Shown here: one piece after another, positions 1 through 64,000 of the stretch | How the letters are laid out: each line of letters opens with the position of its first letter | Numbering within the stretch: position 1 is the stretch's first letter | Source: Poseidonia sp. | GTDB lineage: Archaea > Thermoplasmatota > Poseidoniia > Poseidoniales > Poseidoniaceae | Length of the DNA stretch: 64,000 nucleotides | Reading direction: 5' to 3' | Assembly (NCBI GenBank): GCA_016779705.1 | Contig: JADHNB010000002.1 | Location: 1,017-65,016 of the forward strand | Program-made: the position numbers and the translations under genes | The notes under the pieces: generated by a model | Seen by the model: the letters and a program-made list of their open reading frames with translations, nothing else | The model's database searches: none | Told to the model about the DNA's origin: nothing

Positions 1-1144
1 TGGCCAACATGCGGTTCAACGCCAGGAGGGAGCCTTCCTGGACCGAAGGAGGCACCACGATTTGGTTGGGCACTTCGCCGTCCACCAGGCGCTCCAAGAC
101 GTCCATGAGATACGCAGGGTGAATCATGTACATGGTGGAACACGGGCAAATTTCCTCGTCCAAGCACTCGATGTGCTTGTCAGGATGTTCCTGAGCTAAG
201 CGAGCGACCATGTTGATCTCGGTGCCGATGGCCACCTCGGCCCCCGCTGGCAATTGCTCAACGTATTGACGAATGAATTGGGTTGAACCGTAGGCATCGG
301 CTCGTTCAACCGTTGCCTTCGGGCATTCGGGATGGACGACGACCACCCCCTCGGGATGGGCTGAACGGAAGTCCTCGATCTGCTGAGGCGTGAAACGCTT
401 GTGGACCGAGCAAAAACCGTGCCACAACACGATGCGAGCTCCCTTGAGCTCCCCCATCGCACCGATGCCTGGCGTCCAGGTTGGCATCTTTTCCTCCGTG
501 ATGCCCATGGCAAGACCGGTGTTTCGGCCGAGGTGTTGGTCGGGAAAGAACAGCACGGCACCGTTCGGCCCGGCGCGGTCAAACGCCCACTGCAAGACAC
601 CAACAGCGTTGGACGACGTGCACACCACGCCGCCGTGGCGGCCGACAAAATCCTTGAGGTCGGCGCTTGAATTCATGTAGGTCACCGGGACGAGGTAAGC
701 TGCCCCGTCTTCAGCGGGAGCGTCCGGATCGTGTCGCGAGATGGGGTCACTCAATCCCGAGGTCTTCAGGATTTCTTCCCAGGCCACCTCAACCTCGTTC
801 AAGGTGGCCATGTCAGCCATCGAACATCCAGCACGCAGGTTGGGCAAAATGACCGATTGGGCGTCGGAAGTCAGAATATCAGCGGATTCGGCCATGAAAT
901 GAACGCCGCAAAACACGATGTACTTGGCAGGCGATTGGGCGGCCTTTTGACTGAGCATGAAGGAATCGCCCAAAAAATCCGCATGCATGACGATGCTGTC
1001 ACGTTGATAGTGGTGGCCGAGGATCAACAAATCGTCACCGAGCATGGCCTTGAGCTCTTGAATGCGGTCGGCAATCGCTTGTTCCTCAACGGACAGCGAC
1101 GTGTCCATGAAGTTCACCGAGCACATGGGGAGGGTCACGCTCAT
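1..1144 (-). CDS. nadA: Quinolinate synthase NadA, C-terminally truncated by the left window edge (absent from the supplied ORF track)
   Basis: My own reverse-strand translation from the ATG at 1144..1142 stays open to position 1: MSVTLPMCSVNFMDTSLSVEEQAIADRIQELKAMLGDDLLILGHHYQRD..YIVFCGVHFMAESADIL..LPNLRAGCSMAD..VTYMNSSADLK..VVVVHPECPKATV..EICPCSTMYMI. The blocks VHFMAE, CSMA, Y-N-S, HPEC and C-x-C-x-x-M are the NadA signature, including the Fe-S cysteines. Confidence 0.85.
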   Translation of the reverse strand, partial: MSVTLPMCSVNFMDTSLSVEEQAIADRIQELKAMLGDDLLILGHHYQRDSIVMHADFLGDSFMLSQKAAQSPAKYIVFCGVHFMAESADILTSDAQSVILPNLRAGCSMADMATLNEVEVAWEEILKTSGLSDPISRHDPDAPAEDGAAYLVPVTYMNSSADLKDFVGRHGGVVCTSSNAVGVLQWAFDRAGPNGAVLFFPDQHLGRNTGLAMGITEEKMPTWTPGIGAMGELKGARIVLWHGFCSVHKRFTPQQIEDFRSAHPEGVVVVHPECPKATVERADAYGSTQFIRQYVEQLPAGAEVAIGTEINMVARLAQEHPDKHIECLDEEICPCSTMYMIHPAYLMDVLERLVDGEVPNQIVVPPSVQEGSLLALNRMLA

Positions 1145-1187
1145 GGGGCTCAAACAACCCACGCCTCAACCCTTTTTGAATGAACGG

Positions 1188-1910
1188 ATGGGACTCAATC
1201 TTCAAAAATCAAAGGACGGTCGGCAGGGCATGGTCTTCAAGCCCACCGAACGCCTTCACCTGGGGGCCGAGGCCGAGGTTTGGCTGGGAGAATGGTTCGG
1301 CCAACCGGCGGTGCGAAAGCAACGACGACCACGCTCGTGGCGACATCCCGACCTTGACCACCGACTGGGCGTTCGGCGAATGATCAGCGAAGCCCGCCTG
1401 CTGGTTCGAACACGCAAGGCCGGGCTTTCGGTGCCCGCCGTGTGGGACCTAGATTACGACGGCGGCCAACTCATCATCGAGCACCTCGCAGGAACGCCGC
1501 TCATCGATGTGCTCAACCATCCCCAAGCCAACGAAGTCGCCATCAAGGCCACCCTCCAGCGCGTTGGAGCGTGCGTGCGGCGTCTGCACCGAGAGGCCAC
1601 CACCCACGGCGACCTCTCGACCAACAACCTGCTCGTTGACGGTGAAACGATTCACCTGATCGACTTCGGCTTGGCCTCCATCGAATACGACGTCGAAAAA
1701 TTCGGGATTGACCTTCACGTCCTCGATGAAATTCTGGGAGCGTCCCACCCCGATTGGCCCGACGCCATCGATTGGGCGATTGAGGGCTACCTCGTCGAGG
1801 AGGAACGCTTGGGTCCCGCCCCCGTTTTGCAGGGCGGTGCTGTCCCTTCGGCCTCCGAAGTCATTGTCCGATTGGAAGAGGTCCGAACCCGAGTTCGATA
1901 TCACGGTTGA
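1188..1910 (+). CDS. bud32: Bud32/PRPK-type small atypical protein kinase (KEOPS subunit)
   Basis: Frame of track ORF 1062..1910. The first ATG that does not overlap nadA is 1188 (alternative ATG at 1230, MVFKPTERL). Kinase motifs: GAEAEVW, catalytic loop HGDLSTNNLLV, and IHLIDFGLA (DFG). The size of about 230-240 aa is typical of stand-alone archaeal Bud32. Confidence 0.75.
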   Translation: MGLNLQKSKDGRQGMVFKPTERLHLGAEAEVWLGEWFGQPAVRKQRRPRSWRHPDLDHRLGVRRMISEARLLVRTRKAGLSVPAVWDLDYDGGQLIIEHLAGTPLIDVLNHPQANEVAIKATLQRVGACVRRLHREATTHGDLSTNNLLVDGETIHLIDFGLASIEYDVEKFGIDLHVLDEILGASHPDWPDAIDWAIEGYLVEEERLGPAPVLQGGAVPSASEVIVRLEEVRTRVRYHG

Positions 1911-3982
1911 TACGACGAACGGCGTTCGCTTTGCCGCTGCCACATGTGCCAGGCAACCACCACGAACGCCAGAAGAACACCCGCCTGAAGGATGAAACTG
2001 GAATACGCCCGGAGCTCTGGCTCCCATGAATGCACTTCAATGGTGCGAACATCGTCCTCAAGTTGGAAATAGACCAGGTGATTTTCGAGCACCTGCGGCC
2101 CCCATTGGTCGTTGATGTCGGAGGTGAGGACGTGGGTGGTGTTTGAGGCGAGGTCCGTGAAGTAGATTTCGCGGTCCATGTACTTCGTTTGGGGCGAGAG
2201 AGGATTGAGGTGGTCACGCACCGACCACGCCAACAAACCGTGATTGATGGAGGGGTCCGAGGCCTGGTACTTCGGGTTGCTGGCCAACCACTGCTCCGCC
2301 GATGAACGGTTGTAAAGCACCAGCCGGTCAGTGGCGCTGACGTTGACCGTCGCGGCCAGGTATTCACGGTCAAAGGCGATGCTCTGAACGGTGGCGTTCT
2401 CCATGTCCACGGGCGTCCCCCACAGGGCCAGCACGGCGTCCTCCTCGAGGGGAGCCGAAGCGTTGATGTCGTAGGTCACCTGACCTGAAACGCCCAACTG
2501 AACCAGGTTGACTTGAAGGGGAGCCGTCTGAACGACGTAAGCGATTTCAGACCCGCTGCAGACGAGGTTCGACACGTTGGAAGCGCTGCTATGAGCGCCG
2601 GAGATGGCTTGGCCGTCCAAGGTTCGCACCAAGATTTCACCAGCCTGTGTGTACACGACCACCGGAGTGGGGGCGGTTCCACACAAGGCAAGGTGCCGGG
2701 CTTCGCCGACCGGGAACGAGGACAACGGTGAGTCGGGCTCATGCAAATCGTACACGTGCATCGTTTCGGCGTTGCTCACCACCATGCGGTCGCCCAACAC
2801 GGCGTAGGAGGAATTCACCGTGAGATTGGGAACGCTGAAGTAAATCGGGTCGGCACCCAACATCGACAAATCGTGAAGCAACAGCGCTGCTCCCTCGGAT
2901 TGATTGTCAAGCGTCACCATCCAACCATCGATGGCAGCGGCCGCCTCGGGAGCCTCCACCCCCCCTGCTGGCAGGGAACGGTTGGTGAGATCAAAGGTGA
3001 CCACGGCGGCGACCAGGATGAGAATGGCCACCGCAATTCGGCCCGTTTCGTGGCTGGTGGGCGAACGGTACTGCTTGAACAGGGAAACCGCCTTCCGCCT
3101 GACCCAACGCCAGGCTTTCTCGGGACGAGTGAGCACCGTCACAATGCGGGCATTCATGGTGCGTTCGTCGAAAAATTTCCACCAGGTGTTGGAGGTTCGG
3201 TCCGCCATGGAAACGGCCGCTCCAGCCACCAACATGCCGCCGATGATGTCCATGAACCAATGGATTCCGAGGTAGATGATGGTGAAGGCCGTGAGCGCCG
3301 TGTAGGCAAAAACGGTGTAGCGGTATCGATTCCACCGACGGTCATCGTCAAACCGAGTTAAGCACAACCACACGGCAAACGGGATGCCAATGTGGAGCGA
3401 TGGCATGCCGTTCGTGAAGGGGTCAATACGACGGAACCAATCGGCAATTTCGGGCGTGAGGGTGTAGGCCAAGGTCTGCATTTCAGGAATGGTATCGCCG
3501 GTCACACGGACGTTGAAAAACAGGTAGAAGGGGACCGCCAAGACGTACACCCAGGCAATGGAAAGCGTCACCCGGTCGGCCAGCCAACGGTCGTCAAAGT
3601 AGGCGAAGTAAAACACGGAAACGTAGCAGATGAACATGAAACCGGCGACGTAAAAGTGGGTGAGGAACGTGGTCAGCCAAGCGGCTTCAAACGTTTGCTG
3701 AACCCAAAGCACAAGGTTGCCTTCAATGGCCCAAATGTAGGGCGTCATGTCCAGTCCCGTGCTGGCCATCAAGACGCGGTCGATTTGATCGAGGCCGTCC
3801 TTGAGGTTGTAAATGGTGAACACGATGAGGAGGTGAACCCAATACCGCCGAAAGAAATCGACGAACGGGGGCAAGGAAAGCCGAGCCCAGGGCGGCTTAA
3901 ACACGGGAAGGAGGATGACACCCAACGCCAAGGCGCTGATCATCCACGTGAGGTAAACGCTTTGCACCAAGGCCCTCTCCAA
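1901..3982 (-). CDS. Polytopic membrane protein: PAP2_3/Aur1-like lipid phosphotransferase domain fused to a beta-propeller-like ectodomain and a C-terminal TM anchor
   Basis: 693 aa. The first ~270 aa carry many TM helices with PAP2 C2/C3-like motifs (GMPSLHIG, then GIHWFMDIIGG = HxxxD). Residues ~330-650 are beta-rich repeats (e.g. DREIYFTDLASNTTHVLTSD..NHLVYF). The last helix is ILQAGVLLAFVVVAW. Confidence 0.6.
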   Translation of the reverse strand: MERALVQSVYLTWMISALALGVILLPVFKPPWARLSLPPFVDFFRRYWVHLLIVFTIYNLKDGLDQIDRVLMASTGLDMTPYIWAIEGNLVLWVQQTFEAAWLTTFLTHFYVAGFMFICYVSVFYFAYFDDRWLADRVTLSIAWVYVLAVPFYLFFNVRVTGDTIPEMQTLAYTLTPEIADWFRRIDPFTNGMPSLHIGIPFAVWLCLTRFDDDRRWNRYRYTVFAYTALTAFTIIYLGIHWFMDIIGGMLVAGAAVSMADRTSNTWWKFFDERTMNARIVTVLTRPEKAWRWVRRKAVSLFKQYRSPTSHETGRIAVAILILVAAVVTFDLTNRSLPAGGVEAPEAAAAIDGWMVTLDNQSEGAALLLHDLSMLGADPIYFSVPNLTVNSSYAVLGDRMVVSNAETMHVYDLHEPDSPLSSFPVGEARHLALCGTAPTPVVVYTQAGEILVRTLDGQAISGAHSSASNVSNLVCSGSEIAYVVQTAPLQVNLVQLGVSGQVTYDINASAPLEEDAVLALWGTPVDMENATVQSIAFDREYLAATVNVSATDRLVLYNRSSAEQWLASNPKYQASDPSINHGLLAWSVRDHLNPLSPQTKYMDREIYFTDLASNTTHVLTSDINDQWGPQVLENHLVYFQLEDDVRTIEVHSWEPELRAYSSFILQAGVLLAFVVVAWHMWQRQSERRSSYQP

Positions 3983-4047
3983 TCGGTTGGCGTGGGCGGG
4001 TGTTCATGAAAGCGTCGTCATCTGGAGCCCCCCCGGGCGGTTCTTGC

Positions 4048-4401
4048 CTACCAAGCGCCGTGGACGTAGGGCTTGCCTCGGTCCGGGTCGCGCCGCAGGG
4101 CAAGGTCATGAAGCCGTTCAAACCGGTAAATCCCGCTCGAACATCCTTGCAACCACTCGAAAGAGATGGCATATTTGCCAACCGTTCTCACGGTTGGCTT
4201 TTCGGCCGGAAGCGCTTCGATTTGCCGACGAAGCGTACGGCTGGTGTCGTCTTCGTTGCGCATCGGGGCGCATTTCGCGCAAGGACAAGCGTGGCGAAGG
4301 TCATCGTAGGTGACGGTGTAGGTGTTGCCGTCGTCGTAAGTCAACACCATGTCTTGGGTGCGGCGTTCCAGTTTTTTGAGCGTGGGGAGGGGTTCAGCCA
4401 T
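4048..4401 (-). CDS. DUF971 (gamma-butyrobetaine hydroxylase-like N-terminal) domain protein
   Basis: 117 aa with LRHACPCAKC and VGKYAISFEW..GCSSGIYRFERLHDL, matching the DUF971 pattern (LR..CPCA.C ... G.YA..I.F.DGH..GIY). It lies 9 nt downstream of the mrp homologue. Confidence 0.7.
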   Translation of the reverse strand: MAEPLPTLKKLERRTQDMVLTYDDGNTYTVTYDDLRHACPCAKCAPMRNEDDTSRTLRRQIEALPAEKPTVRTVGKYAISFEWLQGCSSGIYRFERLHDLALRRDPDRGKPYVHGAW

Positions 4402-4410
4402 GGGGCCACC

Positions 4411-5424
4411 TCACACAATTTCCAAGCCGCTGTCGGACCCGTCCGAAAGTTGAGCTTGAATCGCCGCCACCACGTTGGCAAAGGCATGGGCTGAGGGACC
4501 GTCGGGTTCGGAAACGATTCGGTGAACGCCGTCATCACCGCCACGGACGAACCCGGGATCAAACGGGAGCGCTCCAAGGAAGGGGACGCCGAATTCATCG
4601 GCGGTGGCTTGGCCACCTCCCTGCTTGAAAATGTCGAGCGTCACGGAGAATCGGCCCTCGCTATCGGCCGTCGCCGAGAGGGTTTTCCCGCCCGGTCCAG
4701 CAATGGTGAGCGACGTCCCTGGCTCAGCGGTACCGTTGACGGTGAAACCGCTCATGTTTTCCACCACGCCCAAAACCGGCACTTTGAGCGATTCGGAGAA
4801 GGTGATGGATTTCCGACTGTCAAGCAACGCCACCTGTTGGGGCGTGGTCACGATGACCATGCCGTCAATGTCTGGCAAGGATTGAGCCACCGTCAACGGT
4901 TCATCGGACGTGCCGGGCGGGAAATCAATGATGAGGAATTCCAATTCACCCCATTCGACATCGCCAATGAACTGTTGAATCGCTCCCAACTTGATCGGCC
5001 CTCGCCACACCACCGGCGTGTCTTCGTCCTCGAGAAGGAAGGCCATGCTGATGACCTTGACGCCCAGATGACCCTCAGCAGGATGAATTCGCTTGTTTTC
5101 AACGTGCAAGCGCCGTCCGTCCAGACCCATCATCTTGGGAACGTTGGGGCCCGTGATGTCGATGTCGAGAATACCAACACGGTGGCCTTGTTGCGCCAGG
5201 GACAGGGCCAAGCCGGTGGACACCGTTGATTTGCCAACCCCGCCTTTGCCCGACAAGACCATGATCTTGTGTTTGATTTTGCGACCAATTTCCTCCATCG
5301 CCATCTTTCGCTTCATTTGGGCGTAGGCCTGCTCCATTTGCTTCTGCTCTTGGGGCGTCGGCTCATTGCTCGCAGGCGTTGACGGTCCGCCAGGGCTGTT
5401 GATGGTGACCGGAGAATCCGCCAT
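4411..5424 (-). CDS. mrp: Mrp/NBP35/ApbC-family P-loop ATPase, cysteine-free variant
   Basis: Deviant Walker A VLSGKGGVGKSTV, then DIDITGPN, FLIIDFPPGTSDE and GVVENMSGF. I place the start at ATG 5424 (MADSPVT); the track start at 5469 is a TTG. The product contains no cysteine, and the position of the family CxxC motif is occupied by a ~40-aa insert. Confidence 0.8.
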   Translation of the reverse strand: MADSPVTINSPGGPSTPASNEPTPQEQKQMEQAYAQMKRKMAMEEIGRKIKHKIMVLSGKGGVGKSTVSTGLALSLAQQGHRVGILDIDITGPNVPKMMGLDGRRLHVENKRIHPAEGHLGVKVISMAFLLEDEDTPVVWRGPIKLGAIQQFIGDVEWGELEFLIIDFPPGTSDEPLTVAQSLPDIDGMVIVTTPQQVALLDSRKSITFSESLKVPVLGVVENMSGFTVNGTAEPGTSLTIAGPGGKTLSATADSEGRFSVTLDIFKQGGGQATADEFGVPFLGALPFDPGFVRGGDDGVHRIVSEPDGPSAHAFANVVAAIQAQLSDGSDSGLEIV

Positions 5425-5465
5425 GCCTTTACCACCGTGCAGGCCTACTTCAACCCACCCACGGG

Positions 5466-5837
5466 TCAAGCATCCACGAGCAAAGCGAGCCTTCGGTCAA
5501 GCGCCGCATGAACCGCAACCGTCAACACGAACACCGTGCTCACCGGTAGCCACGACCACGCCATACCCCCGTACGCCCATCCCAAGCCGAGGGCGAGCGG
5601 TAAGGCGACAACCGAAGCCTGCCGGTTGAGCTGCCGCCGCTTCGTGCGGTCCGATTCGGACGCCAGAATCACGGTCAACGGGCCGAAACAAACGATCTGT
5701 GCGCTGATGGACAACGCCACCAACGAGAACGCAAGGTCCCAATCCAGAACGGCAAAGACGATGTGGAGGGCAAAAAGAACCCCGACGAGGCCTGCATTTA
5801 CCATCAACGCCGGTCGCACACGCTGCCCACACAACAA
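5466..5837 (-). CDS. Small integral membrane protein (hypothetical)
   Basis: 123 aa with about 4 hydrophobic helices. Its stop abuts the mrp upstream region on the same strand (operon position). No recognisable motif. Confidence 0.45.
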   Translation of the reverse strand: MLCGQRVRPALMVNAGLVGVLFALHIVFAVLDWDLAFSLVALSISAQIVCFGPLTVILASESDRTKRRQLNRQASVVALPLALGLGWAYGGMAWSWLPVSTVFVLTVAVHAALDRRLALLVDA

Positions 5838-5904
5838 ACCTATGTGAAGTCACTCAATGAACTACGGAGAAAGGGTTCAAATCTCCTAAGCGACAGGTCA
5901 TTTC

Positions 5905-6276
5905 GTGAAAGTCCTGTTCGTCTGTGTTGGGAACTCGTGCCGGTCGCAAATGGCCGAAGGGTTGGCTCGAGCCATGGGCTTGGAAGCGGCCTCTGCCGGC
6001 ACCCACCCCGCCGACAAGGTGGCCCCTCACGCACTCACCGTCCTCCACGAACGAGGCATCAACACGGAAGGAATGCAACCCCAAAGTTTGGACGAATTCC
6101 AACCTGAACACTACGACAAGGTGATTTCGATGGGGTGCGGCGTGCATTGCCCAGCGATCAAAATTGACGACGATTGGGGGCTGGAGGACCCCGTCGGCCA
6201 AGCCTACGAAGTCTATGAGCGAACGGCGGCGGAGATCGAGCGGCGTCTGAAGTCGCTCATCCGTCACGAGGCTTGA
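5905..6276 (+). CDS. arsC: Low-molecular-weight phosphatase family protein (ArsC-type arsenate reductase / LMW-PTP)
   Basis: GTG start. N-terminal P-loop MKVLFVCVGNSCRSQMAEG (CX5R-S). Downstream Cys pair MGCGVHCP, similar to thioredoxin-coupled ArsC. Confidence 0.75.
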   Translation: MKVLFVCVGNSCRSQMAEGLARAMGLEAASAGTHPADKVAPHALTVLHERGINTEGMQPQSLDEFQPEHYDKVISMGCGVHCPAIKIDDDWGLEDPVGQAYEVYERTAAEIERRLKSLIRHEA

Positions 6277-6584
6277 GGTTCGGGCACCTCGCCTTCGCCC
6301 GTCAAATCGATTTTCAACACGCTGATGGTGCGAACGCCGTCCTCTCCGGGTACGTCCTCCGAACCGCATTCAAGGTGGTCAATGTTCACCGATTCAGGAA
6401 GTCCTTGAGCGATGTGACCGCTGCGCCTGCGGCACACTTCAGCCACGTCCACGGCGCGAGAGATGGTGGCTCCACGGGCCACCAATTGAACGGAGCGGTC
6501 GCCTTCTTCCATGGCCATCACCACCGCTCGTACGTAGGCGTGTAAGGGCTTTTTTCCAACATAGATGATGCGACGGTCCGTCAT
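6264..6584 (-). CDS. albA: Alba chromatin/RNA-binding protein
   Basis: MTDRRIIYVGKKPLHAYVRAVVMAMEEG..VQLVARGATISRAVDVAEV matches the Alba core. I chose the start at ATG 6584 (the track start at 6614 adds 10 aa). There is an acidic C-terminal extension. The 3' end overlaps arsC by 13 nt (convergent). Confidence 0.8.
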   Translation of the reverse strand: MTDRRIIYVGKKPLHAYVRAVVMAMEEGDRSVQLVARGATISRAVDVAEVCRRRSGHIAQGLPESVNIDHLECGSEDVPGEDGVRTISVLKIDLTGEGEVPEPQAS

Positions 6585-6663
6585 GGGGCTCCCGTACCAA
6601 GGGACCGCTGACATCCCTTATATTTTCACGAAAAGAACGTGCCAAAATGGCGAGCAGTGACCC

Positions 6664-6669
6664 AAAAAG
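6664..6669 (-). terminator. Oligo-T tract immediately 3' of tRNA-Gly
   Basis: On the minus strand the tRNA is followed directly by CTTTTTGGG. Oligo-T runs are the usual archaeal termination signal. Confidence 0.45.
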
Positions 6670-6741
6670 TGCGAGCGCCGGGACTCGAACCCGGGTTCAG
6701 GCGTTGGCAACGCCCGGTGATAACCACTACACTACGCTCGC
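6670..6741 (-). tRNA. tRNA-Gly (anticodon GCC), 72 nt, CCA not encoded
   Basis: The reverse complement folds by hand into a cloverleaf. Acceptor GCGAGCG/CGCTCGC plus discriminator A. D arm GTGT-AGTGGTTA-TCAC. Anticodon stem GGGCG/CGCCT with loop TTGCCAA (U33, GCC at 34-36, A37). T arm CCGGG-TTCGAGT-CCCGG. Confidence 0.9.
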
Positions 6742-6766
6742 TTGCGACTCTCGCACCGAGCAGGGG

Positions 6767-6772
6767 TTTAAA
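6767..6772 (-). promoter_or_regulatory. TATA-box-like element (TTTAAA) for tRNA-Gly
   Basis: TTTAAA is centred about 28 nt upstream of the tRNA 5' end (6741). This is the expected spacing for an archaeal TATA box. Confidence 0.5.
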
Positions 6773-6856
6773 CGATTGTCGGCTGGTTCCTTCGGGATAC
6801 GACAGCGAGCAAGCGAGGCGTGCGCTGAAATTGTGGCTGCAACGGTGTGGACGACG

Positions 6857-9800
6857 CTACTGCATGCCGAATCGATCGTGGCCATCACCACCGCCTTCTT
6901 GACGCCGCCACATGATGGCCAAGACCACCAAGGCCCCCACCACCAGCACCGCCCCCAGCACCGTGTACAGCCAGCCACCAGGTGAGGTGGGTGTTTCACC
7001 GCCCTCGTCTTCCGCCACCAGCACGATGGCGGCTGAAGCGCTGTTCATTTCACCAAACACGTCAAAACTGCGCACGGTGACTTCGTGGGTGCCCAACGGG
7101 GTTCCTTCTCGCACCGAAAGGAGAACCGAATAGCGGCCGTCACCCGCCTCGGCGTCGCCTCCCGACTGGCCGTCATCGTGCATCGTGACCCAGGAGGTCT
7201 GACCCACCGGCGCATACACGCCGAGGCTGATTTGGACGCGTTCAATGCCGTCCGGGTCGTTCACCTCCACCGTGTAAACGATGGGTTCATCCAGCGACTT
7301 GGCGACCGTGGTCGGTGTCGTGGTGATCGTAGGGCGGTCGTTCAACACGCGCACAACGATGGGTTCCAATGAGGCGACGTTGACATGATGTGGACCAAGG
7401 ACCGGGTCACCGATGTCGCCTTGAGCAACGATGTAGGTTTGGAAGGTGTTGGACGCTCCCAGCGTATCCTCGACCACCAAGGTGAGCGCTTGGTCTCCAG
7501 GAGACACACCGCTGGGCAGCGCCACCATGGCAGCCCACACGCCGTCGGTGAGGGTCAGGTTCACCATCTCTCCGCCGAAGGAGCGTAGATCAAGGCGAAC
7601 GCTTTCCACGCCGTGGCCGTCGTACACCCGTGCGTTCACGACCAAGGATTGTCCTCGCTCGAGTTCCCCCGGTGCCAATTCAACCCACAACAATCGAGGC
7701 CCTTGGTTAAGGATCGTGACCGCCCCCTCCTGTTGTGAAGTGACGCCAAAGCTGTCCGTTGAGGTCACCGTCACGGGGAAGGCCCCAACCTCCAGGCCCG
7801 TGACGACCACCGTCGTGGAATAGACATCATCGCCCACCGATTGGTCACCGTCCAAACCTCGGTCGTTGAGAACGAGTTGGCCCGCACCAAAGGAGGAGGC
7901 ATCAACCAAGACCTCCACCACGTTCCATTCAGCATCGCTGACCGTGACCTCAAGATGAGCAACGCTCCCTCCCTCGCCGACCACGACCCCTTCGCGCAGT
8001 TCGATGGTTCCGATGTTCGGCGCCGTGTTGTTGTCAGCGCTGACGATTTCGGGTGACAAGACCCGTTCGAGATGCTGAGTTTCACGAAGCATCACCGTTT
8101 CGTTGCTGGAACCAAACGGAAGCGAAACGTTTCGCTCAACCCCCGACAACAAACCCGATAGCGGGCCGACCGAAACCAAGGTCCCCGATGCGGATCCGGC
8201 TTCTCCGGTGCCGCCATAGACGCCGTTCCAAGCGATGACGGCGAGGTTGTGGCCGTCCCGTGTTTCCGTGAGGCGTTCACCGGCGTAGATGGTGAGGGAC
8301 AACCCTTCCTGGTCGTTCAAACGCAAGCGGTCGTTGGTCGCCAAAGGTATGGGCATCAATCCAGTTTCTCGCCCCACGGTCACGTCGCCGAGGCCTTCTT
8401 CGGAAACGGGTGCCGTGGCGTTTTGCTGAATCGGGCTCCGCTCAGGAAATTCTTCACCCTCCGAAGCGTCGGGCCCCGTTTCCCGCCAAACCAGACGCAC
8501 CGTCCGGTTGTCCCAGTCGGCGTTCACTGCCTGATAGTCCCAGGTCTGATTGTGGGTGGCACCAAGGCCGGCCCCTCCAAAGAAATTCCCGCCGTTGATT
8601 CCGGTGAGGTTGAACCAGGATTCTTGGAAGATGACGTTGACCAAGAAGGCCTCTCCCGTGGCGTTGGTTTGCATGCCGGTCGTCTCAATGCCCCTGACCA
8701 CGCCGAAGGAACCTTGCACGTCGCCCGTGAGGACGCCGTCGACATGGAGATCATCGATGGTGGTCACCCCGTCCTCGACTTTGGTGTGGAGGTCCAGGAT
8801 CGTGCCGTTGACTTGCAGGGAAGCGTTCTCGTCCTGGTCGGAAAACCCGAACGTCCCCGTCCCGTACAATTCCTCGAGTTGCTCGGTTCGCACCCCGTTT
8901 TCCCACCGGTCAAGCGAAGAAAACCCGTCCAAGGAAACATCGAGACGGGTGCCGTCGTCGACCAAAACGAAGTCCGCCATGGCTTCGAATTGGGTATGTT
9001 GAAGCACACGGACGCCTCCAGAATCAACGTACTCAAAGAAGAACACCGAAAGCTCACCGTCGATGGCAAGGGAGTTGTTGTCGTCACTTTCCTCGGTGAC
9101 GTTGAGCGACCCCGTGGCTTCCAGCAACAAGCGTTCGCCGATCAACCCCTCGGCAAACGAGCGATTGAGGACGGCTTGAGAGACATCGGCCTGAATCACC
9201 GTTTCGGTCTGTCCGTCCACCAAGACGGTTTCGAGGGAACCAAAACCGCGAGCGTCAAACACCTGATGCGTCAAAATGCCCGCGACGATGGTCTCGTTTT
9301 TCCACACTTGCGTGAGCACCAACGCCAGGTCGGTTTGCCCGTCCGTCGTGCTCTCCAAGGTCTCGAAGGTGCCGTTGCCCAGTTCCGATGAGTGGAGAAC
9401 ATCGCCCACCCGTTCCTGCCACCCTTGGCCGGTAAACGCCAACGCAAAGCGTTGAGGGCCCGTGATGTTGTCATAGGCCTGTTCGAGGGACCATGCGGTG
9501 GAGAGCAGCACTTCGTGGTCCGCCATGGGCTGATTCCACTGCCCGACGAGGAGATGACGTTCAGCCTCAACGTCCACGGGAACGCCGTCGTGTTGGGTGA
9601 CCGAGACCACGACATCAATTTCGTCACCCCACTGAAGCGAGGTGTTGAACGTCACCAGCGCTGTGCGAACTCCACCGGTGCTGCCCCATTCAAGCGAATG
9701 GCTCGCCGACAGGGCTGACCCGTTTCGACGGTGGTCCAAGAGAACATCAACACCGTAGGTCCCGTTGTCACCAAACGTCAACAGGTAGGCGTGGGCGTTC

Positions 9801-9937
9801 GCCTCGCTCCCCTCACCCATCCAATGGACGGTGATGTCAACCGTCACGGGGCCGGGGTGTTCAGCGACCACCGGGGCAAGGGAGGTCAACATGAGCACAC
9901 ACAACGCAGCCGCCAGCGCCCGACGCGAGGGATTCAT
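6857..9937 (-). CDS. Large secreted surface protein with C-terminal TM anchor (hypothetical)
   Basis: 1026 aa. Signal-peptide-like N-terminus MNPSRRALAAALCVLMLTSLAPVVAEH. Long Thr/Val/Gly/Asp-rich beta-type ectodomain with Ig-like segments near the C-terminus. Final helix WLYTVLGAVLVVGALVVLAIMW followed by RRQEGGG. Confidence 0.7.
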   Translation of the reverse strand: MNPSRRALAAALCVLMLTSLAPVVAEHPGPVTVDITVHWMGEGSEANAHAYLLTFGDNGTYGVDVLLDHRRNGSALSASHSLEWGSTGGVRTALVTFNTSLQWGDEIDVVVSVTQHDGVPVDVEAERHLLVGQWNQPMADHEVLLSTAWSLEQAYDNITGPQRFALAFTGQGWQERVGDVLHSSELGNGTFETLESTTDGQTDLALVLTQVWKNETIVAGILTHQVFDARGFGSLETVLVDGQTETVIQADVSQAVLNRSFAEGLIGERLLLEATGSLNVTEESDDNNSLAIDGELSVFFFEYVDSGGVRVLQHTQFEAMADFVLVDDGTRLDVSLDGFSSLDRWENGVRTEQLEELYGTGTFGFSDQDENASLQVNGTILDLHTKVEDGVTTIDDLHVDGVLTGDVQGSFGVVRGIETTGMQTNATGEAFLVNVIFQESWFNLTGINGGNFFGGAGLGATHNQTWDYQAVNADWDNRTVRLVWRETGPDASEGEEFPERSPIQQNATAPVSEEGLGDVTVGRETGLMPIPLATNDRLRLNDQEGLSLTIYAGERLTETRDGHNLAVIAWNGVYGGTGEAGSASGTLVSVGPLSGLLSGVERNVSLPFGSSNETVMLRETQHLERVLSPEIVSADNNTAPNIGTIELREGVVVGEGGSVAHLEVTVSDAEWNVVEVLVDASSFGAGQLVLNDRGLDGDQSVGDDVYSTTVVVTGLEVGAFPVTVTSTDSFGVTSQQEGAVTILNQGPRLLWVELAPGELERGQSLVVNARVYDGHGVESVRLDLRSFGGEMVNLTLTDGVWAAMVALPSGVSPGDQALTLVVEDTLGASNTFQTYIVAQGDIGDPVLGPHHVNVASLEPIVVRVLNDRPTITTTPTTVAKSLDEPIVYTVEVNDPDGIERVQISLGVYAPVGQTSWVTMHDDGQSGGDAEAGDGRYSVLLSVREGTPLGTHEVTVRSFDVFGEMNSASAAIVLVAEDEGGETPTSPGGWLYTVLGAVLVVGALVVLAIMWRRQEGGGDGHDRFGMQ

Positions 9938-9988
9938 GAGAGGAATGTGGGGGCGGTCCCCTTCAAGACTTTGGGAGCGTTGTACCGC

Positions 9989-10948
9989 TTAAAGGTCCAA
10001 AACATAGCCGAACATCAGCGGCAACACGATGCTGGCATCGCTTTGAATGTTGAAGCGTGGCGTGTGCGCTCCGAGTTTGCCCCACGTGATTTTTTCGTTG
10101 GGCGGAGCGCCTGAATAACCGCCGTAGGACGCCGTGGCGTCCGTGATCTGAGCAAACCAAGACCAAAGCGGCACATCGGTTTCGCCCAAATCTTGGTGAA
10201 GCAACGGGACCACACAAATCGGGAAGTCGCCGGCAATGCCACCGCCCGCTTGGAAAAAGGCCAGGGGGCAGCCTGCTTGACGGTAGAAGGTCATCAACGC
10301 TGTCATGTAATGAACGCCGCCCAGGACGGCCTCGGGCTGTATGCGTCCTTCCGAGCACCGGGCGGCGAAGATGTTCCCGAGCGTGGAATCCTCCCAACCG
10401 GGGACGAAGAGGGGGAGGTTCACTTCGGCCGCAGCGAGCAACCATGAATTGGCCGGGTCGGCCTGGTAGGCATCGACCAAATCGCCCGACAACAACAGGC
10501 GATAGAGGAATTCGTGAGGAAGCGCGGGTGTGCCGTTGACCGAAGCCTCCTCCCACAAGGCGAGGACATGAGCCTCAATCGCCCGAATGGCTTCCTCCTC
10601 GGGGATGCACGTATCGGTGACGCGATTGAGGTGTCGATTGAGCAGCGCCACCTCGTCCGCCGGACCGAGGTCCTCGTAGTTCGGAACGCGCACGTAATGG
10701 TCATGGGCCACGAGGTTGAACACGTCTTCTTCGAGGTTGGCGCCGGTGCAGGATATGGCGGCAACGTGGCCGGTTCGAATCATGTCGGCGAGGCTGCGTC
10801 CAATTTCAGCCGTGCTCATGGCGCCGGCCAGCGTGAGGAAGATTTTCCCCCCCGAGTTGAGCATGTTCAACAGCGACTCGCTGGCTCGTTGTACCGTTCC
10901 TGCGTTAAAGTGCCGATAGTGTTCGTTGATGAACTCACGAACACCCAT
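9989..10948 (-). CDS. dhs: Deoxyhypusine synthase family protein
   Basis: 319 aa. FLTLAGAMSTAEIGRSLADMIRTGHVAAISCTGANLEEDVFNLV resembles the DHS/DHS-like NAD-binding core. It lies 4 nt downstream of speD. Confidence 0.7.
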   Translation of the reverse strand: MGVREFINEHYRHFNAGTVQRASESLLNMLNSGGKIFLTLAGAMSTAEIGRSLADMIRTGHVAAISCTGANLEEDVFNLVAHDHYVRVPNYEDLGPADEVALLNRHLNRVTDTCIPEEEAIRAIEAHVLALWEEASVNGTPALPHEFLYRLLLSGDLVDAYQADPANSWLLAAAEVNLPLFVPGWEDSTLGNIFAARCSEGRIQPEAVLGGVHYMTALMTFYRQAGCPLAFFQAGGGIAGDFPICVVPLLHQDLGETDVPLWSWFAQITDATASYGGYSGAPPNEKITWGKLGAHTPRFNIQSDASIVLPLMFGYVLDL

Positions 10949-10952
10949 GCGA

Positions 10953-11366
10953 TCAAGCTCCGGTCAAAAATCGGTTCACCCTGTCCCGCCGCACGGCATT
11001 GAGGCCAGGAGCACCTTCCATGAGCCCTTGGTGGATGTAATCGGCAATCTGACCGGGGTCGGTGTCGCCGCAAGTGAAGCAATCCAGCGCCAACATGCCT
11101 CGGTCAGCGTAGTGGTGGGCGGTGATGTGGCTCTCGTCGATCAGCACCACGGCAGCAAAGCCTGGAGGGGAGGTCGAACCGTCAAATGGAACGACATGAG
11201 CATGCACCTCGGTTGCGGGACTCTGAGCCACCGCCGCTCGCATGATGGAAAGCACCCATTCATGGGCATCGGACATCTCAAAAAACGCCTCGGTGTAGTC
11301 CATGAAGACATGGGCTCCTCGAATACGGTGTGCAGACACGGTACCACCCTGCGCTCCGCCGCACAC
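10953..11366 (-). CDS. speD: Pyruvoyl-dependent S-adenosylmethionine decarboxylase proenzyme (SpeH/SpeD class; an arginine decarboxylase paralogue is not excluded)
   Basis: 137 aa. VVLIDESHITAHHYADRGMLALDCFTCGD contains the self-cleavage E-S site and the conserved CG block. Confidence 0.7.
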   Translation of the reverse strand: MCGGAQGGTVSAHRIRGAHVFMDYTEAFFEMSDAHEWVLSIMRAAVAQSPATEVHAHVVPFDGSTSPPGFAAVVLIDESHITAHHYADRGMLALDCFTCGDTDPGQIADYIHQGLMEGAPGLNAVRRDRVNRFLTGA

Positions 11367-11372
11367 TTCCGC

Positions 11373-12392
11373 TTAAGAACGTGCCGAAAATTCCACTCCT
11401 TTCTGTGCTGAAAAAAAGGTTGACTGCGCTCCATCGGCTCGATTTTCGTTCGCGGCGTGCCAACGGCCTTCTTGCCTCGCCAGCACGTGAGATGCCAGAA
11501 TCTTCGTGGCAAGGCACGCAGCGGTGAACTGGGTCAGTGGAGTGTCTTCTTGGGCCACGATTTCGTTCACGTCAGCACTGATCACGACCACGTTGGGGTT
11601 TGAAAACAAGGCTTCGATGGTCTCCACCGCCTGCCAATAGGACAGCCCCCCTGGAACCGGTGTACCAGTGGCCGGGACGAGGGCTCCGTCAAGGCCATCG
11701 ATGTCCAGCGTGAAGTGAACCGGCCCCGAGAGGTTTGCCAAACATTGGAGCCAGCGCCCCCACGCTTCGCCTCCAGTGTGAGGATGCTGCGTGTCCTTGG
11801 CGAAGAAGGTCGTGATGCGTTTATCGCTCTCAATTCGCCTTGCTTCTTCTTGGCTGTAGGCTCGAATGCCGGCTTGATAAAGGGCTCCAACACCAACATC
11901 AAGGCTTCGAGCGGCGGCGCAGGCGTGCGAAAACGGTTCGCCGTCCAATTCAGACCGGAGGTCCGCGTGGGCGTCGAGCTGAACCACGGTCAACCTCGAG
12001 AGGTCACCGTTGAGTACAGGGTGGGATTTGGCCGCTTGCATCAGCGCAGGGAGGATACCGTGCTCACCGCCAAGAAACAGCGGGAAGAGGCGCCCGTTGT
12101 AAAACGGCCGCGCGTGGTCGACCATCTCATCAAGTTGCGCCAATAACGTTGGGGCTGAGCCCTCCCACACGGGTTCGGTGTGCAACACGAGGCCCGCTGG
12201 GAGGTCAGCACCCAAGCGGTCGTCGTACAATTCCACCTGGGCGCTCGCATCGACACAGGCCTGTGGCCCGTCCACGGCTCCCGTCCCGTAGGACGTGGTC
12301 AGCTCGTACGCCAACGGGACAACCGCCATGTCGGCCGGTCCTTTCCCCCGAGCCAGACCAAGAAACTGATCCGCCTCAAACGCCACCGACAT
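11373..12392 (-). CDS. speB: Agmatinase/ureohydrolase family protein
   Basis: 339 aa. Mn-ligand blocks LFLGGEHGI, VQLDAHADLR and FTLDIDGLDGALVPATGTPVPGGLS. Confidence 0.75.
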   Translation of the reverse strand: MSVAFEADQFLGLARGKGPADMAVVPLAYELTTSYGTGAVDGPQACVDASAQVELYDDRLGADLPAGLVLHTEPVWEGSAPTLLAQLDEMVDHARPFYNGRLFPLFLGGEHGILPALMQAAKSHPVLNGDLSRLTVVQLDAHADLRSELDGEPFSHACAAARSLDVGVGALYQAGIRAYSQEEARRIESDKRITTFFAKDTQHPHTGGEAWGRWLQCLANLSGPVHFTLDIDGLDGALVPATGTPVPGGLSYWQAVETIEALFSNPNVVVISADVNEIVAQEDTPLTQFTAACLATKILASHVLARQEGRWHAANENRADGAQSTFFSAQKGVEFSARS

Positions 12393-12561
12393 GGTGACTT
12401 CCTGCCGTCGCCACCTTCATCATCTTGCCGATGTTACGGTGACCGAAATCGGTCCGAAAGGGCTGGATTCATGAAAAACCGAGGAACAGTTAATATGGGT
12501 CGGTGACCAATATACAATAGCAACGGGGACCAAAAAGCGGTCGCCGGCCGGGGGAAAAAGG

Positions 12562-12981
12562 ATGGGCATGACACTCGCAGAATTGACTCAAGCAATTCAA
12601 CAACACATTGATGAAAACATGGATACGGAAGTCGCCCAAGGCATGGCCGAGCATGCGCTCGGGTTCTTTGGATTCTACAACCGAATCATTGACAACGCCT
12701 TAGAACCGACGGACCGTAACCTGTTCTACATGTTCCAAGACTATGACTTGCTCACGACCGAATCCGAAGAGACCACCCTATGGGACGGTCGTGAATGGCG
12801 TATCCACTATTGGAAATTCAAGCCCGATCTTCGAGACCGAGTCGAAGCCTACATGCAACGAAACCTGCAAGATGAGGAAGCTGACCCCTTCGCCGACATT
12901 TATGCCGGTGACGGCGCCAGCATTTGGACCCGTGAAGGCGAGAAGGTGGCCAACCCGAACGCCTTCACCTCCGATTGGTGA
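12562..12981 (+). CDS. Hypothetical acidic cytoplasmic protein
   Basis: 139-aa ORF with the codon bias of its neighbours. No motif recognised. Ends ..NPNAFTSDW. Confidence 0.5.
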   Translation: MGMTLAELTQAIQQHIDENMDTEVAQGMAEHALGFFGFYNRIIDNALEPTDRNLFYMFQDYDLLTTESEETTLWDGREWRIHYWKFKPDLRDRVEAYMQRNLQDEEADPFADIYAGDGASIWTREGEKVANPNAFTSDW

Positions 12982-13028
12982 CGCTCCCTCATGCAAGCGT
13001 TTTTCATTCGCAGCCATAAGGCCCCGTC

Positions 13029-14396
13029 ATGCGAGTAGCCATCGGCTTGGTTGTTTGCATGCTGTTGGCGGCCCTTCCGCCCGCCGCCGCTCAGTACGAC
13101 CCAACGCAAACGCCGGTGTGGCCCGGCGACCCCATCGACAGCCATGTTCACCTGACGTGGGCAGCGTTAACCCTCGACGTGAACAATTGGGCGGATGAAC
13201 ACCCCGACATCGTGGATTTGACCAGCGCCGGCCAATCCGAACTCGGAAAAACGCTCTGGGTGGTCCGATTGTCGGACTGGTCCATCGACACCAAAGCCAA
13301 CGGGTCAGCGAAAGAAATCGTGTACATCGATGGCGGCCATCACGGCAACGAATACTTGGGGACGGCCCTGGCCTACCTCACGGCCAAATGGTACATCAAC
13401 GCCTGGAGTGAAGGCAACGAAGAAGCCGTGGCGGTGCTTCAAAACACGGAACTGCACATCCTCATCATGCTCAACCCTGACGGAAACGACATCGACACGC
13501 GCTGGAACATCAATCAAGTGGACCTCAATCGAAACTACAACCACTACTGGAACACCTGTCCCACCACCCAACCCGGCAGCAGCGCCTTCAGCGAATCGGA
13601 AACCGCTTCAAATTCGGATTACATGAACACCTATGTCACGGATGCCGACCTCTACGTCACCATGCACACCGGCGTGTGGATCATGCTCTACCCGTGGGGG
13701 AAATGGCCCGAACAACCGCCCGACTGGGAATTGTTTTGGCGAATCCGAGAGGATGTTCAAGCCAACGTCACCGATATTCCCATCCAAAACGCCAACCAAG
13801 GACTCTATCCGAACTGCGGGACGAGTCGAGATTACGGCTACGGTCACATGGGCTTTCCGACCTTTACGTTTGAGACGGACGACGAGCAATTTGTCCCCGG
13901 TAGCTTTGAAGCCCTCAACGAGCGGCTGGAGGAAGAGATGAACGTCATGCGCTACCTCATCAACAACGTGTGGTATTGGCGCGCCCGCCTCGACGTTCAG
14001 TCCATCACGATGGAGGATGAACGCCTGACCCTCGAGGTCGTCAATCACGGCAGAGCGTCCACCGCCAACGCCAGCTTGGAACACCTCAACGCCGCTGGTG
14101 AAGTCGTGTGGGCCTCACCGATGTTTACGGTCAACGCCAGCAACGCCACGAACGTCGCCTTTGACGTGAACAAGGACCGGTTCGAGATGGACGGTACATG
14201 GAACTTGAACTACCAAAAGCGCGTCATCGACGCCGCCGTTTGGGTGAACGAAACCGTTGATTCAAACGTGTCAATGGTGGTGGTTGAGGACGAGGGAGGC
14301 TTCCTGGTCGGCTACGGATTGTTCAATCCGCTCACCGTCATCGTCGGAATGCTGGGCGTGAGTCTCTTGATTCGGCGAGAAGACGAACATGTTTGA
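13029..14396 (+). CDS. Secreted M14-family zinc carboxypeptidase with C-terminal TM anchor
   Basis: Signal peptide MRVAIGLVVCMLLAALPPAAAQ. M14 motifs GGHHGNEYLG (HxxE), LNPDGND and VDLNRNY. C-terminal helix LFNPLTVIVGMLGVSLLI. Confidence 0.8.
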   Translation: MRVAIGLVVCMLLAALPPAAAQYDPTQTPVWPGDPIDSHVHLTWAALTLDVNNWADEHPDIVDLTSAGQSELGKTLWVVRLSDWSIDTKANGSAKEIVYIDGGHHGNEYLGTALAYLTAKWYINAWSEGNEEAVAVLQNTELHILIMLNPDGNDIDTRWNINQVDLNRNYNHYWNTCPTTQPGSSAFSESETASNSDYMNTYVTDADLYVTMHTGVWIMLYPWGKWPEQPPDWELFWRIREDVQANVTDIPIQNANQGLYPNCGTSRDYGYGHMGFPTFTFETDDEQFVPGSFEALNERLEEEMNVMRYLINNVWYWRARLDVQSITMEDERLTLEVVNHGRASTANASLEHLNAAGEVVWASPMFTVNASNATNVAFDVNKDRFEMDGTWNLNYQKRVIDAAVWVNETVDSNVSMVVVEDEGGFLVGYGLFNPLTVIVGMLGVSLLIRREDEHV

Positions 14397-14544
14397 GCGC
14401 CTTCGGGCCCTTGCCACGGGCTCCGTCCCGTATCATGACCGCAAGGGAGATTCGCTCAAACGGGTCGGGAGTTGGACAAATCTTCCAAACGAAGGGCTGG
14501 GAGGGTTGAAGTGGGAGAAATCCTTGGCGTGGGTCGGTGAAACC

Positions 14545-16038
14545 ATGCAAGTGACCATCAGTTCAGGCAACAACATCAACGGAACGCTCGTCCTTCCCCT
14601 GTTTGAAGGCGAAGAAGCCCTCCCAGCGGATGTCGGCGGCATCCCAGCAGCCCTCAAGGGCCAAATCGACCGTGTGCTCGGGGATGGCGATTTCAAGGCC
14701 AAAGCCAATTCGACGATGACCCTGATGGGTACCGACGGCGGTAAAGCGATGCTGATTGGGCTTGGCAAAGCCAACAAGGTCGATGTCCATGGCTACCGGG
14801 ACGCTGGTGCTACCGTGGTGGCTTCCCTCGAGAAGGTTCACGGCGACGAATTGACGGTCCTCTTCCACGACGCCGATGTCCAAAGCATGGCGGCCTTCGG
14901 TGAGGGCATGATGCTGCGCGACTACCGTTACGACCTTTACAAGAAGAAGGACGAAGACGAAGAGGACACCAACCTCGCCGCTCGCATCAACTGCAGCGAA
15001 GGCGACGCCAGTGCCCTTTCCGCACTCATCGAGAAGGCCGCCGCCGTGACCAGCGGTGTTCACCTCTCCCGAGACCTCGGCAACTGCCCGCCCAACGACA
15101 TGTACCCCATGGCCTTCGCTGAAAAAGCCGAAAAATGGGCCAAGGAATACGACAACGTCAAGGTCGACGTCATCGATTACGATGCCGCCATTCGCCACGG
15201 CATGGGCGGTTTGGTCGCCGTGGGGATGGGCTCGGCCCGAAAACCCTGCATGGTGATCTTCACCCTCAACGGCGAAAAAGCCGGGCGACACCCCGTGCTC
15301 GTGGGCAAGGGCATCACCTTTGATACGGGCGGCATCTCCCTCAAGCCCGGGGCCAACATGGACGAGATGAAGTACGATATGGGCGGCTCCGCCACGGTTT
15401 TCGGAACCATGCAAGCTCTGGCAGCCAGCGGCCATGATGGAAAGGTGGTCGGCATCACCTGCATGGCCGAAAACATGCCCTCGTCCAACGCCCAGCGGCC
15501 CGGTGACGTGATCACCACCCTCTCGGGCAAGACCATTGAAGTCCTCAACACCGACGCTGAAGGGCGCTTGGTGCTCTCGGACGGGCTTTGGAAAGCCGGC
15601 ACCGATTTCGACCCCGAGTACATCGTTGATTTCGCCACCCTCACGGGCGCTTGCGTGGTGGCCCTGGGCCACGAAGCCACGGGCCTGTGGTCCAACGATG
15701 ACGAGTTCCGTGGACGCCTTCACGAGACCAGCAAGTCGGTGGGCGAACTTGCCTGGCCCATGCCGCTCCTTCCGGCCTTCGAGAAGGAAATGACGGACTC
15801 CAAGATCGCCGACACCCGAAACTTGGGATCCGGCCGCTGGGGCGGCGCCAACACGGCCGCTGCCTTCCTCAAGCAGTTCGTTCCCAATCGCGGTGAAGGC
15901 GAAGATGCGGAACAAATCACCTGGGCTCACATGGACATTGCGGGAACGTATTGGGGGGCCAAGACCAACAAAATGGTCGGCCACGGTGCCACCGGCATCC
16001 ACGTTCGCACCATGGTTGAATTCATCACCAAAAAGTGA
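14545..16038 (+). CDS. pepA: Leucyl aminopeptidase (M17)
   Basis: VGKGITFDTGGISLKP, NTDAEGRLVLSD and TLTGAC. I chose the start at ATG 14545 (MQVTISSG); the track start at 14389 adds an implausible 52 aa. Confidence 0.85.
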   Translation: MQVTISSGNNINGTLVLPLFEGEEALPADVGGIPAALKGQIDRVLGDGDFKAKANSTMTLMGTDGGKAMLIGLGKANKVDVHGYRDAGATVVASLEKVHGDELTVLFHDADVQSMAAFGEGMMLRDYRYDLYKKKDEDEEDTNLAARINCSEGDASALSALIEKAAAVTSGVHLSRDLGNCPPNDMYPMAFAEKAEKWAKEYDNVKVDVIDYDAAIRHGMGGLVAVGMGSARKPCMVIFTLNGEKAGRHPVLVGKGITFDTGGISLKPGANMDEMKYDMGGSATVFGTMQALAASGHDGKVVGITCMAENMPSSNAQRPGDVITTLSGKTIEVLNTDAEGRLVLSDGLWKAGTDFDPEYIVDFATLTGACVVALGHEATGLWSNDDEFRGRLHETSKSVGELAWPMPLLPAFEKEMTDSKIADTRNLGSGRWGGANTAAAFLKQFVPNRGEGEDAEQITWAHMDIAGTYWGAKTNKMVGHGATGIHVRTMVEFITKK

Positions 16039-16144
16039 TTTACGGCAACACGCTCCACGTTCTTGAACGAAGAACGGGACGAAACCATCGCTCCAGCGTG
16101 CCGAGAGGCTGCTTCGATCGTTAGGAGAAGTGTGCTGTTTTGAT

Positions 16145-16182
16145 TAGATTTATATGGGGTCGCTCGTTCGCCACTATACAAC
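16145..16182 (+). promoter_or_regulatory. AT-rich promoter region with two TATA-like elements upstream of the sHSP-like gene
   Basis: ATTTATAT at about 16148-16155 and ACTATACA at 16173-16180. The latter is centred about 30 nt before ATG 16207, which is compatible with a leaderless transcript. Confidence 0.35.
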
Positions 16183-16206
16183 CGATGGTAAAGTAGTGGT
16201 GGCATC

Positions 16207-16896
16207 ATGACGGACGATTCCTGGGAAGACGAGTTCCTCAACAAGTTGGAAGAGATGCTGAAGGGCATGGGCATGCCCATTTCTCGAAAGCAACTCAAAG
16301 GGTTCCTCACTCAATTCAAGGACCAATTCGATGCGATGGGCATCAACCCTGAGAAGATTGCCAAGGGCGAGGTCAACTTCAACTTCGACATTTCGGAACT
16401 GTCCAAAATGTTCTCGGCGGGATCGTCCATTGAAGACCTGCTCAAGAACCTGGGGATGGACGTGCGCGTGGACGTTGCCCCCGTGGAAATGGACCCCTCC
16501 GCACTGGAAACGGACGACGAAGATTCGTTGACCCTCCCCGCGGAGGACGTCTATCTGGACGGATGGAACATGTCCGTGACGCTCGACTTCGCCCTCAAAG
16601 GCGACATCGAGACCAACCAGCTCGAAATTGAACTCATCAAAAACGGGTCGCAAATTGAAATCATGCGCAGGACCCAACCCAAACCCTTGGCGTTGGTTGA
16701 ACTGCCCCATCCGTGCGACGACGTGGTGGATTGGACCCTCAACAACGGCATTCTCGACATCACCCTGAAATTGACGCCTCAAGGGAAGGCGTTGGAATCG
16801 GAGGATGACGATGACGTCCCTGCTACCGGGGACGTGAGCATCGACCTCGGTGACGATGACGATGACGAAGACGACGGTGGCATCCCCATCTTTTGA
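16207..16896 (+). CDS. Acidic protein with a C-terminal alpha-crystallin (Hsp20)-like domain
   Basis: 229 aa. DVYLDGWNMSVTLDF..IELIKNGSQIEIM..LPHPCDDVVDWTLNNGILDITLKL fits the ACD strand pattern. The poly-Asp tail ends in GGIPIF (an I-x-I type motif). It ends 16 nt upstream of dnaK. Confidence 0.55.
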   Translation: MTDDSWEDEFLNKLEEMLKGMGMPISRKQLKGFLTQFKDQFDAMGINPEKIAKGEVNFNFDISELSKMFSAGSSIEDLLKNLGMDVRVDVAPVEMDPSALETDDEDSLTLPAEDVYLDGWNMSVTLDFALKGDIETNQLEIELIKNGSQIEIMRRTQPKPLALVELPHPCDDVVDWTLNNGILDITLKLTPQGKALESEDDDDVPATGDVSIDLGDDDDDEDDGGIPIF

Positions 16897-16912
16897 AAGG
16901 AAGTGAACAAAC

Positions 16913-18796
<1,884 letters not shown>

Positions 18797-18855
18797 GGCA
18801 ACCACTCACCGGCCCCGGGCGTTTGCCTTATGGCTGGGTGGCAGGTGGCGCAACC

Positions 18856-20457
18856 ATGAGCGAAGTCCCCATTCTCAAGGAGACGACACGCTCAACCGGT
18901 CGCGAGGCGCTTCGCAACAACATCACGGCGGCCATGGCCTTAGCGGGCGCTGTGCGAACCACCCTCGGTCCGTTGGGCCAGGACAAGCTGCTCATCGATG
19001 ACGAGGGTCGAACCCTGGTCACCAACGACGGCGTCACGGTTCTGGAATCGGCCAAGGTTGAGCATCCGGTGGCCAAAATGCTCATCAACGCCTCCACGAC
19101 TCAAGACCGCATCGCCCGCGACGGCACCACGAGTGCCGTCCTGCTTTCGGCCGAGTTGTTGCAAAACGCCTGGGAATTGGTGCTTCAGGGCGTCCATCCA
19201 TCCGCCATTGCTCGCGGGTATCGCTTGGCAGAAGACGCTTGCAGGGCGCATTTTGACCAACTCGTTATCGACGCCACGCCCGAGCGGCAGCGGCACGCGG
19301 CCAGGACCTCACTCGCCGGAAAAATCCACGAAACCATGCAACACCACTTGGCCGAATTGGCCCTAGAAGCCGCCCAAGCGATTCAGGAAGAACGCCCCAG
19401 CGGTGTGGTCGTTGACCCGACACGGGTCAAGATCCTGACACAAACGGGCGGTTCCATGACGGACTCCCGTTTGGTGACGGGCTTGGTGTTGGCCAAAAAG
19501 CGTGTCATCGACAGCATGCCCAAGCATCTCAAATCCGGAAAAATCGCCTTGGTTGACGGCGGTCTTGAGCGCCGAGAATTGATGAGCAGCGTCAAATTGA
19601 ACGTCACCAACACCGGTGTGTTGGAACAATTCCGCCAGCAAGAGAAAGCGATGCTGCTCGAACAAGTGGACCATCTGGTCTCGTTGGGCGTGACCTTGCT
19701 GGCGTGCAAGGAAGGCATCGACGATGACCTGCACGGGGCGCTCAGCGACGCCGGCATCCAAGCCTACCGAAGGGTGGCACGTGCCGACCTCGACTTGCTG
19801 GCACGGGGGACCAACGCCACCCTGAACCACGACATCGGCGGCCTGACCAAGCGCGATCTCGGGGTGTTCATCAGCAGTCGAAACGAACGATGGAACGGCG
19901 TGATGCACTGGATCGTCGAGACCGAAGAAGGCGGTGCAACGTTCATCGCCAAAGGCTCAACCAATGAAACGGTCGGCGAAGTGGTACGGTGTTTTGCCGA
20001 CGCCTTGGGCGTTGCCTGCCAACTCCTGGAGGAACCCTCGCTGCTACCCGGCGGGGGTGCTACTCAAATTGCCCTGGCGCGGCATCTTCGGCGATTTGCC
20101 GAGGGCTTCGCCGGGCGAGAACAATTGGCCATCGAGGCCTTTGCCGATGCGTTGGAAGTCATTCCTCGCGTGCTGGCCCAGAACGCCGGATTGGACCCCC
20201 TGGATTCCCTGCTTCAAACGGTCGCCCAGCAAAGCACCGCCGAAGACGGGCAAGGCCACTTCATCGGGATGAACATCGTTGAGAAAGGACCCGCCAACAT
20301 GGTGGAGAAAGGCATTGTTGAGCCGCTTCGCATCACGCGACAAGTCCTTGCCGGAGCCACCGAAGCGGCCCTCTCGGTGCTGCGGATTGACGACGTGCTC
20401 TGGGCCAAGCAAGACCCGACCGTTCCCGACATGCCCGAGAGCGATGACGAGAGCTGA
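18856..20457 (+). CDS. ths: Thermosome / group II chaperonin subunit (divergent)
   Basis: LGPLGQDKLL, VTNDGVTVL, DGTTSAVLLSAELL and LPGGGATQIALA. I chose the start at ATG 18856 (MSEVPILKE). Confidence 0.85.
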   Translation: MSEVPILKETTRSTGREALRNNITAAMALAGAVRTTLGPLGQDKLLIDDEGRTLVTNDGVTVLESAKVEHPVAKMLINASTTQDRIARDGTTSAVLLSAELLQNAWELVLQGVHPSAIARGYRLAEDACRAHFDQLVIDATPERQRHAARTSLAGKIHETMQHHLAELALEAAQAIQEERPSGVVVDPTRVKILTQTGGSMTDSRLVTGLVLAKKRVIDSMPKHLKSGKIALVDGGLERRELMSSVKLNVTNTGVLEQFRQQEKAMLLEQVDHLVSLGVTLLACKEGIDDDLHGALSDAGIQAYRRVARADLDLLARGTNATLNHDIGGLTKRDLGVFISSRNERWNGVMHWIVETEEGGATFIAKGSTNETVGEVVRCFADALGVACQLLEEPSLLPGGGATQIALARHLRRFAEGFAGREQLAIEAFADALEVIPRVLAQNAGLDPLDSLLQTVAQQSTAEDGQGHFIGMNIVEKGPANMVEKGIVEPLRITRQVLAGATEAALSVLRIDDVLWAKQDPTVPDMPESDDES

Positions 20458-20472
20458 GGAGAGGGGACCCTC

Positions 20473-20482
20473 TGATTCAATT
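20473..20482 (+). repeat. Left copy of 10-bp direct repeat TGATTCAATT
   Basis: Exact match to 21397..21406. It sits at the left GC-content break. Confidence 0.5.
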
Positions 20483-20494
20483 CCATTTGAAAAA

Positions 20495-21310
20495 TCATTG
20501 AGCCCAATTGTCCATGCCTTTTTTCACAACTAGAGTTCGAGCGATGAGATCTTGGTTTGTTTGCTTATGGTCCGTCCATAGTTGTGCTAAATATCCGAAT
20601 CCAACGGTAAGAAGTATCAAAAAAATCAAACCATGTCGTTTGAGTGCCTGCTTCCTTGAAATTCTGTTTCCATCGTAGTCCGTAATAATCAACCCGAAGA
20701 TGCGTTTTCCTGGTGTTGCTTGCCATGATGAGGCGTTAAACAGAACAGGGTAAAATAGGCCAACCATGAGGAAAACCGCACCGAAAGAAATCCCAACGAG
20801 ACCCCCGAGTATACTTAGGATACTTATCAGCGATACATCGATCAAAAGAGCAGAGGTTCGTTGTACAAATCCTGCAAACCGTTCTCTTTCTTCACGAGAC
20901 CCCCCCACTCCCTTGTATACCATTTTATTTGGATATCCGAATTCATTGGCACCAAATTGGGTTCTTATCTTTCGTTCATGTGCTCGATTGTTTATTTCGT
21001 CCCAATCGATTTCAATACTTCCTTCTGAATATGAAACGATGCAATGTTGTACGAAACCGGAAAAATTAGGCATGGCTTTTGTGATGTCATTGAGTGTTTC
21101 GTCAATGGAAATTGTTTTCCTTTCTTTGGCCCCACTATCACCGTTACCCATCTTTGATTGATTGTTGATTTGCTCCCAATCAATTTCGATCTTTCCTTCT
21201 GAAAAATCGACGATGCAATGCTGTACGAAACCAGAAAAATTCGACATTTCTTTGGCGATATCATTTATGCTTGAATCAACAGAAATCGTCTTGTTTACCT
21301 TTTGGCTCAT
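20495..21310 (-). CDS. RDD-family membrane protein with an N-terminal tandem duplicated ~58-aa module (RHH-like)
   Basis: C-terminal half: FAGFVQRTSALLIDVSLISIL..ATPGKRIFGLIITDYDGNRIS..RTL, which is RDD-like with 3 TM helices. N-terminal half has two copies of KTIS(V/I)D..(I/L)NDI(A/T)K(E/A)M(S/P)NFSGFVQHCIV.(F/Y)SEG.IEIDW.(Q/E)INN. I chose the start at ATG 21310; the track start is 21379. Confidence 0.7.
   Translation of the reverse strand: MSQKVNKTISVDSSINDIAKEMSNFSGFVQHCIVDFSEGKIEIDWEQINNQSKMGNGDSGAKERKTISIDETLNDITKAMPNFSGFVQHCIVSYSEGSIEIDWDEINNRAHERKIRTQFGANEFGYPNKMVYKGVGGSREERERFAGFVQRTSALLIDVSLISILSILGGLVGISFGAVFLMVGLFYPVLFNASSWQATPGKRIFGLIITDYDGNRISRKQALKRHGLIFLILLTVGFGYLAQLWTDHKQTNQDLIARTLVVKKGMDNWAQ
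21001..21294 (-). repeat. Intragenic tandem duplication, period 174 bp (2 copies of ~120 bp)
   Basis: 21001..21120 and 21175..21294 align without gaps over most positions (e.g. cccaatc.atttc.at..ttccttctgaa.a....acgatgcaatg.tgtacgaaacc.gaaaaatt). Confidence 0.8.
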
Positions 21311-21396
21311 GATTTGCCATTGGGGAGTGATAATTAAGCATGGTTGCGTATGTATGGACGTAAGTATTGCAAATTTCATGTTGTCAAATCAACCGT

Positions 21397-21406
21397 TGAT
21401 TCAATT
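21397..21406 (+). repeat. Right copy of 10-bp direct repeat TGATTCAATT
   Basis: Exact match to 20473..20482. It overlaps the palindrome ATCAAC-C-GTTGAT (21388..21400). Confidence 0.5.
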
Positions 21407-21524
21407 GGTATTCTAACGAATCATAGGGTCAATGCACAAACCCACTGATTCGTTTTGTCCTCATCAGAGGGCTCGCAGTGGGCTTTGTCATAGCCTACCG
21501 TATGATGCGGACCAGAACGATCGT

Positions 21525-22583
21525 TCAGGCATCGAAATCCAGAACCACTTTCCCACAATCACCCGACATGGCCAACTGAACGGCGGACTCGAAGTCGGAA
21601 ACGGGAAGACGATGGGTCAGAACCTTGTCCACGTCGATGAGCCCTCGCTCCAACAGGTCGTGCATCGTGTCCCACGTTGACCACATCTTGCGTCCGTTGA
21701 TGCCTTTGAGGTGGAGATAGCGAAACACCACCTCGTTCATCGGCACGCTTGGCATGGATTGGCCGTAGACCGAGAGGACGTTGACGTAACCGCCCATGCG
21801 GGTGGAGTAAATCGTGTTGGCCAGGGCCGCTGCCGAGCCGGAGAACTCGCAGCTGTTGTCCACCCCGCGCCCTCCCGTGGCTTCAAGGATGGCCGCAACG
21901 ACATCGTCGCCTTTCCCGAGCACCAAATCCGCTCCAAGTTCAGCGGCCAACGCCATCCTGTACCGGTTGTCCCAATCCACGGCGATGACTTTGGTCGCGC
22001 CCATGGCCTTCGCCGCGTTGACGGCGAACAGCCCGATGGGCCCCAACCCGTGAACGGCCACGGTGGCGCCCTCCACGGGTCCACCCGTCAAGGTGTGAAT
22101 GGCGTTGCCAAGCGGGTCTTGAATCGAAGCGTGTCCGGGGTCCAATCCTTCGGGGACGTGACGCGCGTTGACGGCGGGAACGACGAAGTAGGGGGCGAAG
22201 GCGCCGTGACCGTGCACTCCGAAGATGGAGCCGTTCTCGCAGATGTGAGCGTTCCCTTCGTCGCAGCGGGGGCAGGCCCAGCACGCAAGGTGACACTCAA
22301 CGGCGATGTGGTCACCGATTTGGTGAGATTCAACGCCCTCGCCAAGGCCAACGACGAGCCCGCTGGTTTCGTGACCCGTGATGGTGCCCAAGGGAACGTT
22401 GTCACGGCTCCACTCGTCCCATTTCCAGATGTGGATGTCCGTACCGCAAATGGACGTGGATTGGGCTTTCACCAACACTTCGCCCGGCCCGGGGGAAGGA
22501 ACAGGATGTTCTTCAAGGGAGAAACCCCCTTCCTCGTCCCGAGTTTTGGTCCATGCAGCCATGGTTGCTGGAACGGATTGCAT
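21525..22583 (-). CDS. tdh: L-threonine 3-dehydrogenase (Zn-dependent MDR family)
   Basis: ICGTDIHIWKWDEW, GHETSG, structural Zn site CWACPRCDEGNAHIC, and GLGPIG. Confidence 0.8.
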   Translation of the reverse strand: MQSVPATMAAWTKTRDEEGGFSLEEHPVPSPGPGEVLVKAQSTSICGTDIHIWKWDEWSRDNVPLGTITGHETSGLVVGLGEGVESHQIGDHIAVECHLACWACPRCDEGNAHICENGSIFGVHGHGAFAPYFVVPAVNARHVPEGLDPGHASIQDPLGNAIHTLTGGPVEGATVAVHGLGPIGLFAVNAAKAMGATKVIAVDWDNRYRMALAAELGADLVLGKGDDVVAAILEATGGRGVDNSCEFSGSAAALANTIYSTRMGGYVNVLSVYGQSMPSVPMNEVVFRYLHLKGINGRKMWSTWDTMHDLLERGLIDVDKVLTHRLPVSDFESAVQLAMSGDCGKVVLDFDA

Positions 22584-22729
22584 GGGGGCCCTCGGTTCGC
22601 TTTTGCATCGGACACCTTTTCATCCTTCGCTCACCATGTCCTCTCCTAAGGTGACGGGAACGTCCGGCGATTCTGGTTCGGTATGTTGATTAGGGAGGCG
22701 CGACGGCCTCAAAGCCCGTTGATGGTACA

Positions 22730-24355
22730 ATGAAGTACGTCGTGGTCAGCGGGGGCGTTTTGTCAGGTCTTGGAAAAGGCGTGACCGCAAGCAGCATCGG
22801 CGTCCTGCTCAAGAGCGCTGGCCTGCGCGTGACCTCCATCAAAATCGACCCCTACCTCAACAGCGATGCGGGTACCATGTCACCGTTTGAACACGGCGAG
22901 GTCTTCGTGCTCGACGACGGGGGCGAGGTTGACCTGGACTTGGGCAACTACGAGCGATTTCTCGACATCAACCTCTCCAAGGACAACAACCTCACCACGG
23001 GCAAAATCTACGCGAAGGTCATCGAGGCCGAACGCCGCGGCGATTACTTGGGCAAGACGGTCCAAGTCATCCCTCACATCACGGATGCGGTGCAAGATTG
23101 GATCGAAGACGTGGCCTCTCGGCCCGCCGATGGCAGCGGTGAAACGCCCGACGCCTGCATCATTGAGTTGGGCGGCACCGTCGGCGACATCGAATCGGCA
23201 CCGTACGTCGAAGCACTGCGTCAATTCCAGTTCCGGGTTGGCCGTGAAAACGTCACGTTCGTCCATGTCTCCCTCGTCCCCGTGATGGGCCCGGTGGGCG
23301 AACAGAAGACCAAACCCACGCAGCACACCGTCAAGGAGTTGCGCGGGCTGGGCATCTCACCTGACATCCTCGTCTGCCGTTCCTCGGCGCCGCTGAACGA
23401 TGAAACACGTGAGAAACTGGCGGCTTTCTGCCACGTCAAACCCCAAGCCGTGATGTCCACCCACGACGTGCCCAACATCTACCACGTGCCGTTGATGCTT
23501 CAGCAACAGGGCTTGTGCGACATCTTGGGCGTTGATTGCAAGGCCACCCCCCTGCTGGAAAAATGGACCACCATGGCCCACCATTTGGACACCTTGACCG
23601 AAGAAGTTCACATCGCCATGGTGGGCAAATACACCGACCTTTCCGATGCCTACCTCTCGGTCATCAAGAGCCTGCAACACGCCGCCATGGCGGTCGACCG
23701 AAAACTCGTCATCGATTGGATTGAAGCCAGTCATTTGGAACCGGATTGGGACGTCGACGAGCGGGAGATTGCGTGGTCCTCGTTGCGCGCCGCCAACGGT
23801 GTGTTGGTGCCCGGAGGGTTTGGTGACCGGGGCATTGAAGGGAAGATCCTGGCCGCTCACTACGCCCGAACCGAGGCGGTACCCTACCTCGGCATCTGCC
23901 TCGGATTGCAAATTGCCACGATTGAATTCTGCCGAAACGTCCTCGGTCTTGTTGGGGCCAATTCCACCGAATTTGAGGACAACCCCGAACACGCTGCGGT
24001 GGTGTTCATGCCTGAAATCTCCAAAACCCACCTTGGTGGAACGATGCGATTGGGCAGCCGACCGACGCTCTGGCAATCGGACGGCTCCAAAATCCGCGCC
24101 CTCTACGGCCCCGGTGAAGCGGTCGATGAACGCCATCGCCATCGCTATGAGGTCAACCCCGACCTCATCGAACGCATCGAAGCCGAAGGGCTGGTCTTCG
24201 TTGGCAAGGACGAATCGGGTCAACGCTGCGAGATTTTCGAACTCAACAATCATCCGTATTACGTCGGCGTGCAGTTCCACCCCGAATTCAAATCGCGTCC
24301 GGGCCGTCCAAGCCCACCGTTCCTCGGCTTGCTCCAAGCGGCGTCAAAACGCTGA
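22730..24355 (+). CDS. pyrG: CTP synthase
   Basis: [30 protein letters not shown], and the GATase block GICLGLQ. Confidence 0.95.
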
Positions 24356-24388
24356 GGTCCGAACACTTGAGGCCCGTTCGCTGGCCGA

Positions 24389-24934
24389 TCAGTCCACGAT
24401 GGCGTGACCCACGAGCAACAACACGACAGCGGCGATGCTCATCGCCCGTTGCATGTGCAACAAGCGGGCCCCCTTCCTGAACTCACGGGGCGGCCATTTC
24501 CATTGAAGCAGATAGCCGCTGAAGACGAGCACCCACATGAAGACCATGGCCAACCAGAGCGTCCAGTGCCATTCGAGGACATAACCGTGGGCGGTACCGA
24601 CCACCGCTGCGGCCAAGCCAACCCAATTGTGCGCCTTCATGTAGCGGCGATTGAACACCCCGAGGGATTTCTTGAAGGCCCGAGGCTCTTTGTCAAACAG
24701 TTCAGGACCCTTGGCCCGCAGCCACTTGAACAACGGGCGCCAAACGACAATGGAAAGGGTGCCAATCAACAGGATTTGGGCCACTTCACCGGTGGCTTCA
24801 CCCTCCAAACCGAGCAGCGTCGCTTCGTTCTCGTCATCGTCATCGTCGTCATCGCCGTCGGCTGTGGCCAACGGGGAGACCAGCAGGCAGCCCAAGATGA
24901 GCAAAACAAGCCATTGAAGGAAAGCGTTCCGCAT
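24389..24934 (-). CDS. Membrane protein (hypothetical), signal peptide plus poly-Asp tract plus 4 TM with conserved His
   Basis: 181 aa. MRNAFLQWLVLLILGCLLVSPLATADGDDDDDDDENE is followed by helices carrying His residues (AHNWVGL, GTAHGY, LVGHAIV). Confidence 0.5.
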   Translation of the reverse strand: MRNAFLQWLVLLILGCLLVSPLATADGDDDDDDDENEATLLGLEGEATGEVAQILLIGTLSIVVWRPLFKWLRAKGPELFDKEPRAFKKSLGVFNRRYMKAHNWVGLAAAVVGTAHGYVLEWHWTLWLAMVFMWVLVFSGYLLQWKWPPREFRKGARLLHMQRAMSIAAVVLLLVGHAIVD

Positions 24935-24994
24935 GAAAGTTCGTTCGCCACGTCGTCTTTAACGGTCTTGGAAGAAAGCCCCGCCGGCCCGTTT

Positions 24995-25708
24995 TCAGGC
25001 CCCCTCACTGAGCCATCCGCTAACGAGCCCTGGCAGAAGTTCGCCTGCTTTGCCCAGATGCACCTCGTCAAAGGCGTCCAAGTTTTGCGGGGCATCCGCG
25101 TTGACCAGCACGGTGCGAGCACCGCATTTCCTGGCGAGAAGAACCAAGCCAGCTGCGGGGTAGACGTGGCCTGAGCTGCCCACGACGATGAACACATCGC
25201 AGTCCTCCACGGCCTCATAAATGCGTTCCAGTTGCATCGGCATTTCTCCAAACCAAACGATGTCCGGGCGAAGGCGTTGGGGCTCCATGCAGCACGAACA
25301 GGTGAGGAACTCATCGCCCATATCCGAAGCCTCCATGCGATGTTCGGACCGTCCGCTTCCTTCGCAACGCAGCGTTTCCAACCGCCCGTGCATGTGCACC
25401 ACGTCCTCACTCCCTCCTCGTTCGTGGAGGTCGTCGACGTTCTGCGTCACCAACACAAAGTCCTCGACGCCTTGTTGAAGTTCAGCCAAGGCCAGGTGAG
25501 CCGGATTGGGCGCCACCTCGTGGAGTTGGCGACGACGCCCCTGGTAAAATCGCCAAACCAAACCGGGATCGGCGGCCCAGCCTTGCGGGGTGGCGACGTC
25601 TTCCACCCGATGGTTTTCCCACAGCCCATCGTTGTCTCGAAACGTTCGAATCCCCGATTCTGCTGAAATGCCTGCTCCGGTTAACACCACCACTCGTTGT
25701 TGTTTCAT
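24995..25708 (-). CDS. cobB: Sir2-family NAD-dependent protein deacylase
   Basis: VVLTGAGISAESGIRTFR, TQNVDDLHERGG, Zn Cys pairs (LRCEGSG .. LTCSCC), and GSSGHVYPAAG. I chose the start at ATG 25708. Confidence 0.85.
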   Translation of the reverse strand: MKQQRVVVLTGAGISAESGIRTFRDNDGLWENHRVEDVATPQGWAADPGLVWRFYQGRRRQLHEVAPNPAHLALAELQQGVEDFVLVTQNVDDLHERGGSEDVVHMHGRLETLRCEGSGRSEHRMEASDMGDEFLTCSCCMEPQRLRPDIVWFGEMPMQLERIYEAVEDCDVFIVVGSSGHVYPAAGLVLLARKCGARTVLVNADAPQNLDAFDEVHLGKAGELLPGLVSGWLSEGA

Positions 25709-25802
25709 GGAAGTGGCCCCGTGGTGACGGTATTTGAACAAACAAGAAGCACCCATGTTGGCTTTTTTTCACAAAATCGGCCCCGTCTTGGGCGTTGATG
25801 CC

Positions 25803-26984
25803 TCAAACATCGGCCACGCGAAGGAGGCGCGTCGTGCGAAAGCCTTGCAGGATTTTGATGAAGCGCTTTGCTTGAAATTCAGCGTCCAAGGCTTCCTCCC
25901 CGGTGTCAATGCGAACGGCGTCCAAGCCGATGAGTTTCGAAGGCGTCGCCACGCCGAGGATGTTGCTGTGGCCGATGCTGCGCAACACCGAGGGCGAAAG
26001 TTGGAGGTTGCCTCGGCCGATGAGGAAGCCCTGGCCGCCCATCGGGGAGAGCAAGAGAACCAGCGGTCGTTGTTCACCGTTCCCGTCCACATGGCCGGCG
26101 ATGATGTCGAGCAACCCCGCCTCGTTGAGGTCGCTGTGAACCATGGAGCCGTGCTGAACGTCGATGCCAAGCAAGGTCAATTCCAAGCCCAGGTGTTCGC
26201 CCATGCGGCGAAGGGTCCCGCCGCTGCCCCAAACGACCATCAAATCGGGCTCATCCTCCAACAAGGTGGAAACATGGTGCGCCAACGCCTCAATGGTGTC
26301 CTCTTCGCTGACCCGTTCAACCTGTTCCTTGGCTCCTTGCATGAAGCGAGGGGACGAGGGGGTCCAGGCTTCGCCGTACATGCGGACCTTCCATACGCCT
26401 TCTTGGTAGACGTCTTCGTCCAAATCCATCACTTCGGTGATGGCCGTCCTCAAATCGCCCAAAGCGAAGGACAAGGCCACCTCAGCGGCCGCCTTTGGTG
26501 TGGTTGCAAAGCAACCCGAATGCATTTTCACCCCACCCGGCACCCCGATGAGGGCCATGTTTCGAGCGTCCGGACCGAGTGCGTTGAGCGTGTTGACGAT
26601 GTCTCGTGTGGTTCCGTCGCCGCCCGCATAAAGGATGGCCTCAACGTTGGCTTCCACCAAGTCCCTGACCAGTTGAGCCGTGTCCTCGGGATGCGTTTCA
26701 TCCGGCGTGGTACCGAGCCAATGCGTGGCCAACGGGGAGGGGTCGCCATCCACCCACGCCCCGCCCATCCGTCCGGACCAGCCCACCAAGGTGAGGGCAA
26801 CGTTGGAGCGATTGAGCGAGGAGGCCGTGAGGGAGGCCAGATGTTGCAAGCACCGGTTCATCCTTGGGCCGGCCCGATCTTCGGCTCCGGCGGCTCGAGC
26901 CTCTGCAGCCCGTCCGTCACTCCCCTTGAAACCCAACTTGCCACCCAACCCCGCGTCGGGGTTCACCAGCAAGCCGATGCGCAT
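25803..26984 (-). CDS. ATP-NAD kinase-like family protein (COG3199-type)
   Basis: MRIGLLVNPDAGLGG.. and ILYAGGDGTTRDIV (GGDGT). I chose the start at ATG 26984; the track ORF runs to 27497, but the extra 171 aa look non-coding. Confidence 0.65.
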   Translation of the reverse strand: MRIGLLVNPDAGLGGKLGFKGSDGRAAEARAAGAEDRAGPRMNRCLQHLASLTASSLNRSNVALTLVGWSGRMGGAWVDGDPSPLATHWLGTTPDETHPEDTAQLVRDLVEANVEAILYAGGDGTTRDIVNTLNALGPDARNMALIGVPGGVKMHSGCFATTPKAAAEVALSFALGDLRTAITEVMDLDEDVYQEGVWKVRMYGEAWTPSSPRFMQGAKEQVERVSEEDTIEALAHHVSTLLEDEPDLMVVWGSGGTLRRMGEHLGLELTLLGIDVQHGSMVHSDLNEAGLLDIIAGHVDGNGEQRPLVLLLSPMGGQGFLIGRGNLQLSPSVLRSIGHSNILGVATPSKLIGLDAVRIDTGEEALDAEFQAKRFIKILQGFRTTRLLRVADV

Positions 26985-27083
26985 GGTTCGTCCTCGAGTC
27001 ACTTGTTCAAAAAGGCGTGCGCGTGAAAACCGCTTCTTGAGCGTGCAAACCACCCGAGCCTTCTTGAAGAGAACGGCCCATTC

Positions 27084-27416
27084 ATGCCCATGAAAGGGCC
27101 GCCCTCCGATACGCCAAACCTTGACGACGTTCTCGCTCGGGACTTTGCCGAACTGAAGGTGGGCGAGGCCAACCTCGATGTCGAAGCCGAATCGGGTCAA
27201 CCAACAGAACAGGACGTAGCCCCCGACCCAACGACAGCCCCCCTCGTCTACAACCAACGCATTGACGCCGTTGAAGACCGTGAGTCGTTTGGCGTCCGTG
27301 CTCCCACCAGCACCAAGGAACAACCACCGGAAGCCGACGACGCCCCCCCGGCTCCTCCAGCGGTGCTCAAAACACCGACCAGCACCTTGGGCGACGACTT
27401 TGACGTTGACTGGTAG
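27084..27416 (+). CDS. Candidate small acidic, Pro-rich, probably disordered protein
   Basis: 110-aa ORF in an otherwise ~500-bp gap. Third codon positions are dominated by C/G as in neighbouring genes (gac, gcc, ctc, acc). Ends ..LGDDFDVDW. Confidence 0.45.
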   Translation: MPMKGPPSDTPNLDDVLARDFAELKVGEANLDVEAESGQPTEQDVAPDPTTAPLVYNQRIDAVEDRESFGVRAPTSTKEQPPEADDAPPAPPAVLKTPTSTLGDDFDVDW

Positions 27417-27496
27417 ATGCGGTGCTTGGCGAGATTCGGAGCGCGGGATTGATAGCGAGGGTTCAACCCCATGGGGGTTGACGGGATTGGTTGCCA

Positions 27497-29521
27497 ATGT
27501 CCATGATTCACATCACGTTGCCGGATGGAACGGTGAACGAGTACGCCGCAGGCATCACGTGCGCCGAGGTCATCACCGATGCTCTGGGCAAGAAACACGG
27601 ATGCGTCGCCGCTAAAGTCGACGGAGCGGAGTGCGATTTGTCCCGGGTGCTCAACGAGAACTGTTCGGTGGAAGGCATCGTGGCGGAATCCGATGACGGC
27701 CTCCACATCTTGCGCCATTCCGCCGCCCACCTCTTGGCCCAAGCGGTCATGGACCTCTACCCCGGAGCGTTGCCCACCATCGGGCCCGCCATTGACCGAG
27801 GGTTCTACTACGACTTTGCAATGGAACCCATCGCCGAATCGGACCTCAAAGCCATTGAGAAAAAAATGCAGGAAATCGCTCGCCGAAACCTGACCGTTGA
27901 ACGCGTGGAATTGGACCAAGACAGCCTTCGAGACCACTTTGAACACAACCCCTACAAGTTGGAGATCATCGACGACAAACTTGAGGCGGGGGACGGTTCA
28001 ACGATTTACAAACAAGGAGAATGGTACGATTTGTGCCTCGGGCCACACGTCCCTAGCACGGCGAAATTGATGTTTGTCAAACTCACCTCGGTGTCGTCCG
28101 CTTACTGGCGAGGGGACCAGAGCCGAGAACAATTGGTCCGCATTTACGGCTTGGTTGAACCCACCAAAGAGGCGTTGAACGAAACGCTCCACCGCATGGA
28201 AGAAGCCAAGAAGCGAGACCATCGAAAGTTGGGCAAAGACCTCCAATTGTTCCACATTGACGAGGACGTCGGTCAAGGCCTCATTCTGTGGACTCCCCGT
28301 GGGGCCGTGGTACGGCAAGAACTTCAGGACTTCATTTCCTTCCATTTGCGACGTCAAGGCTATTCCCAGGTGTTCACGCCGCACATCGGGAAACTGGACC
28401 TCTACCGAACCTCCGGCCATTTCCCGTACTACCAGGAATCGCAGTACCCACCTTTGGTGGAGCGGGACTTGATGGCGAAATTGGCCGATGATGGCTGCAC
28501 CTGCGGCGAATTGGCGAACATGATGAGCACCGGAGAAATTGACGGCTACATGCTCAAGCCGATGAATTGCCCGCATCACGTGAAAATTTACGCCAGCCAA
28601 GCACGGTCCTATCGAAACCTTCCGCTTCGATTGGCCGAATTTGGAACCGTTTACCGATGGGAACAATCGGGTGAAATTTCGGGCATGACCCGCGTGCGAG
28701 GCTTCACTCAAGACGATGCTCACCTCTTCGTGACCGAAGACCAACTGGCCGAGGAAGTCTTGGGCTGCATTGAATTGGTGCAAATCATCTTTGACAAACT
28801 TGGCATGGAGGATTATCGAGTTCGTGTGGGCCTGCGAGACCCCGATTCCACGAAATACGTCGGTGACCCTGCTCGCTGGGACAAGGCCGAGGAGGCCTGC
28901 AGGGCAGCGGCGGAGTCGTTGGGTGTCGCTTGGTCCGAAGAGCAGGGAGAAGCCGCCTTTTATGGACCCAAAATCGACTTCGTGGTCAAGGACGTCATCG
29001 GACGGGAATGGCAATTGGGCACCGTCCAAGTGGATTACAACTTGCCTGAGCGCTTTGATTTGACCTACAAAGGCAGCGATGGCGAACTGCATCGGCCGGT
29101 GATGATTCACCGAGCGCCGTTTGGTTCGATGGAACGGTTTTGCGGTGTGCTCATCGAGCACTTCGCTGGTCGCTTCCCCACGTGGCTCACCCCCACGCAA
29201 TGCCACATCATCACCATCCGTGAAGAGCACAAGGCCTACGCCGCTGAAGTCGCCTTGCTCCTCAAAGAACGAGGCGTGCGGGTGGAAGTGGACGATTCGG
29301 ACAACAACATCATGAAGAAAATTCGCAACCATCGCAAACTCCAACCCGCCTACATGGTGATTTTGGGTGACGGAGAAGTGGCGTCAAACACCGTGAGTTT
29401 GCGGGCTCGAAACGGAGACCAAATCGCCGACCTGTCGCTCACCGAATTCGTCGACCAACTCTTGGAAGAAATCACCACCAAGGTCAGTCAACCTTCGCTC
29501 GTCCCTCCTGCTGAATCGTGA
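27497..29521 (+). CDS. thrS: Threonyl-tRNA synthetase, bacterial/eukaryal-type (TGS plus SAD editing domain)
   Basis: TGS-like N-terminus MIHITLPDGTVNEY; editing HxxxH block ILRHSAAHLLAQAV; class II core MNCPHH, FTQDDAH and HRAPFGSMERF. Start at ATG 27497 (alternatives 27491 TTG, 27503 ATG). Confidence 0.9.
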   Translation: MSMIHITLPDGTVNEYAAGITCAEVITDALGKKHGCVAAKVDGAECDLSRVLNENCSVEGIVAESDDGLHILRHSAAHLLAQAVMDLYPGALPTIGPAIDRGFYYDFAMEPIAESDLKAIEKKMQEIARRNLTVERVELDQDSLRDHFEHNPYKLEIIDDKLEAGDGSTIYKQGEWYDLCLGPHVPSTAKLMFVKLTSVSSAYWRGDQSREQLVRIYGLVEPTKEALNETLHRMEEAKKRDHRKLGKDLQLFHIDEDVGQGLILWTPRGAVVRQELQDFISFHLRRQGYSQVFTPHIGKLDLYRTSGHFPYYQESQYPPLVERDLMAKLADDGCTCGELANMMSTGEIDGYMLKPMNCPHHVKIYASQARSYRNLPLRLAEFGTVYRWEQSGEISGMTRVRGFTQDDAHLFVTEDQLAEEVLGCIELVQIIFDKLGMEDYRVRVGLRDPDSTKYVGDPARWDKAEEACRAAAESLGVAWSEEQGEAAFYGPKIDFVVKDVIGREWQLGTVQVDYNLPERFDLTYKGSDGELHRPVMIHRAPFGSMERFCGVLIEHFAGRFPTWLTPTQCHIITIREEHKAYAAEVALLLKERGVRVEVDDSDNNIMKKIRNHRKLQPAYMVILGDGEVASNTVSLRARNGDQIADLSLTEFVDQLLEEITTKVSQPSLVPPAES

Positions 29522-29527
29522 TCGACC

Positions 29528-32056
29528 ATGAACGACCCCAGCATCATTCAGGGATTTTCCTTGGCCATGTTGGGCCCCCTTATGCTGGCGTTTTTGACGG
29601 CATGGTTCTTCTGGACGAACGTCGTCCCCCGGCAGCTGAGAGGGCTTCAAGTCGCCTTTCAAACCGGCGCAAAGACCTACGAGGTCCATCAGGTCACGTC
29701 AAGCGTCGAAGATGTTCGCAAACTTCTGGCCCAACGGGGGACCCGTTTCGGCGTCGTCTCGTATTTGATGGCGCTCTCAGGCAGCCTGATTTTGCTCTTT
29801 GAATTCTTTAACTATCGAGGAGGCAACGCCACCGGCTACCACGCACCATCGGTGGCCTTCGCCTTGATGTTGATCGTGCTGCCGGCCGTCGTGTCAAGCG
29901 GCACCTCGCTGGGAGCGCAAGTCATCCGCCCGCTGGGCGTCAGTCGGGCCACGCTCCAAAACTCAACGCGAACCCGAAACATCGCCTACGTGGCGCTCAC
30001 CGCGGCGTGGCTCACGCTGGCGCTGGCCATCAACACCGTCCTTGAAGCGCAAGGCATGAGCCAAACGAACCGCTACAGCCTTGTCGCCCTCGTCGCCTTC
30101 TCCCCGGCCGTGTTGGCATACGGCCGGATTCTCGGCTCAGCATGGCACGCGCTGAAGCAATCCTCCCAGCAAATCGCCAAAGGCGGCGCCTCGCCTTTCC
30201 ACAACCACATCCCCAACGCTCGTCAGCAATTTGTGGCTCAAGTTGTTCATCTCAACTTGGTGGCGATGCCCTTTGTCGCCATCAACACCCTCGTCTCGCT
30301 CGTGTTCCTCTTGTACGACCCGACGATGTTCACTCACTCCGACCAGGTGCTCAACCTCCCTGAATATCGGCTTCAGTCCACCTACATGGAAGAAGGCGGC
30401 CTGCTGGGCTTCGCCTTGATTGAACTGTTTTCGAACATTCCTCAAGCCGGCATTCGTGTTCCCATCGTCACCTCGCTCCTGCTGTTTTTGCTGCTCAACG
30501 TGGCGGCCATCGGTTTCCTGTTTGTTTACGAAGTGGCCCGCATCCTGTTCTTGGACGTGCAAGACGTTTCCGGGGTCGGTGGCATCCGTTTGGCCGACAG
30601 TCGATTGCTTCGGGCAGAACCCGTCCAACAGGCCACGGTGTTGAATTTCTGTTTCACCGGTTTTGCGGGCCAATCGATGTTGTTGCTGGCATTGGCGATG
30701 ATCACCTTTTGGGATTCGAGTTTCCTCCCACAAGGCAGCGCTTGCGGGACGTGGGAAGGGAGCGTCTGTGCGGTGCTGGAAAAGGACACGTTGGAACAGC
30801 TAACCTGGATGCTCGCCTCCGGCGGCCAAGTGGCGTTCTTGGCCGTTTGGGCCCTCTCATGGCGTCGAGCGGGCCAGCTGGACGAAATCACCTTTGACGC
30901 AACGATGGACGAGGACCGGACAAGACTTCGCGGCATGAGCGACATGATTTATCTCAAGCAACGACCCGTCCATGAACTGGTCGCTGCGGACGATTGGACC
31001 AAAGCCATCCAGCGTTTTGAAGCGATGTCTCAGGGACGCGAAGCCACCCTTGTCGGTCTTGATATGGTTCGACACACCAAAGCCAACATGCTGTTGCATG
31101 CGGCGATGGGCCGTTGGGACGAAGCGGAAGAAATGGCAGTGGATTTGCTGGCACTTCAGGGCGGAAGGGACGCGCAGATTTCGCGATTGGTGTTGTGCGC
31201 CGCCAGTTTGGCCCAACGCGATTACCGAGAAGCGGTGCCTCGACTGAACCTGCTGACCAACGACGATGTTGAGGCTGTTCGCCTCAAGTGGGTGGCAGCG
31301 CTTCTCGCACCGAAGTACCGTTTGGACGACGAAGCCCGTTCCATGTTGAGCGTGGACCCGATGACCAGGGACAACGCTCGCATGCTGACCCACTACGCCG
31401 AGGGTCGTGCGGAATTGCGCAGCCAGCCTCCTCGAACATCGGCCCAACGAGCCATGTTCCTGGCCGACATCGGTCGCCTGCGACTCTGTGGACAAAGCGA
31501 GGAAGCCCTGAACCGGCTTGAACGGGTGTTGTCAAACATGGACGGCGAAGAGTGGGTCCAGGGTCGTCTGGTGCAGGCCCTGCTCAACCTTGACGGTGGC
31601 CGCCGATTGACCGCCATATCGAGCGTGGAAGCGTTGGCAAAGCGTCATCCTCGTGACCCGAACGTCCGAACCTTGGTGCACCACTTTGCTCGGCTCGGCG
31701 AAACCGGCCTTCCCTCCTCAGAACCGACCAAAATTGAATGGGTTTGCGACCAGGAAATGGATTGGCGACATCGGTGGAAACACCACAACGTCAAAATTCC
31801 TCCATCGCTCGAAAGCGAGGAACTCAAACTCCATGCGTGGCAAGCCAACGCTTGGGTTGGTTTGGCGAGCGAGGGAGGGTTGTCCAGCAAAACGAACAAA
31901 CATCATCATCGCCGTTTGCCCTCTGCTCTTCCAACGGGCCTGTACACCCATTTCTCAGGCATCGTCGTGACCGTGGGGGGCATGGCCATTGACTTGGGTC
32001 TCCCGCCAAGTTACCATCACGAGGCGGCCAAGAAAGCAGGCCTTATCGACGTCTGA
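29528..32056 (+). CDS. Large polytopic membrane protein with a C-terminal TPR-like helical-repeat domain (hypothetical)
   Basis: 842 aa. About 10 hydrophobic helices in the first ~470 aa, then Ala/Leu/Arg-rich helical repeats. It starts 6 nt after the thrS stop. Confidence 0.6.
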   Translation: MNDPSIIQGFSLAMLGPLMLAFLTAWFFWTNVVPRQLRGLQVAFQTGAKTYEVHQVTSSVEDVRKLLAQRGTRFGVVSYLMALSGSLILLFEFFNYRGGNATGYHAPSVAFALMLIVLPAVVSSGTSLGAQVIRPLGVSRATLQNSTRTRNIAYVALTAAWLTLALAINTVLEAQGMSQTNRYSLVALVAFSPAVLAYGRILGSAWHALKQSSQQIAKGGASPFHNHIPNARQQFVAQVVHLNLVAMPFVAINTLVSLVFLLYDPTMFTHSDQVLNLPEYRLQSTYMEEGGLLGFALIELFSNIPQAGIRVPIVTSLLLFLLLNVAAIGFLFVYEVARILFLDVQDVSGVGGIRLADSRLLRAEPVQQATVLNFCFTGFAGQSMLLLALAMITFWDSSFLPQGSACGTWEGSVCAVLEKDTLEQLTWMLASGGQVAFLAVWALSWRRAGQLDEITFDATMDEDRTRLRGMSDMIYLKQRPVHELVAADDWTKAIQRFEAMSQGREATLVGLDMVRHTKANMLLHAAMGRWDEAEEMAVDLLALQGGRDAQISRLVLCAASLAQRDYREAVPRLNLLTNDDVEAVRLKWVAALLAPKYRLDDEARSMLSVDPMTRDNARMLTHYAEGRAELRSQPPRTSAQRAMFLADIGRLRLCGQSEEALNRLERVLSNMDGEEWVQGRLVQALLNLDGGRRLTAISSVEALAKRHPRDPNVRTLVHHFARLGETGLPSSEPTKIEWVCDQEMDWRHRWKHHNVKIPPSLESEELKLHAWQANAWVGLASEGGLSSKTNKHHHRRLPSALPTGLYTHFSGIVVTVGGMAIDLGLPPSYHHEAAKKAGLIDV

Positions 32057-33871
32057 TCAGATGCGACGACGCAGACGTTCCATCGCAGCATCGGCTTGCG
32101 CCAACCCTTGCAACGTGGCTTCGATGTTGCTCACGCCCAACATCGCTTCGGCTTCAGCAATCGCCTGTTCACAGGCCCGCCGGTCGTCGTCCTGCACGTT
32201 AATGCCAGCGGCCTCGCATTGATTTCTCAACACCCGCCACTGGTCCATCACAAAGTCGTAGAGTTCCAACGCATCGTCACTGGCCTTCCCTTCGCGGTCA
32301 AGCGCTGCCGTCATGCGTTCAAGCAACATCCCCGCATGGCTCCATGAGCGAGCGTCGGCGGCTTTGATGATGTCCTCGAGGGAATCGGCCCAGGTTGCTT
32401 CATCGCTTCGCCCTTCGAACCGCTTCACCAATTGCTTCTTCTGTTTCAAGGCACGAAGGACATCGTCCATGGCCGCACGCTCACGTTCAATGGTACGCAC
32501 CACGCCATCGGCAAGACCAATCGCTTGACTGGCGTTGCCGGCTTCCAAGGCCGCTTCTGCCTGAATCAAGCGTTCTTCAAACGGCGGCCGGTCGAGACCG
32601 TCGGCTTGCTTGAGTTGACGAGCCGCTTCGGTAATCGCCGTTTTGGCACGCTCTGAGGCCCCTTCACCCGCTTCCAGTTGGGCAGGAATCACCATCGCAA
32701 ATTCATAAGCGTCCTTGGGTTGCTCTTGACGAAGTTTGTCCTTGGCTTGTTCAAGGAGGTCACGCAACGACGCCACGCCGTCTCCCTTCTTTCCATCAAG
32801 TGCCCGGGTGGCTTCAGCGATGCAGTCCTCTGCGCGCTTCCACCAGGTGAGGATCTCGTTCGCTCGTTTCTTGGCTTGCCTGAACAACAACTCGCCCTCG
32901 CGCAGCGAGCCGAGATTCACCTCCCGCTCGCCCATGTCGTAGGCTTTGCGCGGCCGTCGAGCGGTCGGGGCGACGGCCTCGGCCTGTTCGACCGACGCCA
33001 GCGCATCAGCTCGAATGATTTCCACATCATCGGCAAGGGAAAGCGCACGGTCCATGTCTTCCTCGCTTTCGTCCAGCAACCGCATGCCGTAGGCGGGGTC
33101 AAGGTGACCTTCTTCTTTGGCCGTGGTCAACAGGCTGGATGCTTGAGCAACGGCGGCGCCTTGAGCTTTCAATTCCAACAAGCGATTCTCGAGAGCGTCC
33201 AAGCGCCTTCGGAACGCTCGTCGTTCGACTTTTTGGTCGTCACCCACGGTCCATGAGTACACGGTATCGGCCACGGCCAAGCCACATAGGCCAAGGGCTG
33301 CGGCGCCTGAGGGCGAGGTCAACGAGTCGCTTTGAGTGAAGGTCAGGACCACGGCGGACGCCGTACCAATGCCGGTGAGAACGGCTCGATACCGCAACAC
33401 GCCGAAGTGCCCTCGCATGGTCCGCATCGCCACGTTTCGGCAAACCGCTCCAGAGATCAAAATCAGAGCACTTCCCCCCATGGCTGCATTGAACCGCTCG
33501 GGTAGACCCAATGCCCCCAAGACCAACAAAACCGGCCAAGCGACGGCTGTGGCCGAACCGAGCCGAGTTCGAGCGGAGGCGTCGTCAAGGGCGAGGTCTT
33601 GAACGAAGATGCCCCACATGACGAGGACCAAAGGCGCTCCAAGTTGAGAGAGCACCACACCATCGCCTGAAACCAAGGCCTTCAGACTCGGCCAAGCAAG
33701 CCAAACGGCACATCCGAGAAGCGTGAGGGCCGTGAACAAGGTGAGGTTTTCAACGCGTTTGACCCGAAGCGTGCGCTCGGCATCAATGGCCGAATCGGCG
33801 TCGGCCCAGGTGACCATACCCCGCTCACATCGGGGGTCCGTGATAATCACTCCGCTGAACAACTCCGCCAT
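32057..33871 (-). CDS. Membrane protein with a long C-terminal alpha-helical/coiled-coil domain (hypothetical)
   Basis: 604 aa. About 6 TM helices in the N-terminal 200 aa, then helical Ala/Glu/Arg-rich sequence. Confidence 0.55.
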   Translation of the reverse strand: MAELFSGVIITDPRCERGMVTWADADSAIDAERTLRVKRVENLTLFTALTLLGCAVWLAWPSLKALVSGDGVVLSQLGAPLVLVMWGIFVQDLALDDASARTRLGSATAVAWPVLLVLGALGLPERFNAAMGGSALILISGAVCRNVAMRTMRGHFGVLRYRAVLTGIGTASAVVLTFTQSDSLTSPSGAAALGLCGLAVADTVYSWTVGDDQKVERRAFRRRLDALENRLLELKAQGAAVAQASSLLTTAKEEGHLDPAYGMRLLDESEEDMDRALSLADDVEIIRADALASVEQAEAVAPTARRPRKAYDMGEREVNLGSLREGELLFRQAKKRANEILTWWKRAEDCIAEATRALDGKKGDGVASLRDLLEQAKDKLRQEQPKDAYEFAMVIPAQLEAGEGASERAKTAITEAARQLKQADGLDRPPFEERLIQAEAALEAGNASQAIGLADGVVRTIERERAAMDDVLRALKQKKQLVKRFEGRSDEATWADSLEDIIKAADARSWSHAGMLLERMTAALDREGKASDDALELYDFVMDQWRVLRNQCEAAGINVQDDDRRACEQAIAEAEAMLGVSNIEATLQGLAQADAAMERLRRRI

Positions 33872-33941
33872 GGACCAACAACGGATTGAGCGGCAAGGTT
33901 CATGGGTGGCTTTCGAATCTCATCAAGTTAGAGGGAACCGT

Positions 33942-34883
33942 ATGCCGGGCTTGATCACGATGGATGACTTGACCAACGATGAAATTCTCAGCATCTTGGA
34001 CGATGCCGAGCGGCTGCTCCCGGTGGCGCAGGGCCACGTTTACCTCCCCCTGCTCCAGGGCAAAATACTGGGCAACCTCTTCTTCGAACCCAGCACTCGA
34101 ACCCGAATGTCGTTTGAAACCGCCATGAAGCGGTTGGGCGGCGAGGTGGTGAATCTGGGCGATGTTAAGACCTCCTCGGTGGTCAAAGGTGAGACCCTGT
34201 TCGATACGATTCAGATGGTTGACGGTTACACCGATATCATCGCGATGCGGCACCCGCGCCAAGGTGCAGCTCAATACGCCCAAGATTCGGCCCGCGTCCC
34301 CATTCTGAACGGCGGCGACGGCGCTGGCCATCACCCCACCCAAACCATGCTCGACCTCTTCACCATCCGCCAAGCCCACGGACGCTTGGATGGGTTGAAG
34401 GTCGTCCTGGCCGGAGATTTGCGATACGGTCGAACGGTGCATTCGCTCAGCCATGCCTTGACGCGATTCGGTTGCGAATTGGTGCTGGCCAGTCCCACCT
34501 TGCTGAAAATGCCCGCTGAAATCGTGTCAGACCTCAAGGCCCACGGGGCCAACGTCGTCGAAACCGAGGACTTGTTGAGCTCGTTGGGGGATGCTGATGT
34601 CGTGTACATGACGCGCATCCAAAAGGAACGCTTTGCCGACGAAGACGAGTACGCAAAGGTGGCGGGCGCCTACAAGCTTCACGCCTCCAACCTTGACGGG
34701 GCGAAGGAAAGCATGATCATCATGCACCCGCTTCCTCGAGTGGACGAAATTCACCCATCGGTCGATGGCACTCGGCACGCCCGTTACTTCGAGCAGGCGT
34801 TCAACGGCGTGGTGGCCCGGATGGCCCTGCTGTGTCGATTGCTTAATGTTCCCGTCCCCGCAACCGTTGGAGGTGAGGCTTGA
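33942..34883 (+). CDS. pyrB: Aspartate carbamoyltransferase catalytic chain
   Basis: FFEPSTRTRMSFE, GHHPTQ and HPLPRV. I chose the start at ATG 33942 (MPGLITMDDL). Confidence 0.9.
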   Translation: MPGLITMDDLTNDEILSILDDAERLLPVAQGHVYLPLLQGKILGNLFFEPSTRTRMSFETAMKRLGGEVVNLGDVKTSSVVKGETLFDTIQMVDGYTDIIAMRHPRQGAAQYAQDSARVPILNGGDGAGHHPTQTMLDLFTIRQAHGRLDGLKVVLAGDLRYGRTVHSLSHALTRFGCELVLASPTLLKMPAEIVSDLKAHGANVVETEDLLSSLGDADVVYMTRIQKERFADEDEYAKVAGAYKLHASNLDGAKESMIIMHPLPRVDEIHPSVDGTRHARYFEQAFNGVVARMALLCRLLNVPVPATVGGEA

Positions 34884-35359
34884 TGTCCCAAGAACACAAC
34901 ATGCGCCGGGTGACGGCGATTCGAAACGGTACCGTCATCGACCACATTCCTTCTGGCCACGCGATGCGAGTTCTCGAAATGCTGGGCATCAACCGAAGCA
35001 GTTCCGTTCCGGTATCGATGGTGATGAACGTTCCCTCAAAAAAGATGGGGACGAAAGACATCATCAAAGTCGAGGACCGCGAATTGACGCAGGACGAACT
35101 CAACCGCTTGGCTCTGGTGGCACCTGACGCTCACGTGGCGATCATTCGAGCCTACAGCGTGGCGGAGAAGTTGACCATTGAGTTGGGCGAGGAAGTGCAA
35201 AACGTGGTGCGATGCACCTTCTCAAACTGCATCACCACCAACCTTCGAGAACCGTTGCCTCACCGATTGAAGGTGCTTTCCCGTGAACCGCTCGAACTTC
35301 GGTGCCATTACTGCGGTCGCCCACAAGACCTCGAAGAATTGGTTCACAACGTCTTGTGA
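34880..35359 (+). CDS. pyrI: Aspartate carbamoyltransferase regulatory chain
   Basis: VTAIRNGTVIDHIP and the Zn domain CTFSNC..CHYC. ATGA overlap with pyrB. Confidence 0.9.
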   Translation: MMSQEHNMRRVTAIRNGTVIDHIPSGHAMRVLEMLGINRSSSVPVSMVMNVPSKKMGTKDIIKVEDRELTQDELNRLALVAPDAHVAIIRAYSVAEKLTIELGEEVQNVVRCTFSNCITTNLREPLPHRLKVLSREPLELRCHYCGRPQDLEELVHNVL

Positions 35360-36369
35360 CCGCCCTTGACCCCTAACAGGTCGCGCATGTCGCAGGCCTT
35401 GCATTGAGCGCTTGAGCTCGGACTGCCACAACGTGGACAGGGTTGAGGAGGAGCCGGACGGGTTTCGCCGCCGCCCAAATGGACGACTTGGTCCCGCAGG
35501 TGCTTGATTTGGTCCGCCATACGCACCAACCCGTGACGGGTACCGGGCACATCGTCTTCCATGCGGGCCACCATCTCCCGATGGCGCCATCGAAGCGCCC
35601 CGCGTGCGTTCGGGCACTCCTCATGATGAAGCGGCAACGCTCGATGGAGGGCGTAGAGGTGAACCTCTTGCTCGGGCACCCAACGCAGCGGTACAATGCG
35701 TGGCGCAAGACCGTCCACGGGCGTGGTCGTGTGGGGTGCCAGTCGCAACGTCCGTTCAATGTCGGCATTGGCCATGTTCATGAGGACGGTTTGGGCCATG
35801 TCGTCCAGATTGTGACCTAAAGCGATCACATCGGCCCCCACTTTGTTGGCGAGGTGATTGATGCCTTGTCGCCTGAAGACACCGCAATAGGAACAGGCCA
35901 TTCGAGGGGCATCGTTGTCCTTCTCAATCACCATCGGGAGGCGTTGAACCACCTCGTCCATCTCGAGAAACGAAAGTTCGGGATAGGTGACCACGTGGTG
36001 GTCAACACCAAGACGCTCGCAAAGGGACGCCGCACAGGTGATGGACGGCGGGCGATAGCCCTCGATGCCTTCGTCCACGGTCCCGGCGACGATCGTGACG
36101 TCCGGTCGTTTTCCGAGCAGATCCACCAAGACATCCAGCAAAACGGCCGAATCTTTGCCGCCCGAAACCGCCACGAGAACGGTGGTGTGCGAGCCTTTTT
36201 CCAACGGGAGTTGGAGGCGAAGTTCCTTGCTGATTTTCTTTCGAACGGATTTCGCAAGATGCTTGCCACAAAGGATGCGCCCCGAATACGCTTGCTCAAC
36301 CACGGCGGGTTTGTCGCACGAATCGCATTGAGGGAGGGCGAAAGGAAGTCCTCCTCCTGCGGCGTCCAT
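35344..36369 (-). CDS. ncs6: Ncs6/TtuA-type tRNA 2-thiolation PP-loop ATPase
   Basis: N-terminal Zn finger CDSCDK..CGKH; PP-loop VAVSGGKDS; CSYCGVFRR; C-terminal Zn ribbon CPRCGS..CKAC. I chose the start at ATG 36369. Confidence 0.8.
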   Translation of the reverse strand: MDAAGGGLPFALPQCDSCDKPAVVEQAYSGRILCGKHLAKSVRKKISKELRLQLPLEKGSHTTVLVAVSGGKDSAVLLDVLVDLLGKRPDVTIVAGTVDEGIEGYRPPSITCAASLCERLGVDHHVVTYPELSFLEMDEVVQRLPMVIEKDNDAPRMACSYCGVFRRQGINHLANKVGADVIALGHNLDDMAQTVLMNMANADIERTLRLAPHTTTPVDGLAPRIVPLRWVPEQEVHLYALHRALPLHHEECPNARGALRWRHREMVARMEDDVPGTRHGLVRMADQIKHLRDQVVHLGGGETRPAPPQPCPRCGSPSSSAQCKACDMRDLLGVKGGHKTL

Positions 36370-36693
36370 GGGCCATCCTCGTGGGCGCTCTCGTTTCAAA
36401 TCAGCGGCGTTCAATGGGCGGCAACCAGGGTCATCCGGAAGATGAATTCCCAATTGAAAAATTAAATTCGCAATTGCTATTTTTTGACATAAAATCGACA
36501 AAACGCACACGCCTCATCTGCCGGCCCGCCCCCTCCATCTCTTCAAAAAAAGCGATGCTGCGACGTGGTTGGTGGCAAACGAAAACTGAATTTCCAGTTG
36601 GAAAATCGCAAAGGGTCGGCAAACGACCGTCTTGCAGGGTTTGAGCGCAAAACTTCTTGAAGGCTACAGCGGTGTCAAGCGTCTTGAGAAGTC

Positions 36694-37035
36694 ATGTTGC
36701 ACCGTCTCCTCGCCGAATTTCTTCGTCACGACGACCTCACGCAGGCGGTCGTCATCGATGACATGGGCAGGATGCTTTCCAGTGTCGGTGAACAGGGGAC
36801 GCTGCCGCCGACCAACGAAGCCATCCATCTCACGAACGCTGCCTTATCGGCCGCACAGCACACCGAATTTGGGACCTTGCACGAACTCTGGATCGAAGGC
36901 AAGGACACCACCGTCATCGATGTCCTCACCCCGTACCGAATTCTCATGCTCAAAGGCAAGAACGGCCATCTTGCCCGCTGGCGGCACAGCACCGACCGTA
37001 TGCGAAAACAATTGGCCACGACCCCCGAATTCTAA
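36694..37035 (+). CDS. Roadblock/LC7 (MglB-like) domain protein
   Basis: 113 aa. LTQAVVIDDMGRMLSSVG..AIHLTNAALSAA..LHELWIEGKDTTVIDVLTPYRILMLKG fits the Roadblock/LC7 pattern (G-A-hhhD-x-x-G-x-h-h ... h-x-h-E-x-x-x-x-x-hhh). Confidence 0.6.
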   Translation: MLHRLLAEFLRHDDLTQAVVIDDMGRMLSSVGEQGTLPPTNEAIHLTNAALSAAQHTEFGTLHELWIEGKDTTVIDVLTPYRILMLKGKNGHLARWRHSTDRMRKQLATTPEF

Positions 37036-37046
37036 GGTGAAGCACC

Positions 37047-40000
37047 ATGTTTGAACTGCCCCAAGGAAAACCCGTCAACGAACCCGTCTCGCTGGTGGAA
37101 GGCGAACTGCAAGCCTTTGCCCACGGAGCGATCTCAACCTACATCGGCCGTCGAAAAACCCCGGTTGGCCACCGCTTGGTGCGTGGCGGTCGCATCGTTG
37201 GATGGGTGGCCGAGGGGAAAGGCGCCAACGAAATCCTGGGAGGAAGCGAAGCCAGAACCGCCCTTGAGGCGCTTGAAGGCGAACAAAAAGCCCGCCACTT
37301 GGCCACGTCCTACACGTTGAACGGGCTGGGAAGTTTAGCCGAAGTGCTGCCCGAGGCGTTTGTTCACCAAGCCGACCGGCAAGGCCTCAAAGCCGCACAA
37401 AACACGGTCGAACGCTTGTTGGCACGAGACCTTTCAACGGTCATTCGTGAACTCAGTGCTCACCCAACGGTTCGTGGGGCCATGGCGGTTGATGCGGGCA
37501 TGCTCATCGACCATGCAGGTGACCTCCCCGGCTTGGGCCAGGAAGAATCTTTGGCGAGTGAAATCCATGAACTCCTTTCCAAAATGCGGCCCGAGACGTT
37601 GAGCGAAGAACTCGGCATGAAAGGCCACGGGCATTGGACCCTGCACAGTGGCGATGGTGCGTTGTTGCTGGCGCAAAGCGGAGAGATTTCCGTGGCCGTA
37701 TGGACCGAGAAAGACGCCAATCACGCCCGGTTGCTCGCAACGGCTTCCGTTGCTCTGGATGGCGAAGCCGTGGCTGCGGGATCTCACGGAACAAAACTTC
37801 CCGAGGGGTTCACGCTTCGCGAAGGTCGGGGCGGCCCCGACGCCGTGGTGTCAATGCTCAAAGCGGGTCTTGACGAAGACGTGACGGGGCACATCCAAGC
37901 CGGTTCCTCGAGCAAAGCCGTTTCGTTGATCTTGCAGCGGGGCGTTCCCGTCGCCCTTTGGGCTCCTTCGGAGGAGACCATGGAAGATGCGGTGATGGGT
38001 TTGACCGAGTCCAAACGGAAAGTCAAGCTTCTTCGATTCCCTGCGGGCACCATCGTGTCCAACAAGTCAGGGACGGTGGATGCCTTCTCGTTGAATGAAT
38101 TCACCCAACTTCTCGCCACCGTTCGTACGCGCTCAGAAGCACGTCAAGCCTCGCTCAAGGCACTTCTTGACGAATTGTTGGGCTTTGAGGCCGGGATTGA
38201 GTCCTTGAAGAAAGCCCGCTCCGGCATGACCTTTGCAGGAGGGAGCATGGAGGTCGCTGAGCCCCTTCCGTTGATGGGTGAACAAGCGGTCAGTGCCGTC
38301 GACGCAGGTTTGCGCCGTCGCCTTGAACAAGCCGAACAAACCATTGATGAACTCAACAAGCTCAATGCGGTGCTTGAAACTCAAGTGAAAGCCGTCGAAA
38401 AGAAGCGGGAAGCCGCCCAAATCGTTGCGAGAGAGGCGACGGAAACTCGGCAGGAAAACACGGTGGCGTTGGAGGACGCCCATGCAAAACTAAACTCAAT
38501 GCAAGTGGATTTGGCCCAAGCACGAAGTCAATCCGAAGAAGCCGAAGCTCGTGCCGAACGTCTGCTGCGTCGCGTGAACGAACTGGAGCATCAGGTGAGT
38601 GAGCGGGCCGCTGAACTTGCAAAAGCGGTTGGTGATGCGGCCAGCAGCGAAGCTCTCCACGAACTGATTGAATCGTTGGCCTTGAAAGAAGCGGAATTGC
38701 AAGCCAACTTGACCGAGGGAGCGCAACGGCTCAACAACATTCGTCAGCAGAGCGAGGACGAAGAGCGACGATTGCGCGTGCTCTCCGAGCAGGTCAACAC
38801 CACCCGAGAGCGCCACGCTCGCACGCAAGCCGACTTGTTGGCGCTGCAGGAACAAGTTCACCTCAACAACATGGAACTCGATGCGGTTCGTGCAGAAGAA
38901 AAGCAGGTTCGCCAACGAACCGACGAAGAACGCACGCGACGAGCGGAAGACGAAGCCCGTCGAGCCAACTTGCAAGCCGAACTTCGGGAATTGATGGACG
39001 AACGACGGACGTTGTTGCGAGAACTCGGTGACTTGGGAGCACGACGAGGCCACAGTGAAGCCGAATTGGCGTCGCTGGTTGACAAGGCGTCAGCCTTGGC
39101 CGAAGCGCATGAAGAAGCGCTCGCTGACATCCAAGAGGCCGAACGATTGCGGGCCCGACTCGCTGAGGAGCCGCTCGCTCAAGCCCTGCTTGACGACAAC
39201 AACACCTTCCAAGGGCTAGGCCCGGTGTTGGAACGCTTGGAACACGCCCGAAGCCTCGGCTATTCGGTGACGCTGCTGGACCGAGCGGTCGAGCGGGCGT
39301 TGCAGGTGATTCAATCCACCGTTGACCATGTCGCGGCCACACCCCGCCATCTCCTCTCTTCCGAGGTCATGACCCTGTTGGAGCGGCAAGTCCCCCAAAC
39401 GGCGGGAGCCGTCCGTGGATTGGCGCGGTGGTCGGTGCAACAACGTTTGGAGCACCAACTCGGGGAGACCGTCAACCATGTGGTCTTGGATTTGGAACAT
39501 CTCCTCGAGGATTTTGACCGGTCCATCACCATGTTGCGGCGAATTCGCAACGTTCTGGAACAGATCGAGCGGCTCGGAGCGCCAAGTCATGAGGTCCAAG
39601 CCCTGTTGGCCAATTGCCAGCGACCCGAGGCGCTGCCAAGCCTTGCCCAGGGAACACGACGCCTGATTCAAGTGGCTCTTGACGACATTTATTTGGAAGC
39701 CGACCAACGAGATGCGGGCGAAGCCATTGGACTGGAGGAAACCGCCCGAGTGCTTGAAGAGCTCATCACGCAACTCGACGCTTCGGGCTTGACCGACGGC
39801 CGACCTCGCGGCATGATGTGGGACTTCCAGCGTGACGGCTACCTTCCCTTTGAGCGGGAATCGGTGCCGACTGAACAGCGAATTCCCGTGAGTGAATCGA
39901 TGATGGAAGACTTGGAGTCCACGCTCATCAACGCCGAGGTGGTCTCGTCCATCGAGCCGAGCAACACCGCCCGTGTGGATGAAGAGGGGTGGAGTGAGTT

Positions 40001-40235
40001 GCCACCGCCCAACGACGAAGAAACGGAGGCCTTGGAGGTCAGCGGACGCGTCCTGACCTCAACCTCAGCCGTTGCCTCAATGGAAGATGAGCGAGCCGCC
40101 TTGGAAGCCGAATTGGCCCGATTGGACGCCGAACGGCACCATCGCTCGGTGACGGCCACGGTTCCCGCCGCCTCGACGCCTGCCGATGCCGCCCTAGCGT
40201 CCTTGGAATCCAAACTTTCCAACCTTGACTTCTAA
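37047..40235 (+). CDS. Giant cytoplasmic protein: DUF4388/PATAN-like plus internal Roadblock-like domain plus ~300-aa coiled coil plus helical and acidic C-terminal region
   Basis: 1062 aa. Residues ~15-100 (LVEGELQAFAHGAISTYIGRRKTPVGHRLVRGGRIVGWVAEG..GSEARTALEAL) and ~270-345 look DUF4388-like. Residues ~120-235 (VRGAMAVDAGMLIDHAGDL..HWTLHSGDGALLLAQSGE) look Roadblock-like. Residues ~420-740 are heptad-rich (E/A/R/L/Q). No P-loop found. Confidence 0.65.
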   Translation: MFELPQGKPVNEPVSLVEGELQAFAHGAISTYIGRRKTPVGHRLVRGGRIVGWVAEGKGANEILGGSEARTALEALEGEQKARHLATSYTLNGLGSLAEVLPEAFVHQADRQGLKAAQNTVERLLARDLSTVIRELSAHPTVRGAMAVDAGMLIDHAGDLPGLGQEESLASEIHELLSKMRPETLSEELGMKGHGHWTLHSGDGALLLAQSGEISVAVWTEKDANHARLLATASVALDGEAVAAGSHGTKLPEGFTLREGRGGPDAVVSMLKAGLDEDVTGHIQAGSSSKAVSLILQRGVPVALWAPSEETMEDAVMGLTESKRKVKLLRFPAGTIVSNKSGTVDAFSLNEFTQLLATVRTRSEARQASLKALLDELLGFEAGIESLKKARSGMTFAGGSMEVAEPLPLMGEQAVSAVDAGLRRRLEQAEQTIDELNKLNAVLETQVKAVEKKREAAQIVAREATETRQENTVALEDAHAKLNSMQVDLAQARSQSEEAEARAERLLRRVNELEHQVSERAAELAKAVGDAASSEALHELIESLALKEAELQANLTEGAQRLNNIRQQSEDEERRLRVLSEQVNTTRERHARTQADLLALQEQVHLNNMELDAVRAEEKQVRQRTDEERTRRAEDEARRANLQAELRELMDERRTLLRELGDLGARRGHSEAELASLVDKASALAEAHEEALADIQEAERLRARLAEEPLAQALLDDNNTFQGLGPVLERLEHARSLGYSVTLLDRAVERALQVIQSTVDHVAATPRHLLSSEVMTLLERQVPQTAGAVRGLARWSVQQRLEHQLGETVNHVVLDLEHLLEDFDRSITMLRRIRNVLEQIERLGAPSHEVQALLANCQRPEALPSLAQGTRRLIQVALDDIYLEADQRDAGEAIGLEETARVLEELITQLDASGLTDGRPRGMMWDFQRDGYLPFERESVPTEQRIPVSESMMEDLESTLINAEVVSSIEPSNTARVDEEGWSELPPPNDEETEALEVSGRVLTSTSAVASMEDERAALEAELARLDAERHHRSVTATVPAASTPADAALASLESKLSNLDF

Positions 40236-40247
40236 CGGTGAGCAAAC

Positions 40248-40496
40248 ATGACGCAGGCCACCCCCCTCATCGGTCGTGAGGAAACGCAAGGCCGGCCCTA
40301 TCCGTTATGGATTGAACGGGTCTTGTTGGTGTTGGCGGCCGTGACCTTCGTGATGGGCGCCAACGGCGTCGCTGAATCGATTGACCACCCTGTTTTGGGG
40401 CCGCTGGCCGCTTATCTGGCGTTCCCGTTGCTTCTCCTCGCCGTCGTGGAACTGCTCGGTCGGATGGTCCAGACGAGGCACGCCTCAAGGTTGTGA
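40248..40496 (+). CDS. Small two-TM membrane protein (hypothetical)
   Basis: 82 aa with two hydrophobic helices. It starts 12 nt after the coiled-coil gene stop. Confidence 0.5.
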   Translation: MTQATPLIGREETQGRPYPLWIERVLLVLAAVTFVMGANGVAESIDHPVLGPLAAYLAFPLLLLAVVELLGRMVQTRHASRL

Positions 40497-41702
40497 GAAA
40501 TCCTTGCCAGCCGGTTTCGAAGGAAGACGGTTGGTTCGTGCCTGGATGAACCCGATCACCCGTTGCCATGGGATGAAGAATCGCAACACTGCCATCATGC
40601 TCAAGAAGAGAAGAGCGGAAATCACGAGACCGTAGGTGAGGGTCAGTTCAATCGATTCCGAAACCTGGCCCGCCCATTGGCTACCGGTGGTGTCCGAAAC
40701 CACGGTGAGCAGCACTTTGTGGAAACCGAGTGCGACCATCGTGGCGACGCCGGTGAGGCCGAGGAAGAGGAAGGTGTGGCGGAGGTGCGTGTTGAGAACG
40801 TTGTCCATTTGACGGACGTATTCGGGGTCTCGCTTACAGGATTCAGGGAGGCGGAAGGCGTACTCGAGGTTTCGAATCACCCCATAACTCGCTTCTTGGA
40901 AGACCATGATCAGGACCGCAATGAGGATCAAATTGAATTGCTCTTGAGTGACCAATTTCAAACCGAACAGGCCGATCGTGGGGTTGGAGGTCTGACTCTC
41001 AAGCGTGGCGAGGGTGCCGCCGTAGGAGCCGAGCTGGGATTTGATGAGCGGGAAGGTCAAAATGGCGTGAATCCCCAAGAAAAGCAACGTGAAGCCAATG
41101 GCCCAAGCGATGGAACGACGGGAAAGTCCCCAAATGCCTCGGGTGCCCATGATGACGGGCAAGAGGTAAATGAACAGAATAAGCAAGGACATGATCATGA
41201 GCAACGGCCACTGGAGGGTCTCCAGTTCAGCATCGGTGGGTAGGCGCAAATCAAACGAAAACAACATCCCGGCGAACCACGACAACACCAACCGACCAAC
41301 GAGGAGCACGATGAGCCCGACGATGAACCCGAGTTTAATGCGCTGCTGAACTTTCGGGGTCTGGAAGGCGATGAACGCCATCATACCACCAAGGCTCAAT
41401 CCAAGCACGAGGGGGACGAAGAATCGGCCCATGCCGTCCCTTCCCTCGCCGGTCAACCAGTCACCAAGAGGAAGTTGGTCAGAAATCAACAGTTCGATGG
41501 TGTCAAACAGAATGGTGTGGTCGATGGAACCCACGACGTAGGTGGACACGACTTCGAGGTACATCGCCACCAACGCTACCGTCGCCAAGATCTGCAGGGC
41601 CAAAATTTGCCATTGTTTCCGCAGATTCTTGAGGTGCAGGGTTCGAGGCTTGGCACTGCCTTCGAGGTACACATCGGATTGTAGACCCACTTCACCTGCC
41701 AT
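40485..41702 (-). CDS. Polytopic membrane protein (hypothetical), last gene of the DUF58 string
   Basis: 405 aa with about 9 TM helices. Its start is 1 nt after the DUF58 gene stop. Confidence 0.6.
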   Translation of the reverse strand: MAGEVGLQSDVYLEGSAKPRTLHLKNLRKQWQILALQILATVALVAMYLEVVSTYVVGSIDHTILFDTIELLISDQLPLGDWLTGEGRDGMGRFFVPLVLGLSLGGMMAFIAFQTPKVQQRIKLGFIVGLIVLLVGRLVLSWFAGMLFSFDLRLPTDAELETLQWPLLMIMSLLILFIYLLPVIMGTRGIWGLSRRSIAWAIGFTLLFLGIHAILTFPLIKSQLGSYGGTLATLESQTSNPTIGLFGLKLVTQEQFNLILIAVLIMVFQEASYGVIRNLEYAFRLPESCKRDPEYVRQMDNVLNTHLRHTFLFLGLTGVATMVALGFHKVLLTVVSDTTGSQWAGQVSESIELTLTYGLVISALLFLSMMAVLRFFIPWQRVIGFIQARTNRLPSKPAGKDFSQP

Positions 41703-41703
41703 T

Positions 41704-42966
41704 TCAGTACCCCCTCACCTGCATCAAGGCCTGAGACAAATCCATGTCCGGCATCCAATCAATGACCTGGGCTCCTGAACCTGCCAAGGTGGTGAGCCGG
41801 TTCTGTCGTTCCAACTTGAGCACTTCATAGGACATGCGTGGAATCCGGCTCACCAAGCGCTCGAAGTCAACGCTTGAGGGCGAGAGCACGGTGACTTCGT
41901 GACCTCGCCCGACGAGGTCACGCACAGCGGCCGGCACGGTCCCGTCGCCTTCGCATGAAGAAATGATGAACACCGGGCTGCCTCGACTAAAGCGGCCGCT
42001 CAAAGAGTTGGTAACCGCTTGAAGCGGCATGGCCCCTTTCGGCGTGACGCCCGCAAGGGCACTGAGGATCTTGAAGTACTGCTTGTCTCCCGTATCGGGG
42101 GGCAAATAAGCCAATTTCTCGTCGTAAATGGCCAACGCCACGGAATCACGCCGCTTCAGGAAGAAGGCCGCCAGACTGGCAGCGGAAACGGTGCCCATCT
42201 CGAGGGGATTTTTCAGCACCGTGCCGATGCGAGCGAGGTCTCGGCTGTCCAAAATGAGGTACAAGTCCGTGACCGCATCACGGCATTTCTCGTTCACCAT
42301 CAATTCACCGGTTCGTGCGAAGGCCTTCCAGTTGATGTTCTTGAACGGGTCACCGGGTACATACTCCCGCAGGGAGTAAAATTCGGAACCTTGCCCTGGC
42401 GTGCGCAACGTGGTGGCACCGGTGTACATTTTGGGAGTCCGGCTTCGCAAGAACGCTTCTTCGATGTCTTTGATTTGCGGGAAAATGACGATGTCGCTGT
42501 GATGATCGACGTACATCTCTTCGACGCCCAGATTGAAGGTGTTTCGAGCTCGCAAGGAGACCGGCCCGATGGAATAGTGGCCCCGCAACGGGCAACGCAG
42601 CACGTATCGAATGCGGGCGCTTTCACCCGGCTTGAGGTTCAATTGCATTTGGTTGAGCCCGCTTCGCAATTTCATTTCGTGGGGAATGTTGTCGTAGATG
42701 TCAAGCATCTGGGTTTTGCGATTGCTCCGGTTCGTTACCAAGAGTTCAACATAGAGGTCGTCCCCTTTGTACAGGTTGTCCGCCGAAAGCGTGCGCTGAA
42801 CTTCGACATCACCGTGACCTGAAATCCATGAATTGACCACGATGAAGGCGACGAGGGTCAAGCCTAGAATCATCATTTGTTGATTGGAAATCATCATTCC
42901 AATGAGCACCAAGGCGATGCCGCCGGTGAAGGTGAAGGCTGCTTTCCGTGTCCACATTGGCCTCAC
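41704..42966 (-). CDS. DUF58 domain protein (vWA-like, normally a MoxR partner)
   Basis: Two N-terminal TM helices, an Ig-like segment, then the hallmark GSEFYSLREYVPGDPFKNINWKAFARTGELMVNE. Confidence 0.75.
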   Translation of the reverse strand: MRPMWTRKAAFTFTGGIALVLIGMMISNQQMMILGLTLVAFIVVNSWISGHGDVEVQRTLSADNLYKGDDLYVELLVTNRSNRKTQMLDIYDNIPHEMKLRSGLNQMQLNLKPGESARIRYVLRCPLRGHYSIGPVSLRARNTFNLGVEEMYVDHHSDIVIFPQIKDIEEAFLRSRTPKMYTGATTLRTPGQGSEFYSLREYVPGDPFKNINWKAFARTGELMVNEKCRDAVTDLYLILDSRDLARIGTVLKNPLEMGTVSAASLAAFFLKRRDSVALAIYDEKLAYLPPDTGDKQYFKILSALAGVTPKGAMPLQAVTNSLSGRFSRGSPVFIISSCEGDGTVPAAVRDLVGRGHEVTVLSPSSVDFERLVSRIPRMSYEVLKLERQNRLTTLAGSGAQVIDWMPDMDLSQALMQVRGY

Positions 42967-42970
42967 TTCC

Positions 42971-44695
42971 CTATTGACGACCCCACGCCTTGATGCGTTT
43001 CACCAACGCGACGGTCTGTTCGAGCGTGTACTTGTTGCTGGATTCAACGGCAAATTTAGCCAACACGGGGTCGTTGATCATGGCGACCAGTTCGCTGGCT
43101 TTCATCGCTTGGAATTCATCATGGTTCAGACCGTTTTGATTGCGGACCTTGGACAAGAACACCTGTCGGATTTTTTCTACCTTGGAGTAGTAGGCGTAGC
43201 GATTGGCATCACCAAACCCGTAGTAGATGATGCTGAACACGTGTCGCCAAGGTTCAGGGTCACGCTTCTTGATGAGCACGGCCTCGAAGGTGATGAACAA
43301 AATGAGGAAGAGCAACAGCATCGCAAGACCTTCACCGGTGAAATAGACGAGCAGGAAGTAGACGGTGTTGTACGAGTCGGCGGCCAAGGCGCTTTGTGGG
43401 TGGCGGGATTCGTCGAAGATGACCATGGCGTTTTGGGCGGGTTGCCCCTCTTCGCCAACCAACTCGCTCATCAGGGATTCAGCGATGTAATCCAACGCCC
43501 ATTTGCGGTTGTCGTTGCTGGGCATCAAGGTGTCGGTGGGTCCGTACTTCCCTTCATTGAATCCTTCGTAATCGTAAATCGCATTGATGAGGGCCGACCC
43601 ATCGGCAACAAAGAGGATGCGTCCACCATCGCTGGGGTTGCAACTCGCTCGAGCACACACTTCGATGCTCAAGTTGAATTGGCCCCAGCGGTCAGGGGTT
43701 TCAGGCGTTATTTCATTCCCAACCCAAATTTCACCGTCGCCGTTCACGTCCACCGTAGCCTCGTTGCTGGTGATGGCGCGGATGGCGACCTCAGAAAGCG
43801 GGCCGCGGACCCCTTGCATGACCTCAAGGCCGGTGATGTTGTTGAGCAGCATTTGATAGGTTCCGTTGTAGTCGATTTGGTTGCCAATGAGGTGCTGCGC
43901 ACACAAACCGGCGTCCTCTTCGCTGGAAAAGGCCGTCCCTTGGAGTCGGGAACACGGGTGCTCGCCTGGCGAACCAACGTCGGCCCAACGTTCATGTTCG
44001 GACAACGTGGTGGGGTCAAGAACGGTACCGTTCATGCCGCAAGGGTTGCTCTGCACGCACATCCAGATGTAATTAAAGTCCAATTCGGCAACGTAGGTGG
44101 TATCGAAAACCTGTTCACCCGTGTAGCGAATGCCGAAGGCCTCAGCGATGGTGCTGGCGTAGCCGTAGTCTTCGAAGACCATGGCGGTGCCGCCGGCCTC
44201 AACAAACTCGACGATGGCGTTGATCTCGGAGGGCGAATACCCGTTGCCCGATGCGATGGTGATGAAGCCGTCGTCGTCAAATTGGGGTAGGGTGAGCGTG
44301 TCGCGCTCGACGCCAGCGAGGACATAGGTCGTGTTTCGGGGGTCCTCGATGTCGGCCAGCAGCAGTGGGCTGCTGACCAATGAGCGGGTTTCAATCCCCA
44401 TGTCCTTGATGTCTTCGCGGAAGGCCGACATGTCGTTCCAATCGTCATCGTACGCCGAGAGTTGATTGGTAGCGCTCAGGTTGATGAAGTTGAGCAAGAT
44501 GGTCATCAACAAGACCAGCATGACCCCCCAGAACGAAGCTTGCAGCGCAAGCCTTCGAACATTGAGATTCGCAGGGAGGCCGAGCATTGGAATCACTGGG
44601 AAGAGCGTTCCCACAAAAACCACGGCTCCCGCTGACTTTAGAAGGTTGTCCACACCGGTGGCGAAAATGCTCATCCGAAGACGAACGCAGTTCAC
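42971..44695 (-). CDS. DUF4350-like membrane-anchored protein
   Basis: 574 aa. N-terminal TM, then LSAYDDDWNDMSAFREDIKDMG..TYVLAGVE..INAIVEFVEAGGTAMVFED (DUF4350/GldG-like pattern), a late TM (VYFLLVYFTGEGLAMLLLFLILFITF) and a cytoplasmic tail. The GTG start overlaps the PRC-barrel stop (GTGA). Confidence 0.55.
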   Translation of the reverse strand: MNCVRLRMSIFATGVDNLLKSAGAVVFVGTLFPVIPMLGLPANLNVRRLALQASFWGVMLVLLMTILLNFINLSATNQLSAYDDDWNDMSAFREDIKDMGIETRSLVSSPLLLADIEDPRNTTYVLAGVERDTLTLPQFDDDGFITIASGNGYSPSEINAIVEFVEAGGTAMVFEDYGYASTIAEAFGIRYTGEQVFDTTYVAELDFNYIWMCVQSNPCGMNGTVLDPTTLSEHERWADVGSPGEHPCSRLQGTAFSSEEDAGLCAQHLIGNQIDYNGTYQMLLNNITGLEVMQGVRGPLSEVAIRAITSNEATVDVNGDGEIWVGNEITPETPDRWGQFNLSIEVCARASCNPSDGGRILFVADGSALINAIYDYEGFNEGKYGPTDTLMPSNDNRKWALDYIAESLMSELVGEEGQPAQNAMVIFDESRHPQSALAADSYNTVYFLLVYFTGEGLAMLLLFLILFITFEAVLIKKRDPEPWRHVFSIIYYGFGDANRYAYYSKVEKIRQVFLSKVRNQNGLNHDEFQAMKASELVAMINDPVLAKFAVESSNKYTLEQTVALVKRIKAWGRQ

Positions 44696-44931
44696 TGATT
44701 CAAGTGGATTTTCGCAGCGATTCTGGCCACCGCGGAAGCGGGGATGGTGACCGTGGTTGAATCGTGCTCAAACGGCAGGGCAGCAGGGTCCACCGTGGCC
44801 TCCACACGAACGACCAACTCGCTGATGGAACCCGTGTTCAGTTCAAAGTGAACATCGACCAAGGTCCCGAGGGTGGCTCCGGTTCGGTCCAAGACCGACC
44901 TGCCAAGCACCTCTCGTCCGAAGATGGCCAT
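44692..44931 (-). CDS. Stand-alone PRC-barrel domain protein
   Basis: 79 aa. FGREVLGRSVLDRTGATLGTLVDVHFELNTGSISELVV..TIPASAVARI fits the PRC-barrel pattern. Confidence 0.65.
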   Translation of the reverse strand: MAIFGREVLGRSVLDRTGATLGTLVDVHFELNTGSISELVVRVEATVDPAALPFEHDSTTVTIPASAVARIAAKIHLNQ

Positions 44932-44997
44932 GCTCCCCTCGCCTCGGTGGTCGGTTGGAAGGCAATCCCATCAATGCGTCGGTGGAGCCTTGCAACC

Positions 44998-47226
44998 TCA
45001 CATCGTTTCCATGCCACGGCTGAAATCACGATTTCGCTTGATGTTGGTCAATCCGGATGTCAGACGGGTCTCCATCTTTTGGTAATACTCGAGCATGTCG
45101 GGGGTGACGGTGGGTCGGACACGTGAGATGGCTTCCTCGAAGTGAGCCTTGGTGACCTTCTTTTTCCCAGTCCGCATACAGATGAGGGCGGCTTCACGGC
45201 ACACGGCCTCGATGTCGGCACCGGTAAACCCGTCCATGCCCGAAAGAAGGTCCTTGAACGAGAACTTGCCGAGCGGCATGCCTTCGCTGTGAATGGCAAA
45301 AATGGCTTCTCGAGCGCCTGCATCGGGGGGCGGTACGTGAAGCACGCGCTCAAAGCGACCGCTCCGCAAGAGGGCGGGGTCAATCATCTCAGGCCGGTTG
45401 GTGGCTGCGACGATGATCACGCCGTCCAAGGATTCCACGCCGTCCATGCTGGCGAGCAGCTGATTGACCACGCGATTGGCCACATCGGAGCCTTCGGAGG
45501 CGCTGCCGCCGCTTCGCATGGACGCAATCGATTCAAACTCGTCGAGGAAGATGATGGACGGAGCGGATTGTTTGGCTTTCTTGAAGATTTCACGAATGGC
45601 TCGTTCGGATTCACCGACCCATTTGGAAATCAGTTCGGGACCTTTGATGCTGATGAAATTCGCCTGGGCTTCGTTCGCAATGGCCTTCGCCAACAATGTT
45701 TTCCCCGTTCCAGGAGCCCCAAACAACACAATACCACGGGGGGGTTTGATGCCAAAGTGCTCGAACAACTCAGGCTTGGTTAACGGCCATTCCACCGATT
45801 CCTTCAAGCGGTCCTTGACTTCGTTCAAGCCGCCGACCTCTTCCCACGAAACTTCGGGGACTTCGACGTAAATTTCGCGCAAGGCGGAGGGTTCAATGTC
45901 ACGGATGGCTTCCTTGAAATCATCCATGCACACTTCCATCTTCTCCAGCACTTCGGGAGGAAGCGTTTCGTCTTCCAAATCAATTTCGGGGAGATACCGT
46001 CGCAGCGCCCTCATGGCGGCTTCCCTCACCAAGGCGGCGAGGTCGGCCCCGACGAACCCGTAGGTGTTGTCAAGCACCCATGCCACGTCGAAGTCATCGG
46101 CGATGGGCATCTGTCGGGTGTGAACGTCCATGATTTCATGGCGCCCCTCGCGGTCGGGAACCCCAATTTCGATCTCTCGGTCAAATCGTCCTGGGCGCCG
46201 AAGCGCTGGGTCAAGCGCATCCCTTCGGTTGGTAGCGCCAATGACCACCACGTTGTCACGGCCTTGCATGCCGTCCATCAGGGTCAGCATTTGAGCGACG
46301 ACACGGCGTTCAACTTCGCCCGTGACGTCTTCACGTTTGGGACAAATGGAATCAATTTCATCAATAAAAACGATGCCGGGGGCGTTTTCGGCCGCTTCGT
46401 CAAATATTTCGCGTAGTTGTTTCTCCGATTCACCGTAATACTTGGAAATAATTTCTGGACCGTTGATGCTCTTGAAATGGGCGTTCACTTCCGTGGCGAC
46501 GGCCTTGGCAATCATCGTTTTCCCTGTGCCGGGAGGGCCGTGCAAGAGAACCCCTTTGGGAGGGTCAATCCCTAGCCGGCGGAAGAGTTCGGGGTGCTTG
46601 AGGGGAAGTTCGATCATCTCACGAACCTTCTGAAGTTGCTGCCCAATCCCGCCAACATCCTCGTAAGTGATGCCCTCGGATTGGCTCATGTCTTCTTCGG
46701 CAACCGCCTCGTCCTTGATGACGATCTCGGTGTCGGTGTTGACCACGACAATCCCCTTGGGGACGGTGGCCATCACGGCGAAGGGGAGCGCTTCGGTGAA
46801 CAACGTCATTCCGGGGATGAAGATGCGGTCGCCAGCCATCACCGGTCGCTTGGCGAGGCCCCGCTTGGCGAAGCCTTCGATGCCCGGGCCAAATTTGACC
46901 TTCTGCTTGCTGGCCATGACGGGTGATATGGTGAGTTTGGTGCACGCCTTGGCCTCCACCTTTCGGACGGTGACTCGGTCGCCAAGACTCACGCCAGCGT
47001 TTTTTCGGATGATGCCGTCCACCCGGATAATATCCATCTTGGCGTCTTCGGGCCGGCTTCGCCAGTAGATGGCCGCCGTTGACCGCTCTTCACCGCTGAT
47101 CTCCACGAAGTCACCGGGTTTGAGGTCCAAGCCCATTTCCGATGAAATGCGGGCCCGGCCGAAACCGACGTCGGACGGGATGGCTTTGGATACGCGCAAT
47201 TCTACGGTTTCGTCTTTGGCTGCCAT
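44998..47226 (-). CDS. cdc48: Cdc48/VCP-like double-ring AAA+ ATPase
   Basis: N domain ([21 protein letters not shown]) and two AAA modules ([18 protein letters not shown]; [18 protein letters not shown]). I chose the start at ATG 47226 ([12 protein letters not shown]). Confidence 0.9.
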
Positions 47227-47401
47227 ACGCTCCTCTCCTCTCAAGCAACTGTCCTTGACGGTATATGAAGTCAATCAACCAGAATCATGAACGGGTCGCC
47301 GTCACGACGTCCCAAGGCCCCCCTTTAAACCCAAGCAAAACGGTTGATAGGGGACGGAGCACCGTCAACCAAACAGAGTCGCCATCACATTCAAGTGACG
47401 G

Positions 47402-49048
47402 ATGAAACCCCACAGGGCCATGGTTCATGTGCTTGAGACCGGCTTGGAATACCTCGACCTCAACAACCCCAACGGCAAACCCGCCGTGCGCGGCTACAAC
47501 ATCATCAACGGCCAACTCACCGATGCGAGCGACGGCGGAACCTTCGCCTCAACCAACCCTGCGTTGCTCGCCGATTGCCTGGGCCAATTCCCGCTTTCAA
47601 CTCGGGACGATGTCCGAACCGCGCTCAAGGCCGCCCACGAGGCGTTTCCTGCGTGGGCCGCCACGCCCGCCCCCACCCGGGGCCAAATCATTGGAAACAT
47701 GGGGCGCCTGCTCATGGAGCACAAAGACGCCTTGGTCGCTTTGGAAACCCGGGAAATCGGGAAAACGTTGAAGGAATCGGGTGGAGAAATCCAAGAGGCA
47801 ATTGACACTTGCCTGTTCTTTCAATCCGAAGGACGGCGACTGTACGGCCAAACGGTGAATTCGGAATTGCCCGACAAAGAGCTGTTCACCTACCGCCGCC
47901 CGCTTGGCGTCTGTGGCATCATCAACGCCTGCAACTTCCCCTCGGCCGTGCCGTTCTGGAAGATGATCCCCGCCATCATGTGCGGCAACACCTGCGTCTG
48001 GAAGAGTCCGCAAGACGCCCCGTTGCTCTCCTTTGCCCTCGCCCGAATCATGCACCAAGCAGGGTTGCCCGACGGCGTCATCAACCTCGTCCACGGCAAG
48101 GGAAGCGGTGCCGGACAATACTTGGTTGACGCTGTCGACGAAGGTTTGGTCAACAAAATTTCGTTCACCGGTTCAACCGAAGTCGGAAAGATGATCGGCG
48201 AAGTCTGCGGTCGAAACTTGGTCTCCTGTTCGCTCGAATTGGGCGGCAAAAACCCGCTGGTCGTGATGCCTTCCGCCAACCTTGACAACGCCGTAGAAGG
48301 CGCCTACTGGGGGGCCTTTGGCACCGCTGGACAACGCTGCACCAGCCTCGGCAACCTCATCGTTCACGAGGCCGTTTACGACGCCTTCATGGAGAAGTTC
48401 ATGGCCAAAGTGAAATCCACCCGCATTGGCAATTCCCTCGTTCACAAGGACGTGCTCTACGGCCCCATGCTTTCTGAAAAATACGCCAAGGACTTCCTCG
48501 CCGGCATCGAGATGGCCAAAGCCAGCGGGGCCACCCACCTTTGGGGGCAAGGGCCCGTCACCGCTGACAACGCCCCGGAGAATTTCGTCGGCGACGCCTC
48601 CGAAGGGGTCTTCATGTGGCCTCACGTCTTCGTGGACGTCACCGAGGACATGGCGTGCTTCCACGAGGAAATCTTCGGCCCGGTCGTCACCGTCGTGAAA
48701 GCCAACGACTTCGAACACGCCCTCCATCTCGCCAACGCCAGCCCCTACGGGTTGTCCTCGGCCATCTACACCAACGACCGCCTGGAAGCTTACCGTTACA
48801 AGACGGGCATCAAAGCAGGGATGACCGGAATCAACAACTCCACCACCGGCGCCGAGGCCCACCTGCCGTTTGGCGGGGTGAAGGGGTCGGGCAACGGCAC
48901 ACGAGAATCCGGCATTTGGGTCCTTGAAGCCTACTCGTATTGGCACGCCGTGAACGATGAACTGTCCGGCAAACTCCAGCTCGCCCAAATGGACGTCGAC
49001 GAGATTGAAACGGTCGAGGCTGAGGTCAATTGGTCTGAATTGGCCTGA
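47402..49048 (+). CDS. NAD(P)-dependent aldehyde dehydrogenase
   Basis: ISFTGSTEVGKMI, LELGGKNPLVV (catalytic Glu) and FGTAGQRCTSLG (catalytic Cys). Alternative start at ATG 47420. Confidence 0.85.
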   Translation: MKPHRAMVHVLETGLEYLDLNNPNGKPAVRGYNIINGQLTDASDGGTFASTNPALLADCLGQFPLSTRDDVRTALKAAHEAFPAWAATPAPTRGQIIGNMGRLLMEHKDALVALETREIGKTLKESGGEIQEAIDTCLFFQSEGRRLYGQTVNSELPDKELFTYRRPLGVCGIINACNFPSAVPFWKMIPAIMCGNTCVWKSPQDAPLLSFALARIMHQAGLPDGVINLVHGKGSGAGQYLVDAVDEGLVNKISFTGSTEVGKMIGEVCGRNLVSCSLELGGKNPLVVMPSANLDNAVEGAYWGAFGTAGQRCTSLGNLIVHEAVYDAFMEKFMAKVKSTRIGNSLVHKDVLYGPMLSEKYAKDFLAGIEMAKASGATHLWGQGPVTADNAPENFVGDASEGVFMWPHVFVDVTEDMACFHEEIFGPVVTVVKANDFEHALHLANASPYGLSSAIYTNDRLEAYRYKTGIKAGMTGINNSTTGAEAHLPFGGVKGSGNGTRESGIWVLEAYSYWHAVNDELSGKLQLAQMDVDEIETVEAEVNWSELA

Positions 49049-49143
49049 GAATCTTTCAATTTCGGCTCACGGCTCAATGGTGAACCTCAAAGACCCTGCG
49101 CAACTCGGAAGGGTTGTTCCCTACGGGAACACGGGTGAACCTC

Positions 49144-49983
49144 ATGGGCGAAGGCATCAAACTCCCGGTCATCAACGGATTGGGACGCACCAACCGAATC
49201 GACAATTGGTGGAGCCAACCGATGGCCATGGGCATCGGGCTCACCGCTGCCTTGGTCTACACGTTTTGGCGCCTGTTTCTCTACGGCACCGAAGCAGCCA
49301 ACGGAGCGTCGCTCATCTCGTACGAACTTCACGGGAGCACCGTGATGTCGCCCATTTTCTCCCCCAACGTCCTGGAATGGAACCTCTTCGGATTGAACGA
49401 GTGGAACCACCCCGAATGGGTCAATGCAGCCATCCTGGTGCTATGGATCCCCTTTGGTTTCCGAGGTACCTGCTACTACATGCGTCGTGTCTACTACCGC
49501 ACGTTTTTTGCCAGCCCCACGGCCTGCTGGGTGGACGAGCCCGACATCAACAAGGCCATTGGATACAAAGGCGAGAAGCGGTTGTTCATTTTCAACAACC
49601 TTCACCGCTACTTCCTGTACGCTGCGATGGTGATTTTGGTCATCAAATGGTGGGACGTCACCCACACAATGCACTTCGATTCAAGCGCCCACCATGGGTA
49701 CGGGGTCTCCATCGGCACCTTCGTGATGGCGATTGAAGCGTTCTTGCTCACGATGTACGTGACCTCGTGCCATGCCCTGCGCCACTTGGCAGGAGGCATG
49801 CTCGACCGTTGGACCACCGGCATCAGTCGGGTTCGCGGCCGTTTGTTTGGCAAGATCAGCGTGCTCAACCGGTCCCACGGCTTCTGGTTTTGGACCTCGC
49901 TCGCCTTCGTGTTCCTCGGTGACCTTTGGGTCCTGGCGGTGGCCGAAGGCCGCCTGAACGATGCGGTGCTGTTTGTGATTTGA
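49144..49983 (+). CDS. sdhC: Succinate dehydrogenase/fumarate reductase membrane cytochrome b subunit (single large b558-type subunit)
   Basis: About 280 aa with 5 predicted TM helices bearing conserved His (HRYFLY, SCHALRH). It lies directly upstream of sdhA. I chose the start at ATG 49144. Confidence 0.6.
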   Translation: MGEGIKLPVINGLGRTNRIDNWWSQPMAMGIGLTAALVYTFWRLFLYGTEAANGASLISYELHGSTVMSPIFSPNVLEWNLFGLNEWNHPEWVNAAILVLWIPFGFRGTCYYMRRVYYRTFFASPTACWVDEPDINKAIGYKGEKRLFIFNNLHRYFLYAAMVILVIKWWDVTHTMHFDSSAHHGYGVSIGTFVMAIEAFLLTMYVTSCHALRHLAGGMLDRWTTGISRVRGRLFGKISVLNRSHGFWFWTSLAFVFLGDLWVLAVAEGRLNDAVLFVI

Positions 49984-49989
49984 GGTGAG

Positions 49990-51846
49990 ATGATGGGCGA
50001 ACATATTACCAAACACGAATACGATGTCATCGTCATCGGCGCCGGTGGCGCAGGTCTTCGGGCGGCCATTGAAGCGGCCCGAAGCGGCGCGAAAACCGCC
50101 ATCATCACGAAGTCGCTGTTGGGGAAAGCTCACACCGTCATGGCCGAGGGTGGCTGTGCCGCCGCGCTTCAGAACGCCGACCCCCGTGACGGTTGGAAGG
50201 TGCACTTCCACGACACCATGAAGGGCAGCAAGTGGCTAGCCAACTGGCGCATGGCCGAATTCCACGCCAAAGAAGCGCCTGACCGGGTGCGAGAACTCGA
50301 ACAATGGGGTGCGGTGTTTGACCGAACGCCCAAGAACCTCATCAACCAACGAAATTTCGGTGGACACACCTTCCCCCGCCTCGCCCACGTCGGTGACGCC
50401 ACGGGCCTCGAGATCATTCGCACGTTGCAGGAACGGGGCATCCACGAAGGCATTGACATCTTCATGGAATACACGGTTCGCACGCTGCTCAAAGAAGGCG
50501 ACCGGGTTACGGGATGCGTCGCCTACACCCGAGTCAACGGCGATGTCCATGCCTTTTCCGCCAAGTCCGTGGTCCTCGCCACCGGCGGCATCACCCGCTG
50601 CTGGTCGGTCTGTTCCGGGTCATGGGAGTACACCGGAGACGGGCATGCGCTTGCGCTTTGGGCGGGTGCGGAACTTCGGGACATGGAGTTCGTTCAATTC
50701 CACCCAACGGGCATGGTTTGGCCACCCTCTGTCCGTGGCATCCTTGTGACCGAGGGGGTTCGTGGAGAAGGCGGTCGCTTGACCAACAGCGAAGGCAGTC
50801 GCTTCATGTTTGATTACGTTCCCGAAATGTTTGCTGGCGACCACGCTGACACCATCGAAGAAGCCGACCAATGGGTTGAGGAAGTCGTCAGCGGCAAACT
50901 CGCCACCGTCCGCCGCCCACCCGAACTGCTGACCCGTGACGTGGTGGCCAAAGCCATCAACGCCGAAGTCAAGGCAGGCCGAGGTTCGCCCCACGGTGGA
51001 GCCTTCCTCGACATTTCCCACCGAGGCGAAGAGGCGATTTTGAAGAAATTGCCGTCCATGCACCACCAATTCAAGGAACTCGCTGGCGTTGACATCAGCA
51101 AAGAGCCGATGGAAGTGGGCCCCACCGCACACTACGTGATGGGCGGTGTGCGTGTTGACGCCGAATCACAGGAAACGACCGTTCCCGGTTTGTTTGCCTG
51201 CGGCGAAGTGGCCTCTGGGCTTCACGGAGCCAACCGATTGGGTGGAAATTCACTCTCCGACCTCATCGTCTTTGGGAAGCGAGCCGGTGAATTCGCCGCA
51301 AAACGTGCCAAAGACCTCGCCCAACCCGCCATTGACGATGCTCAGGTCGAAAGCGCCGTGGCCGACATGTTGGCCCCACTCCAGCGAGACGGTGGCGAAA
51401 ATCCCGGCCGAATCTACGACGAAATGCGAGACATGATGCAAGCCAAGGTTGGCATCATCCGAACCAAGAGCGAACTCGAAGAAGCGCTTGAGGACATCAA
51501 AGCGTTCAAGCAACGGGCCATGGCGTGTTCTTCGGGTACTTCCCGGAAGTACAACTCCGGATGGCACCAAGCCTTGGACCTCATCAACATGGCCGACGTA
51601 TCCCATGCGGCGACCTTGGCCGCCATCACCCGAGAGGAAAGTCGAGGAGGTCACACGCGTGACGATTTCCCGACGCCCGAGGACGATTATTGGGGCAAGA
51701 CCCTCAACATCATCTGGATGGAGGACGGCGAGATGAAGATTCGACAAGAACCGGTGGAAGAGATGCGTGAAGACCTAAAGGACGCCCTCAAGGAAGTGAA
51801 AGCCATGATTGCGGAACGGGCTGCGGAAGTCGGAGGTGGAAATTGA
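49990..51846 (+). CDS. sdhA: Succinate dehydrogenase flavoprotein subunit
   Basis: YDVIVIGAGGAGLRAA, KAHTVMAEGG (FAD-linking His) and HYVMGGV. Confidence 0.95.
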   Translation: MMGEHITKHEYDVIVIGAGGAGLRAAIEAARSGAKTAIITKSLLGKAHTVMAEGGCAAALQNADPRDGWKVHFHDTMKGSKWLANWRMAEFHAKEAPDRVRELEQWGAVFDRTPKNLINQRNFGGHTFPRLAHVGDATGLEIIRTLQERGIHEGIDIFMEYTVRTLLKEGDRVTGCVAYTRVNGDVHAFSAKSVVLATGGITRCWSVCSGSWEYTGDGHALALWAGAELRDMEFVQFHPTGMVWPPSVRGILVTEGVRGEGGRLTNSEGSRFMFDYVPEMFAGDHADTIEEADQWVEEVVSGKLATVRRPPELLTRDVVAKAINAEVKAGRGSPHGGAFLDISHRGEEAILKKLPSMHHQFKELAGVDISKEPMEVGPTAHYVMGGVRVDAESQETTVPGLFACGEVASGLHGANRLGGNSLSDLIVFGKRAGEFAAKRAKDLAQPAIDDAQVESAVADMLAPLQRDGGENPGRIYDEMRDMMQAKVGIIRTKSELEEALEDIKAFKQRAMACSSGTSRKYNSGWHQALDLINMADVSHAATLAAITREESRGGHTRDDFPTPEDDYWGKTLNIIWMEDGEMKIRQEPVEEMREDLKDALKEVKAMIAERAAEVGGGN

Positions 51847-52613
51847 TGTCCCTCAAAGGCACCAAACAATCGTTCAACATTCTTCGTGGTGAAGGCGAGG
51901 ACGCCAAACTGGAAGCCTACGAGTTGGAACTCGATGAAGGCATGGTCGTGTTGGACTGCGTTCACCGCATTCAGCACGAACAAGAACCCGACATGGCCGT
52001 TCGCTGGAACTGCAAGGCGGGCAAGTGCGGCTCCTGTTCGGCTGAAATCAACGGGCGGCCTCGCCTGATGTGCATGACCCGAATGAGCGATGTCGTGGCT
52101 GAAACGCCGGCCGGACAACCGATTGAAATCCGACCCATGAAGACCTTCCCGCACGTCAAAGACCTCGTCACCGACGTGAGTTGGAACTACGAGGTTGCGC
52201 AACGCATCAAACCGATCAACGGCCCGGAGAACCTGGATTGGGAATTTAACCAGATGGAAGCCGACCGGGTGCAGCACTTCCGTGAATGCATCGAGTGCTT
52301 CTTGTGCGTCAACACCTGCCACGTGTTGCGAGATCACGCCCTGTTCGATGAATTCGCTGGCCCTCGAAACTTGGTCCGCTTGGCAAACTACGAAATGCAC
52401 CCCCTGGACATTGAGGACCGCATTCCAGAGATCAAGAAGGAATTTGGTGTGGAGTACTGCAACATCACCCGATGTTGCACGGAGGTTTGCCCAGCCGGCA
52501 TTCAAATCACGGACGACGCCATCATCCAACTCAAGGAACGCGTCGTTGACCGTTACTACGACCCGCTGCAACGAATATGGCGAACCCTCACCCGCAAGAA
52601 GGTCCGCTACTGA
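51843..52613 (+). CDS. sdhB: Succinate dehydrogenase iron-sulfur subunit
   Basis: CKAGKCGSCSAEINGRPRLMC, CIECFLCVNTC and CTEVCPAGI. ATGA overlap with sdhA. Confidence 0.9.
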   Translation: MMSLKGTKQSFNILRGEGEDAKLEAYELELDEGMVVLDCVHRIQHEQEPDMAVRWNCKAGKCGSCSAEINGRPRLMCMTRMSDVVAETPAGQPIEIRPMKTFPHVKDLVTDVSWNYEVAQRIKPINGPENLDWEFNQMEADRVQHFRECIECFLCVNTCHVLRDHALFDEFAGPRNLVRLANYEMHPLDIEDRIPEIKKEFGVEYCNITRCCTEVCPAGIQITDDAIIQLKERVVDRYYDPLQRIWRTLTRKKVRY

Positions 52614-53503
52614 CCGGCTTCGTACGACTCAGCCGCGAGCAGCCAATCGCGAATCCAGGTTTCCCCCCGCCCATCGTCCTGAAGCGTCGGATGGGCAATG
52701 GGACGGACGATGATGAGCAGGTCCAATTGACCCCCCCATGAGGCACTGGCCACCGCCACCACTTCACCGACCTTGGTCCCGCTGGGGTCCAACCCGATGG
52801 CGGTCGTCTTGATGTCAAACTGGCGGTAGGCCACTGAAATCATCACGTCCGATTGCACGCGCACGTCGAGCGCGGAAGGGGCTGGCACGTCTTCGAGGAC
52901 CACATCCTCAGGGTCCAGCGTAAAGGGCAATTCGTTATCGATGAGCTGGATGGCTTGATGCATCCGAGCGGTCTCCATGTTGAGGACGGAGGCGAGGGTC
53001 ATGGCGGTCCACTCCGCACCAAGCACCCCGGTTTGGTGAGGGAGGCGCAGCCGCAAGGATTGGAGGACCACCACATCACCGGTCACCCATGTGTACTGTT
53101 CGCTTGCAGGGAAAGGCGGCGCATGCGGGTTCTCAGTAAACAGCGGTTGACCCCAGGACTCGGGAGCAACCGGCGTTTCAACCGGAAGGAAACCGGAAGC
53201 TATGAGGCAGAGCACGGCCACCCCCACGACCAAGAAACGCGGCGTCCGGTGCTCGTTCCAATCGGCACGTCCGGCTGGGCTAGCCACGGACAACCCAAGG
53301 GCCAACGGAATGGCCAACAACGCCCCACCAGGGAGCAGCCACATGCTCACGGATACGAACACCAACAGACGGACACCGTCCAACCCCACGGGCTCCATCC
53401 ATGTTTGCCGTCCGTCGTTTGACCGTCGACGATGAAGGAACCACAACGCACCGCCCGCCCCCAGCAGCGGAGCAAGGGATTGAAGCGCACCCTGCCACAT
53501 CAT
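52607..53503 (-). CDS. Membrane protein (hypothetical)
   Basis: 298 aa with about 3 N-terminal TM helices, then a soluble domain. No motif recognised. Confidence 0.5.
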   Translation of the reverse strand: MMWQGALQSLAPLLGAGGALWFLHRRRSNDGRQTWMEPVGLDGVRLLVFVSVSMWLLPGGALLAIPLALGLSVASPAGRADWNEHRTPRFLVVGVAVLCLIASGFLPVETPVAPESWGQPLFTENPHAPPFPASEQYTWVTGDVVVLQSLRLRLPHQTGVLGAEWTAMTLASVLNMETARMHQAIQLIDNELPFTLDPEDVVLEDVPAPSALDVRVQSDVMISVAYRQFDIKTTAIGLDPSGTKVGEVVAVASASWGGQLDLLIIVRPIAHPTLQDDGRGETWIRDWLLAAESYEAGQ

Positions 53504-53589
53504 GAACGTCGCAAGGAAACGAGCACCTTCCGGTCATAGAGGTTCGCCTTTCGCCAAGGTTGATGCAAGGGATTCGACTCCCTTGCTTC

Positions 53590-54618
53590 ATGGCGGACCC
53601 CCTGTTGACCTTTGATGAGGTGCAACATCGTCACGCCGTCCCCGCCCCCAAGGCGTGGAAACCTTGGGCGAAACGAGCAGGTGCTGGGATTCATGGCATC
53701 TCGCTGAGCCTATACCCCGGCCAGGTCCTCGGTCTGGTCGGACCGAACGGGGCGGGCAAAACCACGCTTTTGCGAATGATGGCGGGCGTGTTGCCCATCC
53801 AATCGGGGACGGTGACCGCACCGACCGAGGACCGTCACTCCGTGGCCGTTGAGGACCTACGGAACTGGGCGGGTCACATGCCCGAACAGGTACGTTGGCA
53901 AGGCGCCATCACCGTGGTGGACATGCTGGAGCAACTCAGCGACATGCGTGGGCAAAGGCATCATCACCTTCATGGGTTGTTGAACTTGGTCGGCTTGCAC
54001 GAACGGGCCGAGGAGCCGTTGGACAACCTGAGCCAAGGCATGCGGCAACGCCTCTCCATTGCGGCCGCTTTGTTGGGCTCTCCCAAGGTGCTGCTCCTCG
54101 ACGAGCCGTTCAACGGTTTGGACCCCGTCGCCGCTGAGGCGTTTGCGGCGCTTGTTCGCCGTCTGGCTGGAAAGGGCGTGAGCATCGTGATCTCTTCGCA
54201 CATGGTGACCCAATTGGAAGGCTTGATCGACCGAATCGCCCTTTTGCACCGAGGGCAACTCCTTGACGAAGGGCCGCTGGCGGACGTTGAAAAACGACTG
54301 GCTTTGGACGGGCGGTACCAACTGACCGGGCCCGGTGAACTGGACGACACGAACTTCCTTGGTCACCTCGACACCGATGTTCTGGTTACGAAGTCAACCG
54401 AAGCGTCGTGGTCGTTGACGGTTCGTGGCGATGCCGAGCGTGTCCTGCAAGCCTGCAACGACCACGGACTCTCCGTGGCGTCATGGGCGCCCGTGAAACC
54501 CAATCTTGTTGAGTGGTTGTGCGCCGCCACGGGGATGAGTTTGGACGACATCAGTTTGGACGTGGCGTCTTCGGCCATGGTACCGATGATGGCCATGGAG
54601 GCGATGGAAGATGAGTGA
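53590..54618 (+). CDS. ABC transporter ATP-binding protein (ABC-2 type)
   Basis: Walker A GPNGAGKTT, signature LSQGMRQRL, Walker B LLLDEP. I chose the start at ATG 53590. Confidence 0.85.
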   Translation: MADPLLTFDEVQHRHAVPAPKAWKPWAKRAGAGIHGISLSLYPGQVLGLVGPNGAGKTTLLRMMAGVLPIQSGTVTAPTEDRHSVAVEDLRNWAGHMPEQVRWQGAITVVDMLEQLSDMRGQRHHHLHGLLNLVGLHERAEEPLDNLSQGMRQRLSIAAALLGSPKVLLLDEPFNGLDPVAAEAFAALVRRLAGKGVSIVISSHMVTQLEGLIDRIALLHRGQLLDEGPLADVEKRLALDGRYQLTGPGELDDTNFLGHLDTDVLVTKSTEASWSLTVRGDAERVLQACNDHGLSVASWAPVKPNLVEWLCAATGMSLDDISLDVASSAMVPMMAMEAMEDE

Positions 54619-55441
54619 TCTGCGCCGTATTCTCAAGGTCGCTGCGCGACTTCGCAACGAACGGCTTGTCGGCGTTCGTCTGAAAGTGATGCTACCCATT
54701 CTGATTTTGTTTTTGCCCGGCTTGGCCTGGGGGTTTTCCGACCCGAACATCGTTTTGCCAGGGGGGCATCAGCCCGACACCGCGATGGAAGTGCTCTTCT
54801 ATGCCTCGCTGGGGGTGGTGTTTGGCGCCACCATGTGCGGTGTGCTGATGGCGTTTGATGGGGTGAGCAAAGACCGGGCCAGCGGGATGCTTGAAATTCG
54901 GTTGGCACAACCGATGCCACGACAACACCAGGCCGCAGCCCTCGTTCTCGGACACGCTCAGGCCATTCTGATTCCCGTTTACACCCTGCTCATCCTGACC
55001 GTGGTGGTGGTTCGTTTCCGAATGGGGGAGTGGCCCACACTGACCGAAGCGATGGTCTACGGTCTCTCAACGGGATTGATCGTGCTCTGGTACACCTTGT
55101 TTGCCCTGCTGGCCTCAACCACGGCGAAGGAGCAAGGGACTGCGATCGCTTTCGGGGTGGGGGTGTGGTTCTTTTTCACCTTCCTTTGGGCGTTGGTCAC
55201 CACCATGGTCGCTTATGCGTCGGGAGTTGCGGTGGGTGAACCAAACGACCCGACGTGGGTGGCGCTCGAAGGCATGCTCGACATGTTATCACCCAACGGC
55301 GTCTACCATCATTTGCTCGAAACGCAACTGCCCACCATTGACCGGGGCATCGCCGCTTGGCAGGCTTGGTTGGCCGCTTTGCTGTGGACGGTGTTGCCGT
55401 GGTGGGCCTTGCATCGACGCATGGAAGCCTTGGTTCCGTGA
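54611..55441 (+). CDS. ABC-2 type transporter permease
   Basis: 276 aa with about 6 TM helices. It overlaps the ATPase gene by 8 nt. Confidence 0.65.
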   Translation: MSDLRRILKVAARLRNERLVGVRLKVMLPILILFLPGLAWGFSDPNIVLPGGHQPDTAMEVLFYASLGVVFGATMCGVLMAFDGVSKDRASGMLEIRLAQPMPRQHQAAALVLGHAQAILIPVYTLLILTVVVVRFRMGEWPTLTEAMVYGLSTGLIVLWYTLFALLASTTAKEQGTAIAFGVGVWFFFTFLWALVTTMVAYASGVAVGEPNDPTWVALEGMLDMLSPNGVYHHLLETQLPTIDRGIAAWQAWLAALLWTVLPWWALHRRMEALVP

Positions 55442-55460
55442 CGGAATCAGGCAATTGTTC

Positions 55461-57449
55461 ATGAAGGAAAAAGTCCACCGAGGGGGTATGACACCCCGCC
55501 CGCAACTGACCGCTTTCACCTCCATCGCCATGGTTTTGCTGATGCTTTCCGTCGTGTCGTCACCCGTCCTGACCGCCTTGGATGAGTCTCCAAGCATTGT
55601 CCTCCCCGCTGAAGGGCGGCAAGATGGACTGGACGTGGATTGCAGTGGTTATTCCTTTGAAGACCTCTTTGAATACGACTTCGCGCTCTTTGAACTCGAC
55701 ATCCTTGACGATTGGGCCACCGGCGACATGTACGCCAATGCTTGGGTCAACGGGTCCAATTCCGCCATCGTTCGGGACAACCTCGACGGTTTGTTTGAGG
55801 GCCTGCCCGGGGGCGATAACGACTGGATCAGCACCGACGAGCGAGACGCCGTACGGAGCATCGGCCCCAAGTGCATCGCCGACATGGAAACTCGACTGGG
55901 TCTTCGAGAGGGCATCCCCCACTCTGGTGGAGTCGATTGGAACGATTTTGAATTCGTCGAGGACGGCATCGGATTGGACGAGGTGAACTTGGTCCCTCAA
56001 GGGCATGCTGACGCCCGTTCATGCACCAATTTTGGAGCGGCAGCGGATTGCAAAGAAGTGCCCACCACAACCACCGATGACATGGAAATCAGCCTTGCCG
56101 TGGCCGACGGCCAAACCCACAACGTGCGATGGGACCAATTGCCCAACAGCGGCGCCTCCAATTTCACCCTCGCGTTGAACATCACCAACATGAGCAACGC
56201 GGCCTTGCGAGTCACCTTCCCCGTTCTTCAGGGGCTACGAATGTACGACTTCAGGGTCACCCACAACGCCCCTGATGGGGGCCAATCCTGCGATTACATC
56301 GGCGAGCCCTCGTTCAGGTACCTCGGCGACGGTTCGTTGCAGGTCACCCAACTCGTGAGTTTTGACCGAACCCAATGGGATTTGGAATGCAACCTGTTCA
56401 TGGATTTCACCACGGAAGAACCCGCCACCAACGATGTCCCAGCGTGGACCGCCGATGCACCCGCCGACGGCACCAAGATCCCAACATCAGGTGCTGGAAC
56501 ATGGCAATTTGCGGAGGCCAGCACCGGAAACGGGTGGGCCACCGATGAAAACGGATGGGCCTTGAACTGTGCGTTCGACGAAGCCGGGTGGAGCGTCACC
56601 ACCAACGTGCTTGGCGACTTCTATGTCACGCAGCCCACGGGTTCGGTGCAATCAACCGCCGTCTGTCAAGCGGTGGACCCTTTGGGAGCCACCGACGAAA
56701 ACAACACCCGAACCTGGGTCTTTGGTACGCTCTACAGCGCCACCGGAGTGCTTGATGAAACGGGAAGCAGCGCGACGCTGACCGTCACGTCTGCGGGATT
56801 GGTGGACGAATTCATGTTTGAAGTGCGTGCCGCCCAAGGCACCAACCTCGGTGCCGCAGGGAACGCCGTAGCGGTGACGGGAACGGCCCCCACCGAAGTC
56901 GTCGTTTCTCTCGACAACCTGAGGCCCGGTTCCTTTTCCTTTGTCAGCCATGCAGAAGCGAACAACATGATGGCGTACAACGGCAACATCGATCTCGGCC
57001 TGAGCAAACCAAACGCCCCACCAACCCTCTCCGTGGCCGTGAACTTCAACGGTGAGAACGCCACCTGGGACGAAAGTCAACTCAAATTCAGCATGTACGG
57101 CCTGGTGTCCGACCCTGACCTCGAAGTGGTGACCATGCAACTCACCATCTGTGGAAGCAATTACCAAGGCTTTGACATCAACGGCATCAATTGGAACGTT
57201 GAAGTCTCCACGGCGATTTGCATGGCGAACGGGCTCACGGACTACGATGTGTTGATCAAAGCCACCGACGAATCCGGTGCCACCACCGAATTGGTGGTTG
57301 GTGTGAACGCTCCCGTGATCGATGACACGCCGGTGGCTCCTGATGAACCCGATAACGGTGGTGAAGAAGCGATTCCGGCAGCCTCCCTGTTGGCCACGAT
57401 GTGCATGCTTGGTGCTGCGGTTCTGCTCGGTCGGAAAACCGAGGAATGA
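55461..57449 (+). CDS. Secreted surface protein with C-terminal TM anchor (hypothetical)
   Basis: I chose the start at ATG 55461 (MKEKVHRGGMTPRPQLTAFTSIAMVLLMLSVVSSPVLTA, signal/anchor). Asp/Asn/Thr-rich ectodomain with a Ca-loop-like GGDNDWISTDERD. C-terminal helix LLATMCMLGAAVLLG followed by RKTEE. Confidence 0.7.
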   Translation: MKEKVHRGGMTPRPQLTAFTSIAMVLLMLSVVSSPVLTALDESPSIVLPAEGRQDGLDVDCSGYSFEDLFEYDFALFELDILDDWATGDMYANAWVNGSNSAIVRDNLDGLFEGLPGGDNDWISTDERDAVRSIGPKCIADMETRLGLREGIPHSGGVDWNDFEFVEDGIGLDEVNLVPQGHADARSCTNFGAAADCKEVPTTTTDDMEISLAVADGQTHNVRWDQLPNSGASNFTLALNITNMSNAALRVTFPVLQGLRMYDFRVTHNAPDGGQSCDYIGEPSFRYLGDGSLQVTQLVSFDRTQWDLECNLFMDFTTEEPATNDVPAWTADAPADGTKIPTSGAGTWQFAEASTGNGWATDENGWALNCAFDEAGWSVTTNVLGDFYVTQPTGSVQSTAVCQAVDPLGATDENNTRTWVFGTLYSATGVLDETGSSATLTVTSAGLVDEFMFEVRAAQGTNLGAAGNAVAVTGTAPTEVVVSLDNLRPGSFSFVSHAEANNMMAYNGNIDLGLSKPNAPPTLSVAVNFNGENATWDESQLKFSMYGLVSDPDLEVVTMQLTICGSNYQGFDINGINWNVEVSTAICMANGLTDYDVLIKATDESGATTELVVGVNAPVIDDTPVAPDEPDNGGEEAIPAASLLATMCMLGAAVLLGRKTEE

Positions 57450-57497
57450 ACCGACACAACCAAAAAGACCCGTCAGCAGGAATCGATAGGTCTCACC

Positions 57498-58598
57498 ATG
57501 TTTACAGGAACCGTCGAATCGCAGAGCCACGAAGGAGGCCTGCTGGTTCACTTCGAAGGCACCTCACCAGCCTTGAACGCCATCATGGTGCGTTCCGATG
57601 ATGGAACCTACATTGGAAAAGTCGACGGCGTGATCGGCAACACCAACCACCCGCTGGCTCACATCGCCCATGTTGACCGAAACTTGGACATGGACGCCTT
57701 GATAGGCGTGCAAGTGACGGTGCGAGCAAAAAAACCGCGTAGCGACGACCGCTCAAATCAACGACGGGAGGACCGTGGGCGCTTCGATGACCGCCGAAAC
57801 AACCGGGATCGAAACGGTGGAGGTGACCGCCGATTCGGAAGCGGAAGAGATGACCGCCGAAACAACCGGGACCGAAACGCTGGAGGTGACCGAAGATTCG
57901 GAAACGGAAGGGATGACCGAAGGTCAGGCTTCCAGCGCAACGATCGAAGCTCAGGCAACGACCAGTTCAACAACGATTGGACGTGCCCGGCTTGCAACAA
58001 CTCCAATTTCGCTCGCCGAACGGCTTGCAACCGATGTGAGGCCCCACGCCCAGCAGGAACCGGTCAACCCTCCGGACAGCGCCGTGAGCGTGCCGAGGGC
58101 CGATTTAACCAACGAGGCGATGACCGTCCTCGATTCGATCGCTCCAATCAAGGACGCCGAAACGACCGACAAGGCTCCCAAAACGGGACCTTCAACTCCA
58201 ACGACTGGACCTGCCCTGCTTGCAAGAACTCCAATTTCTCCTTCCGAGATGCCTGCAATCGATGCGAAGCTCCTCGGCCCGGCGGGCGGGGTGGTGGGCA
58301 ACGCCAGGACCGGGGACGAGACGGTGGACAACGCCAGGACCGGGGACGAGACGGTGGACAACGCCAGGACCGGGAACGAGACGGAGGACAACGCCAGGAC
58401 CGGGGACGAGACGGTGGACAACATCAGGACCGGGGGCGAAGGGATGACCGACGCTCACCCCCCTCAAACGACCGCCGCCCTACGAACAATCAAGACGGTT
58501 TCCGACGAGCAAAAGGCAAGCGCTCCGGACACGCCCACAACCAACCCCCCAGAGATTTCCGAGAACCACGTAAATTTGAACGCCGCAGCGATGATTGA
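57498..58598 (+). CDS. Gar1-like beta-barrel fused to Arg/Asp/Gly-rich repeats and two RanBP2-type zinc fingers (putative RNA-binding protein)
   Basis: N-terminus: TGTVESQSHEGGLLVHFEGTSPALNAIMVRSDDGTYIGKVDGVIGNTNHPLAHI (Gar1/Naf1-like pattern). ZnF1 WTCPACNNSNFARRTACNRC (57978..58037) and ZnF2 WTCPACKNSNFSFRDACNRC (58206..58265) both match W-x-C-x2-C-x3-N-x6-C-x2-C exactly. Confidence 0.7.
   Translation: MFTGTVESQSHEGGLLVHFEGTSPALNAIMVRSDDGTYIGKVDGVIGNTNHPLAHIAHVDRNLDMDALIGVQVTVRAKKPRSDDRSNQRREDRGRFDDRRNNRDRNGGGDRRFGSGRDDRRNNRDRNAGGDRRFGNGRDDRRSGFQRNDRSSGNDQFNNDWTCPACNNSNFARRTACNRCEAPRPAGTGQPSGQRRERAEGRFNQRGDDRPRFDRSNQGRRNDRQGSQNGTFNSNDWTCPACKNSNFSFRDACNRCEAPRPGGRGGGQRQDRGRDGGQRQDRGRDGGQRQDRERDGGQRQDRGRDGGQHQDRGRRDDRRSPPSNDRRPTNNQDGFRRAKGKRSGHAHNQPPRDFREPRKFERRSDD
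57786..57925 (+). repeat. 63-bp in-frame tandem repeat, ~2.2 copies (DDRRNNRDRN.GGDRRFG.GR)
   Basis: Units start at 57786, 57849 and 57912 (partial), with a few substitutions between copies. Confidence 0.85.
58301..58440 (+). repeat. 30-bp in-frame tandem repeat, ~4.6 copies (GGQRQDRGRD)
   Basis: The unit acgccaggaccggggacgagacggtggaca occurs at 58301, 58331, 58361 (2 mismatches), 58391 and 58421 (degenerate). Confidence 0.9.
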
Positions 58599-58601
58599 GG
58601 A

Positions 58602-59651
58602 ATGCCCATGAGTGCCGAGTCGCATTACCTCAACGCGCTCGAGGCCTTGGACAACGGCGACCGAGACACCGCTAAATCCGAAGCGAAGAAGGCCACTCGC
58701 CTCGATGCCGACCACCTTGAAGCATGGTCGGTGTATGTCGAAGCATGCCTGCCATCACACGGTGCGCAGCCCACGATGAGTGAAGCGGCAAGCGCTCTTT
58801 CCGGTGCCAAACGCATCGTGGCTGCAGACCCGACTCGCCTTGACATGTGGTTGCGAGGAGGCCGCTTGATGGCTGACGACCTCGGCATGCTCCACGACGC
58901 CCTCCATTGGTGGCAGGCGTGTCGAGAACACCTCCCCGGGGAAGTCACCCCCGTGGTGGAAATGGCCTCCATCCTGGCGGACATGGGCGAATACAGTGAA
59001 GCTCAGCAACGCCTCCAGTCCATTCTTGACGACAACATGGACGTCGGTATCACACAATTCCGGAAAATCAACGGCCTCTTGCAACTGGTAAGGGTGGCCG
59101 CCACGCAAGATGAACGTGAAATTTTCAAACCCTACGAAAAGCACCACGACGGTTGGGGGGCCATCCGACAAAAAATGCGCAAACCGCCCATGTCGGAATC
59201 GTTCATTTTCCTCACCACGGCCGTACCGGTGCTCCTCTTGGTCATCCTTCTGCTTGGGCGATACAGCGCACCAACCTGGTCAGCGGTGTGCCTCAACACC
59301 CTGGTCATCATGATGGTGATCTTGGTGCTGATGCGCAACGCCAAGCGATGGTTCCAGCTCTTCAACCGCCCGGCGTTTAACCTCTTACGGGCCATGAATT
59401 TCGAAGCGGCGACGGGCTACGTCGTCATCGATGAGGACGTCCGTACCTCGGTCCTCTACATGTACATCATGCAACGCAAACCGCTTTCTTGGCAGGAACG
59501 CATGCTGAAGATCATCGACAAGGCCTCCCCACTCCCAAAGAATTGGCGCTTGAGGCTCCCCGATTTTGATTCCCATTTGGAGGCAGAGGATGCCGAGCCA
59601 ACCTTTTGGAAAAAAGGAAACGAGGCGTTACCTGCCTACGAGGAAGAATGA
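58602..59651 (+). CDS. TPR-like N-terminal domain plus two-TM protein (hypothetical)
   Basis: 349 aa. It starts 3 nt after the stop of the Gar1-like gene. Helical-repeat N-terminus, with TM helices FIFLTTAVPVLLLVILLLG and VCLNTLVIMMVILVLM. Confidence 0.55.
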   Translation: MPMSAESHYLNALEALDNGDRDTAKSEAKKATRLDADHLEAWSVYVEACLPSHGAQPTMSEAASALSGAKRIVAADPTRLDMWLRGGRLMADDLGMLHDALHWWQACREHLPGEVTPVVEMASILADMGEYSEAQQRLQSILDDNMDVGITQFRKINGLLQLVRVAATQDEREIFKPYEKHHDGWGAIRQKMRKPPMSESFIFLTTAVPVLLLVILLLGRYSAPTWSAVCLNTLVIMMVILVLMRNAKRWFQLFNRPAFNLLRAMNFEAATGYVVIDEDVRTSVLYMYIMQRKPLSWQERMLKIIDKASPLPKNWRLRLPDFDSHLEAEDAEPTFWKKGNEALPAYEEE

Positions 59652-59806
59652 ACGCCCCGCCTCACCATCAACCTCGAGATGCACCAAGGATTCACTCCAT
59701 GGTCTCGAGGCTCTTTGATGCCCGACGACTCATGTTAAGGCCGTCAAGAGGGCATCCTTGGTCGATTCCGGGTGGTTGATAACGTACCAGAGACCTTTAC
59801 CGATCA

Positions 59807-60013
59807 TCATTCCCATCGGTAAGGTCGCCGCAGCCAAGCACCATGCAAAGCTCCGGCGAACACCGGCGTGCAGGGCATCATCCGCACGATGAGCGCCTTG
59901 TTCCCACAGTTGATGGTGAGAGCAAAACCAAACAATCCAAGCAACAAGCCCAGCCCCGTGAACGGCCCCGTGGGCAGACCCAGAATTCCAAGCCAACGCT
60001 CAAGCCGAGCCAT
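59807..60013 (-). CDS. Candidate small membrane protein (uncertain; overlapping alternative ORF 59730..59996 in another frame)
   Basis: 68 aa with one hydrophobic helix (GPFTGLGLLLGLFGFALTI). ATG start 47 nt downstream of the giant gene stop. I cannot tell by eye which of the two frames is real, if either. Confidence 0.3.
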   Translation of the reverse strand: MARLERWLGILGLPTGPFTGLGLLLGLFGFALTINCGNKALIVRMMPCTPVFAGALHGAWLRRPYRWE

Positions 60014-60060
60014 GCCTTGCTAACGCTCAAGGTGCTCGTCCATCACGAACACGCCCCTGC

Positions 60061-63000
60061 TTATTGCTGGGATTGGGCGTATTGAATGGCGTATTGTTGA
60101 GCATAGGCTGCTGCCGTGGCCGCATCGTAACCCTGAGAGACAAACTGGTTGTAGTATTGCTCGTACACGGCTTGGTCAAAGGCGGCGGCCGGTTGAGCCG
60201 CAGGCTGTGTGGCAGCCGGTTGAGCCGCAGCAGCGGGTTGCGCTGCTGCACCTGCAACGTATTGGGCTGCGAAGGCTCTGGCCGTATCCTCAGGATAGCC
60301 TTGGGCGATGAGTTGCTGGACGTATTGCTCGGTTGGGTCAAGAGCATCAGCTCCAAAGCCACCCTCCATGCCGCCGAAGGCGTCTTCCTTCTCGCCACCC
60401 TTTCGCATGAACACCAAGGTGGCGCCAATGACCACGAGCAACAGAATGACACCAGCGATCAACATCACCGGGTCCAAACCTGCTTCGGTTGAATCACCAC
60501 CGTCGGTGGTTTGGGTGTTGTCCTTCCAAACACCCGTGGTTGGATCATAGGACCACGCACCGTTCCACTGGCAGTCGCCGTTAGCATCGAGGACGAACTC
60601 ACCACCAGCGGCTTCCGCTTGTGGGTCCGCTTCCAGGCCTTGACAGGCTGGCAAATTCAATTCAATCCACTTGATGGTCACCCAGCGCTCGTCATCCCCT
60701 TCGTAATACTTGATGTACACACGCTGAGAGGTTGACTTGTTGGTGTAGAAACTGTCCACGTTGAGCGTGATTTCGAAGCGGTCGTTGTCACCCAAGGCAT
60801 CGCTTCGGCCCCACAGCCCTTGCGTGCTCATGTTGTACTTCATCACGGGTGAAGCGGAGAAGTCTTCTTCAAAGAACGCAGCCTCAACATAGACCTCGCT
60901 CGTTTCAGCACCCGACAAGACCGTTCCGGAGATGGTGATGGTGTCGGCATCAAACTTGGACTCGTTCAAATTCACGTTGTCCCACTGGATGGCGGGTTCT
61001 TCGTCACCAAAGCCCTCTGGCACGATGACGAAGTACATTCGGTGCTTTTCGGAGAACTTACCAGCGCTGTCGTAAACGACCAATTCCATACGGATTTGGT
61101 TCGTCGTCGTACCCGTTGAATCCACGGTGACGTTCTTGAATTTGTACGACCACATGCCGCCGCTTGCAGCGCTCTGCGTGAACGTGTGACCATCGAGGTC
61201 GAACGTATCATCGCCGTAGGGGGCGTCGAACAACACCTTCCATTCGTACGTCTCAATGCCGTTACCGTCGAGGGCATCGGCGTCCGAGGAGTTGCTGGCA
61301 TCGAAGTGGATGACCAACTCGGCGTCGGGCCCGTCGCCTTGGAGCGTGATTTGATACACGTCCCACTCGACGTTGGAAACGGTCTTGGTCCCGGTGAATT
61401 CCACGTTGTCTTGGTAGTCGGTTCGGATGTCGATGGTGGCGTCGGCCTCAGGGCGGAACTCGTCGGCGTAAACGTCGTTGGTCTCGACCGTGACATCAAT
61501 CGTGCGAGCGTGCCCGTTCTCGTCGTGGAGCATCAGCGTGATGTGCCATTGTTCGCCTTGGGCACAGCCGGTTTGCGAAGCCAGGTCAGCCTTACAGAAC
61601 ATCATGCTGGGGGCGCCTTCCGTCGTGTGACCCGTCAAACCGCTGGCGAGGCTGCTGCCGTCCCAGTTGGTCGGTCCGTCGATGATCCAATCCGTTTGAA
61701 GCGTTTCCGTGGTTGTGGTGGTAAAACCGAACTCCAAGGTCGCATCGCTCTTCATGTAGCGCAGAGCGTACTTGCCGGTGCTTGGGTCAATGCCAGGAAC
61801 TTCGCCGTTGATGGTGATGTCCAAACCGTTGCCCAGCGTACCGAAGCCGTCGGGGTACGGCGTCACTTGGTATTGCAACAGGTTGCCCAAAAGCGGGAAG
61901 GTGGTGCTGTCAGCGCGCTCGGAGTGCGTGGCCACGTCGATGGTTGAGATGATCATGCCACCGGAGTAGTAACTGCACACACCGAGCACGGTGTCTTGAA
62001 TGTCTTCGCTGGAGCGAATGAGTCGCTGGAAGTAACCGCCGTCCTCCATGTAACCGTCGCAGGTTTCGGGGACGTTGTTGGTGCTGACCGACTTGGTGTT
62101 CAACACGGCTTGGGCAACACCGGAGCTGGCGTCAAAGCCCTGGAAGGCGTTGACATCGATGTTGTCCATCACCGGATGGTAGGGGTCAGCCAGATCCATG
62201 GTGGAGTAGGTCACTTGGGTTTCGGCCGTGTCACGGCTTTGAATGTCCAAGCCGAAGGGCAGACGACCGGCCAATCCTTGGTCAAGGCCGTAGATTTGGC
62301 TGCCAAGCGGACCGAGGTGAGCCTGCACCGTACCGCCGGCGGACATGAAGTTCTCCAGCACGGTTCGGCGTGCGGGTTCACCCAAGTACTGGTAGTAGCC
62401 ATCGCCACCGAACTGGGTGTCCTTGGCCACCAATTGCTCTTGCCAGGGCAGGATGATCTTGTCGTAATGGGTGAACCATCCAGCGTCGAAGTAGGTGTCC
62501 CAGTCGTTGATTTCAAATTGGGTGTACGTCATGTTGAGAATGGCCAGGTCCTGCTTGATGGCGGTGGTTCGCGACGAGGTGTCCGAGAGGATGGCCACGT
62601 CGACCATGTCGGCAAAGGTGGCGTGGAAGTAACGCTCGTTACCGGTTTCACTGCCGTCAGAAAGGCGACCGTAGAAACTGATGTTGTAGGTGTGGCCGTC
62701 CATCCAGCCGTTCCAAGGCGTGAACGAAACGTCCGTCTTTTGCTGGCTCTCAAGCGAAACAGCGGGTCCAGAATCCACGAGATGGGCTTGGATTCCGTCG
62801 GCCAGGTCGGTCACTTCCATGTAGAAGATGTAATCACCGCCGAGCACACCGTTGGTGGCTTGGAATTCCCACGAATGGGTCAGCGCACTGTCGATGGGCA
62901 GAACGCACGGCAAGGTTTGGTCGGCGTGACAGGTCAACGTGTCGGGCTTCCCGATGGAGATGTCAACCGATTCGACGTTGAAGATGACACGCTCGATGTT

Positions 63001-64000
63001 GTTGGCCGTGGACAACTCGTTGTCGTTGTACCAAGGCTTACCCATCGTGGTGTTGTCAAACACGGTCTTGACGTCAAGTCGATAGACACCCGAAACGAAC
63101 TCGTGGCTGGCGATGGTCGACAGGGCGGCCTGTTCAGCGTCCACGTTCGTTCGAGAGGTGGAGTAGGTGGCGTCCTGCACGAAGGTGTACTCTTGGAGCG
63201 AGATGTTGTTGAAACCAACGCCTTTGAACCCGTCGTTGATGCCGTTGCGTCCGTCATCATCGGATTGGAATTCAAAGTGGACATCAACGGTCGAACCCTG
63301 GAGCGACATGCACTCAGCCCGCCATTGCGTCGAATCCGAAGAGGACCGGTTGAGCACGTACAAGTGGGTTAGGTCGATGCTGGTGGTCTTGACGAGTTCC
63401 TCGGTGTTGAAGAACACGTTGTAGTTGCCCGTGCCGTCGGTGTTGGCAGGGTCCCCGATGAATTGCAGTTCGGTCTGGTCAATGGACTCCGTGGCGTTGA
63501 CAATGCCGTTGCCGTCGTCGTCGTTCTGACAAGTGCCGTCTTCGTTGTAATCGTTCCATTGAGCGTAGACCAGGCCGGTGTAATCCGTGCCGTCCTTGGC
63601 GTAATCCACGGTCATGACGGCGTAATCGCTGGGGTCAACGTTGCCGTTTTGGTCAATGGTGTAGAAGGTGTCAGCGTAGTATTCGAAGTTGAGGGATACG
63701 AAGTCACCGCTCATGCTCGTCAAATCAATGTCGGGAATGGTGAGGGTTTCGTTGGCCCAAGCGTCATCGTACCCGTTGGTGCCGGTGTCACAAGGATGAC
63801 CGAACCAGTAAGCGTTGTTGTTGAAGATTTTCGTTGAACAGGAGTTCTCGTTGTAAATGGCGCCCTTGGGCTGTTGGTTCTCTTCGTAACGGTAACCCTG
63901 AGTGCCTCCTTCAAAGGTCTCCTCGCAGACGGCCGATGGGGTTCCACAGTACACGTCGGAAGGCGTGGCGGAAAACACCGTGGCTTCGATGTCAAAGTCG
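60061..64000 (-). CDS. Giant surface protein (more than 1310 aa, N-terminus beyond the right window edge) with a C-terminal TM anchor and a Q/A/Y-rich cytoplasmic tail
   Basis: The reading frame remains open upstream of the track start (the GTG at 63978 is internal: ..DFDIEATVFSATPSDVY). Asp/Asn/Thr/Gly-rich beta-type ectodomain. TM helix VMLIAGVILLLVVIGATLVFM. 114-aa tail with a duplicated motif. Confidence 0.75.
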   Translation of the reverse strand, partial: DFDIEATVFSATPSDVYCGTPSAVCEETFEGGTQGYRYEENQQPKGAIYNENSCSTKIFNNNAYWFGHPCDTGTNGYDDAWANETLTIPDIDLTSMSGDFVSLNFEYYADTFYTIDQNGNVDPSDYAVMTVDYAKDGTDYTGLVYAQWNDYNEDGTCQNDDDGNGIVNATESIDQTELQFIGDPANTDGTGNYNVFFNTEELVKTTSIDLTHLYVLNRSSSDSTQWRAECMSLQGSTVDVHFEFQSDDDGRNGINDGFKGVGFNNISLQEYTFVQDATYSTSRTNVDAEQAALSTIASHEFVSGVYRLDVKTVFDNTTMGKPWYNDNELSTANNIERVIFNVESVDISIGKPDTLTCHADQTLPCVLPIDSALTHSWEFQATNGVLGGDYIFYMEVTDLADGIQAHLVDSGPAVSLESQQKTDVSFTPWNGWMDGHTYNISFYGRLSDGSETGNERYFHATFADMVDVAILSDTSSRTTAIKQDLAILNMTYTQFEINDWDTYFDAGWFTHYDKIILPWQEQLVAKDTQFGGDGYYQYLGEPARRTVLENFMSAGGTVQAHLGPLGSQIYGLDQGLAGRLPFGLDIQSRDTAETQVTYSTMDLADPYHPVMDNIDVNAFQGFDASSGVAQAVLNTKSVSTNNVPETCDGYMEDGGYFQRLIRSSEDIQDTVLGVCSYYSGGMIISTIDVATHSERADSTTFPLLGNLLQYQVTPYPDGFGTLGNGLDITINGEVPGIDPSTGKYALRYMKSDATLEFGFTTTTTETLQTDWIIDGPTNWDGSSLASGLTGHTTEGAPSMMFCKADLASQTGCAQGEQWHITLMLHDENGHARTIDVTVETNDVYADEFRPEADATIDIRTDYQDNVEFTGTKTVSNVEWDVYQITLQGDGPDAELVIHFDASNSSDADALDGNGIETYEWKVLFDAPYGDDTFDLDGHTFTQSAASGGMWSYKFKNVTVDSTGTTTNQIRMELVVYDSAGKFSEKHRMYFVIVPEGFGDEEPAIQWDNVNLNESKFDADTITISGTVLSGAETSEVYVEAAFFEEDFSASPVMKYNMSTQGLWGRSDALGDNDRFEITLNVDSFYTNKSTSQRVYIKYYEGDDERWVTIKWIELNLPACQGLEADPQAEAAGGEFVLDANGDCQWNGAWSYDPTTGVWKDNTQTTDGGDSTEAGLDPVMLIAGVILLLVVIGATLVFMRKGGEKEDAFGGMEGGFGADALDPTEQYVQQLIAQGYPEDTARAFAAQYVAGAAAQPAAAAQPAATQPAAQPAAAFDQAVYEQYYNQFVSQGYDAATAAAYAQQYAIQYAQSQQ

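Follow-up and report, generated by a model that had tools for sequence, protein, structure and literature searches.

A low-GC block with one gene

In the 64,000-nucleotide stretch of Poseidonia sp. DNA analysed here (the window), the thermosome gene (ths) and tdh are separated by a low-GC block. The segment 20478–21495 is the lowest-GC kilobase of the 1.5-Mb genome (0.40 versus 0.58, ~6.6 s.d.), and the minimum 900-bp GC window of the 1,513,636-bp assembly falls within the block (0.402 against a mean of 0.582, s.d. 0.027, n = 14,239 windows), in agreement with the GC drop described in an earlier note on this DNA. The block holds exactly one gene, as that note had counted, located at 20495–21310 on the minus strand and encoding 271 amino acids, with a GC content of 0.41. 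The codon-composition check proposed there gives a GC3 of 0.38 for this gene and 0.73–0.75 for dnaK, ths and tdh. The gene encodes an RDD protein, and the block contains no integrase, transposase or other recombinase, again as had been noted.

Delimited by the GC profile, by comparison with the closest genome (G001) and by nucleotide homology, the whole unit, interpreted here as a mobile gene cassette, extends on the minus strand from the thermosome stop codon to a TA dinucleotide beside tdh (20458–21497). Sequence specific to this genome relative to G001 spans 20478–21480.

The cargo protein and its putative promoter

The protein encoded by the cassette, its cargo, is composed of two tandem ~45-residue β-α-α (RHH-like) repeats and, C-terminal to them, an RDD-family membrane domain. 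Comparison with homologs places its start at the ATG at 21310, not at 21379. The repeats are encoded on the minus strand at 21160–21265 (repeat 1) and 20986–21091 (repeat 2), as delimited by an internal DNA repeat of 78–80% identity and by a homolog alignment (A1); homologs with a single repeat (207–218 residues) retain repeat 2 only. The membrane domain, encoded at 20540–20875 (minus strand; residues 169–280 of a 294-residue open reading frame), matches Pfam PF06271 with 57.9 bits against a gathering threshold of 24.1, over profile positions 2–136 of 137. The C-terminal domain is thereby above the cut-off of the RDD family, which includes YckC-type proteins, whereas the N-terminal tandem repeats lie outside this family and match no Pfam model.

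In an AlphaFold2 model the repeats adopt the order E-H-H(-H) twice, with pLDDT ~70 (52 for the whole model). A Foldseek search of the PDB gave no significant match for the cargo (best E of 0.35 and above); several of the best of these non-significant matches, namely F relaxosome chain 9f0z_E, 2efv and AcaB, are presumably of RHH type. Also within the coding repeats are two Rfam matches to IMES-4, the yield of a search of 20300–21700; their scores of 26 and 20 bits lie below the gathering threshold of 48, and they were taken as chance.

Located 19 nt ahead of the ATG is a TATA-like box (21330–21338, minus strand), which reads CTTAATTAT on the coding strand. The sequence TTAATTAT is found at equal distance in all homologs, cassette-borne and chromosomal alike, which suggests that the box is the cassette’s own promoter and that the transcript is leaderless.

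The module and its TA junction

At the 5′ end of the cassette is a structured module of ~98 nt (21414–21511, minus strand), matched by our model R1 with 89 bits (E = 4e-21); the model was built from 16 sequences, the window copy among them, and independent copies score 40–103 bits. The first 14 nt of the match (21498–21511) belong to the host flank. Between flank and module is the TA at 21496–21497, 28 nt beyond the tdh stop, in the context CGG-TA-GGC on the minus strand. Across 16 diverse modules the T of this junction is invariant and the A is kept in at least 90%, homology among copies of one cassette begins or ends exactly at the TA, and sites that are empty or joined form palindromes about this dinucleotide. 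As the TA alone is invariant at junctions, a crossover with a 2-bp overlap would fit, and we take the TA as the putative crossover dinucleotide.

The first 15 nt of the module (21481–21495), read directly, are GGCTTTGTCATAGCC on the plus strand; in G001 the same 15-nt segment is inverted, with a TA on either side. The 42-nt core hairpin region is CCCACTGATTCGTTTTGTCCTCATCAGAGGGCTCGCAGTGGG (21441–21482), a 42-mer pattern present four times in the genome. It contains three copies of a CCC[AT]CTG / CAG[AT]GGG motif, among them ATCAGAGGG. Farther from the junction, the palindrome AATCAACCGTTGATT (21387–21401) overlaps the second copy of the 10-mer TGATTCAATT (21397–21406); this region (21387–21406) lies in a 23-nt stretch missing from P0004-type cassettes, and another module (C65) has a similar ATTGAATCAA at the equivalent module-relative place. 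As a conserved operator upstream of the gene, AATCAACCGTTGATT was rejected, being altered in the sister-strain contig L032 and absent from related cassettes.

The internal pairing of the module is ambiguous. One 8-bp inverted repeat is paired in 82.8% of cells, with three pairs showing compensatory change, and there are several mutually exclusive alternatives with modest covariation (two of three alternative helices counted). Because the alternative helices overlap, we claim no single fold for the module, and this ambiguity counts against the cassette interpretation. The module may serve as a protein-binding or folded site. It has no Rfam match, and a hammerhead ribozyme, considered for the combination of CTGATGAG with a downstream GAA, was rejected on account of a missing stem II and the absence of the string from other module types.

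Short repeats near the ends

The earlier note drew attention to the 10-mer TGATTCAATT, at 20473–20482 and 21397–21406, and to the 9-mers CCCTCTGAT (20468–20476) and ATCAGAGGG (21463–21471), which form an inverted pair; letters and coordinates are exact. It read the 10-mer as a target-site duplication or att-like repeat at the block boundaries. An exact match near both ends is what transposition or integration that duplicated a 10-bp target, or used it as an att core, would leave, and such an end-zone match arises in only 1.35% of 2,000 dinucleotide shuffles. A repeated 10-mer anywhere in the block appears in 60% of shuffles, and TGATTCAATT itself has seven copies in the genome in unrelated contexts.

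The right-hand copy lies ~90 nt inside the real junction, the TA at 21496–21497 that is common to every cassette of the family. In the sister-strain contigs L031 and L032 the left copy reads AGATTCAATT, and in L032 the right copy is changed as well. Neither copy is present in the ~84%-identical cassettes of other genomes, and the C65 module has the right-hand copy’s sequence without an RDD gene. The empty site with a single TGATTCAATT that the earlier note would have expected in a relative is not what G001 holds, this genome having TCTGATT followed by a different 20 nt. We therefore rejected the 10-mer as a target-site duplication, and a role for it as duplicated target or att core is hardly credible. 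The 9-bp inverted pair is real; its two members are merely two among several copies of a recurring motif, and ATCAGAGGG also pairs locally with CCCACTGAT at 21441–21449. The 10-mer and 9-mer repeats are copies of the building-block motif CCC[AT]CTGATT.

The tail and the ths–tdh interval in relatives

The thermosome side of the cassette is formed by a truncated tail (20458–20494, minus strand) comprising a hairpin, AGAGGGGACCCTCT, together with CCCTCTGAT and the first TGATTCAATT. It matches the tails of P0004-type cassettes up to 20463/8, and shares with G001 just AGAGGGGACC(C)TCTGATT. Cassette tails of the family normally end in GCAnnnGG-TA; the present one breaks off at AATCAGAGGGTCCCCTCTCC, abutting the ths stop codon, and lacks the TA, and owing to this truncation the window copy may no longer move. 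The absence of a canonical tail and TA on this side is a point against the cassette interpretation, as is the state of G001, which is not a clean empty site.

Among relatives the ths–tdh interval measures 8–23 bp, ~92 bp (G001) or ~1.63 kb with an HMG-CoA synthase gene, or contains other low-GC cargo. A tblastn search found no HMG-CoA synthase elsewhere in the source metagenome-assembled genome (MAG), which is 68% complete. In one relative (G017) tdh is followed by an empty palindrome, GCAGACCG-TA-CGGTCTG (CAGACCG-TA-CGGTCTG), and at that post-tdh TA two further genomes (G015 and G024) carry two different cassettes. In L032 an allele has been swapped within the cassette, the ends remaining near-identical.

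Distribution and mobility of the family

The cargo gene is absent from 24 genomes of the same genus. A search for other copies, as the earlier note had suggested, located cassettes with ~84% nucleotide identity at 18 loci of other Poseidoniaceae, with homology spanning 21372 to 20463/8. Homology ends abruptly, at GG-TA-GCG on the 5′ side and at GCAAA[GC]GG-TA on the 3′ side, with unrelated sequence beyond either end. At these 18 loci the GC content of the cassette gene is 0.385–0.39 irrespective of that of the host, remaining constant at ~0.39 beside flanks of 0.39–0.60. The gene’s absence from the 24 congeners and its constant GC bear out the horizontal acquisition proposed in the earlier note. 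Mobility is also evident in a cassette encoding a 71-residue TM protein, two copies of which, from different chromosomal sites of two species, share 95% identity over 511 nt and are bounded by TA.

Modules occur four times in the source genome, each directly 3′ of a high-GC gene and ahead of low-GC cargo, and the window copy conforms to this family arrangement in its module, its GG-TA start after a host gene and its low-GC cargo. They are present in 36 of 41 related genomes, in 17 of 18 Poseidoniales genomes of a second survey, and in none of ~100 other genomes of the phylum from outside the class. Maps show low-GC islets bracketed by modules at a spacing of 0.6–3 kb, in both orientations and often as convergent pairs. 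Membrane proteins, Abi/AIPR and nucleases are among the cargo of the family, along with many orphans. Solo docking palindromes were counted in the source genome: AGGGTACCCT was absent and GGGTACCC present twice, versus ~40 expected; an equal depletion affects other GC-rich palindromes, which makes this result uninformative.

We considered whether the modules are REP-like hairpin repeats or terminators 3′ of genes, between copies of which foreign DNA is swapped by homologous recombination with no dedicated recombinase. They do resemble REP/BIME palindromes in being hairpin-capable, in occurring several times per genome and in lying always just 3′ of gene ends; most module-bearing genomes have no recombinase besides XerA, and the allele swap in L032 resembles gene conversion. 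Each module is, however, associated with low-GC cargo of foreign origin and with a junction that is exact to the base: copies of a cassette end at the identical TA between unrelated flanks, with no shared arm outside, and the empty site is a short TA-centred palindrome. Together with the packaging of a serine recombinase in units of this type (below), these features make the REP-like account unlikely.

A serine recombinase as cargo of the family

Several cassettes of the family (L069–L079, G009:C43 and G000:C62) have as cargo a serine recombinase of ~262 residues (261–263). One such cassette is 100% identical in six contigs, where it ends in GAGGG-TA-CCC and is followed by five different flanks. 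The recombinase family comprises 737 metagenome clusters, and a co-oriented module is found 0.3–3.8 kb upstream of the recombinase gene in every context with enough upstream DNA. In the source genome itself a recombinase fragment is located 1 kb from the C62 module. PF00239 positions 1–144 map to the N-terminus (~150 residues) of a 263-residue open reading frame, and PF07508, the other domain of recombinase homologs, is inferred to be C-terminal. Candidate palindromic targets for the enzyme are CAAAGGGTACCCTTTG and CAGACCGTACGGTCTG.

The window cassette, with the RDD protein as its sole product, has no PF00239 domain and is non-autonomous, one of the possibilities that the earlier note had named. 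Among the 41 related genomes a PF00239 recombinase is present in 3, versus modules in 36, which counts against the cassette explanation; with the recombinase so scarce in module-bearing genomes, the link to the enzyme draws on metagenome contigs and on mobilization in trans. Tyrosine recombinases (PF00589) amount to a single XerA-like gene in each of 39 of the 41 genomes, and no such gene adjoins an array. A further point against the explanation is an extra tyrosine integrase in G010, which adjoins one module and overlaps a stretch that by eye is tRNA-like.

The TA at both ends of complete cassettes, and an imperfect inverted ACCCAyCT ~12 nt in from each end, are also what a TA-duplicating, MITE-like non-autonomous transposon of IS630/Tc1-mariner type with a passenger gene would show. 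PF13358 (DDE_3) transposases were found in 0 of 41 genomes, with positive controls, the target is an extended palindrome and not a bare TA, and what the autonomous copies encode is a serine recombinase instead of a DDE enzyme. Such a transposon is very improbable as the origin of the block.

Comparison with known systems

The earlier note’s mention of an integron-like cassette holds for the likeness and fails for an integron in the strict sense. Integrons have reportedly been seen in archaeal MAGs. Like integron cassettes, including those of chromosomal arrays and of integrase-less clusters (CALIN/SALIN), the cassettes described here pair a single gene with a single structured recombination site, have very varied and often defence-like or unknown cargo, form small arrays at fixed spots, occur in many copies without a nearby recombinase and draw on a pool common to several hosts. 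Unlike them, they have palindromic GG-TA-G/C junctions, read from the junction sequences, with no attC G-TT core and no GTTRRRY (G-TTRRRY), the conserved R′ core of an R″/L″-L′/R′ attC site, at either boundary. They insert in both orientations, where integron cassettes are co-oriented behind attI/Pc and mostly promoterless, and have their own promoters, the TATA-like box being the putative one of the present cargo. The greater part of the site precedes the cargo, a serine recombinase is the candidate enzyme and the hosts are archaea. No IntI-type recombinase is found in the genomes or beside arrays, where XerA is the one tyrosine recombinase per genome. A classical attC cassette moved by an IntI tyrosine recombinase is thus as far-fetched as the 10-mer duplication.

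With the elements of phiC31, Bxb1, CcrAB of SCCmec and IS607 the family shares an element-encoded serine recombinase, a putative crossover at a 2-bp core between imperfect dyad arms and the lack of a long duplication. It differs in its self-complementary dinucleotide, which gives no polarity, in its long, multi-motif sites and in its mostly non-autonomous single-gene units. The enzyme, of just ~262 residues (Resolvase plus a short PF07508 part), is much smaller than the large serine integrases, and its N-terminal catalytic domain is unlike the HTH-then-catalytic order of IS607. The pdif modules and IMEX elements mobilized by host Xer are likewise gene modules that lack a recombinase, lie between recombination sites and pass from one replicon to another; here, the junction has no dif-like 11-6-11 site and a dedicated serine recombinase travels in a unit of the same type. 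A tyrosine recombinase needs a 6–8-bp overlap, whereas the present junction is invariant over 2 bp only.

We found no description of such Poseidoniales cassettes in the literature. The nearest item is a preprint on Charybdis elements, small mobile elements with integrated forms in Poseidoniales genomes, which form circles of ~4.6 kb, have about 10 conserved genes and integrate beside tRNA genes by means of an integrase (Kirchberger and Luque, bioRxiv 10.1101/2025.08.03.668216). They differ from the present units, which have a single gene and a 100-nt module.

Discussion

We interpret the block, with a probability of roughly 80%, as a non-autonomous mobile gene cassette of a Poseidoniales-specific family. 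A cassette of this family consists of a ~100-nt module of alternating CCC[AT]CTG(ATT) copies, cargo with its own promoter and a short tail normally ending in GG-TA. On excision it would close into a circle whose tail, TA and module make up a single dyad-like recombination site. It would then insert through site-specific recombination, either at the TA in the middle of a host palindrome, yCAnnnGG-TA-CCnnnTGr, immediately 3′ of a gene or at the TA of a resident cassette. As the TA is self-complementary, either orientation would be possible, which would account for head-to-head pairs and for the small arrays. The mobilizing enzyme is most likely the ~262-residue serine recombinase of the autonomous family cassettes, acting in trans. 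The boundaries of the cassettes, their junction TA, the distribution and mobility of the family and its co-location with the recombinase are established by computational evidence, the only kind drawn on here; the circular intermediate, the 2-bp crossover, the identity of the enzyme and the role of the cargo are conjectured. Descent of the window cassette from a pool shared among Poseidoniales would explain a GC content of 0.39–0.41 in a 0.58-GC genome.

With some reserve, we lean towards the wider view that Poseidoniales, which rank with the most abundant archaea in surface seawater, maintain a gene-cassette economy of their own that works like an integron and is made of different components. 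It would comprise the miniature, ~262-residue serine recombinase, multi-motif sites of ~100–150 bp, crossover at a self-complementary TA, palindromes that act as docking sites behind housekeeping genes, and one-gene cassettes that bring their own promoters and circulate throughout the order regardless of host GC. The RDD cassette of the window would be one non-autonomous member.

Marine Group II archaea (Poseidoniales) are abundant worldwide and have not been cultured, and how they exchange genes is poorly understood. If correct, a cassette system would explain small low-GC islets and many MAG contig breaks in these genomes, and would offer a handle on their flexible gene content, including defence genes such as AIPR. 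The R1 model would allow cassette boundaries to be marked automatically in Poseidoniales genomes, and the ~262-residue recombinase could serve as a genetic tool, given its defined site of ~100 bp and its palindromic target. The family would represent an archaeal serine-recombinase counterpart to the integron, in which case cassette platforms would have evolved more than once.

A low-GC block with one RDD gene

The block between the thermosome gene (ths) and tdh (window ~20458–21497) is real and has the lowest GC of the genome, 0.402 against a mean of 0.582 and an SD of 0.027 (14,239 sliding 900-bp windows, 1.51-Mb assembly). The sharp GC drop described in an earlier note is thus borne out by sliding-window GC, far beyond chance. 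Four islets in the whole genome have a GC below 0.47. As that note also stated, the block contains exactly one gene, on the minus strand; its GC3 is 0.38, compared with 0.73–0.75 in dnaK, the thermosome gene and tdh.

The product of this gene is composed of 271 residues, with the start placed at the ATG at 21310 (minus strand) because all homologues begin MSxKVNK. An RDD-family membrane domain (PF06271, 57.9 bits) makes up its C-terminal half, and its N-terminal half is a tandem duplicate of a ~45-residue unit (KTISIDxxLNxITKxMPNFSGFVQHCIV..G..EIDW) with zero matches to Pfam models. AlphaFold2 predicts strand-helix-helix(-helix) in each repeat (pLDDT ~70) and the remainder poorly (model mean 52). 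A Foldseek search with this model returned no significant match; several of the top weak matches are presumably ribbon-helix-helix (RHH) proteins. As the fold is weakly predicted and the Foldseek matches are non-significant, we refer to the repeats as RHH-like; our best guess is a membrane-tethered DNA-binding protein. Homologues are confined to Poseidoniales. A one-repeat form (207–218 residues) lies in some genomes upstream of the dnaK–thermosome operon, at host-like GC and with no module (see below), and the two-repeat form is the cassette-borne one.

Boundaries of the cassette

The two-repeat gene is present in 18 loci of other Poseidoniaceae at ~84% nucleotide identity, with a GC of 0.385–0.39 in all of them and flanks of 0.39–0.53. 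Similarity among the aligned loci reaches ~190 nt 5′ of the ATG and ~80 nt 3′ of the stop and ends base-exactly, at ..[GC]GG-TA-GCGTTAGC.. on one side and at ..GCAAA[GC]GG-TA on the other, with unrelated flanks beyond. A conserved module occupies the first ~85–100 nt past the upstream TA. In the window it is matched at 21414–21511 (minus strand), and its junction TA, at 21496–97, is 28 nt beyond the tdh stop. The tail of the window's cassette ends at the thermosome stop codon, lacking the canonical ..GG-TA. In contig L029, three modules in direct order mark off two cassettes, and the tail of the RDD cassette joins the next module directly (..GCAAACGG-TA-GCGTCTGAC..). We put the probability that the block is a member of this family, referred to here as TA cassettes, at roughly 0.8.

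Repeats within the block

The repeats reported in the earlier note, a 10-mer at 20473–20482 and 21397–21406 and a 9-bp inverted pair at 20468–20476 and 21463–21471, are exact in letters and coordinates. Module and tail consist of copies and complements of CCC[AT]CTG(ATT) in alternating orientation (CCCTCTG at 20468, CCCACTG at 21441, CAGAGGG at 21465 and CAGTGGG at 21476), and two of them make up the inverted pair. The left TGATTCAATT combines TGATT from the tail motif with five bases of the cassette; the right copy falls within a 23-nt stretch peculiar to the window's module subtype, and the module on contig C65 of the same genome has ATTGAATCAA at the same place, with no RDD gene. The 10-mer had been read as a target-site duplication or att-like repeat, which is wrong: neither copy is at a junction and neither is kept in sister strains. 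Its chance of matching between the two zones, estimated as well below 1%, is 1.35% in shuffles, and any 10-mer repeat arises within the block in 60%; given these rates and the motif make-up, the exact match is part motif-driven and part luck.

Short GC-rich palindromes are strongly depleted in this genome (GGGTACCC, GGGATCCC and CCCTAGGG occur twice each, with ~40 expected of each; CCTAGG occurs 14 times, with 474 expected), a pattern that suggests restriction avoidance.

The thermosome–tdh interval in relatives

The RDD gene was found in none of the 24 same-genus genomes searched, and the thermosome–tdh interval is a variable spot among relatives. The reading of a horizontally acquired cassette is right in spirit. 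The interval measures 8–23 bp in four congeners, those with the thermosome and tdh most diverged from the window's; ~1.63 kb, including an HMG-CoA synthase gene, in the majority of congeners (L004, L005, L008–L012 and L017); and ~92 bp in G001, the closest genome, both flanking genes being 98% identical at the protein level. Other low-GC cargo occupies it in G015 (by eye, methyltransferase and glycosyltransferase genes) and on G024:C20. The HMG-CoA synthase gene, which in G008 is split into two overlapping frames by a frameshift or assembly error, is not between ths and tdh in the window's genome or G001, and tblastn of the former, a 68%-complete MAG, was blank. The G015 insertion (L013, G015:C63:1–3600; L014) is a multi-gene low-GC island with modules at its edges and, by eye, methyltransferase-like, glycosyltransferase-like and 178-aa genes; the site thus takes larger cargo too.

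Same-species contigs from other samples (L031, L033 and L045) carry the cassette at 96–99.5% identity. Another, L032 (ena:ERZ27275788:k141_26303), matches the window at more than 99.5% identity in its backbone. Its cassette interior (20630–21420) is ~12% divergent, with an RDD allele of 85% protein identity, and both cassette ends are near-identical to the window's; the divergent allele may reflect gene conversion from another cassette copy. On its tdh side is an additional cassette, whose tail precedes the L032 module.

The gap in G001 reads tga-GCAGAGGGGACCTCTGATTAGAGGGAGCATCAAACCC-TA-GGCTATGACAAAGCC-TA-CCGTATG: a tail-like stretch, TA, the module's first 15 nt (inverted relative to the window) and then another TA. 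It is not a clean empty site, and we could derive neither arrangement from the other in one step. The flipped 15-nt segment (window 21481–21495; 680–694 of L003, G001:C55), with TA on both sides in G001, may have arisen by a hairpin-loop flip or as a very small inversion made by a recombinase.

The module family and its cargo

A covariance model, R1, built on 16 diverse aligned module copies, matches 36 of 41 related genomes (1–17 copies each). In a phylum-wide sample it matches 17 of 18 Poseidoniales genomes, a single other member of the class and no genome among the ~100 from outside the class. Four copies occur in the window's genome, on C72 (the copy in the window), C62, C65 and C29, all starting directly after a high-GC gene and running into low-GC DNA. 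Across 14 mapped regions the recurrent order is housekeeping gene, module, 0.6–3 kb of low-GC cargo, often a second module that faces the first, and housekeeping gene; many copies sit at contig ends. Five of ten scanned cargo proteins matched one Pfam family each, namely AIPR (abortive infection), GIY-YIG nuclease, DUF2130, DUF1801 and an eCIS-core-like domain, and the other five had no Pfam match.

Elsewhere in the genome, the islet at C62:19227–20717 comprises a module, an 87-aa gene with two transmembrane segments (TM), an HNH-motif gene and a cluster of CCCTCTGAT/ATCAGAGGG copies; a near-duplicate of its module and islet start is at C29:6259, another contig end. Two low-GC islets (0.45–0.47), at C15:4101–5100 and C30:201–1500, hold orphan ORFs of 342 and 443 aa and no R1 module.

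Mobility and the TA junction

Inserted between thiolase and ArsC-like genes is a complete cassette (C65:41939–42480) of module and 71-aa two-TM gene. A copy in G020, located after a gene that by eye is enolase, shares 95% identity with it over 511 nt, the similarity beginning at GGG-TA-GG and finishing in the tail ..ATCAGACCG-TA-CGG. After tdh, G015 and G024:C20 share a host flank, ..GGGCAAACCG-TA, followed by two different modules, and at the same position G017 has the palindrome GCAGACCG-TA-CGGTCTG, an empty site. The host side across junctions is yCAnnnGG-TA and TA-CCnnnTGr, arms that make the target a palindrome centred on TA. In the module alignment the T is invariant and the A nearly so; with two constant bases only, a 2-bp crossover fits better than the 6–8-bp overlap needed by a tyrosine recombinase. 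Self-complementary TA would permit insertion in either orientation, and both orientations are observed.

Integron cassettes resemble TA cassettes in having one gene and one site per unit, a shared pool, small arrays and many orphan copies, but TA cassettes show none of the defining integron features testable here. Serine-recombinase elements are probably alike in chemistry and differ in enzyme size, site length, palindromic core and cassette habit; IS607 differs in domain order from the candidate recombinase described below, and the Charybdis elements of Poseidoniales are distinct. Searching the literature found no description of such cassettes.

A candidate recombinase

Two enzyme classes are disfavoured as mobilisers: no IS630-type DDE transposase occurs in any of the 41 genomes, and tyrosine recombinases amount, with few exceptions, to one XerA-like gene per genome. 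One exception is a 417-aa tyrosine integrase (L068, G010:C40, 4721–6126) after purA and followed directly by a module; its gene overlaps, by eye, a tRNA-like stretch, and the locus may be an integrated element itself carrying a cassette.

Serine recombinases occur in only 3 of the 41 genomes. The window's genome has a single copy, of which the C-terminal 146 aa remain before the end of contig C62. This fragment shares a low-GC islet with the C62 module, 1 kb away; a 263-aa relative of it, in G009, lies in an islet ending with a module. In metagenomes the family is very common, comprising 737 clusters (E < 1e-20), mostly on short contigs. Contigs L070–L076 have a second resolvase gene (269 aa) ~5 kb upstream of the 261-aa gene, both within one low-GC region; some islets therefore hold two small serine recombinases.

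Wherever enough upstream DNA is available, a co-oriented module lies 0.3–3.8 kb upstream of the recombinase gene. A ~2.95-kb unit of module, three small genes and recombinase, 100% identical in six contigs, ends at ..GAACACGAGGG-TA-CCC and is continued by five different sequences; on the upstream side, two different flanks split again at TA. From this co-location we infer that the recombinase acts on module/TA sites, and we consider the odds slightly in favour of a small serine recombinase moving the family. The ~2.95-kb cassette would then be an autonomous family member, and the RDD cassette a non-autonomous one mobilised in trans.

What the first reader, a model, noticed from the sequence alone, without database searches (positions are those of the whole stretch)
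57498..58598. Archaeal Gar1-like barrel fused to RG/RD-rich repeats and two canonical RanBP2-type zinc fingers
The 366-aa product combines three elements.
- An N-terminal ~85-aa segment resembles the Gar1/Naf1 beta-barrel of H/ACA RNPs: G-x-V......GGLLV......P.LN..V......YIGKVDGVIG....PLAHI.
- There are Arg/Asp/Gly-rich low-complexity tracts: DDRRNNRDRNGGGDRRFGSGR x2 and GGQRQDRGRD x~5.
- Two segments match the RanBP2 zinc-finger consensus W-x-C-x2-C-x3-N-x6-C-x2-C exactly.

Archaeal Gar1 proteins are normally short and lack GAR tails. RanBP2 fingers are overwhelmingly eukaryotic and bind ssRNA in ZRANB2 and FUS/EWS/TAF15. The alternation RG-rich / ZnF / RG-rich / ZnF / RG-rich mirrors eukaryotic Gar1 GAR domains and the RGG-ZnF-RGG layout of FET proteins.

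No cbf5, nop10 or L7Ae gene is adjacent. The protein could therefore be a moonlighting or new type of RNA-binding, possibly condensate-forming, factor rather than the canonical H/ACA subunit. It appears co-transcribed with a TPR-plus-TM protein that starts 3 nt downstream.
Basis: partly seen in the sequence, partly recalled or inferred. Interest (0 to 1): 0.8.

Follow-up and report, generated by a model that had tools for sequence, protein, structure and literature searches.

The report
Archaeal Gar1 with RNA-binding zinc-finger tail
A marine archaeon's version of Gar1, a small subunit of the RNA-guided pseudouridine machinery, carries a long flexible arginine-rich tail with two zinc fingers of the kind that eukaryotic splicing and FUS-type proteins use to grip single-stranded RNA; this build is shared across Marine Group II archaea but I found no paper on it.

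Summary
ORF 57498..58598 (+) encodes 366 aa with these parts:
- a Gar1-fold beta-barrel (aa 1-84)
- three disordered Arg/Asp/Gly/Asn-rich linkers built partly from DNA tandem repeats
- two RanBP2-type zinc fingers (aa 158-186 and 234-262)

Pfam Gar1 is below threshold. A family profile nevertheless hits Pyrococcus Gar1 (E 1e-4), and the AlphaFold model (pLDDT 92) superposes on it (TM 0.74/0.82, rmsd 1.7-2.0 Å). The fingers belong to the ssRNA-binding ZRANB2/FUS class, and every GGU-contact position is invariant in the family.

The gene sits at a conserved locus (surface protein – gar1 – TPR/TM protein) throughout Poseidoniales. Some Thalassarchaeaceae encode only the barrel plus a basic tail; one such short form was checked and sits at the same locus. 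I therefore read this as the lineage's own Gar1 that gained an RNA-binding tail, not as a separate moonlighting factor.

Whether a second, short gar1 exists elsewhere in these genomes could not be checked. IMG auto-annotates some members as "Gar1/Zn-ribbon protein". Verdict: new variant of a known kind, moderately interesting.

The parts
57498..58598 (+). Complete gene, 366 aa plus stop. It is identical to NCBI 'hypothetical protein ISP84_00570 [Candidatus Poseidonia sp.]'.
   Evidence: P0018, 100% identity
57498..57749 (+). Gar1-type six-stranded beta-barrel, aa 1-84
   Evidence: AF2 pLDDT 92. Foldseek best hits are Pfu Gar1 2ey4/2hvy, TM 0.74/0.82, rmsd 1.7-2.0 Å. Family profile against PDB Gar1 gives E 9.6e-5. 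40 of 43 family members hit Pfam Gar1 below threshold.
57750..57968 (+). Disordered linker 1, aa 85-157. It is Arg/Asp/Asn/Gly-rich and includes a 63-bp x 2.1 tandem repeat at 57786-57919 (DDRRNNRDRNGGGDRRFGSGR x2).
   Evidence: (pLDDT <50 for aa 91-155)
57969..58055 (+). RanBP2-type zinc finger 1, aa 158-186, ZRANB2-like: NNDWTCPACNNSNFARRTACNRCEAPRPA
   Evidence: Pfam PF00641. PDB hits ZRANB2 2k1p/3g9y and 1n0z. pLDDT 93-95. Foldseek 3g9y_A TMt 0.88, 52% identity. Positions D160, N168, F171, R174 and N178 are invariant in the family alignment; R173 matches ZRANB2 R19 but is not invariant.
58056..58196 (+). Disordered linker 2, aa 187-233
   Evidence: (pLDDT <50 for aa 188-231)
58197..58283 (+). 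RanBP2-type zinc finger 2, aa 234-262, FUS/EWS-like: SNDWTCPACKNSNFSFRDACNRCEAPRPG
   Evidence: Best PDB hit is the FUS ZnF 6g99_B, E 2e-6. pLDDT 94-95. Positions D236, N244, F247, R250 and N254 are invariant; F249 is at least 90% conserved.
58284..58496 (+). Disordered linker 3, aa 263-333. It includes a 30-bp x 4.9 tandem repeat at 58293-58439 (GGQRQDRGRD x5).
58497..58556 (+). Conserved C-terminal motif, aa 334-353: GFRRAKGKRSGHAHNQPPRD. Family consensus is [FY]R[RK][AS][RK]GKxxGHAHNxxP, about 22 aa from the C-terminus. Its function is unknown.
   Evidence: Present in 90 of 121 full-length members. R336, G340, G344, H345, A346, H347, N348 and P351 are invariant. No PDB match.
57450..57497 (+). 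48-nt intergenic region upstream of the gene. Its DNA sequence is conserved across Poseidonia-genus loci (ACCGACAmmACCAAAArG ... GCAGG ... AGGyCT ... ATG). It is a candidate promoter or 5' leader.
   Evidence: window plus L010-L044
58602..59651 (+). Downstream gene, 349 aa. It has N-terminal TPR repeats, a hydrophobic segment around aa 195-256 and a C-terminal domain. It starts 3 nt after the gar1 stop and is a conserved neighbour in both families (MGIIa and MGIIb).
   Evidence: 30% identity, E 8e-41, to the Thalassarchaeaceae neighbour
55461..57449 (+). Upstream gene, about 660 aa, a predicted surface or membrane-anchored protein. The exact start codon is uncertain. It is a conserved upstream neighbour, and in the two MGIIb-type loci examined (L007, L009) its stop overlaps the gar1 start (ATGA).
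   Evidence: (28% identity, E 7e-62)

Best explanation
This is the Gar1 subunit of the box H/ACA pseudouridylation RNP of a Candidatus Poseidonia (Marine Group IIa) archaeon. It carries a lineage-specific C-terminal RNA-binding extension.

Shown here:
- The N-terminal 84 residues are a Gar1 barrel.
- The remaining 282 residues are three disordered, net-positive Arg/Asp/Gly/Asn linkers.
- Two folded RanBP2 zinc fingers are strung on these linkers. All positions that contact GGU in ZRANB2 and FUS are conserved in them.
- A conserved terminal GHAHN motif closes the protein.
- Barrel, fingers and terminal motif are invariant across the family, while linker length and repeat number vary freely.

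Inferred:
- The barrel docks on the catalytic domain and thumb loop of Cbf5, as in the Pyrococcus and yeast complexes, and controls substrate loading and product release.
- The fingers act as GGU/GGN-specific single-strand clamps on flexible tethers. The Arg-rich linkers add non-specific backbone contacts, as RGG2 does for the FUS finger.
- Together they would capture or hold substrate RNA (pre-rRNA, tRNA) near the active site, or anchor the RNP on nascent rRNA.

Functionally this would be an independent archaeal counterpart of the RGG/GAR tails of eukaryotic Gar1. Those tails modulate substrate interaction and turnover.
For: Gar1 identity:
- Family profile against the PDB: P. furiosus Gar1 E 9.6e-5, four Pfu constructs, then yeast and human GAR1.
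- AF2 model pLDDT 92.
- The top 13 Foldseek PDB hits are all Gar1/Naf1, with Gar1 ahead of Naf1.
- 40 of 43 diverse members hit Pfam Gar1.
- JGI names members 'rRNA processing protein Gar1', and NCBI names one fragment 'H/ACA ribonucleoprotein complex subunit GAR1/NAF1'.

Orthology:
- One conserved locus (surface protein - gar1 - TPR/TM) in MGIIa and MGIIb.
- Forms of only barrel plus basic tail, 150-167 aa, exist in Thalassarchaeaceae and related members. The one checked (L009) lies at that locus.
- The exhaustive profile search of 1.84 billion representative proteins returned 119 proteins. Those I inspected were N-terminal-barrel members of this family or obvious weak, spurious matches, and none looked like a paralogue.

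Fingers:
- PF00641 at 63 bits.
- The best PDB relatives are the RNA-binding fingers of FUS (2e-6), ZRANB2 (8e-5) and RBM10 (1e-3). These rank ahead of the ubiquitin- or Ran-binding fingers of TAB2 and Nup153.
- Foldseek matches ZRANB2 ZnF2 bound to AGGUAA, TMt 0.88, 52% identity.
- The RNA-contact positions D4, N14, aromatic-17, R19, R20 and N24 defined in PMC6384913 correspond to D160, N168, F171, R173, R174, N178 in finger 1 and D236, N244, F247, F249, R250, N254 in finger 2. D4, N14, aromatic-17, R20 and N24 are invariant in both fingers over 46 full-length members. Position 19 varies between Arg and Phe.

Order and disorder map.

Literature analogies:
- FUS ZnF plus flanking RGG2 (PMC12344763).
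- Effects of the Gar1 RGG domains on substrate interaction and turnover (PMC8096250).
- Archaeal Gar1 normally lacks such regions (PMC7991803).
Against: - The Pfam and NCBIfam Gar1 models are not reached at their curated cut-offs, so the barrel is divergent.
- Association with Cbf5 is untested.
- I could not search a whole Poseidoniales genome. A second, short canonical gar1, or loss of cbf5, cannot be excluded.
- The gene sits in a same-strand run with a surface protein and a TPR/membrane protein. This offers no RNA-related context.
- The linkers are 13% Asp with almost no RGG, so they are not GAR domains in the strict sense.
- GGU binding is inferred from conserved residues only.
Confidence: 0.62

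Rival explanations
1. A Gar1-like paralogue that is not the catalytic-cycle subunit. It could be a Naf1-like assembly or escort factor, or an alternative subunit. It would occupy the Gar1 site on Cbf5, or bind a different partner, while a separate short Gar1 serves the mature H/ACA RNP.
For: - The barrel is divergent and sub-threshold for Pfam and NCBIfam Gar1.
- Naf1 domains are among the structural hits (2v3m, TM 0.61-0.66).
- There are no H/ACA partner genes in the 64-kb window.
- Whole genomes could not be searched.
Against: - Gar1 chains outrank Naf1 in both sequence and structure searches.
- The short barrel-plus-basic-tail form that was checked (L009) lies at the same locus and looks like ordinary archaeal Gar1.
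- The exhaustive profile search gave no second class of barrel proteins.
- From my own knowledge, Naf1 is known only in eukaryotes.
Confidence: 0.2
2. A free-standing RNA chaperone or condensate scaffold unrelated to pseudouridylation. The mixed-charge Arg/Asp linkers and multivalent fingers would drive RNA-dependent phase separation, and the barrel would be merely an oligomerisation or partner-binding module.
For: - About 75% of the protein is predicted disordered.
- The composition is multivalent, with 1-5 fingers per protein in the family.
- Repeat turnover is rapid.
- RGG domains of eukaryotic GAR1 are linked to phase separation (PMC8096250 introduction).
Against: - The barrel is the most conserved part and is specifically Gar1-like.
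- Condensate formation is compatible with, not alternative to, an H/ACA role.
- There is no direct evidence for phase separation.
Confidence: 0.12
3. The fingers are protein-binding modules, like the ubiquitin-binding NZF fingers or the Ran-binding fingers, and recognise a ubiquitin-like SAMP/Urm1 modifier or another protein rather than RNA.
For: The RanBP2/NZF fold is shared by ubiquitin- and Ran-binding fingers. These appear as weaker PDB hits: TAB2 0.012, Nup153 0.038, RNF31 and TRABID above 0.5.
Against: - From my own knowledge, the NZF signature is Thr-Phe directly after the second Cys. It is absent here (CNNSNF and CKNSNF).
- The RNA-contact residues are invariant or conservatively substituted instead.
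- The best matches are RNA-bound fingers.
Confidence: 0.04

Closest known systems
Archaeal Gar1 (H/ACA sRNP subunit; P. furiosus Gar1, PDB 2EY4/2HVY/3HAY)
   Same: - N-terminal six-stranded barrel of the same fold (TM 0.74/0.82, rmsd 1.7-2.0 Å, 22-23% identity).
- Shared motif pattern: P-x-L ... G-x-V-x-x-V-x-G-(4)-P-x-x-x-I.
- A basic segment follows directly after the barrel.
   Different: - 366 aa instead of about 75-105 aa.
- The tail carries two RanBP2 zinc fingers, three long disordered repeat-bearing linkers and a conserved GHAHN motif.
- It falls below the curated HMM thresholds.
Eukaryotic Gar1/GAR1 with flanking GAR (RGG) domains
   Same: A Gar1 core plus Arg/Gly-containing disordered extensions that plausibly contact RNA. 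This is an accessory RNA-binding tail on the one H/ACA protein that does not touch the guide RNA (PMC7991803, PMC8096250).
   Different: - The extension is only C-terminal.
- It is mixed-charge Arg/Asp/Asn/Gly with one RGG, rather than RGG/FGG repeats.
- It contains folded zinc fingers, which eukaryotic Gar1 lacks.
- It was presumably acquired independently.
ZRANB2 (ZNF265) and the FET proteins FUS/EWS/TAF15: RanBP2-type ssRNA-binding zinc fingers
   Same: - Finger consensus and fold.
- The GGU-contact set D4/N14/aromatic-17/R19(or aromatic)/R20/N24.
- Tandem fingers on flexible linkers, as in ZRANB2.
- A finger flanked by Arg-rich disorder, as in FUS RGG2-ZnF-RGG3 (PMC6384913, PMC12344763).
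   Different: - No RRM, RS or prion-like domain.
- The host is an archaeon.
- The fingers are fused to an H/ACA RNP subunit.
- RNA binding is not demonstrated.
Naf1 (eukaryotic H/ACA assembly factor with a Gar1-like domain, PDB 2V3M)
   Same: A Gar1-fold barrel embedded in a much longer, largely disordered protein.
   Different: - Weaker structural match than Gar1 itself (TM 0.61-0.66).
- Naf1 has no zinc fingers.
- From my own knowledge, it is not known in archaea.

Membership tests
Gar1/Naf1 (Pfam PF04410; H/ACA RNP subunit) | Six-stranded Gar1 beta-barrel fold | tested here: met
   AF2 pLDDT 92. Foldseek top 13 hits are Gar1/Naf1, best Pfu Gar1 at TM 0.74/0.82 and rmsd 1.7-2.0 Å.
Gar1/Naf1 (Pfam PF04410; H/ACA RNP subunit) | Sequence match to the curated family model at its gathering score | tested here: not met
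   PF04410 scores 14.3 bits on the full length and 18.4 bits on aa 1-84, against a cut-off of 29.3. NF009631 scores 13.6 bits. Homology is still supported by the family profile against Pfu Gar1 (E 9.6e-5) and by 40 of 43 members hitting PF04410 as the top family.
Gar1/Naf1 (Pfam PF04410; H/ACA RNP subunit) | Binds the catalytic domain and thumb loop of Cbf5 | not testable with these tools
   No complex prediction or Cbf5 sequence from this genome was available.
Gar1/Naf1 (Pfam PF04410; H/ACA RNP subunit) | It is the genome's Gar1 orthologue, co-occurring with cbf5, nop10 and L7Ae | tested here: inconclusive
   The locus is conserved across Poseidoniales, and the short canonical-like form that was checked (L009) lies at it. 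No paralogue appeared in the exhaustive search. Whole genomes could not be searched. No partner genes lie in the window.
RanBP2-type zinc finger (Pfam PF00641) | W-x-C-x2-4-C-x3-N-x6-C-x2-C spacing and a score above the gathering cut-off | tested here: met
   Two exact matches. 63.3 bits against a cut-off of 27.
RanBP2-type zinc finger (Pfam PF00641) | Two-hairpin zinc-ribbon fold of RanBP2 fingers | tested here: met
   pLDDT 93-95 for both fingers. Foldseek 3g9y_A TMt 0.88, rmsd 1.9 Å over 29 residues, and 6g99 FUS ZnF.
ssRNA-binding subclass (ZRANB2, FUS/EWS/TAF15, RBM5/10) | RNA-contact residues D4, N14, aromatic-17, R19 (or aromatic), R20 and N24 | tested here: met
   ZnF1 has D160, N168, F171, R173, R174, N178. 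ZnF2 has D236, N244, F247, F249, R250, N254. All but position 19 are invariant in 46 sequences. The logo over 290 fingers agrees. Positions are taken from PMC6384913.
ssRNA-binding subclass (ZRANB2, FUS/EWS/TAF15, RBM5/10) | Binds GGU/GGN single-stranded RNA | not testable with these tools
   Needs EMSA, SELEX or NMR.
NZF ubiquitin-binding subclass (Npl4, TAB2/3, HOIL-1) | Thr-Phe dipeptide after the second Cys plus a distal hydrophobic residue | tested here: not met
   The fingers read C-N-N-S-N-F and C-K-N-S-N-F. The signature itself is recalled from my own knowledge.
GAR / RGG domain (eukaryotic Gar1, fibrillarin, nucleolin) | Dense clusters of RGG/RG repeats, Gly-Arg dominated | tested here: not met
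   One RGG and 17 RG/GR dipeptides in 282 residues, with 13% Asp and 10% Asn. Some relatives are more RGG-like.

The most novel reading that the evidence does not exclude
Marine Group II archaea independently evolved a eukaryote-style, multivalent RNA-binding tail on an H/ACA RNP protein. The tail combines ZRANB2/FET-class GGU-reading zinc fingers with mixed-charge disorder. It would tether the pseudouridylation machinery to nascent rRNA or assemble a nucleolus-like RNP condensate in a prokaryote. The fingers themselves would record either gene flow from planktonic eukaryotes into archaea or an archaeal root for the RNA-binding RanBP2 finger class.
Probability: 0.2. Interest if true: 0.8.

Novelty: new variant of a known kind. 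Interest (0 to 1): 0.58.

Why it matters
Reviews state that archaeal Gar1 proteins are minimal and lack the RNA-binding GAR tails of eukaryotes (PMC7991803, PMC8096250). Here, across the Poseidoniales genomes sampled (a group described as the most abundant planktonic archaea of the surface ocean, PMC6461757), Gar1 carries a long tail. That tail contains sequence-specific ssRNA fingers otherwise studied almost only in eukaryotic splicing and FET proteins.

If the protein sits in the H/ACA RNP, three things follow:
- It gives a natural, simpler system for asking what accessory RNA-binding tails on Gar1 do, a role described as elusive in eukaryotic H/ACA RNPs (PMC8096250).
- It predicts GGU-dependent substrate recruitment.
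- It offers a test case for disorder-plus-finger RNA recognition, and possibly condensate formation, in archaea.

It also matters for annotation. Most database entries call it 'hypothetical' or 'zinc finger protein'. About a quarter of the species-representative loci examined break inside the repeats, so the gene is often truncated.

Tried and rejected
- A shallow 9-sequence profile (A1) against the PDB gave no Gar1 hit. Only the broader profile A3 did.
I used the single N-domain sequence instead, which reaches only Poseidoniaceae.
- The exhaustive profile search did not reach canonical Gar1 of other archaea at E <= 1e-3. It therefore says nothing about a distant paralogue.
- A profile of the C-terminal GHAHN motif against the PDB gave only a chance 9-residue match to a transposase. 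Its function remains unexplained.
- Rfam and tRNA scans of the window found only tRNA-Gly and no H/ACA sRNA family.
- I looked for published Gar1 residues at the Cbf5 interface to test their conservation. The papers I opened list only Cbf5 thumb-loop mutants.
- Literature searches pairing Gar1 with Poseidoniales/MGII/Thermoplasmatota, and RanBP2 fingers with archaea, found nothing on this fusion.
- I considered an assembly chimera and rejected it. The same architecture recurs in more than 290 clusters from independent assemblies and in 36 of 37 complete genes from species-representative genomes.
- The overlapping ORFs 57775..58611 (+) and 57951..58424 (-) are shadow frames of the repeat region. 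Homologues conserve only the annotated frame.
- One homologous-protein search was left unused. A word-indexed search with the only canonical Gar1 sequence I had (Pyrococcus) could not have found a divergent Poseidoniales paralogue.
Full report
**What is there.** It is identical to an NCBI entry, 'hypothetical protein ISP84_00570 [Candidatus Poseidonia sp.]', from a 66-kb MAG contig. The window has 58% G+C. The ORFs I scanned against Pfam encode ordinary housekeeping proteins: Hsp70, thermosome, CTP synthase, ThrRS, Cdc48, SdhAB, ATCase and others. The RanBP2 spacing pattern occurs exactly twice in the six-frame translation of the whole window, both times in this ORF, and never in 50 shuffles. 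The two peptide repeat families correspond to DNA tandem repeats of 63 bp x 2.1 and 30 bp x 4.9.

**The N-terminal domain is a Gar1 barrel.** Single-sequence HMM evidence is weak. Pfam Gar1 gives 14-18 bits against a cut-off of 29.3, and NCBIfam Gar1 gives E 0.059. A shallow profile found nothing in the PDB. I then collected relatives and built a 43-sequence profile of the domain (A3).
- The best PDB matches of this profile are four constructs of P. furiosus Gar1 (E 9.6e-5 to 9e-4), followed by yeast Gar1 at 0.024. A 2025 GAR1 entry, an insect H/ACA subunit and human GAR1 follow more weakly, among unrelated chance hits.
- 40 of 43 members hit Pfam Gar1 as their leading family.
- AlphaFold2 with this alignment gives a six-stranded barrel at pLDDT 92.
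- The top 13 Foldseek PDB hits are all Gar1 or Naf1. P. furiosus Gar1 is best (TM 0.74/0.82, rmsd 1.7-2.0 Å) and Naf1 is weaker.

**The fingers are genuine RanBP2 fingers of the RNA-binding class.** PF00641 scores 63 bits. The nearest solved relatives are the FUS finger (E 2e-6, to finger 2), both ZRANB2 fingers (about 1e-4, to finger 1) and RBM10. These rank ahead of the ubiquitin- or Ran-binding fingers of TAB2 and Nup153. In the full-length model both fingers reach pLDDT 93-95. One finger superposes on ZRANB2 ZnF2 bound to AGGUAA (TMt 0.88, 52% identity), and the FUS finger bound to UGGUG also appears among the hits.

PMC6384913 defines the RNA-contact positions as D4, N14, aromatic-17, R19, R20 and N24. 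It shows that fingers keeping them read GGU/GGN, and that FUS and EWS tolerate an aromatic residue at position 19.
- Finger 1 has D160, N168, F171, R173, R174, N178.
- Finger 2 has D236, N244, F247, F249, R250, N254.

Positions 4, 14, 17, 20 and 24 are invariant in both fingers across 46 full-length relatives. Position 19 alternates between Arg and Phe. A logo over 290 family fingers gives the same picture. The Thr-Phe signature of ubiquitin-binding NZF fingers, recalled from my own knowledge, is absent.

**The rest of the protein.** The full-length model is ordered only in the barrel and the two fingers. Residues 91-155, 188-231 and 265-335 have pLDDT below 50. The tail is 24.5% Arg, 14% Gly, 13% Asp and 10% Asn, with net charge +29 and a single RGG. 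It is therefore a mixed-charge Arg-rich disordered region rather than a classical GAR domain. It is present in 90 of 121 full-length members and has eight invariant positions. It has no match in the PDB and its role is unexplained.

**Distribution and evolution.**
- The full-length search found 293 clusters at 90% identity. The best 120 listed are 200-511 aa (most full-length members 300-510 aa) and nearly all carry PF00641. Where sources give a taxon, the labels are Poseidonia, Poseidoniaceae, Poseidoniales or generic 'Euryarchaeota/Thermoplasmatota' names, apart from one 'Candidatus Woesearchaeota archaeon' entry.
- Finger number ranges from 1 to 5, mostly 2-3.
- A scan of GTDB species-representative genomes found 50 loci. 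Of 37 complete genes (243-442 aa, median 355), 36 have at least one finger. In 13 of 50 loci the contig ends inside the gene, which explains the many 'partial' entries.
- The exhaustive HMMER search of 1.84 billion representatives returned only 119 proteins, so the family is narrow.
- Its more distant members include Thalassarchaeaceae (MGIIb) proteins of 204 aa with a single divergent zinc ribbon. They also include forms of 150-167 aa that are just barrel plus a basic Arg/Lys/Gly tail. The latter is the canonical archaeal Gar1 layout, only somewhat longer.
- The gene order 'about 660-aa surface protein - gar1 - about 340-aa TPR/membrane protein' is conserved in the MGIIa loci examined. It is also conserved in a Thalassarchaeaceae locus (L007) and in the locus of a short form (L009), with demonstrably orthologous flanks (E 7e-62 and 8e-41).
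- In L007 and L009 the gar1 start overlaps the upstream stop.
- In the Poseidonia genus a 48-nt intergenic sequence is itself conserved.

**Interpretation.** The simplest reading is one ancestral Poseidoniales gar1 gene whose basic tail was elaborated by repeat expansion and by insertion and duplication of zinc fingers. I therefore consider this the lineage's Gar1 and not a separate factor (confidence about 0.6). By homology the barrel should bind Cbf5 and gate its thumb loop (PMC7991803, PMC4551948). The tail would add sequence-specific (GGU) and non-specific RNA contacts, as shown for the FUS finger with RGG2 (PMC12344763). This is functionally analogous to the RGG tails of eukaryotic Gar1, which influence substrate interaction and turnover (PMC8096250). 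Reviews state that archaeal Gar1 lacks such regions (PMC7991803), so this is an exception.

**What remains open.**
- Whether a second, short gar1 exists elsewhere in these genomes.
- Whether the protein binds Cbf5.
- Whether the fingers bind GGU.
- What the GHAHN motif does.
- Whether the conserved adjacency to a surface protein and a TPR/membrane protein means anything beyond conserved gene order.

**Novelty.** No paper in the searchable library links Gar1 to Poseidoniales/MGII or describes a Gar1-RanBP2 fusion. Automated annotation has partly seen it: IMG labels some members 'rRNA processing protein Gar1/predicted nucleic-acid-binding Zn-ribbon protein', while NCBI uses 'zinc finger protein' or 'hypothetical protein'. 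I rate it a new variant of a known kind, of moderate interest.

Noticed in passing
window 57450-57497; L010-L044 upstream of position 3001: The 48-nt intergenic region before the gene is conserved at the DNA level across the Poseidonia genus (ACCGACAmmACCAAAArG ... GCAGG ... AGGyCT ... ATG). Other MGIIa genera have only about 22 nt with GGATGT, and the MGIIb-type loci L007 and L009 overlap the upstream stop (ATGA). It could be a promoter or 5' leader.
   Followed up: partly
window 58497-58556 (aa 334-353): A conserved C-terminal motif, [FY]R[RK][AS][RK]GKxxGHAHNxxP, is present in 90 of 121 full-length relatives. It has no match in the PDB or Pfam, and its function is unknown.
   Followed up: partly
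L010-L059: 13 of 50 species-representative contigs end inside this gene. Long-read assemblies (L001, L009) show frameshifts in it. The repeats break assemblies and produce many 'partial' or split database entries.
   Followed up: yes
window 20495-21379 (-): An RDD-family membrane protein gene has third-position G+C of 0.38, against about 0.65-0.75 for neighbouring genes. It may be a recent acquisition.
   Followed up: no
L031, L037, L041 (MAG RS440, PBUZ01): One MAG carries three different copies of the gene on three contigs (75-82% identity to the query N-domain). This is more likely a mixed-population bin than true paralogues.
   Followed up: no
L023 (NZEQ01000076.1): A contig binned as 'Verrucomicrobiales bacterium' carries a full 388-aa copy of this archaeal gene. 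The contig is probably mis-binned.
   Followed up: no
window 12562-12978 (+): A full-length DUF6015 protein (257 bits) of unknown function lies between an arginase-family gene and two peptidase genes.
   Followed up: no
window 55461-57449 (+), 60061-63978 (-), 6857-9937 (-), 37047-40235 (+): There are several very large predicted surface or secreted proteins with no Pfam hit. The one upstream of gar1 is conserved across Poseidoniales (28% identity to the MGIIb orthologue).
   Followed up: partly
L007 8001-8615 (Thalassarchaeaceae, GCA_011523055.1): The MGIIb orthologue (204 aa) has one divergent finger, W-x-C-x2-C-x3-N-x5-C-x2-C. It lacks the Asp and Arg RNA-contact residues and has no PF00641 hit on record.
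   Followed up: partly
window 6669-6741 (-): tRNA-Gly(GCC) is the only Rfam or ARAGORN RNA hit in the window.
   Followed up: yes
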